A DNA stretch of 32,000 bases from NCBI RefSeq assembly GCF_002075285.3, contig NZ_CP021983.2, forward strand, positions 990,001 to 1,022,000. Reading direction: 5' to 3'. Every line of letters starts with the position of its first letter. Position 1 is the first letter of the stretch. This stretch comes from Halomicronema hongdechloris C2206. Its GTDB lineage: Bacteria > Cyanobacteriota > Cyanobacteriia > Phormidesmidales > Phormidesmidaceae. Shown piece after piece: positions 1-32,000 of this stretch. The notes beneath the pieces were generated by a model. It did not search any database. It saw only the letters and a list, made by a program, of their open reading frames with translations, and was not told the origin of the DNA. The translations under genes and the position numbers were made by a program.

Positions 1-248
1 AGTATGATATGTCTACTTACGACCGTCACGAGTTGAACTACGACAATGTCGCCTTGGGGCGCCTGCCTTACAAGGTCACCCAAGATCCGATGGTGACTCC
101 GTTGCGAGAGCTAGGCTATCTGCCCAAGGGCGTTACTGATCCCCACGATTTACCCGAAGGCTCCCGGCGCGCGGGTAAGCTCCCCCAGGAAATCTTGGAT
201 GAGATGGAAGCCGACGATGCCGAGGCTAAAGAAGATGCCAAGGCCTAA
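1..248 (+). CDS. ndhI: NDH-1 (NAD(P)H-quinone oxidoreductase) subunit I, 3' end; the 5' part lies outside the window
   Basis: The open frame runs from the window edge. The tail [22 protein letters not shown] matches the conserved C-terminal region of cyanobacterial NdhI. It lies directly upstream of ndhG and ndhE, as in the conserved ndhA-I-G-E cluster. Confidence 0.8.
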
Positions 249-358
249 TGACTAAGGTGATACTGGCCAGTTCACTGGATTGCTGGTCAGAGACCAGTGG
301 GTACATTCTGGCCAACGTTATAGTGATTGAGTGCTGATTTGAAGGAGAGTCCGCTACC

Positions 359-988
359 GTGACGCTTGCCGAAGGGGTACAACTGGTTTCGTTTGGCCTG
401 CTAGTAGCCATGATGTTGGGATCGGCCCTGGGGGTGGTCCTACTCGAAAATATCGTCTACTCAGCCTTTCTGTTGGGCGGCGTGTTCATCAGCATGGCCG
501 GGCTATATATTCTCCTAAATGCGGCCTTCGTGGCGGCAGCCCAGGTTCTGATCTATGTGGGAGCGGTGAATGTACTGATCCTATTTGGAATCATGCTGGT
601 CAATAAGCGACAGGCATTTCCCCAGGTCAAGTTGGCTTGGATAGGACGAGCCGCTACAGCAGCAGTATGTGCCGGGTTATTTGCCTTACTAACTACAACG
701 GTACTCAGCACGGGTTGGGCCATTTCTTCGGATGCTCCAGCCGGAGACAGTGCCACAATTTTGATCGGAGAGCACTTTTTCAGCGATTATCTGCTGCCCT
801 TTGAGCTGGCGTCGGTCCTGCTGTTGATGGCCCTGGTGGGGGCGATTATTCTGGCTCGCCGGGAATACCTGCCTGATGAGGTGCCAGGGGAGCCTATGTT
901 ACCAGAAGCATTGAAGCTAGCCGAGCGGCCTCGGGAACTCGTATCGGCTGGTCAGTCTTCGTCCCCCAATCCCTCCGACGAAGACTAG
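359..988 (+). CDS. ndhG: NDH-1 subunit 6 (NdhG)
   Basis: GTG start. MTLAEGVQLVSFGLL...VYSAFLLGGVFISMAGLYILLN..FVAAAQVLIYVGAVNVLILFGIMLVNKR closely resembles cyanobacterial NdhG. The protein is multi-TM hydrophobic and synteny with ndhI and ndhE fits. Confidence 0.93.
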   Translation: MTLAEGVQLVSFGLLVAMMLGSALGVVLLENIVYSAFLLGGVFISMAGLYILLNAAFVAAAQVLIYVGAVNVLILFGIMLVNKRQAFPQVKLAWIGRAATAAVCAGLFALLTTTVLSTGWAISSDAPAGDSATILIGEHFFSDYLLPFELASVLLLMALVGAIILARREYLPDEVPGEPMLPEALKLAERPRELVSAGQSSSPNPSDED

Positions 989-1102
989 CGCACTACGGCA
1001 GCCGCAACACTACCGCTGATTCCCCGACCTATGGTCATAGCCTCCTGCGCTGCCATCTACTAACTGTTTGAGTACGTCTTACGTCTGCCCTACCAGTGTG
1101 AT

Positions 1103-1408
1103 ATGCAACTAGAATATTTCCTCATCCTAGCGGCGGCCCTATTCTGCATCGGGGTCTATGGCCTTGTCACTAGCCGTAATGTGATTCGAGTGTTGATGTC
1201 CATTGAGTTGATGCTCAATGCCGTCAACTTGAACTTAATGGCCTTCTCCAATTACTTGGACCCAGCCAGTGCCAAGGGTCAGGTGTTTGCTGTGTTTGTC
1301 ATCACCATTGCTGCAGCAGAGGCGGCTGTGGGCTTGGCCATTGTCTTGGCGATTTATCGCAACCGCGACACCGTAGACATGGAACAGTTTAATTTGCTCA
1401 AGTGGTGA
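1103..1408 (+). CDS. ndhE: NDH-1 subunit 4L (NdhE)
   Basis: 101 aa with three hydrophobic helices. The segment [33 protein letters not shown] is typical of NdhE/NuoK. It follows ndhG. Confidence 0.93.
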
Positions 1409-1453
1409 GGTCTTGGCCTCGGGAGACCGACTCCAAGTGGGGAACGATGCCTC

Positions 1454-1571
1454 AGAGGACATTTGAAAACTCGGCTGAAAGCCCTGCAGGGTAAGCGTTT
1501 TAGAGCGTATGGCTCTGTTGACCAGAATCCAGTCTGGAGCAAGGTTGCAGGGTACTTTCCAAATATCCTCT
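1454..1571. mobile_element. 118-bp MITE-like element, copy A, with 12-bp terminal inverted repeats AGAGGAyATTTG
   Basis: It is the exact reverse complement of 14182-14299. Its ends AGAGGACATTTG ... CAAATATCCTCT are inverted repeats (11/12). An internal CCCTGCA/TGCAGGG pairing allows a long hairpin. It is intergenic, between ndhE and nadK. Confidence 0.6.
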
Positions 1572-1808
1572 CAGTCAGACTGTAGGCGTCAGAAGTTAGG
1601 AATGGTCCTGAAAATGATGTCGGGCTCCTGATTGTTGGGCCCTCCCCTAGTTGTCAACCAATCTGAATTTGGCAGCTCCCGAGCTGATTAATCATGGCCC
1701 AATTCGTGCCGCCATCTATGCGGCCCTCCGGATTTGTCGGATGTGGGCCGTAGATGCAGTCGAAATTCACTACAATTCAAGGGAATATGCCGAGACCTTG
1801 GCCAGATT

Positions 1809-2729
1809 TTGCAGCTGAAGCAAGTCATCATCGTTCACAAGGCAACCAACCGCCTCAGTCAACAGTGGGCCGAGCAATGCGCTGCTGAGCTTGAGGCCCT
1901 GGGGTGTGAGGTTTTACTTGGTCCCAGTGGTCCCAAGGACAATCCTTATCCAGTGTTTCTGGCCTCAGCCCATCGGCCCATCGACTTAGCCATTGTGTTT
2001 GGCGGCGATGGCACCGCCCTGGCTGCGGCCCGTCACTTGGCTACGGCCAATATTCCGATTCTGGCCGTGAATGTAGGCGGTCACCTAGGGTTTTTGACGG
2101 AATCCTCCGAAGAATTGAGTGATTCCCAGCAGGTGTGGCAGCGACTGCTCCACGACCGTTTTGCCGTACAGCAACGGATGATGCTCCAGGCTCAGGTGCA
2201 TCGGGGGCACCGCACCAATCTAGAGCCCATGAGCGACTGTTTTTTGGCCCTAAATGAGATGTGTGTCAAGCCGGCCTCGCCTGACCGCATGATCACCTCC
2301 ATTCTGGAGATGGAAATCGATGGCGAGGTAGTGGATCAGTATCAGGGAGATGGGCTGTTGATTAGCACCCCCACCGGTTCCACTGGCTATACGGTGGCGT
2401 CAGGTGGTCCCATCGTTCACCCGGGCATGGATGCGCTGATTGTGACTCCGATTTGCCCTTTGAGCCTCTCCAGCCGCCCCATTGTGCTGCCTCCTGGTAG
2501 TGTGGTTAGCGTCTGGCCCTTAGCCGATGCCGATCTCAACACCAAGCTTTGGATGGACGGGGTCCTATCGACGGCCATTTGGCCGGGCCAGCGGGTGGAT
2601 GTACGCCAGGCCGACTGCATGGCTCAGTTCATCGTCTTGCGGGAGAATTACTCCTACTACCGCACCCTCCGGGGCAAGCTGGCCTGGGCCGGTGCCCGCA
2701 TCAACTACACCAATAACCATCGCAACTGA
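1809..2729 (+). CDS. nadK: NAD+ kinase
   Basis: GGDGT motif (VFGGDGTALAAARHL), NVGGHLGFLTE, and GDGLLISTPTGSTGYTVASGGPIVHP. The ORF is open from 1734, but known cyanobacterial NAD kinases begin M(Q/E)LKQVIIxHK, which favours the in-frame TTG at 1809. The start is uncertain. Confidence 0.9.
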   Translation: MQLKQVIIVHKATNRLSQQWAEQCAAELEALGCEVLLGPSGPKDNPYPVFLASAHRPIDLAIVFGGDGTALAAARHLATANIPILAVNVGGHLGFLTESSEELSDSQQVWQRLLHDRFAVQQRMMLQAQVHRGHRTNLEPMSDCFLALNEMCVKPASPDRMITSILEMEIDGEVVDQYQGDGLLISTPTGSTGYTVASGGPIVHPGMDALIVTPICPLSLSSRPIVLPPGSVVSVWPLADADLNTKLWMDGVLSTAIWPGQRVDVRQADCMAQFIVLRENYSYYRTLRGKLAWAGARINYTNNHRN

Positions 2730-2990
2730 CGTGTATAGCCACCGCCATATTCCCCAACCGGGAAATCTGGCTTAGAGGTGATTTGCAAACCGCCTAAACA
2801 GTCGTCAGAGCAAGGTTTTCAGAAACACCGCGAACACTCCTGCAAGATCGCTAGAAGCCTTGAGAACACTTGCCTTGACGGCTCTTTAAGGTTTCCTTTG
2901 CAAATTAGCTCTCAACGCTGATGTCCGTTAACACGACTAGAACTCACTAACAGGGCGCTGCGTCCATTGCGGGCAATGATTATAAACGAA

Positions 2991-3017
2991 GAGCCAGGAG
3001 CGTTTGACTCCTGACTC
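2991..3017. terminator. Hairpin between the convergent nadK and glgP genes, a possible bidirectional terminator
   Basis: GAGCCAGGAG-cgtttga-CTCCTGACTC forms a 10-bp stem with one mismatch. There is no clear U tract. Confidence 0.3.
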
Positions 3018-3079
3018 TCACCCCCAGCAACCCCCTTAGGTTAGGACGGACTCTACCCAACCCAGCTCAGTGTTCTGCC

Positions 3080-5608
3080 TTAAACCGCTAGGGTTTCTCC
3101 CAGTTGGGCATGGTCGGTCAGCTCAATCGGGACCGCCGGCGTACGCCACACGTCTCGGCAGTAGTCCTGGATAGAGCGATCGGAGGAGAACAGTCCCATG
3201 CGAGCCACATTCAGGATGGACATGCGGGTCCAGTGGGTGCGATCGCAAAAGGCCTGTCCCACCCGTTCTTGGCAAGCCACATAGTCCTGGTAATCGGCCA
3301 ACAATAGGTAGGGATCCCAGTTCAATAGAGAATCTATCAAGGGCTTAAACACCTCCCCATCACCACGGCTGAAGGTTCCCACCAGAATGCTATCCAGGGC
3401 CTGCTTCAGTTCTGGATCGCCTTGATAATAGTCCCAAGGGTTATAGCCCTGGGCCTTGAGGGCATAGACCTCAGGGGCAGTGAGGCCAAACAGGAAGAAA
3501 TTCTCTGCCCCCACCTCATCGCGAATCTCCACATTGGCCCCGTCCAAGGTGCCAATGGTCACCGCCCCATTCAGGGCAAACTTCATATTGCCAGTGCCCG
3601 AGGCTTCCTTACCGGCCATGGAAATCTGCTCCGAGAGATCCGCCGCCGGATAAATCCGCTGGGCCAATCTGACATTGAAGTTCCTCAGGAAGACCACCTT
3701 CAGCCGATCCCGCATGGCCGGATCGTGGTTGATCACTTCCGCTACCCCATTCACCAGCCGAATCATCAGCTTGGCCACGTGGTAGCCAGGAGCTGCCTTG
3801 CCGCCGAAGATAAATGTCCGCGGTGGCACCTCCAGGTTGGGGCTGGCTTTCAGACGGTGATACAGGGTGATAATGTGCAGCACATTCAGATGCTGCCGCT
3901 TATACTCGTGGATGCGCTTCACCTGCACATCAAACAGCGACTCAGGATTGATCACCAAGCCATTCTGCTTAGCCATGTAGTTGGCCAGATCCCCCTTATT
4001 GGCCTGCTTAATCATGTGCCAATCATGCTGAAAGCTGGGATCCTCCGCCTTGGCCTCCAGGCGTTTTAACTCATCCAAGCGACTGACCCAGGTGTCGCCG
4101 ATGGTGCGATTCAGCATTTCGGTTTGGCGGGGGTTACTTAGCACCATAAACCGGCGGGGCGTCACCCCATTGGTCTTGCTGTTGAACTTCTCTGGATACA
4201 GCTCATAGAAGTCCTTCAGCACATCCTGCTTCAGCAGCTCGGTATGCAGAGCCGCCACCCCATTGATGGAGAAACTGCCGACACAGGCCAAATGGGCCAT
4301 GCGCACATATCGTTCGCCCGATTCATCAATCAGCGACAACCGGCGTAGGCGATCGCTATCGTCTGGGAACCTGGCTCGCACCTGCTCCAGGAAGCGATGG
4401 TTGATCTCATAGATGATCTCCAGATGCCGCGGCAATAGCTGGCCAAACATGTCTACGGGCCACTTCTCCAGGGCCTCTGGCATCAGCGTGTGGTTGGTAT
4501 AGGCAATGCTGCGCTGGGTAATGTCCCAAGCCGCATCCCAGCTGAGGCCATGCTCATCCATGAGTAATCGCATCAACTCAGCTACTGTAACCGCCGGATG
4601 GGTGTCATTGAGCTGAATCACGAATTTCTGCGAAAACTGACTCAACGCCAACCCCTGGCGGGCCAAAATCCGCAGCATATCCTGCAAGGAACAGGACACG
4701 AAGAAGATCTGTTGCGCCAACCGCAGGCGCTTGCCCTGGGAAATATTGTCATTGGGGTACAGCACCTTGGAGAGGTTCTCCGAGGAGAGCTTGTCTTGCA
4801 CTGCCCCCAGATAATCGCCCGAGTTAAATATCTCAAAGTCGAAGGCTTCTGGGGCCTGGGCCGACCATAGTCGCAAGGTGTTACAGGTATTGGTACGATA
4901 TCCGGCAATGGGCATATCGTAGGGCACCCCTTTGATCACCTGGTAGGGGATCCAGCGGACTCGATAGCGGCCGCTACGGTCGGTATAGGCTTCCGTATGG
5001 CCCCCTAGTTTCACATCCACAGCCCACTCCGGCCGCGGCAGCTCCCAGGGATTGCCCAGGCGCAGCCACTTATCGGTCACTTCTACCTGCTGACCGTTGC
5101 GGATATCTTGCCGGAAGATGCCGAATTCATAGCGAATGCCATAGCCAAGACTCGGGACCTCCAAGGTGGCCATGGAGTCGAGGTAACAGGCGGCTAATCG
5201 GCCCAAGCCCCCGTTACCTAGCCCCGGCTCTGCCTCCTGTTCCATCAGCTCATCTAGGTTGAGCCCGAGGTCAGCCACGGCTTGCTGAACGATGTCGTAA
5301 ATCCCCAAGTTAACCAGGTTGTGGCCCAGTTGTGGCCCCATCAGGAACTCAGCCGACAGGTAGGCCACCGTCCGAGACCCTTGCTCTGTATAGGCGGCTG
5401 CGGTACTGATCCAGCGCTGCAATAGGCGATCGCGTACCGTATAGGCCAATGCCATGTAGTAGTCATGCTGGGTCGCCAAGCGGGGAAACTTGCCTTGGAT
5501 ATAGAACAAATTGTCTAAAAATGCACGTTTCAGGGTCTCAGGGGTGAGACCCGTGCGGTCGTCCTCGACTTGAACAGCCGCATGATTCAGATTGGCAGCG
5601 GGTTGCAT
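3080..5608 (-). CDS. glgP: Glycogen (alpha-glucan) phosphorylase
   Basis: 842 aa with the pyridoxal-phosphate lysine motif EASGTGNMKFALNGA. Family-typical blocks GNGGLGRLAACYLDS and TNHT are present, and the length is full. Confidence 0.95.
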   Translation of the reverse strand: MQPAANLNHAAVQVEDDRTGLTPETLKRAFLDNLFYIQGKFPRLATQHDYYMALAYTVRDRLLQRWISTAAAYTEQGSRTVAYLSAEFLMGPQLGHNLVNLGIYDIVQQAVADLGLNLDELMEQEAEPGLGNGGLGRLAACYLDSMATLEVPSLGYGIRYEFGIFRQDIRNGQQVEVTDKWLRLGNPWELPRPEWAVDVKLGGHTEAYTDRSGRYRVRWIPYQVIKGVPYDMPIAGYRTNTCNTLRLWSAQAPEAFDFEIFNSGDYLGAVQDKLSSENLSKVLYPNDNISQGKRLRLAQQIFFVSCSLQDMLRILARQGLALSQFSQKFVIQLNDTHPAVTVAELMRLLMDEHGLSWDAAWDITQRSIAYTNHTLMPEALEKWPVDMFGQLLPRHLEIIYEINHRFLEQVRARFPDDSDRLRRLSLIDESGERYVRMAHLACVGSFSINGVAALHTELLKQDVLKDFYELYPEKFNSKTNGVTPRRFMVLSNPRQTEMLNRTIGDTWVSRLDELKRLEAKAEDPSFQHDWHMIKQANKGDLANYMAKQNGLVINPESLFDVQVKRIHEYKRQHLNVLHIITLYHRLKASPNLEVPPRTFIFGGKAAPGYHVAKLMIRLVNGVAEVINHDPAMRDRLKVVFLRNFNVRLAQRIYPAADLSEQISMAGKEASGTGNMKFALNGAVTIGTLDGANVEIRDEVGAENFFLFGLTAPEVYALKAQGYNPWDYYQGDPELKQALDSILVGTFSRGDGEVFKPLIDSLLNWDPYLLLADYQDYVACQERVGQAFCDRTHWTRMSILNVARMGLFSSDRSIQDYCRDVWRTPAVPIELTDHAQLGETLAV

Positions 5609-5966
5609 AAAAATCTCGTAGTTGGAGCCTCAACCCATGGCTAGATAGGTAACTAGATATGGGTGATGAAAGCCTTACTCTACACTGCACGGACCAAATC
5701 TTGGCAGGGATTGAGGCAGACATTGTGGAATCTTTAAATGCCGCATTAAAGTCTCGCCGATAGGTTACAAGTCGCTATATTTCGTGACAGTTGTTTAATC
5801 TAAGCCCTATTTGCTGACACTCCCCCTCCTGGATGATCCCCCTCGTCCCCAGCTCTACAGCGGATGCCGCCATTCCTAATCTTCAGGTTTCTATTTCTGC
5901 AACCCATCTCAGCCTGTCCCCTGGCTATGACACAGTGAGGACATGAATTTTCTGGAGACCCCTGAT

Positions 5967-6707
5967 ATGAGATCGAGATCCCCCTGGTCCTGGCCCCTGT
6001 CTAGCATTCTGCTGGGCTGCACCCTAGCCACTACCCTGAGCCTAGGCAGCCAAGGCCTCTTAACCGCCACGGCCCAGGAACCGATTCTGCGTACCCTGAC
6101 AGTCACTGGTCAGGGTCGTGAGTCCGTGCAAACCACCCTGACTCAAGTGGATTTAGGGGTTGAGGTCAACGGTCGTGAGGCAGAGCAGGTGCAGCAACAA
6201 GTGGCCCAGCGGACGGCTGCGGTGGTAGAGCTATTGCGCGATCGCAACGTGGACAAATTAGAAACCACCGGCATTCAACTCTATCCCCAGTACGACTATG
6301 ACAATGGCCAGGCCGACATCATCGGCTACCGCGGTAGCAACACCGTCCGGTTTCGCATTGCCACCGATGCGGCTGGCCCCTTAATCGATCAGGCCATTGC
6401 CGCCGGAGCCAACCAGATTCAAGGGATTCAATTCGTCGCCACCGACGAGGCCCTGGCCACGGCCCGCCAAAGCGCCCTACGAGAAGCCACCGAAGACGCT
6501 CAGCAGCAGGCCAATACGGTGTTGCAGGTGCTGAATCTCGGCCCCCAGGAAATCGTCAGCATTCAGATCAACGGCGCCGAGACCCCCATGCCCATTCCCC
6601 TGCCCCGTCAGGCCCGCCTGTCTGCCGCCGAAGCCGATGTGTCTACTCCGGTAGTCGGTGGTGAACAGACCGTTGAGGCCAGAGTAACGCTGCAGATTCG
6701 CTACTAA
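5967..6707 (+). CDS. SIMPL/DUF541 domain protein, probably exported
   Basis: The segment LTVTGQGRESVQTTLTQVDLGVEV...IGYRGSNTVRFRI...GGEQTVEARVTLQIRY matches the SIMPL/DUF541 pattern. The N-terminus MRSRSPWSWPLSSILLGCTLATT looks like a signal or lipoprotein peptide. The ORF is open from 5943, and the ATG at 5967 is preferred. Confidence 0.8.
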   Translation: MRSRSPWSWPLSSILLGCTLATTLSLGSQGLLTATAQEPILRTLTVTGQGRESVQTTLTQVDLGVEVNGREAEQVQQQVAQRTAAVVELLRDRNVDKLETTGIQLYPQYDYDNGQADIIGYRGSNTVRFRIATDAAGPLIDQAIAAGANQIQGIQFVATDEALATARQSALREATEDAQQQANTVLQVLNLGPQEIVSIQINGAETPMPIPLPRQARLSAAEADVSTPVVGGEQTVEARVTLQIRY

Positions 6708-6780
6708 AATGCGATGGTCATTGGCTGCGCCGCCCCAGAGCAGCTAGGCAGGCCCTGAAGCGCCATGGCATCTGACCAAA

Positions 6781-6952
6781 CCGACAAGTAGGAGTATTCG
6801 TAGTGTGGGCATTGCCTTTTCTAGGGCCTAATGATACTCGTCATTCATCTACTCAATGCCCACCTTTGCGAAAGATTGGTGGGCCAGCCAAGAGCCTTGA
6901 CCATTGCTGGGAGCAGCGGCAATGAACTTGCCCACCCTACCCATTGCTCGCT
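6781..6952. repeat. 172-bp direct repeat, copy 1, part of a 560-bp tandem duplication
   Basis: Identical to 7341-7512 except for 2 mismatches (ctagggccta vs ctaaggcctc). It contains the 10-bp inverted pair GTGGGCATTG...CAATGCCCAC. Confidence 0.9.
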
Positions 6953-7160
6953 CTGAATCCAGCCAAGCTTGACGCTCTGGATTCCCGCCTCCGCGGGAAT
7001 GACAGGAGTACGTTGTCTTCAGGCCTCAACATCATCACGATAAAGATTACCGTCATTCCGGGCAAGGGCAGCGCGACCCGGAATCCAGGCAGAGGGCGTT
7101 GCGGCATGATGGTTGTCTCGGAGTCTGCCAATGAAAGATTCTATCAACCTGAATAAGTCC
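6953..7160. repeat. MITE-like insert with GGATTCCCGC..GCGGGAATGAC and GTCATTCCGGG..CCCGGAATCC hairpins, ending CAACCTGAATAAGT
   Basis: It is present in copy 1 of the 560-bp duplication but absent from copy 2. Related pieces occur at 26780-26850 and, inverted, at 27723-27850. The ORFs on it (6937-7131, 6944-7156) read like repeat translations (FPRRRESR, VIPGKGSATRNPG). Confidence 0.4.
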
Positions 7161-7340
7161 TAGCTGCCCAGACATATATGCTGGTGTCAACCCCAGTCGC
7201 GCTTGGCGAAGCCTGGCTGAAAGCCATACATCACAGGCGGTTCGCTCTGGATGTCGGAGTCCGAGGGGAACGAAATCCCTCGGGTGAGCACCCCGAGCTA
7301 CCTAATTCAGCGTGGCCTTAGCGAGCGTGACCACCCCTCA

Positions 7341-7512
7341 CCGACAAGTAGGAGTATTCGTAGTGTGGGCATTGCCTTTTCTAAGGCCTCATGATACTCG
7401 TCATTCATCTACTCAATGCCCACCTTTGCGAAAGATTGGTGGGCCAGCCAAGAGCCTTGACCATTGCTGGGAGCAGCGGCAATGAACTTGCCCACCCTAC
7501 CCATTGCTCGCT
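7341..7512. repeat. 172-bp direct repeat, copy 2
   Basis: See 6781-6952. The two copies are offset by exactly 560 bp. Confidence 0.9.
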
Positions 7513-7629
7513 GGCTGAGCGGAGTCGAAGCCAGCGAGACTCAGGCCAACAAGATTCTACAAACCTGAATAAGTCCTTGCGGCTGAGACATATATGCTGG
7601 TGTCAACCCCAGGATCGGAGCCCAGCCCC

Positions 7630-10461
7630 ATGCGTTACCCAGCCCAGCTACTCGGCTTGCTTGCCCTCGCCGCCGTGATGGTGGCTACCCTCGAGAACCC
7701 CGGAACAGCCAAAGAGCATCGAGAACGGCTTCCGGTTCACATCGCCGACCGCTTGGCCCAAGGTGAAAGCGCTGAAGACCGCAAAGCTGAAGCCGATGCC
7801 CTGTTCGATGAAGCGTTTCAGCTATGGCGAGTCAGTGATTATCAGGCAGCCTGGGAGCGGCTACAACAAGCCCTGGCCCTCTACCAGGCCCCTGACGTGC
7901 GGACGGCCTTTCCGCAGGCCAGTCAGCGCGGCGAAGCGAATACGTTGACCGGACTGGGGGAAATCTCGCGCAGCTTTGGCCGATATCCTCAAGCCCTGGA
8001 CTATTACGAGGCTGCGCTAGCGATTCAGCAGACGATTCAGGATCGCTGGGGAGAGGGCGTCACCCTCAACAACATTGGGGCGGTGTACCACAATCTGGGC
8101 CAATATGAGCAGGCCCTGGGCTATTACCAGGACGCCCTCGCCATTCGCCAGGAGATTGGCGATCGTCAAGGGGTTGGCCAAACCCTCAACAACATTGGCT
8201 TGGTGTATGACAACCTGGGCCAATATGAGCAGGCCCTGGGCTACTACCAGGACGCCCTGGCCATCCTTCAGGAGATTGGCGATCGCAAGGGGGAAGGGGT
8301 CACCCTCAACAACATTGGGGCGGTGTATCGCAACCTGGGGCAATATGAGCAGGCCCTGGACTACTACCAGGAGGCCCTGGCCATCCGTCAGGAGATTGGC
8401 GATCGCGCTGGGGAAAGGGGTCACCCTCAACAAACATTGGGGCGATATATCGCAATCTGGGCCAGTATGAGCAGGCCCTGGACTATTACCAGGAGGCCCT
8501 GGCCATCCGCCAGGAGATCGGCGACCGCAGCGGCGAGGGCACCACCCGCAACAACATTGGGGCGGTGTATGACAATCTGGGCCAATATGAGTCGGCCCTG
8601 GACTATTACCAGGAGGCCCTGGCCATCCGCCAGGAGATCGGCGACGCCGGGGGAGGGGGTCACCCGCAACAACATTGGCTTGGTGTATGACAATCTGGGC
8701 CAGTATCAGCAGGCCCTGGGCACCTACCAGGAGGCCCTGGCGATTGCCCAGGAGATTGGCGATCGCAACGGCAGAGCCATCAGACTCAATAACCTCGGCT
8801 ATGTGCTGGAAGACCTAGAGCAGCCGGAGCTGGCCATCGTTTTCTTGAAGCAATCGGTAAACCAGTGGGAAGCGATGCGGGGGGACATTGGTGGGTTATC
8901 CGTTGAGGACCAACAAGCCTTTACCGACAGCATTGCCAGCAGCTATCGCAAACTGGCGGATATGCTGCTGCAGCAAGACCGCATCCTGGAGGCGCAGCGG
9001 GTGCTGGATTTGCTGAAGGTGCAGGAGCTGGATGAATATTTGCAGGGGGTGCGCAGCACCGCCCAAACTGAAAGCGGGGTGGATTTACTCGATCCGGAAC
9101 GCCAGATTCGTAACCGCACCATCGCCATCGGCTATGAACTGGCCCAGTTGCGAGATATGCCCTATGCAGAATTGTCAGAGGCCCAAAAGCAGCGGCTGGC
9201 GGAGCTGGATGCGGCCCAACAAGATGTCATTCAGGACTTTCGTGCCTTCATCGACAGTCCCGAGATCCAGGCCCTGGTGGCGCAGCTGCAGAGCGATGTG
9301 CAGGAGCAGGATGTGCTGGCGGAGCTGGATGAGTTCATCAACTTGCAGAACAACCTGCGGGCCATTGACCAGACTGCCGTGCTGATCTACCCGCTGATTT
9401 TAGAGGAGCGGCTGGAGCTGGTGCTGGTCACCCCCTTCAGTGAACCGGCTCGCTTCCCAGTGCCTGTGAGTAAAGCCGAGTTGAACGAGACAGTGCTGGC
9501 TTTTCGGCGAGCGCTGGATGACCCCAGCAGCGATCCGCGACCGTTGGCCCAGCAACTCTATGAATGGCTGATTGCCCCCATGGCCGAGGACTTAGAGGCC
9601 ATCGGCGCCGAGACGATGCTCTATGCCCCGGATGGGGTATTGCGCTACATTCCCCTGGCCGCCCTCCATGATGGTGAGCAATGGCTGGCAGAGCGCTTTG
9701 CCATTAACCACATCACTGCCGCCAGCCTGCAAGACTTCACCCTGCGGCCCGACCCGCAGCCCCGGATTCTGGCGGCGGCTTTCAGTGAGGGGTTCTATGA
9801 GGTGCAGGCCCGCGATCGCATCTTTCCCTTCGACGGTCTGCCCTTCGCCGGTCGCGAGGTGGCCACCCTGGCCGAGCGGTTTCCCGGCACCACCCAATTT
9901 ATCAACCAGGCCTTTAGCCGCAGCGCCCTCGAGCCAGCTATGGATAGCCATACCATTGTTCATCTGGCCACCCACGCCACCTTTGTCTCCGGCTCATCGC
10001 GGGACTCGTTTATTCTGTTTGGCAATGGCGATACCCTCAGCTTGCAGGAGATCAAGGCCGACTGGCAGGGACGATTTAACCAGGTGGATCTGATCGTGCT
10101 CAGCGCCTGTGAGACAGGGCTAGGCGGCCCCACCCTGGGCAATGGGGAAGAGATTCTCGGCTTCGGCTATCTGATGCAGGAGGCTGGAGCTGAAGCGGCC
10201 ATCGCCTCGCTGTGGCAGGTGAGTGATGGCGGTACCCAGGCGCTGATGGATGCCTTTTATTTGGCCTTGCAGAATGGCTACTCCAAGGCGGAGGCGCTAC
10301 AGCGAGCCCAGCAGGCATTAATCGCCGATGACATGAGTATTGTCGGTGGTGAGCGCGGCACCATCGAGGTCGTCAGCACCGTCACCGGCCAGCCCATTGG
10401 CGATAGCCTGGCCCATCCTTACTACTGGGCCCCGTTTATCCTCATCGGCAATGGCTTGTAA
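7630..10461 (+). CDS. TPR-repeat / CHAT-domain (caspase-like protease) protein with a hydrophobic N-terminal segment; two internal TPR units are out of frame
   Basis: There are eight 40-aa TPR units (GEGVTLNNIGAVYxNLGQYEQALxYYQxALAIRQEIGDR). The C-terminal CHAT domain has the His...Cys dyad (VHLATHATF ... LSACETGLGG ... YYWAPFILIGN). The ORF is open from 7594. The ATG at 7630 gives MRYPAQLLGLLALAAVMVATLE. The stretch 8414-8653 is frameshifted relative to the TPR frame. Confidence 0.85.
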   Translation: MRYPAQLLGLLALAAVMVATLENPGTAKEHRERLPVHIADRLAQGESAEDRKAEADALFDEAFQLWRVSDYQAAWERLQQALALYQAPDVRTAFPQASQRGEANTLTGLGEISRSFGRYPQALDYYEAALAIQQTIQDRWGEGVTLNNIGAVYHNLGQYEQALGYYQDALAIRQEIGDRQGVGQTLNNIGLVYDNLGQYEQALGYYQDALAILQEIGDRKGEGVTLNNIGAVYRNLGQYEQALDYYQEALAIRQEIGDRAGERGHPQQTLGRYIAIWASMSRPWTITRRPWPSARRSATAAARAPPATTLGRCMTIWANMSRPWTITRRPWPSARRSATPGEGVTRNNIGLVYDNLGQYQQALGTYQEALAIAQEIGDRNGRAIRLNNLGYVLEDLEQPELAIVFLKQSVNQWEAMRGDIGGLSVEDQQAFTDSIASSYRKLADMLLQQDRILEAQRVLDLLKVQELDEYLQGVRSTAQTESGVDLLDPERQIRNRTIAIGYELAQLRDMPYAELSEAQKQRLAELDAAQQDVIQDFRAFIDSPEIQALVAQLQSDVQEQDVLAELDEFINLQNNLRAIDQTAVLIYPLILEERLELVLVTPFSEPARFPVPVSKAELNETVLAFRRALDDPSSDPRPLAQQLYEWLIAPMAEDLEAIGAETMLYAPDGVLRYIPLAALHDGEQWLAERFAINHITAASLQDFTLRPDPQPRILAAAFSEGFYEVQARDRIFPFDGLPFAGREVATLAERFPGTTQFINQAFSRSALEPAMDSHTIVHLATHATFVSGSSRDSFILFGNGDTLSLQEIKADWQGRFNQVDLIVLSACETGLGGPTLGNGEEILGFGYLMQEAGAEAAIASLWQVSDGGTQALMDAFYLALQNGYSKAEALQRAQQALIADDMSIVGGERGTIEVVSTVTGQPIGDSLAHPYYWAPFILIGNGL
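7930..8892 (+). repeat. 120-bp tandem repeat array encoding the TPR units
   Basis: Units 2-7 are highly similar at the nucleotide level by eye, for example ggccaatatgagcaggccctgg(g/a)ctattaccagga recurs every 120 nt. Confidence 0.85.
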
Positions 10462-10718
10462 GGATAGCGTTGACCCGATCAGGATGTCAGTAGAGTTGGC
10501 GGGTCCTGCTCAGCCATAGAGAAGAACCACGAAAAAATCGTTGGGGACCGCATAAAACTCTATGGGTCCCGGCCAAAAATGGTGGCGTCCCAGACAAATG
10601 TCTATGGGGACCGCGTAGATTATGACCCCCCCTACGACTGGGCTCCTTCATCCTGATGGGTAGCGGGCTGTGCCCAGGTCTGCCCTTGCTACACTGGGGA
10701 TACTTGTGAGAACGGTTG

Positions 10719-11462
10719 ATGCCCATGGCTGTCTCGACCTCTGAAACTCAACACCCCCAATCAGCTCAGGTATCATCCGACGCTATTCCTTTCCCGCCCG
10801 GAGATCTCTACAGCGACGAGCCGCCCTTGGAAACTGACCTCCACCGTGACCAAATTGATTTGCTGATTCGGCTGCTGAAGTGGTTGTGGCGAGATCGACA
10901 AGACTTCTATGCGTCCGGTAATCTGACCATTTACTACAGTCCCAATCAGAGCAAATCCAGCGATTTTAGAGGCCCAGACTTTTTTGTCGTCTTAGACACC
11001 GAGCGCAAACCCCGCAAGAGTTGGGTGGTGTGGGAAGAAGATGGCAAGTATCCCCATGTGATTGTGGAGTTGCTGTCGGAGTCGACGGCCAATACTGACC
11101 GCGGCCTGAAAAAGCAGATCTACCAAGATATTTTTCGTACCCTCGATTATTTCTGGTTCGATCCCTACAGCTTGGAGTTTGAAGGCTTTCATCTGGTGGA
11201 TGGCACCTATCAGCCCATTGCCCCCACGGAACAGGGCTGGCGCTGGAGTCAGCAATTAGGGCTCTATCTGGGCATCCATCAAGGGCAGCTGCGGTTTTTC
11301 ACACCGGAGGGAGATCTGGTTGCTAGCCCTGAAGAGACTGCTGCATTGGAACGGCAGCGGGTCGAGACAGAACGACAACGTGCCGAAGCGGAACAGCAGC
11401 GCAATGAGAGACTCGCCGCTAAGCTACGAGAGTTGGGAGTTGACCCGGACGATATTCAATAA
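10719..11462 (+). CDS. Uma2 (DUF820) family putative endonuclease with a C-terminal coiled coil
   Basis: PD-(D/E)xK-type blocks PDFFVVLD ... VIVELLSESTANTDRGLKKQIYQ. The tail ERQRVETERQRAEAEQQRNERLAAKLRELG is common in cyanobacterial Uma2 proteins. Confidence 0.85.
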   Translation: MPMAVSTSETQHPQSAQVSSDAIPFPPGDLYSDEPPLETDLHRDQIDLLIRLLKWLWRDRQDFYASGNLTIYYSPNQSKSSDFRGPDFFVVLDTERKPRKSWVVWEEDGKYPHVIVELLSESTANTDRGLKKQIYQDIFRTLDYFWFDPYSLEFEGFHLVDGTYQPIAPTEQGWRWSQQLGLYLGIHQGQLRFFTPEGDLVASPEETAALERQRVETERQRAEAEQQRNERLAAKLRELGVDPDDIQ

Positions 11463-11503
11463 GGGATTCGCGTCAAGATAAAGTACCCATCGAGGGGATA
11501 GCA

Positions 11504-11548
11504 GGTGATGGGGTGATGGGGTGATGGGGTGATGGGGTGATGGGGTGT
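11504..11548. repeat. Tandem octamer (GGGTGATG) of about 5.5 copies, with a G-quadruplex-type motif
   Basis: ggtgatggggtgatggggtgatggggtgatggggtgatggggtg has five GGGG runs separated by TGAT. Confidence 0.9.
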
Positions 11549-11609
11549 AGACGCGGTAGCGGCTTCCCGGAGGGTAGGGGAGATGGGATGTTTTTTAGGC
11601 GCAACTCCC

Positions 11610-11792
11610 TTAGCCGTCGTAGGGTTGCCCATCAGGCATGGTGGCTCCTCGCAGGTCGGCCTGACTGAGGCTGGTGCCGGTGAGATCGGCCCCGCGCAGA
11701 GCGGCTGCTATCTTTGCAGACATGGACTTCGATCTGGTCGCTGGCCCAGTGGATGCGATCGCATCGGTGGCAGCGACAAAGCCCCCCACCAT
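11610..11792 (-). CDS. Short pentapeptide-repeat protein or C-terminal remnant
   Basis: AALRGADLTGTSLSQADLRGATMPDG shows the A(D/N)LxG pentapeptide periodicity and the typical ...MPDG ending. It has only about 6 repeats and the N-terminus is not repeat-like. Confidence 0.35.
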   Translation of the reverse strand: MVGGFVAATDAIASTGPATRSKSMSAKIAAALRGADLTGTSLSQADLRGATMPDGQPYDG

Positions 11793-11838
11793 GGTTAATA
11801 ACTACATTTCCTTTTATAGATTAAGTAAATAGTAGAGA

Positions 11839-11897
11839 AGCCCAGATCAAACTGGGCTACGGCTGGAATCGTGAGTGGGGGCGGTAACGTCGCCCCC
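11839..11897 (-). terminator. Two hairpins immediately downstream of dps
   Basis: GGGGGCG-gtaacgt-CGCCCCC (11877-11897) lies 5 nt after the dps stop. AGCCCA-gatcaaac-TGGGCT (11839-11858) is followed on the minus strand by an A/U-rich stretch. Confidence 0.35.
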
Positions 11898-11902
11898 TGG
11901 TC

Positions 11903-12409
11903 TTACTGAGCCAAGAGACTTCTCAGCATCCAAGCAGTTTTCTCATGCACCTGCATGCGCTGGGTCAACAGGTCGGCAGTGGGTTCATCCTGAACCTCAT
12001 CCACCACTGGGAACACCGACCGAGCTGTGCGGACCACGGCTTCCTGCCCTGCCACCAGCTGGCGAATCATCTCCTCGGCACTGGGCACCCCCTCTTCCTC
12101 ATCGATGGAGGAGAGCTGGGCGAATTCTTTATAGGTGCCTGGGGCTGGAAATCCTAGGGCCCGAATTCGCTCCGCCACCTGATCGACGGCCAGGGCCAGC
12201 TCGTTGTACTGCTCTTCGAACATCAGGTGCAGGGTTTGGAACATGGGGCCGGTCACATTCCAATGGAAATTATGGGTCTTCAGGTACAGGGTGTAGGTAT
12301 CGGCCAAGAGTCTAGACAACCCCTCGGCAATCTCCTGTCGCTTGGTCTCCTCGATGCCAATGTTGATGGGCATCGCTTTGCTGTCAGCGGTGGCAGTGGT
12401 CTTAGCCAT
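11903..12409 (-). CDS. dps: Dps family DNA-protecting ferritin-like protein
   Basis: [52 protein letters not shown] is a canonical Dps ferroxidase-centre region. The length of 168 aa fits. Confidence 0.92.
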
Positions 12410-12518
12410 AGTGTCACTATCCTTACTTACACTCGAGGGCGGTTGCTACCCATCAAGATTGTAAAGCGAAGCTACGGTGGCGGGGGCCGTGGTGTCCCGT
12501 GTGGACTGATGGTTGGCT

Positions 12519-12585
12519 CAATGGCCCAGTCTAGGAAGCTGACTGGCTCGTCTACCGCAAAATTGTTGTGGCGGTGGCTATAAAG
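12519..12585. repeat. Dispersed repeat of about 65 bp, copy 1
   Basis: CAATgGCCCAGTCTAGGaaGCTGACTGGCTCGtctACCGCA...TTGTGGCGGTGGcTATAaAGC aligns with 26703-26768. It contains an ACCGC...GCGGT hairpin. Confidence 0.7.
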
Positions 12586-12603
12586 CGACTCTCGCAGCTG
12601 CTG

Positions 12604-13266
12604 TTAGTCTGTCGATACGTCAGAGGAATCAGACGAGTCAGAGGAATTAGAGGAGTCAGAGGAATTAGAGGAGTCAGAGGAATTAGAGGAGTCAGAGGAA
12701 TTAGAGGAGTCAGAGGAATTAGAGGAGTCAGAGGGCATCTGTGCTGCCAACTGTTTCCACTCCTGAATCGCCAAGGGCGACACCGTCAGTTGCACTTCCG
12801 TCTCATCAACGGTGGGCACGGAAAATTCTACTGTCAGTGTTTCCGGCAACTGGGTAATCACAGAGCCAATATCGTATTGGCCCACATTGCCCGCCGGCTC
12901 GCCGCTGGTAAACAGTTCGCTGGAGACATCCTCAGCGGTAAAGGTGCTGCCACTGGGCAAGGTGATAGTGAGGGGATGGGAATGAAATAACTCCACCGAG
13001 CCAGGAAAGCCCACCAGCCTCAGCCTGACGATGGCATCTCCCTCGGCAGGGATGCGCTTGAAGGCGATGGCTTGCCAAGGAACATTATTGCGATCAAATA
13101 ACTTCTGCCGCGATTGATAGACCACTTGGCTGGGGCCTTCCTGCACCTGGTGAATATCGGCATAGGCTGGCTGTACGGGCCCTACGATAGTGCTGACGAG
13201 GACGATCATCGCCACCACGGCCAAGAACAGCCCTCGCAGTCTGAGGCCATGACATTGGCGCCGCAT
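12604..13266 (-). CDS. Hypothetical exported protein with a C-terminal (SDSSNS)n low-complexity tail
   Basis: The signal-like N-terminus is MRRQCHGLRLRGLFLAVVAMIVLVSTIVGPVQPAYA. The globular part has no motif I can name with confidence. The tail SDSSNSSDSSNS... is encoded by an 18-bp tandem repeat. Confidence 0.7.
   Translation of the reverse strand: MRRQCHGLRLRGLFLAVVAMIVLVSTIVGPVQPAYADIHQVQEGPSQVVYQSRQKLFDRNNVPWQAIAFKRIPAEGDAIVRLRLVGFPGSVELFHSHPLTITLPSGSTFTAEDVSSELFTSGEPAGNVGQYDIGSVITQLPETLTVEFSVPTVDETEVQLTVSPLAIQEWKQLAAQMPSDSSNSSDSSNSSDSSNSSDSSNSSDSSNSSDSSDSSDVSTD
12621..12733 (-). repeat. 18-bp tandem repeat (about 6 units, 5 of them identical) inside the 3' end of the CDS
   Basis: cagaggaattagaggagt occurs 5 times in perfect tandem, preceded by the variant unit cagaggaatcagacgagt. 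Confidence 0.95.
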
Positions 13267-13421
13267 AGTGAACCTCCGGCAGGGTGAATCAGCTGGCATC
13301 GCGGCTGGGATCTGGATACTGGATAGCTCCTTAATTTTAAAGCGATGAGCATCCAGCGCTCAAGCCACGGATTGAGTCGGGGGTGCTACGTTGCACTCAA
13401 ACGTGACGAGTAAGCCCTGTT

Positions 13422-14045
13422 ATGAAATTGAGTGAAATTCACCGACGTACGATAGAAGTCTACGAAACCCAAGCAGGGTCTTGGGATCGACATCGTCCTC
13501 GAACACTGAACGAACGAGTATGGCTAGACAAATTTACCGCTGCCATTCCGCCTTACGGCACAGTTCTCGATGTCGGGTGTGGTGGTGGTGACCCCATTGC
13601 TCGGTATTTTATTGAACGCAACTTCGCCCTCACTGGAGTCGATGCGGCGAAAGCCATGATAGAGATTGCGCGGACTCGATTCCCGGCAATGACCTGGATT
13701 CAGATGGACATGCGAGAACTAAGCCTCAACCAAACCTTTGATGGCATCATCGGTTGGGACAGTTTCTTTCATCTAAATCCAGCCGAGCAACGGCTCACCT
13801 TGATGCGATTTGTGACGCACCTAAAATCTGGTGGTGCGCTACTGTTGACCGTTGGCCACACAGCTGGCGAAGTGCTCGGGCAGGTTGAAGGACAACGGGT
13901 GTATCACTCGAGCTTGGACCCCACAGAATACAAGAGCATCTTGATCGAGGCTGGGTTTTGCCAGGTTGAGTATGTTGCTCAAGATCAACGCTGTGGCATG
14001 AGATCACTTGTACTGGCTTCCTGCTTGCATCCACGAGGAGAGTAA
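13422..14045 (+). CDS. Class I SAM-dependent methyltransferase
   Basis: Motif I is VLDVGCGGGDP, followed by an acidic loop and then FDGIIGWDSFFHL. The length of 207 aa fits. Confidence 0.85.
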   Translation: MKLSEIHRRTIEVYETQAGSWDRHRPRTLNERVWLDKFTAAIPPYGTVLDVGCGGGDPIARYFIERNFALTGVDAAKAMIEIARTRFPAMTWIQMDMRELSLNQTFDGIIGWDSFFHLNPAEQRLTLMRFVTHLKSGGALLLTVGHTAGEVLGQVEGQRVYHSSLDPTEYKSILIEAGFCQVEYVAQDQRCGMRSLVLASCLHPRGE

Positions 14046-14181
14046 GCTTTGGAGTGATGGGCGATCGCTCTGCCATCCATTAGCTCTATCGCAAGTTGGG
14101 CCAGGTGTCATGATCACAGCACAACATCAGAATCTTGGCAGAGGGCCTACAGTATTGATTGGCTCCCCAGATATCTATGTA

Positions 14182-14299
14182 AGAGGATATTTGGAAAGTA
14201 CCCTGCAACCTTGCTCCAGACTGGATTCTGGTCAACAGAGCCATACGCTCTAAAACGCTTACCCTGCAGGGCTTTCAGCCGAGTTTTCAAATGTCCTCT
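14182..14299. mobile_element. 118-bp MITE-like element, copy B, inverted relative to copy A
   Basis: Perfect reverse complement of 1454-1571 (118/118 by eye). It is intergenic and abuts the GST-like gene. Confidence 0.6.
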
Positions 14300-14311
14300 A
14301 AGAGTTGCCCC

Positions 14312-15016
14312 ATGATTACCCTGTATCAGTTCCAACCCTGCTTAGGGGTGCGTAATCCCAGCCCCTTCTGCCTGAAGCTAGAAACCTACCTACGCATGGT
14401 AGGGCTGCCCTATGAGGTGGATCTCAACGCCGATGTGCGCAAGGCGCCAAAGAAAAAGCTGCCGTATATCGTCGATGGCGATCGCATCGTTGCCGACTCG
14501 GGCTTCATCATCGATTACCTCAAGGACACCTACGGCGATCCGTTGGATCGGCATCTATCGCTGCCAGACCAGGGAATTTCTTTGGCCTTCCGGCGATTGA
14601 TGGAGGAAAACCTCTACTGGGTCATGCTCTACAGCCGCTGGGCCGAGGATGAAAATTGGGCCGTGATCCGTGAGCTTTACTTCTCGAGTCTGCCGCCGGT
14701 TTTGCGGTCAATTGTGCCAGGGTTGGTGCGCCGAGATGCGCTGCGCAACCTCTATGGCCATGGCATGGGGCATCACAACCGCAACGAGATCTATGAGATT
14801 GGCCGCCGCGATGTCAAGGCCCTCAGCGATTTCTTGCGGGACAAGCCCTTCCTGCTGGGTGATAGCCCCACTAGCTTAGATGCCATTGGCTATGCCTTCC
14901 TGGTGAATCTAGTGCGAGTGGAGTTGCCCTCGGTGATTTCAGACTATACCCGCCAGTTTGAAAACCTGAAGGACTATTGCGATCGCATGCAGGCTCGCTT
15001 CTGGCAGTCACTCTGA
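14312..15016 (+). CDS. Glutathione S-transferase family (GST_N/metaxin-like) protein
   Basis: MITLYQFQPCLGVRNPSPFCLKLETYLRMVGLPYEV...KKKLPYIVDGDRIVADSGFIIDYL is a thioredoxin-like GST N-domain. The ORF is open from 14291, inside the MITE, so the ATG at 14312 is preferred. Confidence 0.85.
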   Translation: MITLYQFQPCLGVRNPSPFCLKLETYLRMVGLPYEVDLNADVRKAPKKKLPYIVDGDRIVADSGFIIDYLKDTYGDPLDRHLSLPDQGISLAFRRLMEENLYWVMLYSRWAEDENWAVIRELYFSSLPPVLRSIVPGLVRRDALRNLYGHGMGHHNRNEIYEIGRRDVKALSDFLRDKPFLLGDSPTSLDAIGYAFLVNLVRVELPSVISDYTRQFENLKDYCDRMQARFWQSL

Positions 15017-15028
15017 TCGGAAGAATGC

Positions 15029-15649
15029 TTAGCCTTCCCCCCGCAAAATCCCCACCAAGATCCGCATCAAGTCTTCCAGATCGGTGGGCACTCGATACAG
15101 GGTTAAGTCTTGGGTGACCTGTCGGCTAGCGCGATGGAATTGGCCAAATTGCCAGATGGTTCCCGTCGACACTGCCCCCAGCAGCATCGATTCCTCGGTC
15201 TCTAACCACTGGTCAAGGGCGATGAACTCAACGGCCAGCTGTACAAAGCCCCGCTCTAGGTCTTCGTTCTTGGCCTCGATGACCAACAGGTTCTGGTGCG
15301 ATCGCAAAAAATAATCTAGCGAGCCCTTCAATAAGTTACTGACGGCCACGGGATACTCCACATTCAGAGTCGCCTCAGTGTAGTGCAGCACCTCCATCAA
15401 CACCGGCGCAATTAAAAACTCCCGACGGGCCATCTCGCTGGTCAGGCTCAGGCGGGGCAGGCTTTCTTCGATGCGTCGCCGTAGATCCGGCAATCGGTCT
15501 AATGAAGCTTGGTGCTGAGGCAAAGATAGAAACTGCTTCTGTAGCGTGGCATCGAAGTAGCCCAGAATGTCGCCCGGGGCAAAATTTAGTCGGAAGTAGT
15601 CGGCAAAGGTGTAGGACTGATCCGCTTGAATGATGGGAGGTCTGGGCAT
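15029..15649 (-). CDS. Hypothetical protein with a PD-(D/E)xK (restriction-endonuclease-like, HSDR_N-type) core
   Basis: GSLDYFLRSHQNLLVIEAKNEDLERGFVQ fits the D...(I/V)EAK...Q nuclease signature. I recognised no other domain. Confidence 0.65.
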   Translation of the reverse strand: MPRPPIIQADQSYTFADYFRLNFAPGDILGYFDATLQKQFLSLPQHQASLDRLPDLRRRIEESLPRLSLTSEMARREFLIAPVLMEVLHYTEATLNVEYPVAVSNLLKGSLDYFLRSHQNLLVIEAKNEDLERGFVQLAVEFIALDQWLETEESMLLGAVSTGTIWQFGQFHRASRQVTQDLTLYRVPTDLEDLMRILVGILRGEG

Positions 15650-15870
15650 GATGGAGCCTCAGGATGTAGAACGACACAGTGAATCGAGCTGGACCTAGCT
15701 CCATTATCGCAAGAATGCACCAGAGACTTGGCTGGCAGTTATGGGTAGCGGGAGTATGTCGCCGATATCTCTCCCAAAATATCCTCTAAGAAAGCTTGAG
15801 AAATCAGGCCAGTCTGGAATGGATCCCCCATACTTTGAAGCAACGTCTATGCCCTTCTAGCAGCCCCACC

Positions 15871-16048
15871 ATGACCGACGTTTTTATCTCATACTCCCGT
15901 CGAGATAAAGCCTTTGTGCAGGTGCTCAACGACGCCCTAGTCGAGAGGCAAGTATGACGCCTGGGTCGATTGGGAGAATATTCCCCTGACGGCGGATTGG
16001 TGGGCGGAAATTGAAGCGGGTATTGAGGGGGCGGATACGTTTATTTAG
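15871..16048 (+). pseudogene. Frameshifted and truncated TIR-domain gene fragment, a third copy of the TIR head
   Basis: atgaccgacgtttttatctcatactcccgtcgagataaagcctttgtgcaggtgctcaac... is homologous to the 5' ends of 19741 and 23864. One extra base in gtcgagaggcaagtatgac (vs gtcgagagcaaatacgat) creates a stop after 28 codons. Homology continues in the +1 frame (YDAWVDWENIPLTADWWAEIEAGIEGADTFI) and ends at about 16048. Confidence 0.8.
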
Positions 16049-16052
16049 CCAA

Positions 16053-16532
16053 CTACTTGAAACGATACCCCAGATCCTCAGGAAACCCCTCATCGAAAAC
16101 CTGCTCCCAAGAGTAGGGACAGTCCTCAGGAAAAGTATCGAGGGACAGTTCAGTTTCCAGAGCGGCCTCTTTGCGAGCGATTTTATATATCTTCTGCAAC
16201 CAGTCCTGAGTTTGGATCCGCTTCAAACTCGGAGTGTCTTCCAAATAGCTCTGACTGTTGATGCGCTCTCGTTGTATCGTTTTCACCCAACTCCGCGATC
16301 GCCGCTCGGGTTGATAGTGCCATTTCAGCAGGTGATGCAAGATTAACCGCACAGCACTCACCAGGCGATCGCGCTCTCGACGCCCCAAATCAATCACCTC
16401 TTCAATTAAATGCTCCAAATCCAGCTGGTCAAATTGGCCCCGACGCAGCAGATCAGCCATTAAATTTGACCAAAGGGCGATATCACGTTCGTAGAGAGTG
16501 GCTAACTCAGATTGAGTGGGATGGGTCACCAT
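16053..16532 (-). CDS. DUF29 family protein
   Basis: LYERDIALWSNLMADLLRRGQFDQLDLEHLIEEVIDLGRRERDRLVSAVRLILHHLLKWHYQPERRSRSW matches the DUF29 pattern (YExDxxxW...LDxxNLxEEIExLG...LxxLLxHLLKW). Confidence 0.85.
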   Translation of the reverse strand: MVTHPTQSELATLYERDIALWSNLMADLLRRGQFDQLDLEHLIEEVIDLGRRERDRLVSAVRLILHHLLKWHYQPERRSRSWVKTIQRERINSQSYLEDTPSLKRIQTQDWLQKIYKIARKEAALETELSLDTFPEDCPYSWEQVFDEGFPEDLGYRFK

Positions 16533-16706
16533 AGCACTGTGACAGCGTGGATAATTAGTCCCATTGTGGCACGGTTAAATCGGGTACGGGATTTTCCGCT
16601 TGGGTGGCGAACCCAGTTGAGTGATAGAAGCTCAAAGCCTGCCAAGCGTTCTCGAGGTCAGGACAACAGAGCCGAATTGTGCCGTTTGCATCCCCTGAAT
16701 GTAACG

Positions 16707-18926
16707 ATGCCTCAGGGGTTGCTATATGTTAGAAGCGTTCGATTTAGCCCAACAGGGAACTATCTTGTCTCCGGTTCTGCTGACTATTCAATTCGCCTCT
16801 GGAATTTAGAAAACCAAACATCGACAACGATTGATGACGATGACTTAAACGGATGGATTGAATCGGTTGACTTTCGCCCGGATGGTCAACAATTTGCCGC
16901 TGGGTCTTCTGGAGGCATTGCCAAAATTTGGGATTTAGACGGAAATGTTGTACAAACTTTGCCAGGTCATGTCGGAACCGTCAATAGGGCTCGCTTTAGT
17001 CCGGATGGACATACTCTAGCTGCCGTCGCAGGTGATGGTCAGGTTCGAGTGTGGTCATTAATGAACAAAGCAATAGCTCAGTTAGACACCCACACAGACG
17101 CTCTTTGGAACGTGGATGTTAGTTCTGACGGTACTCAGATTGCGACGGCTTCTGTGGATGGTACAACCCGCATCTGGGATCGGTCAGGCGCAGAAATTCG
17201 GCGTCTAGAATTGCCTACTAACCAAGTCTTCAATGATGTTGTCTATAGTCCTGGCGGCAACACTATTGCGACATCAACGATAGATGGCGACATTCAGCTT
17301 TGGGATGCAGAAGGCAATCTGGTCAACCGCTTTGCAATGCATGGACAAAGAGTTCTTGGGCTTGACCTAAGCCCGGACGGGAAATATGGTCTCAGCGGTT
17401 CTGATGACACCACTGCTAAACTCTGGGACTTAGAGGGCAATGTTCAGGCGGTTGTTAACCATGATGAATGGATTCGAGATGTAGCGTTCAGTCCCGACGG
17501 CCAAACCTTTGCCACAACTTCAGAAGACACACTCGCTCGCCTTTGGGATTTAGACGGTAACTTACTTGCTGAGTTTGAAGGTCACGCCGATGGGGTAAAT
17601 GGCATTAGCTTCAGCCCGGATGGCACTATGCTAGTCACCGCTTCTGATGACAGCACAGTGAAACTCTGGGATGTACAGGGAAATCTAATTCATTCCTTTC
17701 AAAAACACCATGGTCGGGTTTGGACAGTGGCGTTTAGCCCGGATGGTGACTCCATTGCCACAGGAACTTCAGAGGGCTATGCTCGCCTGTGGGATTTGGA
17801 CGGTAACCTAATTGGCGAATTTAAAGGGCATGAGGAAGTGGTCACTGGCGTTGCTTTCAGTCCTGATGGTCAATATTTGATTTCAGCATCTGGTGACAGC
17901 ACCGCAAAGGTTTGGCGAATCGCCCGCACGCTTGATGATTTGCTAGCTCAAGGGTGTGACTGGTTAGCCGATTATTTGACGCTTCATCCCGATGCGTTAA
18001 TGGAGCTAGAAAACTGCCAACGCCCAGACCTATTGCCAAAGGCTGCTTCCTACTTGGTGAAAACAGCGATGCAGACTGCACGGACAGGTAATGTGCAACT
18101 TGCCCAGCAACAATTGGCAACAGCACTCACGTGGAATCCCGATGTCGATCTTGATCCAGAGACACCTGAGCATGAGCAAAATGCAACTCAGATGGCCCGA
18201 AAATTTTCAGCAGCTTATAGTCTCACAGAAGGACAGCGACTCGCACATCAGCTCAAACTTGAAGATGCCACTCAAGCCTATGAAAGAGCTTTAGAGCTTG
18301 ACGCTGAGGTTGACCTTGATCCACAAACGGATGCGGTTGAGCAAGATGCGGATCTGATCGCCCGTCGATACGTAGCGCTCAGTCTACAGCAGCGAGGGCA
18401 ACTGCAGGCTCAACAGCTCAAGCTCAAAGCCGCCGTTCAGACCTTGGAAGAGGCACTAGACCTCGATCCCACGATTGACCTCAATCCAGACACAGAAGAA
18501 ATCGACCAAGATGCCAAAGCAGTAGCTAATCGGTTTTCAGCTCCTGGACATCTGGCAGCAGGACAGCAACAGGTAAAAAATGGTGATGTAGAGGCAGCCG
18601 CCCAAGCCTATCAAACGGCTCAGGACTTAGATCCTGACCTTGAAGTTGATCGGAGAGTTTGGGACACACTCTGTTGGTTTGGGAGCGTACAGGGTCAAGC
18701 GACTACAGTTCGTTTTGCCTGTGAGAACAAAGCCTATTTTGGCGGGGTTTCCACATTAGATAGTCGCGGCATCGTGCTGGCTCTAGATGGCGATCTTGAA
18801 GGGTCCATTGAAAGCTTCCAAGCCTACATTGACGTTCCAGGGCGTAGTCAAGACCGCGTCATCCAAGGTCAAGCCTGGATCAATGCTCTCAAAACAGGGG
18901 ACAATCCTTTTCTCACGGATGATTAA
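16707..18926 (+). CDS. WD40-repeat protein (about 10 units) with C-terminal acidic repeats of about 58 aa; no TIR domain or TM helix
   Basis: Repeats of the type GHxxxVxxVxFSPDGxxxxxxSxDxTxKLWDLxGN. The first Met at 16707 sits inside the first WD unit. The ORF is open from 16512 but overlaps DUF29 and has no domain-like sequence there, so the start is uncertain. Confidence 0.85.
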   Translation: MPQGLLYVRSVRFSPTGNYLVSGSADYSIRLWNLENQTSTTIDDDDLNGWIESVDFRPDGQQFAAGSSGGIAKIWDLDGNVVQTLPGHVGTVNRARFSPDGHTLAAVAGDGQVRVWSLMNKAIAQLDTHTDALWNVDVSSDGTQIATASVDGTTRIWDRSGAEIRRLELPTNQVFNDVVYSPGGNTIATSTIDGDIQLWDAEGNLVNRFAMHGQRVLGLDLSPDGKYGLSGSDDTTAKLWDLEGNVQAVVNHDEWIRDVAFSPDGQTFATTSEDTLARLWDLDGNLLAEFEGHADGVNGISFSPDGTMLVTASDDSTVKLWDVQGNLIHSFQKHHGRVWTVAFSPDGDSIATGTSEGYARLWDLDGNLIGEFKGHEEVVTGVAFSPDGQYLISASGDSTAKVWRIARTLDDLLAQGCDWLADYLTLHPDALMELENCQRPDLLPKAASYLVKTAMQTARTGNVQLAQQQLATALTWNPDVDLDPETPEHEQNATQMARKFSAAYSLTEGQRLAHQLKLEDATQAYERALELDAEVDLDPQTDAVEQDADLIARRYVALSLQQRGQLQAQQLKLKAAVQTLEEALDLDPTIDLNPDTEEIDQDAKAVANRFSAPGHLAAGQQQVKNGDVEAAAQAYQTAQDLDPDLEVDRRVWDTLCWFGSVQGQATTVRFACENKAYFGGVSTLDSRGIVLALDGDLEGSIESFQAYIDVPGRSQDRVIQGQAWINALKTGDNPFLTDD

Positions 18927-19040
18927 GCGATCTGAAAAAGTAGAGGAATCGGGACGAAGCACGCATCGCCCCCCGCAATACCCCAATGCGATAATCATGA
19001 CAGCTGCCTAAGCATCCCTGCTCTCTGGTGAACTAAGACC

Positions 19041-19631
19041 GTGACCTCGCTAACCTTGCCCCTCAAAATCGATTTGCGGCACGTTCATCTCAGCGATGAA
19101 CAGTTTTACCAACTCTGTATCAATAATCCAGACTTGACCGTTGAGCGCGATGCCCAAGGAGCCTTAATTCTCATGTCACCAGTAGGGGGGGATGGTGGAA
19201 ACCAAGAGCTTGAACTCGGCACCGACCTTACTATTTGGAATCGCCGCACCAAACTGGGCAAAGTCTTCAGCTCGTCAACACTGTTTAAGTTACCTGGAGG
19301 AGGAGACCGCTCTCCTGATGCCGCTTGGGTAGAACTGTCTCGCTGGCAGGCATTGACGCCAGAACAACGCCGGAAGTTTCCGCCCATTGCCCCAGACTTT
19401 GTGATTGAGTTGCGTTCTCCCACCGATTCTCTCTCCATGCTTCAGGAGAAGATGCAGGAGTACATGGACAGTGGTGTACGTCTCGGTTGGCTCATCAACC
19501 CTCAAGACCAGCAGGTTGAGATTTATCGACAGGGTCAGGAGAAAGTGGCAGAGTCGCTGCCTACTGAACTTTCAGGTGAATCTGTGCTGCCAGGGTTCGT
19601 GTTGTCACTTAATCGGTTTGAGGATGAATAA
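19041..19631 (+). CDS. Uma2 (DUF820) family putative endonuclease
   Basis: GTG start. APDFVIELRSPTDSLSMLQEKMQEYMDSGVRLGWLINPQDQQVEIYR is the typical Uma2 PD-(D/E)xK core and C-terminal block. Confidence 0.85.
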   Translation: MTSLTLPLKIDLRHVHLSDEQFYQLCINNPDLTVERDAQGALILMSPVGGDGGNQELELGTDLTIWNRRTKLGKVFSSSTLFKLPGGGDRSPDAAWVELSRWQALTPEQRRKFPPIAPDFVIELRSPTDSLSMLQEKMQEYMDSGVRLGWLINPQDQQVEIYRQGQEKVAESLPTELSGESVLPGFVLSLNRFEDE

Positions 19632-19740
19632 AGAGAAGACAGGCTGCACCAACGCCCACTAAATTCTGGGCACTAGGAAATCCGGAAGCCATACAGCTTA
19701 ATTTGAAGGAACTTGATAAGTCGCCATCACAGCCCCCACC

Positions 19741-22725
19741 ATGACCGACGTTTTCATCTCCTACTCCCGTCGAGACAAAGCCTTTGTGCAGGTGCTGAAC
19801 CAGGCCCTGGTCGAGAGCAAATACGATGCCTGGGTGGATTGGGAGAGCATTCCCCTAACGGCGGACTGGTGGGAGGAGATTAAAGCCGGCATTGAAGCTG
19901 CCGACACCTTCATCTTCGTGATGACGCCGGACTCCATCGCCTCAACAGTCTGTCGCCAAGAAGTTGACCATGCCGTTGAGAACAACAAGCGACTGGTCCC
20001 AGTGGTGCGGCGAGAAGGGTTTGATATGTCCCTAGTGCATCCGGCGTTAGGAAAACATAACTGGCTGTTCTTCAGGGAAGCGGATGACTTTGACACGGCC
20101 TTTCAGTCGTTGGTTGCGACCCTCAACACCGACCTGGCCCATGTGAAGACCCACACGCGGCTGCTGGTGAAAGCTCAAGAGTGGGACAAAAAACAGCGCC
20201 GCGATGACTTGCTGCTGCGGGGCGATGAGTTTGTGATTGCCGAAAACTGGCTGGTGGAAGCGTTTCAGCAGCAAAAGGAACCGCTGCCCACGCCGCTGCA
20301 TAAGGACTACATTCAGGCCGGACGGGAAGCTCAGGAACGAGAGGTCAAGCGAGAGAAGCGCCGGATTTTGCTGCTCAGGTCACTCCTCGCGGTGATGAGT
20401 CTGGCGTTTGTCGCGGCTTCGGGGGCGGGCATCTATGCCTATCAGCTTTGGCGAAATGGACAAATTGAACAAATCGAGTCGCTGGCGAAACAGTCCAATG
20501 CTGAATTTTTAGCGGGACAAAATACCGATGCGCTGATTACGGCGCTGGAAGCGGGGCATCGATGGGAGAAGTATCCGGAGAGCGATCGCATCTTCGTCCA
20601 CCAAGTACTTGCACAAGCTGTCAGCGGCATTCGCGAGATCAAGACCCTAGGCGACAATTATGGTGATATTCCGAAGGTTGCGGTTAGCTCCGATGGTAAT
20701 GTCATGGCCTCTGGCAGCAACGCCGGAGAAATCAAACTCTGGAGCCAGGACGGGAAACTTCTACATGCCATCTCTGCTCATGAAGATGGTATTCGAGGGT
20801 TGGTCTTTAGCCCCGATGGCGAGATTTTAGCCTCAGCCAGCCTAGACCAGACGGCAAAGCTCTGGAACCGCCAGGGTGAACTGCTGCATACCCTCGCAGA
20901 CCATGAGGCTCAGGTTTGGGATGTGGGTTTCAGCCCCGACGGTCAAACTCTGGTGACCTCTAGTAGTGATGCCACGCTCAAACTCTGGAACCGCAACGGT
21001 GAGCTGTTGCGGACCTTGACCGATCATGAAGACTCAGTTTGGAATCTGACCTTCAGTACAGATGGCCAGATCATTGGATCCCACAGCGATGACCAGACCG
21101 TGAAGCTTTGGAACTGGCAAGGAGAACTCCTCCAAACCCTCTCTGGACACACTGCTGATCCCTGGAGCAAAGCCTTTAGCCCCGATGGAGAACTCATCGC
21201 GACTGGTGGAGCCGATCAAACCGTTCGACTCTGGAACCTCAATGGTGAGCTCTTACACACCCTGACCGGCCATGAAGACACTGTACGCCAAGTACTTTTC
21301 AGTCCAGATGGGCAGTTGCTCGCCTCAGCGAGTTTCGATAACACGATTAAACTCTGGAGCCGAGAAGGGCGGATCATTAAAACCCTCACAGGCCATACTC
21401 AAACTGTGAACTGGATGCAGTTTAGTCAGGATGGCCAAACCCTCGTCTCATCGAGTAGCGACGGCACTCTCAAACAGTGGGGGCGAGATGGAACTTTATT
21501 GCAAACATTGACGGGACATACGAGTTGGGTCGGGGATGTTGTTTGGAGTCCAGATGGCCAAACGCTAATATCTGGCAGCGGCGACCGAACCGTCAAGCTT
21601 TGGCAATTGGCAGGCAACACCTCAACTACACTCAATGGCCACAATTCATGGGTCAGCGCCGCTCAATATACTCCTGATGGTCAGATGCTGATCACTGGAG
21701 AAGGGTATGGCCCACTGAAATTTTGGACTGCTGACGGCGAGCTGATTCGCACCGTTGACGGCCATGGGTATGATGATGGGCTCGGTGACTTCACCGTCAG
21801 CCCAGATGGTCAATTCATTGCCTCCATTAGCGATAGCGGGCCAGTTGCCATCCTCTGGAATGCTCAAGGAGAAATATTACACACCCTCGAAGTCGAAGAC
21901 GGATCTAGACCTCATGTGAGGTTTAGTCCTGATGGAAAAATCCTGCTTACTGCCCGTGGTGGTGTTATCCGCCTTTGGAATTTGGACGGAGAACTCTTGC
22001 ACACGCTGACTAGCGAGACAGAGTCCGTTCGAGATATTGCCTTTGGTCCTGATAGTCAAACTCTGGTATCGGCTAACAGTGACGGCCCCCTCAAAATGTG
22101 GAGTGTCGAGGGTGAATTGTTGAACAGTTTGGGTGATCGAGAAGAACCTTATTATGCAGTAACTTTTAGCCCCGATGGACAGTATCTGGTGGCGGGCAAT
22201 GAGGACAACACAGTGCAACTTTGGACTGCCAACGGTGAGTTGCTACACACGCTCGCAGGTCATACCGATGCGATAGTAGACGTTCTCTTTAGTTCCGATG
22301 GCCAAACGATCATCTCTGCCAGCGAAGATGGCACCGTCAAGTTTTGGAATCTAGAAGGTGAGTTGGTAAATTCGGCGAAGGGCGAGGAAGAAGGAATTTA
22401 TGAAGGAATTTGGGATCTAGCTTTGAGCCCTGACGGTGAGACGTTGGCGACCGCTGGAGAAGACTATACCGTTAAGCTTTGGTCAATGAAGGGTGAGCTT
22501 TTACAGACCTTAGTCGGTCACCAAAACTGGGTAATAGATCTAGAATTCAGTCCCGACGGCAAAACCCTAGCCTCCAGCAGTGCCGACGAAACCGCTATTT
22601 TGTGGGACTTGGAAGCGCTGGAGTTTGATGCCCTGATGCAGCGAGGCTGCGAGTGGTGGCGCGAGTACACCGAGTATCAAGACACCCCACCCGACTCGCA
22701 ACGCGAGATTTGTGACGGCATCTGA
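19741..22725 (+). CDS. TIR domain / single TM helix / 16 WD40-repeat protein (paralog B)
   Basis: MTDVFISYSRRDKAFV...ADTFIFVMTPDSIASTVCRQEVDHAV is TIR_2-like. The hydrophobic segment ILLLRSLLAVMSLAFVAASGAGIYAY (about 20365-20442) is preceded by KREKRR. It carries 16 WD40 units of about 41 aa and has no Walker A motif. Confidence 0.9.
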   Translation: MTDVFISYSRRDKAFVQVLNQALVESKYDAWVDWESIPLTADWWEEIKAGIEAADTFIFVMTPDSIASTVCRQEVDHAVENNKRLVPVVRREGFDMSLVHPALGKHNWLFFREADDFDTAFQSLVATLNTDLAHVKTHTRLLVKAQEWDKKQRRDDLLLRGDEFVIAENWLVEAFQQQKEPLPTPLHKDYIQAGREAQEREVKREKRRILLLRSLLAVMSLAFVAASGAGIYAYQLWRNGQIEQIESLAKQSNAEFLAGQNTDALITALEAGHRWEKYPESDRIFVHQVLAQAVSGIREIKTLGDNYGDIPKVAVSSDGNVMASGSNAGEIKLWSQDGKLLHAISAHEDGIRGLVFSPDGEILASASLDQTAKLWNRQGELLHTLADHEAQVWDVGFSPDGQTLVTSSSDATLKLWNRNGELLRTLTDHEDSVWNLTFSTDGQIIGSHSDDQTVKLWNWQGELLQTLSGHTADPWSKAFSPDGELIATGGADQTVRLWNLNGELLHTLTGHEDTVRQVLFSPDGQLLASASFDNTIKLWSREGRIIKTLTGHTQTVNWMQFSQDGQTLVSSSSDGTLKQWGRDGTLLQTLTGHTSWVGDVVWSPDGQTLISGSGDRTVKLWQLAGNTSTTLNGHNSWVSAAQYTPDGQMLITGEGYGPLKFWTADGELIRTVDGHGYDDGLGDFTVSPDGQFIASISDSGPVAILWNAQGEILHTLEVEDGSRPHVRFSPDGKILLTARGGVIRLWNLDGELLHTLTSETESVRDIAFGPDSQTLVSANSDGPLKMWSVEGELLNSLGDREEPYYAVTFSPDGQYLVAGNEDNTVQLWTANGELLHTLAGHTDAIVDVLFSSDGQTIISASEDGTVKFWNLEGELVNSAKGEEEGIYEGIWDLALSPDGETLATAGEDYTVKLWSMKGELLQTLVGHQNWVIDLEFSPDGKTLASSSADETAILWDLEALEFDALMQRGCEWWREYTEYQDTPPDSQREICDGI

Positions 22726-22734
22726 GCCAGATGG

Positions 22735-22870
22735 CTACCCAATGTGATTGCCTTCGTAGGCATCAAAAGCCTCATCAACACTCATCACAGCCATATTGTC
22801 ACTAAGGGCTTGGGCAAGGATGGGGCGATCGCACGTTATCGTTTGAGTATGTAGAGCACCGGATGACCAG
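22735..22870 (-). pseudogene. Possible C-terminal remnant of a PIN-domain (VapC-like) toxin
   Basis: The minus-strand reading is ...GALHTQTITCDRPILAQALSDNMAVMSVDEAFDAYEGNHIG*. It resembles the PIN C-terminal block (DP)xDRxIxAQAxxxxxxLxSxDxxFxxY. There is no start codon or N-terminal part. Confidence 0.3.
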
Positions 22871-22890
22871 CGAAACTCAGGAGCAAAAGT

Positions 22891-23116
22891 ATGATTGCTC
22901 AGCCAGAGACCTCAAAAACCTATTCCCTGGATGACTACCTAGAGTTTGAAACAGCATACTCATCACGTAGAGCATTACGCCAAACGCGACGAGAAACGGT
23001 GGATTTTTCAGGAATATGATGAGGCTAACGAGCAGCTTGAACTCGTAACGATTCCTTGGACAATTTCCTTTCAGGAGCTCTACAGCAAGGTCACTTTTAT
23101 CTCTGAAGACCTTTAA
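22891..23116 (+). pseudogene. Uma2 family remnant with an internal deletion and a frameshift
   Basis: AGGAG lies 8 nt upstream of the ATG. The N-terminus MIAQPETSKTYSLDDYLEFETAYS is Uma2-like. After a frame change the reading is EHYAKRDEKRWIFQEYDEANEQLELVTIPWTISFQELYSKVTF*, which is a Uma2 C-terminus. The nuclease core is missing. Confidence 0.45.
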
Positions 23117-23154
23117 TCCAAGGATCATTGATCCAGCTTCATGAATCAACCTCA

Positions 23155-23718
23155 TCACGCAAAAACGCTAGCGATAGGTAATCGGAAGTTAGGCAGCAGG
23201 GGAGAGGTCAGGCTGTCATCCACCATCAGCGTGCTCACCCTCTGTAGTTGAGCAGCCTCACGGCGATACACTTCCAGGGTTTGGAGTTGCCAATTCACAA
23301 CCCAGTATTCTCGAACGCCATGGATGGAATAGAGCTTAAGCTTAAATGCTTTGTCTCGCTGCTCGTTTTGCTCTCCGGGTGACAAGATTTCCACGATTAA
23401 TTCTGGTGCAACCGTGAGGTGACCCGCTTCGTCAATCCCGTTTGCAAGACGGTCTTGGCTAATCCACACGACATCGGGAATCACCGCATCGGTAGGAGAG
23501 AAGACCACCCCTGGTGTTTGAAATGCGCTGCCCAAGCCCGTTTCTTCTGACCAAAGCTCTAGGCGAACATGAATTTTACCCGCAGCGCTCTGATGGCGAA
23601 TGTGGGGAGCGCGGGTCATAAACAGGTCTCCATCAATGATTTCATAGCGCTTCCAGCCGCCGTCATCGGGCATAAACTGAATGTCGTCAACGGTCCAGCG
23701 GAGAGGTTGAGTGACCAT
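23155..23718 (-). CDS. Uma2 (DUF820) family putative endonuclease
   Basis: RYEIIDGDLFMTRAPHIRHQ...IPDVVWIS...APELIVEILSPGEQNEQRDKAFKLKLYSIHGVREYWVVN. The ORF is open from 23799, and the ATG at 23718 (MVTQPLRWTVDD) is preferred. Confidence 0.85.
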   Translation of the reverse strand: MVTQPLRWTVDDIQFMPDDGGWKRYEIIDGDLFMTRAPHIRHQSAAGKIHVRLELWSEETGLGSAFQTPGVVFSPTDAVIPDVVWISQDRLANGIDEAGHLTVAPELIVEILSPGEQNEQRDKAFKLKLYSIHGVREYWVVNWQLQTLEVYRREAAQLQRVSTLMVDDSLTSPLLPNFRLPIASVFA

Positions 23719-23863
23719 CGGCTTCACAACTGAGCAATGATTACACTTTAGCTGAGACGGATTAGCGAGTATTGGCCGCGTGGCATAGGCAGACCGCATC
23801 TCCCGGAATCATCAATTATTGTTATGAAGAGCTCCCGTAGCCGCTCCGCATTCATCATCGATC

Positions 23864-26686
23864 ATGACTGACGTTTTCATTTCTTATTCCCGTCGGGACA
23901 AAGCCTTTGTGCAGGTGCTGAATCAGGCCCTGGTCGAGAGCAAATACGATGCCTGGATAGATTGGGAAGATATTCCCCTGACGGCGGACTGGTGGGAAGA
24001 GATCAAAGCCGGCATTGAGGCAGCCGACACCTTTATTTTTGTCATCAGCCCCGACTCCATCGCCTCCAAGGTCTGCAGGCAGGAGATCGACCATGCCGTG
24101 GCCAACAACAAGCGGCTGATGCCCATCGTGCGGCGGGAAGGCTTTGATATGGCCCTGGTGCATCCAGCCCTGGGCAAGGCCAACTGGCTATTTTTCAAGG
24201 AAGAGGACGATTTTAACGTTGCCTTTCAGTCCCTGGTGAGCGCTCTGGATACGGATCTGACCCATGTGAAAGAACACACCCGTATCTTGGTGAAAGCCCT
24301 GGAATGGGAGAAAAAGCGACGGCGGGAAGATCTGCTGCTGCGTGGGCAGGAACTAGAAGAGGTGATCCAGTGGCTGACGCAAAATGCCGAGAAAGAGCCT
24401 CGCTCTACTCAACTGCAACGGGACTATATCAATGCCAGTCGGTTGCAGGCAGCGGCCCAACAGCAGGCAAAACTTGCCCATGAGGCTATGGTGCGTCGGC
24501 GGATTACGCGGGCGCTCGTGGCCGCCGTCGGGGGCTTAGTGGTTGCAGTAGGCCTCGGTCTGACGGCGTTCCAGCAATATCGACGGGCCGAAGCTCAGCG
24601 GCAGGAGGCGATCCTCGGTGAAATTCAGGCCCAGGTGACGTCGGCCGATGCCTTGCTGGATACTCAGCAGCCTCTGGATGCCCTGCTGGAAACTCTGAGC
24701 GCCGCTGGTAATCTCCAATTGCTGCAGCAGCTTGACCCGCTCCTGGCTGCCAAACTCAAGGCGGTGCTGCATCGGGCTATTTTTAGCCTGCGAGAACGCA
24801 ACCGTCTGGTGGGTCACCGCAACTACTGGGCGACGGCGGTGAGTTTCCATCCGGATGGGGAGCGGCTTGTCTCCAGTGGAATGGATGGCACGGTGCAACT
24901 GTGGAGTCTCGAGGGAGAGCGGTTGCAGACGTTTTCCGGCCACCAAGCCGGTGTCTATGACTTGAGTATCAGCCCTGACGGCCAGTCCTTGGCCTCCGCC
25001 AGCTATGACGGCACCGTGAAGCTCTGGCGTCTGGATGGTCAGCTGCTGCACACCTGGGACGGGCATCAGCAACGGGTCACCAGTGTGCGATTTAGTCCTG
25101 ATGGTAACCGGTTAGCCACAACCAGCGACGATCGCACCATTCAGCTGATCGATCTAGACAGTCGACAAGTCCAGAGCCTTGAGGGCCATGGCAGAGGCGT
25201 TCATGCCATTGACTGGAGCCCGGACGGTAACCAGCTGGTCTCGATTGATTACTCGGGGTATATCAGGCTTTGGGGCAAAGACGGCAGGGAGATGGCTGTG
25301 GCCTCGACGCCGGTGGACAGTAACACCTTTCTGCCCCGGGTAGGATTCAGCCGGGATGGCCAGCGTATCTTGGCCACGGGAGGTGCGAATGCCAAGGTGT
25401 CGCTATGGGATTTGGCCCTAACCCGGCAATCGCAGGACTTTGCAGGAAAAGGCTATCTGGTGTCCAGCTTTGCTGTCAGCCCGGATGGCCAGGTAGTTGC
25501 GATCGCAGGTGAAGCCAACAGCCTCACCGGCGGCTCCAGCATTGTGCTGCAGGATCCAGCCGGGAATCCCTTAGGGGAACTGCGGGGCCATGTCTCCCGC
25601 ATCAACGACGTGAGCTTTAGTCCGGATGGCAGCCTGTTGGCCTCGGCTGCCTTCGACGGCACCGTCAGGCTGTGGGATCTGACGCCAGATACCCCGCATC
25701 GCTTGATCGGCCATGAGGGCGGCGTCAATAGCATCGTCTACTCCCCGGATGGCCACTACTTAGCCTCCACCGGCGAGGATGGCACCGCCCGGGTGTGGAC
25801 CCCTGATGGCGAGGAATGGCAGCGGTTTGCCGCCTCGGAGCACGGCCCAGTCAGTGAGGTGAGCTTCGGCTCAGACAGCCGCTGGCTGGTCCTGGGTTAC
25901 GACGATGGCACCGTGACGCTGAATGATCTGACCACGGACATGACTCGCGAGCTGGCGCTACATCAGGACGCTGTGCGTAGCCTGGACGTCAGCCCCGGTC
26001 ATAATCTGTTGGCCTCCTCCAGCGCCGACGGCACCGTTAAGGTGACTAATCTGGACGGGGAGGCGATGGCTACCTATGAGCAACCCCAGGCAGATATTTA
26101 TCGAGTCCGGTTTAGCCCCGACGGCGAGAGGGTCGCCTTCACCTACAACACCGAGGCAGCCAGCCATGTGTTGCTGTGGCAGTGGCACACGAATGACACC
26201 CAGTCGTTCCAGGTGGGGGGCTTTGGCGGCGGCAGTTTCAGAATTACCGACATGGCCTTCAGCCCCGACGGCAAGACATTGGGAACCACCAACTGGGAAG
26301 GGATCGTCCATCTCTGGGACGTTCAGACCGGAGAGCAGATCTCTTTCTTCGCCGGCGACGATGGCCCCGTCAGGACGCTTAGTTTTTCCCCGGATGGCAC
26401 CCTGCTGGCCGCCTCTAGTGGAGGTTTCGTGCGTCTCTGGACCCTCACCGGAGAGCAAGTCCAGCGATTCTATGACACCCAACGGGTTCACGATATGACG
26501 TTTAGCCCCGATGGCCACACCCTGGCTGCAGCCAATGCCGACGGTACGATCACGCTGTTTAACCTGAACTTAGAGGCGCTGACTGCCCAGGGCTGTAGCC
26601 TGCTGGCTACCTATCTGCAAAGCCATAGGGCTGTTGCTGAAACCCTGACGATTTGCCAAGGTTATAGCGCTGGCCAGTCAGCTTAG
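23864..26686 (+). CDS. TIR domain / single TM helix / 14 WD40-repeat protein (paralog C)
   Basis: The TIR head is the same as in paralog B (about 135 of the first 160 aa identical by hand alignment). The hydrophobic segment ITRALVAAVGGLVVAVGLGLTAF (about 24503-24571) is preceded by RRR. It carries 14 WD40 units and has no Walker A motif. Confidence 0.9.
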   Translation: MTDVFISYSRRDKAFVQVLNQALVESKYDAWIDWEDIPLTADWWEEIKAGIEAADTFIFVISPDSIASKVCRQEIDHAVANNKRLMPIVRREGFDMALVHPALGKANWLFFKEEDDFNVAFQSLVSALDTDLTHVKEHTRILVKALEWEKKRRREDLLLRGQELEEVIQWLTQNAEKEPRSTQLQRDYINASRLQAAAQQQAKLAHEAMVRRRITRALVAAVGGLVVAVGLGLTAFQQYRRAEAQRQEAILGEIQAQVTSADALLDTQQPLDALLETLSAAGNLQLLQQLDPLLAAKLKAVLHRAIFSLRERNRLVGHRNYWATAVSFHPDGERLVSSGMDGTVQLWSLEGERLQTFSGHQAGVYDLSISPDGQSLASASYDGTVKLWRLDGQLLHTWDGHQQRVTSVRFSPDGNRLATTSDDRTIQLIDLDSRQVQSLEGHGRGVHAIDWSPDGNQLVSIDYSGYIRLWGKDGREMAVASTPVDSNTFLPRVGFSRDGQRILATGGANAKVSLWDLALTRQSQDFAGKGYLVSSFAVSPDGQVVAIAGEANSLTGGSSIVLQDPAGNPLGELRGHVSRINDVSFSPDGSLLASAAFDGTVRLWDLTPDTPHRLIGHEGGVNSIVYSPDGHYLASTGEDGTARVWTPDGEEWQRFAASEHGPVSEVSFGSDSRWLVLGYDDGTVTLNDLTTDMTRELALHQDAVRSLDVSPGHNLLASSSADGTVKVTNLDGEAMATYEQPQADIYRVRFSPDGERVAFTYNTEAASHVLLWQWHTNDTQSFQVGGFGGGSFRITDMAFSPDGKTLGTTNWEGIVHLWDVQTGEQISFFAGDDGPVRTLSFSPDGTLLAASSGGFVRLWTLTGEQVQRFYDTQRVHDMTFSPDGHTLAAANADGTITLFNLNLEALTAQGCSLLATYLQSHRAVAETLTICQGYSAGQSA

Positions 26687-26702
26687 GACATGGTTGATCG
26701 TC

Positions 26703-26768
26703 CAATAGCCCAGTCTAGGGGGGCTGACTGGCTCGCCACCGCACAGAGCATTGTGGCGGTGGTATAGC
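26703..26768. repeat. Dispersed repeat of about 65 bp, copy 2
   Basis: See 12519-12585. Here it lies just 3' of the TIR-WD40 paralog C stop codon. Confidence 0.7.
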
Positions 26769-26882
26769 CTGAACTGGCCTGCAGCGATGGGTCATTCCGG
26801 GCAAAGACAGCGTCATACGGTTTCGGGTTCGGCGAGCCACCCATGATGGATTGATAGCCTTTGTCCTATCCATCAACCGGGC

Positions 26883-27722
26883 CTAAAGCGGCCGCCAGTC
26901 TCCTGCCAGGATGAAGGCGGCCCAGTAGTAGGGCCGACTATACCGCCCACCTTCACGAATCATCTCTAACTGCACTGCTCGCAGGGCTTCGCTACGGCCC
27001 ATACCCGCCATCAGCTTTTCGTAGTACCGCGCCATCAAGCTCTGGGTACCAAAATCACTTACCTGCCAGAGACTCATGAGCTGAGACTCGGCCCCGGCGA
27101 TGGCAAAGGCCCGCCGCAGACCATAGACCCCTTCGCCATTGGCGATGTCTCCCAAGCCGGTATCGCAGGCGGAGAGCACCACCAGCTGAGTGCCAAACAG
27201 GTTGAGGTTGGCGGCTTCCAAGGCGGTGAAGACCCCGTCTTCGTCACCGCTGCGGCGGGTGTTGAATCCGGCCAGGGCCAGGCCCGAGCGCAGCAGGGGA
27301 TTTTCCACCGGGGCCGTTAAGCGGGGCAGCGCCCGCAACCCATCAGCCGCGGCCAGGCTCAGGCCACGTCTCTCCTCGGCCACCGAAATAGGGTGATCTT
27401 CCAAGAAGAAGCCGTGGGTGGCGATGTGGAGAATGCGCGGCGCCTGCACCTGTTTCAAGGCATTTTCGGTGGCGGTGTCTTCCATCAGGACGGTGGCGTT
27501 GGGGAGCAGGGATTGGATGGCTTTGGCTTCGGCGGCAGTGCCGGGTAACGGTTCGACCTGAAGTTGGCTGAGATCGGTGGAGCGGCGGTTCGTCTCGACT
27601 CCGCTCGACGACCGCTCGCCCCGGCTCTCTAGCTCCTCCGGAGCAGAGTCGTTGGCGAAGCTACTCAGGGAGCTTCCAGTTACCGAGTCGAGCCCCGAGC
27701 GGAGTCGAGGGGCGGCTTGCTC
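26883..27722 (-). pseudogene. N-terminally truncated CHAT-domain gene remnant
   Basis: The C-terminal half of a CHAT domain has an intact dyad (ILHIATHGFF ... VVLSACDTGLG ... YYWAAFILAGDW). The frame stays open upstream of the first Met (27485) through EPLPGTAAEAKAIQSLLPNATVL, up to a TAA at 27723-27725. There is no N-terminal CHAT half, no TPR region and no plausible start. Confidence 0.7.
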
Positions 27723-27850
27723 TTAACTTATTCAGCCTAAGGTTGAGGAAAGTGACCTTGAGGCATTGCAGGGGCTTCACCACTGTGGAGTCAGGACAGC
27801 CCCTGGACCATGCGGGAATGACGGATACGAGGTCTTCGTAGGCCGATGTC
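27723..27850. repeat. Inverted partial copy of the GTCATTCC...CTGAATAAGT MITE-like family
   Basis: The reverse complement reads ...ccgtcattcccgcatggtccagg...cctcaaccttaggctgaataagtta. Compare 7050-7160: ccgtcattccgggcaagg...ctatcaacctgaataagtcc. Confidence 0.35.
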
Positions 27851-28110
27851 AGCAACACCTCTACATCAATCAAAAACCGCCCGCAGTAGGAGGCCACGGG
27901 CGATTGAGTCAAGAGAGATCACACAAACTAGGAGTACCTTACGCAGCGGGGCGGCGGGGGCGCTTGCGCTCAGACTTTTTCTTGAAGCCGATGGCTTGGG
28001 CTTCGTCACTGTCGGAGCCAAACTGTCCGCGCACGCCTTCCTTCATGGCCAGGAGCAGACGGATTTGCTGCCAACACAACCGCATCGGGAATGCCTTTTG
28101 AGGAGAGGGG

Positions 28111-28151
28111 TTGACATTATACAGACCTGTCTACATAATCAATTTAGACAG
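28111..28151 (+). promoter_or_regulatory. Sigma70-type promoter with an overlapping inverted repeat, upstream of the SDR gene
   Basis: TTGACA (28111-28116), a 17-nt spacer, then CATAAT (28134-28139). The inverted repeat CTGTCTA-N11-TAGACAG (28127-28151) spans the -10 box. The RBS AGGAG is at 28173-28177. Confidence 0.45.
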
Positions 28152-28184
28152 ACTGTTCTACCTACTCACCGCAGGAGATTTCCC

Positions 28185-28928
28185 ATGTCGTTTGATATTC
28201 ACGGCAAAGTCGCCCTCGTGACCGGTGCCAACCGAGGCATCGGCAAGGCCACCGTAGAGTCGCTCATCCAGCATGGCGTGACCAAGGTGTATGCCGCTGT
28301 TCGCAATCTCGACTCGGCCACTTCCCTGGTAGAAGCCTACGGCGACAGACTGGTGGCTTTGAAACTTGATCTGAATCAGCCTGATACCATCATCCAAGCC
28401 GCTCAGACGGCACCAGACGTGCAGTTAGTTGTGAACAATGCTGGCATCCTGCGCAACGCTAATCCCTTAGCAGACGACGCCATCGCAGCCCTGCAATCCG
28501 AGATCGAGATCAATGTTTTTGGGTTAATGCGCATGGCCCAGGCCTTTGCTCCCGTGTTAAAGGCCAATGGTGGTGGAGCCTTTGTCCAACTCAACTCGGT
28601 GGCCTCCATGAAGAGCTTTGCGGACTTTGCCACCTATTCGGCTTCAAAAGCGGCAGCCTACTCTATTACCCAAGCTCTGCGAGACGTGCTGGCATCCCAG
28701 GGCACTGCCGTCCTCAGCGTCCACCCTGGCCCTATTGCCACTGAAATGGCCCAGGATGCTGGATTGGCTGAGATCGCTGAATCCCCCTCTCTGGTCAGCG
28801 AAGGGATTGTTGCCGCCCTCAACGACGGTAAATTGCATCTCTTTCCCGACACCATGGCCAAGCAAATCGGGGAGGCCTATCAGCCCTTCGCCATCAATAT
28901 CGTCGAAGCCGATTTGATGGCAGGATAG
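28185..28928 (+). CDS. Short-chain dehydrogenase/reductase (SDR) family oxidoreductase
   Basis: [10 protein letters not shown] (TGxxxGxG), NNAG, and the catalytic YSASKAA (YxxxK). The ORF is open from 27846, but the upstream 113 codons are not SDR-like. The ATG at 28185 has an AGGAG RBS. Confidence 0.9.
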
Positions 28929-29032
28929 TCGTCTATTTCCTGACAGGGCAAGTGCCTAGGCATTGCCTACCTCCTCTGATCGATGAGCTCGATGGGCTAT
29001 CCACCGGTTGTGATCCCACCAGACGATTTGCA

Positions 29033-29092
29033 TTGACAGCGCAATAGCTTACCCCTAGTATTTAGGAGTCCTAATTTTAGGACTCCTAAATA
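29033..29092 (+). promoter_or_regulatory. Sigma70-type promoter overlapped by a perfect 34-bp palindrome, a candidate operator or 5' hairpin
   Basis: TTGACA (29033-29038), a 17-nt spacer, then TAGTAT (29056-29061). The palindrome TATTTAGGAGTCCTAA-tt-TTAGGACTCCTAAATA (29059-29092) ends 8 nt before the GAGAGG RBS region. Confidence 0.45.
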
Positions 29093-29109
29093 AATGAGAG
29101 GTGTTTTCC

Positions 29110-29850
29110 ATGCGTTTTATTCTGAGTGTGCTCTGTATGTGTACGCTAATCAGTGCAGTGGCTGCTCCGGAGGTGGCTCATGCCCAGGCAGTCGAGGCGA
29201 TCCCTAGCACCGAGGATCTGCAACTCCGCTCTACCCAGGTTCGCTATCTGGAACGCTTAGATTTATTGGTGTTTGAGCAGCAGGTCGATGGCTCGATCGG
29301 AGCGACCTTGCCGCAACCCGTGGGGCAGCTAGATGGAGCGCCGGTGCTCGCCTATGTGTTTCCCACCACCTTATCCCCTGAAGATGTTGGCTTTAGTGCC
29401 ACTGACGGTACCGTGGCCTTAGCGGTGACCTCCCATCCAGATTTTGATGACACCCCTTTGTGGGATGAAAATAGCGATCGCAACTATGACAACGACGGCA
29501 GGACTTGGCATACTCACTGGGTCGTGCTGGTGCCCGACGAGCGGGTTCCTGGCGGCCTCAAGGTGAAAGAATATGTCCCAGAAACCGACAGTGTGGTGCT
29601 GCCTCCCACCAACCCTGGCATGCCCATGTTTCTAGATTCCCCCGGGTTTTCAGTCGTCACCCAGGAGGACTGGCTACGAGTCATGATCCCTGCCCAGCGC
29701 GTCAGTCACAACACGGATTTCACCTTCGATGGGGTCACTGCCTACATGGAAGTCAATACTAGCGATGACAGTCGTCCGCTGCTGGGGGTTTATGCTGTGT
29801 ATAGCATTGCTTCAGGAGATTTGAGTCTGCCCTTTGCGGTAGACAAGTGA
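29110..29850 (+). CDS. Hypothetical secreted protein
   Basis: The signal peptide is MRFILSVLCMCTLISAVAAPEVAHAQA. There are no recognisable motifs beyond the His/Trp cluster TWHTHWVV. A GTG at 29101 is also possible as the start. Confidence 0.7.
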   Translation: MRFILSVLCMCTLISAVAAPEVAHAQAVEAIPSTEDLQLRSTQVRYLERLDLLVFEQQVDGSIGATLPQPVGQLDGAPVLAYVFPTTLSPEDVGFSATDGTVALAVTSHPDFDDTPLWDENSDRNYDNDGRTWHTHWVVLVPDERVPGGLKVKEYVPETDSVVLPPTNPGMPMFLDSPGFSVVTQEDWLRVMIPAQRVSHNTDFTFDGVTAYMEVNTSDDSRPLLGVYAVYSIASGDLSLPFAVDK

Positions 29851-29952
29851 GAGATCGCCTGAGTCAAGAAGCGATGGGTTAGGTCCAGATCTCGAGGTGA
29901 ACTTGGTTTAGGATCAAGCCACAACTGACTGCATATTTATCCAGCGAATTCC

Positions 29953-30582
29953 TTGAGCCCAGCTTCCGTCGACTCAGCCAACAACGCCCTAGCGCAAAAA
30001 GTGATGGTGGGGCTAACCAAAATTGGCCTCGCCATTAAAAGCCAGAATTGGCAAGCAGCTGATGCCTTGGGGCTATCGCCCACCCAAGGGCATATTTTGG
30101 CCTTGTTGCAGCATCCCCACGGCAGCGGCACTATGCGGTTGGGAGATATTGCCCAGGCTTTAGCGATCACGCCAGCCACCGCCAGTGATGCTGTCCGCGT
30201 CTTAGTGGATAAGGGGCTGGTGCAAAAGAAACGGGCCGCCGATGATCGGCGAGCGATTGCCATTGGGCTTACCTCTGCTGGCCAGCAACAGGCCGCCGTT
30301 ATTGCTGACTGGTCAGACTTTTTGCTCACCGCGGTCAACCAACTCTCAGCAGAGGAACAAGCCATCTTTCTGCAGGGATTAATTAAGATTATTGGGAATC
30401 TGCAGCAGCAGGGAAAAATTTCTGTGGCCCGCATGTGCATTACCTGTCAACACTTTCGGCCCAATGCCCATACCGATGCCCGCCATCCCCACCATTGCAC
30501 CTTTATCGATGCCCCCATTGGTGGCAATCAGCTCCAAATCGACTGCCCCGATTATCTAGCAACACCATCGACATCAACATAA
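29953..30582 (+). CDS. MarR-family winged-helix regulator with a C-terminal Cys/His-rich extension
   Basis: LGLSPTQGHILALLQ...MRLGDIAQALAITPATASDAVRVLVDKGLVQKKRAADDRRAIAIGLTSAG is a MarR wHTH. The tail is CITCQHF...HPHHCTF...IDCPDY. The TTG start is uncertain. Confidence 0.8.
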   Translation: MSPASVDSANNALAQKVMVGLTKIGLAIKSQNWQAADALGLSPTQGHILALLQHPHGSGTMRLGDIAQALAITPATASDAVRVLVDKGLVQKKRAADDRRAIAIGLTSAGQQQAAVIADWSDFLLTAVNQLSAEEQAIFLQGLIKIIGNLQQQGKISVARMCITCQHFRPNAHTDARHPHHCTFIDAPIGGNQLQIDCPDYLATPSTST

Positions 30583-30687
30583 TCGGGGATGACAATGCCT
30601 CTAGTATTGTAGGGAGCCGTAACCGCGATCAAATTGCCTGGTTGCAGGGGAGCTGGAAACCGCATAGGAGAGGTTGGGCACCCTTGT

Positions 30688-32000
30688 CTACGGCGAGGAA
30701 TACCCAGGCCAGGTCATGGGAAAGGCATCTGCCATGGCACTGGTGACGGGCCTAGAGAAGAAGTAGCCCTGCACTAAGTCACACTGCAGAGACTGCAACA
30801 GTCTACATTGATCTGGGGTCTCGACTCCCTCGGCGATGACTTTTTTGTCGAGGGCACGGGCTAACAGCAGAATGGTGCGGACAATTTCTAGGCTTTTTGG
30901 GTCGGTCTCGAGGTTCTGAATGAAGCTGCGGTCAATTTTTAGGGTGTCTACGGGAAAGCCGTGGAGATAACTCAGGGAGGAATAGCCGGTGCCAAAGTCA
31001 TCCAGGGCTAATTGGATGCCCAGGGACTTGAGGTGCTCTAGGACCGTTGCCGCAGATTTGGGATTATGAATAATAGCGCTTTCTGTAATTTCGAATTTTA
31101 AGCGGTGAGCAGCGATGCCGGTTTCGGCGAGAATGGTTTCCACCTGCTGCACAAAGTTGGGTTGGGCAAATTGGCGGCTGGAGAAATTGATACTGAAGAG
31201 TAGATGCGATCGCAGATCAGACTCAGCATCCCAGCTCTGTATCTGACGACAGGTTTCCCGCAGCACCCACCAATCCAGTAATACCGATAGTCCCGTTTCC
31301 TCGGCCATTGGCATAAATTCATCCGGCGTAATCAAGCCCCGTTGGGGATGTTGCCATCGCACCAAGGCTTCCATCCCCGTCATCGCCCCATCTGCCAGAG
31401 ACACGATCGGTTGATAAAACACCTGCAATTCCGACCGCTCAATGGCCTGTCGGAGTTCTCCCTCCATCCGCAAGGCCGCCTGGATCTGAGCCCCCATGGC
31501 GCTGTCAAAAATCTCATAACTACCGATGCCCCAGTGCTTAGCCCGATACATGGCAATATCGGCCGCCTGCAATATCTCCTCATCCCCGAGATGGGATTGG
31601 GAGCTAAGGACGATGCCAATACTGGCATTGGCAAAGAGTTCATGGCCAGCGACCATCAAGGGTTGGGCGAATACCTCAAGAATTCGTTCCGCCACTCGAC
31701 AGGCTTGCCGTAGATCCTGCAGATCCGCCAGCACAATGGCAAACTCATCACCCCCCATGCGGGCGACAAAATCCACATCTCGCACGCAGCTTAATAGCTG
31801 CTGAGCCACGCCCATCAAGAGCTGATCCCCGGCGGCATGGCCAAGGCTGTCATTGACTGCCTTGAAGCGATCCAAATCCAAAAACAGCAGGCCAAACTGA
31901 TAGCTGGGGTCCCGCCGGGCCCGCTTAATCTCCTCGTCCAGGCGCGTCAGCAACCAGGCCCGGTTCGGCAGATTTGTGAGGGCATCGTGCAGGGCCTGAT
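30688..32000 (-). CDS. GGDEF-EAL (diguanylate cyclase/phosphodiesterase) protein; the N-terminal part lies outside the window
   Basis: GGDEF domain (DRFKAVNDSLGHAAGDQLL, MGGDEFAIV) and EAL domain (MEALVRWQHP, DDFGTGYSSLSYL, KIDRSF, EGVET). The frame remains open upstream of 31953 (ALHDALTNLPNRAWLLTRL) to the window end. Confidence 0.92.
   Translation of the reverse strand, partial: QALHDALTNLPNRAWLLTRLDEEIKRARRDPSYQFGLLFLDLDRFKAVNDSLGHAAGDQLLMGVAQQLLSCVRDVDFVARMGGDEFAIVLADLQDLRQACRVAERILEVFAQPLMVAGHELFANASIGIVLSSQSHLGDEEILQAADIAMYRAKHWGIGSYEIFDSAMGAQIQAALRMEGELRQAIERSELQVFYQPIVSLADGAMTGMEALVRWQHPQRGLITPDEFMPMAEETGLSVLLDWWVLRETCRQIQSWDAESDLRSHLLFSINFSSRQFAQPNFVQQVETILAETGIAAHRLKFEITESAIIHNPKSAATVLEHLKSLGIQLALDDFGTGYSSLSYLHGFPVDTLKIDRSFIQNLETDPKSLEIVRTILLLARALDKKVIAEGVETPDQCRLLQSLQCDLVQGYFFSRPVTSAMADAFPMTWPGYSSP

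Follow-up and report, generated by a model that had tools for sequence, protein, structure and literature searches.

To our knowledge, the characterised bacterial TIR systems (Thoeris, CBASS/Pycsar effectors, SPARTA, Cat1 and TIR-STAND proteins) all sense intracellular events. Self-association is needed for the activity of TIR NADases, and the NADase TIR effectors SPARTA TIR-APAZ, AbTir, Cat1, SARM1 and ThsB are soluble proteins responding to cytoplasmic cues (guide/target nucleic acid, cyclic nucleotides or the NMN/NAD ratio) or to partner proteins. The TIR domains of animal Toll-like receptors (TLRs) are regarded as scaffolds that signal via adaptors. In the TIR-STAND(NACHT/NB-ARC)-WD40/TPR proteins, which also display paralogue expansions, an N-terminal TIR domain is combined with a C-terminal repeat sensor (PMC7159879, PMC8195603); those whose WD40 sensor is cytoplasmic are familiar from multicellular bacteria (PMC7159879). 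Two other described layouts place the sensor beyond a membrane. Single-pass Ser/Thr kinases, known from the Planctomycetota with periplasmic WD40 or TPR domains (PMC11032199) and from cyanobacteria as kinase-TM-WD40 proteins such as P0135, have an N-terminal cytoplasmic enzymatic head, one transmembrane (TM) helix and a far-side WD40 region. DeepTMHMM predictions for such kinases put most of their WD40 domains in the periplasm (PMC11032199). The metacaspase-TM-CHASE2 and EACC2-caspase-CHASE2 proteins (PMC3501461, PMC8195603) likewise consist of a cytoplasmic death-type effector, in this case a caspase-like protease, a TM region and an extracytoplasmic sensor, the small-molecule-binding CHASE2 domain.

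The window analysed here (the whole stretch of 32,000 nucleotides, positions 990,001 to 1,022,000 of contig NZ_CP021983.2 of Halomicronema hongdechloris C2206) contains two genes, hereafter referred to as p1 and p2, each encoding a TIR domain, a linker, a TM helix, a WD40 region and a cap with two cysteines. The ORFs of 994 and 940 amino acids reported in the initial annotation were recovered at 19741..22725 (p1, 16 WD40 blades) and 23864..26686 (p2, 14 blades), both on the plus strand, as are all the p1 and p2 features described below. On the basis of the ORFs, their translations and Pfam matches, together with repeat anchors for p2, the TIR-TM-WD40 architecture of both proteins is real. Each ORF begins at the first start codon past an upstream stop and there is no start codon further upstream in frame, so no signal peptide is hidden before the TIR domain.

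The TIR domain extends over aa 4-125 in p1 (19750..20115), where it is predicted to be cytoplasmic, and over aa 4-124 in p2 (23873..24235). Both ORFs have the TIR_2-type opening MTDVFISYSRRDKAFVQ noted previously, and an HMM search matched TIR_2 (PF13676) with scores of 95.0 bits for p1 (E 5.8e-27) and 95.5 bits for p2 (E 4.2e-27), against a Pfam gathering score of 28. The AlphaFold2 model of the p1 TIR domain (pLDDT 93.7) has the flavodoxin-like alpha/beta TIR fold. A Foldseek comparison of this model with the PDB yielded 88 matches at E≤0.001, and the best 50 of these 88 were all TIR-domain structures, with an rmsd of 2.2-2.6 Å to SPARTA TIR-APAZ, SARM1 and AbTir; TLR1, TLR6, TLR10, TLR15 and Hydra TRR-2 were also among the matches. 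The best structural and profile matches are a mixture of NADases (SPARTA, SARM1, AbTir and Cat1) and scaffold TIRs (Hydra TRR-2, MyD88 and TLRs). The SxxCRQE(V/I) motif was confirmed exactly, as was the position of the codon for Glu74, the putative catalytic glutamate (19960..19962 in p1, with the coordinates re-checked on the sequence, and 24083-24085 in p2). Glu74 aligned with the alphaC glutamate of AbTir (WTNYELD), Cat1 (CWDEL) and the SPARTA TIR (LKEIA), which we take to be the catalytic residue of these proteins, and it was invariant in 63/63 and 41/41 homologues. Judging from this residue and the likeness in fold, the TIR domains of p1 and p2 would be of the NAD+-cleaving type. They share the TIR fold and the alphaC glutamate with SPARTA TIR-APAZ, AbTir, Cat1, SARM1 and ThsB and, probably, a dependence on self-association, whereas the TIR domains of TLRs, in which this NADase-position residue serves as a point of difference, are regarded as scaffolds. 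The TIR domains of p1 and p2 are 86% identical, and their dN/dS of 0.07 at a dS of 1.26 indicates that both heads are strongly constrained.

In p1, the TIR domain is followed by a conserved helical juxtamembrane module (aa 126-205; 20116..20355), defined from the homologue alignment and the modelled helices (aa 132-150 and 161-177), which matches no family in Pfam. Its motif among homologues is HTRLLxxAxEW...LLRGxxLxxAxxW...PxPT, with H138, T139 and W148 invariant and LLRG nearly so. The TM helix then spans aa 209-234 in p1 (20365..20442) and aa 214-236 in p2 (24503..24571), these being the cores of hydrophobic segments bounded by aa 207-234 and aa 213-237, respectively. Kyte-Doolittle hydrophobicity (19-residue window, classical threshold 1.6) reached a maximum of 2.14 in p1 and 2.31 in p2, with next best values elsewhere of 1.08 and 1.23, consistent with the lone hydrophobic segment per protein described initially. 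The p1 TM helix is part of one unbroken modelled helix (aa 185-257); the full-length AlphaFold2 model of p1 (mean pLDDT 86.9) is poorly confident at aa 216-225. Beyond the membrane, p1 continues with a helical stalk (aa 235-304; 20443..20652), the modelled helices of which run up to aa 257 and then from aa 261 to 276 and 283 to 299.

The initial annotation placed the TIR domain inside and the WD40 region outside, and pointed to basic clusters (KREKRR and RRR), which were indeed found N-terminal to the helix. A hydrophobic segment is present at about aa 200-260 in nearly all full-length homologues, flanked by 4.6 K+R residues on the N-side versus 2.4 on the C-side (n=54 homologues, Wilcoxon p = 7e-10); for p2 taken by itself, the charge bias is weak (4 versus 3). 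In relatives L046 and L065, CHASE2 and three TM helices come after the same TIR-linker-TM module, and in L027 and L041 an ARC6-like IMS domain does. In Chloroflexota relatives the module precedes WD40 and then SH3_3, and in an Agrobacterium plasmid relative WD40 and peptidase M23, with no later TM helix in either case. The part after the TM helix contains exactly two cysteines in 35/54 homologues and an even number in 87%. Among close WD40 relatives, cysteine frequency was 0.67 per 100 aa without an upstream hydrophobic segment versus 0.35 with one (p = 0.007), and the cysteine pattern discriminates only moderately as a topology argument. The positive-inside bias across the 54 homologues, the fusions to extracytoplasmic domains and the even, two-cysteine ectodomain, together with the periplasmic WD40 domains predicted for kinases (PMC11032199), support, as several independent lines of computation, the topology proposed initially, with the N-terminus in and the C-terminus out. 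The ectodomains of p1 and p2 are thus predicted to lie outside and their TIR domains inside, as in a single-pass receptor whose one TM helix separates an N-terminal head from C-terminal WD40 repeats.

The WD40 region, predicted to be periplasmic, covers aa 305-958 in p1 (20653..22614) and aa 314-905 in p2 (24803..26578). Motif anchors gave the 16 and 14 units counted previously, Pfam WD40 matched with E values of 1.1e-141 (p1) and 7.7e-107 (p2), and the 63 beta-strands within aa 312-956 of the p1 model fit 16 four-stranded blades. Regions of this size probably form two propellers. No cysteine occurs inside the WD40 region of either protein. The only ectodomain cysteines of p1, C970 and C991, lie in a C-terminal two-helix cap (22615..22722; model helices 962-979 and 985-991), and the p2 cap (26579..26683) contains C911 and C931; the cap motif recurs after the WD40 part in most homologues. 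No tandem DNA repeats were found in the WD40 coding region; the repeats are not near-identical or rapidly homogenised, which leaves the evidence for diversifying selection indirect. Kinase-TM-WD40 proteins, and WD40 proteins with a hydrophobic segment near the N-terminus, are among the nearest relatives of the p1 WD40 region. The kinases differ from p1 and p2 in having a kinase rather than a TIR output and a WD40 region of about 290 aa, as opposed to the two-propeller length of most TIR-TM-WD40 proteins, and a motif search did not find in them the LLRG juxtamembrane motif of the p1/p2 family.

The comparison with animal TLRs made in the initial annotation holds for the logic of the arrangement, an outside repeat sensor, a single TM helix and an inside TIR domain of common fold, but not for its construction. 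TLRs are type I proteins with a signal peptide, an LRR ectodomain and a C-terminal TIR domain, whereas p1 and p2 are inverted: anchored as type II proteins and lacking a signal peptide, they begin with the TIR domain and have a WD40 ectodomain. Membership of the TLRs was rejected on account of this WD40 ectodomain and of a TIR domain beginning as early as residue 4; p1 and p2 are analogous to TLRs, with no sign of common descent beyond the TIR domain.

The absence of an NTPase, also claimed initially, was borne out: neither protein has a GxxxxGK[ST] motif or a NACHT or NB-ARC match in Pfam, and the stretch of roughly 75 residues that links the TIR domain to the TM helix is too short for such a module. 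A P-loop motif was found in only 6 of the 146 top family representatives surveyed. A STAND NTPase protein (NACHT/NB-ARC, TIR-NBS-repeat) was consequently ruled out; p1 and p2 have a TM helix in place of the NTPase switch of TIR-STAND proteins and a sensor predicted to lie outside the cytoplasm. Assignment to Thoeris was rejected, as ThsB models matched weakly and over the TIR domain only (27 bits for the NCBIfam Thoeris model, against a cut-off of 220) and no neighbouring gene was conserved in 76 loci. A CBASS/Pycsar effector was also rejected: the SAVED_TIR (PADLOC) and CAP12-PCTIR_TIR (Pfam) matches were weak and did not extend beyond the TIR region, and there was no cyclase among the window ORFs scanned. 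No PADLOC or NCBIfam defence-system model matched over the full length, and no phage-encoded relatives were found among the matches. Unlike the soluble TIR effectors, p1 and p2 would be regulated by a fused ectodomain across the membrane, with no conserved partner gene.

The TIR-TM-WD40 architecture is that of a very large family and not a rarity of the window. At E≤1e-30, the matching relatives fall into at least 3,451 clusters defined at 50% identity, and at least 527 stretches of species-representative genomes encode one. The database records sampled bear generic names only ("TIR domain-containing protein", "WD40 repeat protein"), and we found no published study of this architecture. The locus sample comprised 76 loci kept from cyanobacteria and Chloroflexota (Anaerolineae), mainly from cyanobacterial genera of filamentous habit and from Anaerolineae; no conserved partner gene adjoined family members across these loci. 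Three of five plasmid-borne hits were from Bacteroidota and an Agrobacterium. At the genome loci, TIR-TM-WD40 proteins mostly measure about 900-1,000 aa, which leaves room for two propellers. One to eight tandem TIR units are found in the family, and its sensor modules are WD40, CHASE2, ARC6-IMS and WD40 with M23/SH3; the TIR-TM-CHASE2 relatives of p1 come near to the cyanobacterial caspase-CHASE2 layout, from which p1 and p2 differ in having a TIR effector and a WD40 propeller. Family members are frequently arranged in tandem; the closest relatives occur as three to five such copies, and between paralogues the TIR domains are 85-97% identical and the WD40 regions 34-69%.

The window contains three family copies, one of them decayed. 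The TIR remnant of this third paralogue (aa 1-58; 15871..16045, plus strand) matches the N-terminus of p1 in two frames, at 96% and 85% identity (tblastn), and has a frameshift past codon 25 and an early stop. Its C-terminal remainder (16512..18926, plus strand), without TIR or TM regions, has Pfam WD40 matches, the cap motif LLAQGCDWLADYL...C and a TPR-like tail, the same WD40-cap-TPR arrangement as in the intact relatives L009, L025 and L014. A DUF29 gene (16053-16532, minus strand; Pfam) lies between the two remnants. The neighbourhood of p1 and p2 also contains Uma2 nuclease-like genes and a truncated CHAT protease remnant.

We somewhat favour an interpretation of p1 and p2 as type II membrane receptors in which ligand sensing would lead to TIR clustering and NAD+ cleavage, with immunity or conflict as the likeliest role. 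The TIR head would lie in the cytoplasm, the site of NAD+, and the propellers in the periplasm, where ligand binding may alter how the membrane helices pair or cluster and bring the TIR domains into self-association. NAD+ would then be depleted or turned into ADP-ribose-derived signals, resulting in growth arrest, cell death or a downstream signal. Tandem paralogues with a near-constant TIR domain and strongly diverged ectodomains would constitute a repertoire of specificities. A role in immunity or conflict, through the sensing of phage, competitors or non-kin at the envelope, is plausible and is also the weakest step, as only the tandem paralogue arrays with diversified ectodomains point to the abortive-infection, conflict or kin-recognition roles proposed. 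The results without full-length matches to defence-system models, without phage hits and without a conserved partner to read a TIR-made signal count against it. More tentatively, such arrays of germline surface receptors might recognise phage particles, factors from competitors or non-kin cells before entry and fire the TIR NADase directly, dispensing with both the NTPase switch and the partner protein. They would then form a prokaryotic counterpart of TLR logic and an outside-in branch of bacterial TIR immunity, perhaps connected with the filamentous, multicellular lifestyle of many carriers.

Proteins of the same topology could instead be non-immune sensors of the envelope or of development (peptidoglycan, septal junctions or filament neighbours), in which the TIR domain tunes physiology as an enzyme or scaffold. 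We consider this possible but rather unlikely. The SH3_3, peptidase M23 and ARC6-like division-protein domains of relatives' ectodomains are consistent with it, as are the predominance of filamentous cyanobacteria and Anaerolineae among the kept loci, the lack of full-length matches to defence-system models, the scaffold TIRs among the profile matches and the ordinary signal transduction performed by TM-WD40 receptor kinases with the same chassis (PMC11032199). However, the invariant glutamate at the catalytic position and the closeness to NADase TIRs favour an enzyme, and tandem arrays, diversified ectodomains, pseudogenised copies and plasmid members are typical of conflict genes; the Uma2 nuclease-like genes and the CHAT remnant in the same island also speak for conflict.

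The remaining explanations concern the location and integrity of the proteins. A helix that does not span the membrane, or merely tethers the protein, would make the WD40 regions cytoplasmic sensors, Apaf-1-like but without an NTPase. The weak charge bias of p2, the low model confidence at p1 aa 216-225 and the TIR-STAND-WD40 precedent in multicellular bacteria (PMC7159879) fit this improbable alternative, but hydrophobicity is clearly above the 1.6 threshold in p1, p2 and family-wide, and a single span forces the two flanks onto opposite sides of the membrane. A folded 200-aa TIR domain without a signal peptide is not exportable, and NAD+ is cytoplasmic; these considerations, the fusion of the same module to CHASE2, ARC6-IMS, SH3_3 and M23 and the even, two-cysteine ectodomain all argue against cytoplasmic propellers. 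Cyanobacteria have two membrane systems of the same in/out polarity, and no sequence feature separates them, but a thylakoid receptor with its propellers in the lumen, responding to a lumenal cue, is very improbable given the homologues in non-photosynthetic Chloroflexota (Anaerolineae), Bacteroidota and Agrobacterium and the peptidoglycan-related domains of relatives. Finally, p1 and p2 might be decaying, non-functional copies, like the clearly degraded third paralogue; in L007, the closest orthologue, the frame also ends after 30 codons, and the nearby CHAT gene is truncated. This is hardly credible for frames intact across nearly 1,000 codons, with a TIR head dN/dS of 0.07 and every invariant family residue retained.

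Being a single-gene system, the family should lend itself readily to heterologous tests. If the receptor interpretation is correct, p1, p2 and their relatives would wire envelope or extracellular recognition straight to NAD+-based signalling or suicide in bacteria, and bacteria would offer a concrete parallel to the TLR arrangement. If their role is instead developmental or in envelope surveillance, they would still add a new class of output to those of bacterial transmembrane receptors.

The two open reading frames lie on the plus strand at 19741-22725 (p1, 994 aa) and 23864-26686 (p2, 940 aa), as initially annotated. Since each starts at the earliest start codon available after the upstream stop, neither protein can have an additional segment ahead of its TIR domain. 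This domain was recognized by the Pfam TIR_2 model at residues 4-125 of p1 (95.0 bits, E = 5.8e-27) and 4-124 of p2 (95.5 bits, E = 4.2e-27), with weaker matches to TIR, ThsB_TIR and CAP12-PCTIR_TIR, and very strong matches to Pfam WD40 and beta-propeller models covered the rest of both sequences. The numbers of WD40 units previously counted, 16 in p1 and 14 in p2, were recovered with motif anchors. AlphaFold2 modeling of full-length p1 (mean pLDDT 86.9) placed 63 strands between residues 312 and 956, which would fit 16 four-stranded blades, and the blades are followed by a two-helix C-terminal cap. The hydrophobic segments at nt 20365-20442 (p1) and 24503-24571 (p2), the basic clusters ahead of them, the positions of the Glu74 codons and the lack of any Walker A motif also agree with the initial annotation, the structural interpretation of which holds: the feature is real.

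AlphaFold2 modeling of residues 1-300, with 63 homologues as input (mean pLDDT 93.7), gave a TIR fold (residues 1-129) followed by a small helical module (132-177); the hydrophobic segment lies within a single long helix (185-257). All 50 matches listed by Foldseek against the PDB were TIR-domain structures, the best being SPARTA TIR-APAZ, Hydra TRR-2, SARM1 and AbTir (rmsd 2.2-2.6 Å), and a profile search with the TIR region yielded Cat1 (2e-11), together with SPARTA, AbTir, MyD88, TLRs and SARM1. Glu74, which had been put forward as the putative catalytic residue, aligned in the profile alignments with the glutamate of AbTir ‘WTNYELD’, Cat1 ‘CWDEL’ and SPARTA ‘LKEIA’, which is the catalytic residue of those enzymes, and was invariant in the homologues (63/63 and 41/41). 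From the sequence and the modeled fold, we infer that the TIR head would have NADase activity. The heads of p1 and p2 have a dN/dS of 0.07 at a dS of 1.26, which identifies them as old paralogues subject to strong purifying selection; recent gene conversion between them was rejected on these values. The well-conserved helical module at residues 126-205 (HTRLLxxAxEW ... LLRGxxLxxAxxW ... PxPT) matched no Pfam family and is far too short for a hidden NTPase. Some TIR-less proteins also carry its motif, again ahead of a TM helix and WD40 repeats.

These proteins are members of a very large family and are not unique to the window, a piece of cyanobacterial chromosome with ndhG-like, NAD kinase, glycogen phosphorylase and GGDEF-EAL genes. 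A genome scan with one genome per species identified at least 527 stretches encoding a relative, and the 76 loci kept from it belong to cyanobacteria and Chloroflexota (Anaerolineae). The nearest relatives, with 76-89% identity, come from marine MAGs named ‘Cyanobacteria bacterium P01_*’ and from Leptothoe spongobia. The frame of the closest p1 orthologue (L007:8001-10973, 89% identity, MAG P01_C01_bin.120) stops after 30 codons and resumes later, owing to either pseudogenization or an error in assembly. Three of the five plasmid matches were from Bacteroidota and an Agrobacterium. The protein encoded by the Agrobacterium tumefaciens plasmid pAtCG920 (WP_174012738.1, L077:3956-6889) has the order TIR, LLxG linker, TM, WD40 and peptidase M23, and is annotated merely as ‘peptidoglycan DD-metalloendopeptidase family protein’; the plasmid is conjugative, and genes for IS66-family and IS701-family transposases lie upstream of this gene.

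In a HMMER search of 1.84 billion cluster representatives with a 300-residue query, at least 3,451 matched at E≤1e-30, with up to eight stretches matched per protein. Among the top 146 representatives, a hydrophobic helix was found in 131 (same threshold) and a Walker-A-like string in only 6, in agreement with the NTPase-less architecture initially described, and the TIR start motif was present two to five times in 114. Many relatives carry at least two tandem TIR-linker units, with LLRG recurring approximately every 200 aa, ahead of a single TM helix (seen among relative proteins P0240-P0385 and at locus L078:3699-7385); WP_015136140.1 of [Leptolyngbya] sp. PCC 7376 (1,808 aa) is one example, and a Chondrinema plasmid protein has three TIR_2 domains. 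The presence of several TIR domains in the cytoplasmic head of one membrane receptor may have a bearing on the control of TIR self-association. The TIR-TM-WD40 combination is visible in public annotation, and the source records give only generic names (‘TIR domain-containing protein’, ‘WD40 repeat protein’). Full-text literature searches yielded no account of TIR-TM-WD40 or TIR-TM-CHASE2 proteins, although one may exist outside the texts covered, and no experimental study of the TIR-TM-WD40 family; a systematic survey of WD40 proteins in prokaryotes makes no mention of TIR.

Head and ectodomain differ strongly in conservation. In the nearest relatives of H. hongdechloris, full-length TIR-TM-WD40 genes form head-to-tail arrays with a spacing of only tens of bases (three, five and three to four copies at loci L001, L002 and L003, respectively), and identity between these tandem paralogues is 85-97% in the TIR head and 34-69% in the WD40 part. 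The corresponding values for p1 and p2 are 86% for the TIR domain, 53% for the linker, 26% around the membrane and 33% for the WD40 part. Rapidly homogenized repeats of the kind known from fungal HET-E/NWD proteins were ruled out by the low average identity between repeats (only 36% in p1 and 25% in p2), and Tandem Repeats Finder detected nothing for the p1 and p2 repeats.

The predicted orientation, with the N-terminus inside and the C-terminus outside, was supported by several lines of evidence that are independent of one another. The Kyte-Doolittle 19-residue maxima reach 2.14 (p1) and 2.31 (p2), with values of at most 1.23 elsewhere in either protein, and nearly all full-length homologues have a comparable segment at about residues 200-260. 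Across 54 homologues with WD40 repeats, K+R residues average 4.6 in the 15-residue stretch ahead of the helix and 2.4 in the 15-residue stretch behind it (Wilcoxon p = 7e-10), with a net flanking charge of +2.9 versus +0.3, the bias being weak for p2 on its own. A folded domain of 200 residues without a signal peptide remains in the cytoplasm, which is also where NAD+ is located. In relatives, the TIR-linker-TM module is fused to domains with an established extracytoplasmic location: CHASE2 followed by three TM helices at two loci (L046 and L065), an ARC6-like intermembrane-space domain at two others (L027 and L041) and, at L070, a weak Cache-like segment bounded by a second TM helix. A bacterial SH3 domain follows the WD40 part in Chloroflexota relatives, as does a peptidoglycan M23 peptidase in the Agrobacterium plasmid relative, which has one TM helix in the entire protein; in these fusions, WD40 repeats and cell-wall domains share one side of the membrane. 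Of 54 homologues, 35 have exactly two cysteines in the part beyond the TM helix (about 700 residues) and 87% have an even number there, and the propellers of p1 and p2 contain none, both ectodomain cysteines being located in the C-terminal cap. Cysteine depletion was significant but modest as a topology marker once controls were included, and was therefore used as supporting evidence only. Ser/Thr kinase-TM-WD40 proteins are among the closest relatives of the WD40 region, as are WD40 proteins that carry a hydrophobic segment at the N-terminal end, and the WD40 domains of single-pass kinases were mostly periplasmic in a DeepTMHMM survey (PMC11032199). On these computational lines and general knowledge, the N-in/C-out arrangement is clearly the best reading of the topology, and we consider it highly probable.

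The same window contains a degraded paralogue (15871-18926). It consists of a TIR fragment (15871-16045; residues 1-58, frameshifted and prematurely terminated), an inserted DUF29 gene (16053-16532, minus strand) and a headless ORF (16512-18926) encoding WD40 repeats, the two-Cys cap and a TPR-like tail, a layout matching that of intact relatives of 1,200-1,300 aa. The bases just upstream of its ATG, CAGCCCCACCATGACCGAC, are a near match to those upstream of p1. Three genes for Uma2 (putative restriction-endonuclease-like) lie within 13 kb (10716-11462, plus; 19041-19631, plus; 23155-23799, minus), two of them flanking p1; the last is matched by the PADLOC candidate system PDC-S03 (E = 2e-30) and overlaps by 4 nt a 93-aa ORF (22877-23158, minus) with no family match. 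Two Uma2 genes lie in the same island as the TIR-TM-WD40 paralogues, as does a truncated CHAT (caspase-like) protease gene (26883-27485, minus), which retains the catalytic His (HIATHG) and Cys (SACDTG) motifs; an intact TPR-CHAT gene is located at 7594-10461. The truncated gene is probably a pseudogene, since its N-terminal continuation is found only in another frame, with stops, at 27486-27900. Third-position GC in the ectodomain regions is 0.42 for the degraded copy (16707-18923), 0.53 for p1 (20671-22722) and 0.70 for p2 (24824-26683), versus 0.66-0.69 for both TIR heads and 0.60-0.71 for the other genes measured. This sharp contrast might stem from different origins of the sensor parts, or from recombination joining sensors to a common head. 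No Rfam family or tRNA was detected in the window, and promoter- and terminator-like sites were no commoner than in shuffled sequence.

Assignment to a known defense system was rejected: PADLOC and NCBIfam matches (ThsB, Aga TIR, SAVED-TIR, retron-TIR) were weak, limited to the TIR domain and far below family cut-offs. A phage origin was likewise rejected, with no tblastn match in 50,697 phage records. Clustering of ORFs from the 76 loci and the window revealed no conserved partner gene beyond the family itself (the next-largest cluster, ABC-type ATPase-like by sequence, occurs at 9 loci, and Uma2 at 5), indicating that genes of this type stand alone. The proteins are not STAND proteins, because they have no NTPase, nor components of Thoeris, CBASS or Pycsar, because the partners are missing. 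They would work like single-pass receptor kinases with the kinase replaced by a TIR domain. The analogy with animal TLRs drawn earlier stands for the shared logic, but p1 and p2 are not TLRs: they have the reverse orientation and domain order, a WD40 ectodomain and an NADase-type glutamate in the TIR domain. The nearest published architectural parallels are the cyanobacterial metacaspase-TM-CHASE2 (PMC3501461) and EACC2-caspase-CHASE2 (PMC8195603) proteins.

The domain order, the invariant glutamate, the single helix and the pairing of a conserved head with variable ectodomains are what the sequences and models show. Ligand binding by the predicted periplasmic propellers would alter how the TM helices pair or cluster (small-xxx-small motifs can be read from the sequence of both), and this change would draw the TIR heads together. 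In TIR NADases, active sites form only upon self-association. The assembled heads would then deplete NAD+ or convert it into ADP-ribose-derived signals. The presence of several TIR-linker units per chain in relatives fits a mechanism dependent on TIR-TIR contacts.

The weakest step of this explanation concerns biological role. A role in conflict or immunity is suggested by the arrays of paralogues with diversified sensors, by the decayed copies and by the members carried on plasmids. Some relatives have ectodomains related to peptidoglycan or division, and these sustain a rival explanation, that proteins of this type are envelope or developmental sensors. The first of these roles is the reading we favor. 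The family holds out the prospect of outside-in TIR signaling in bacteria, in a single-gene system that would be easy to test.
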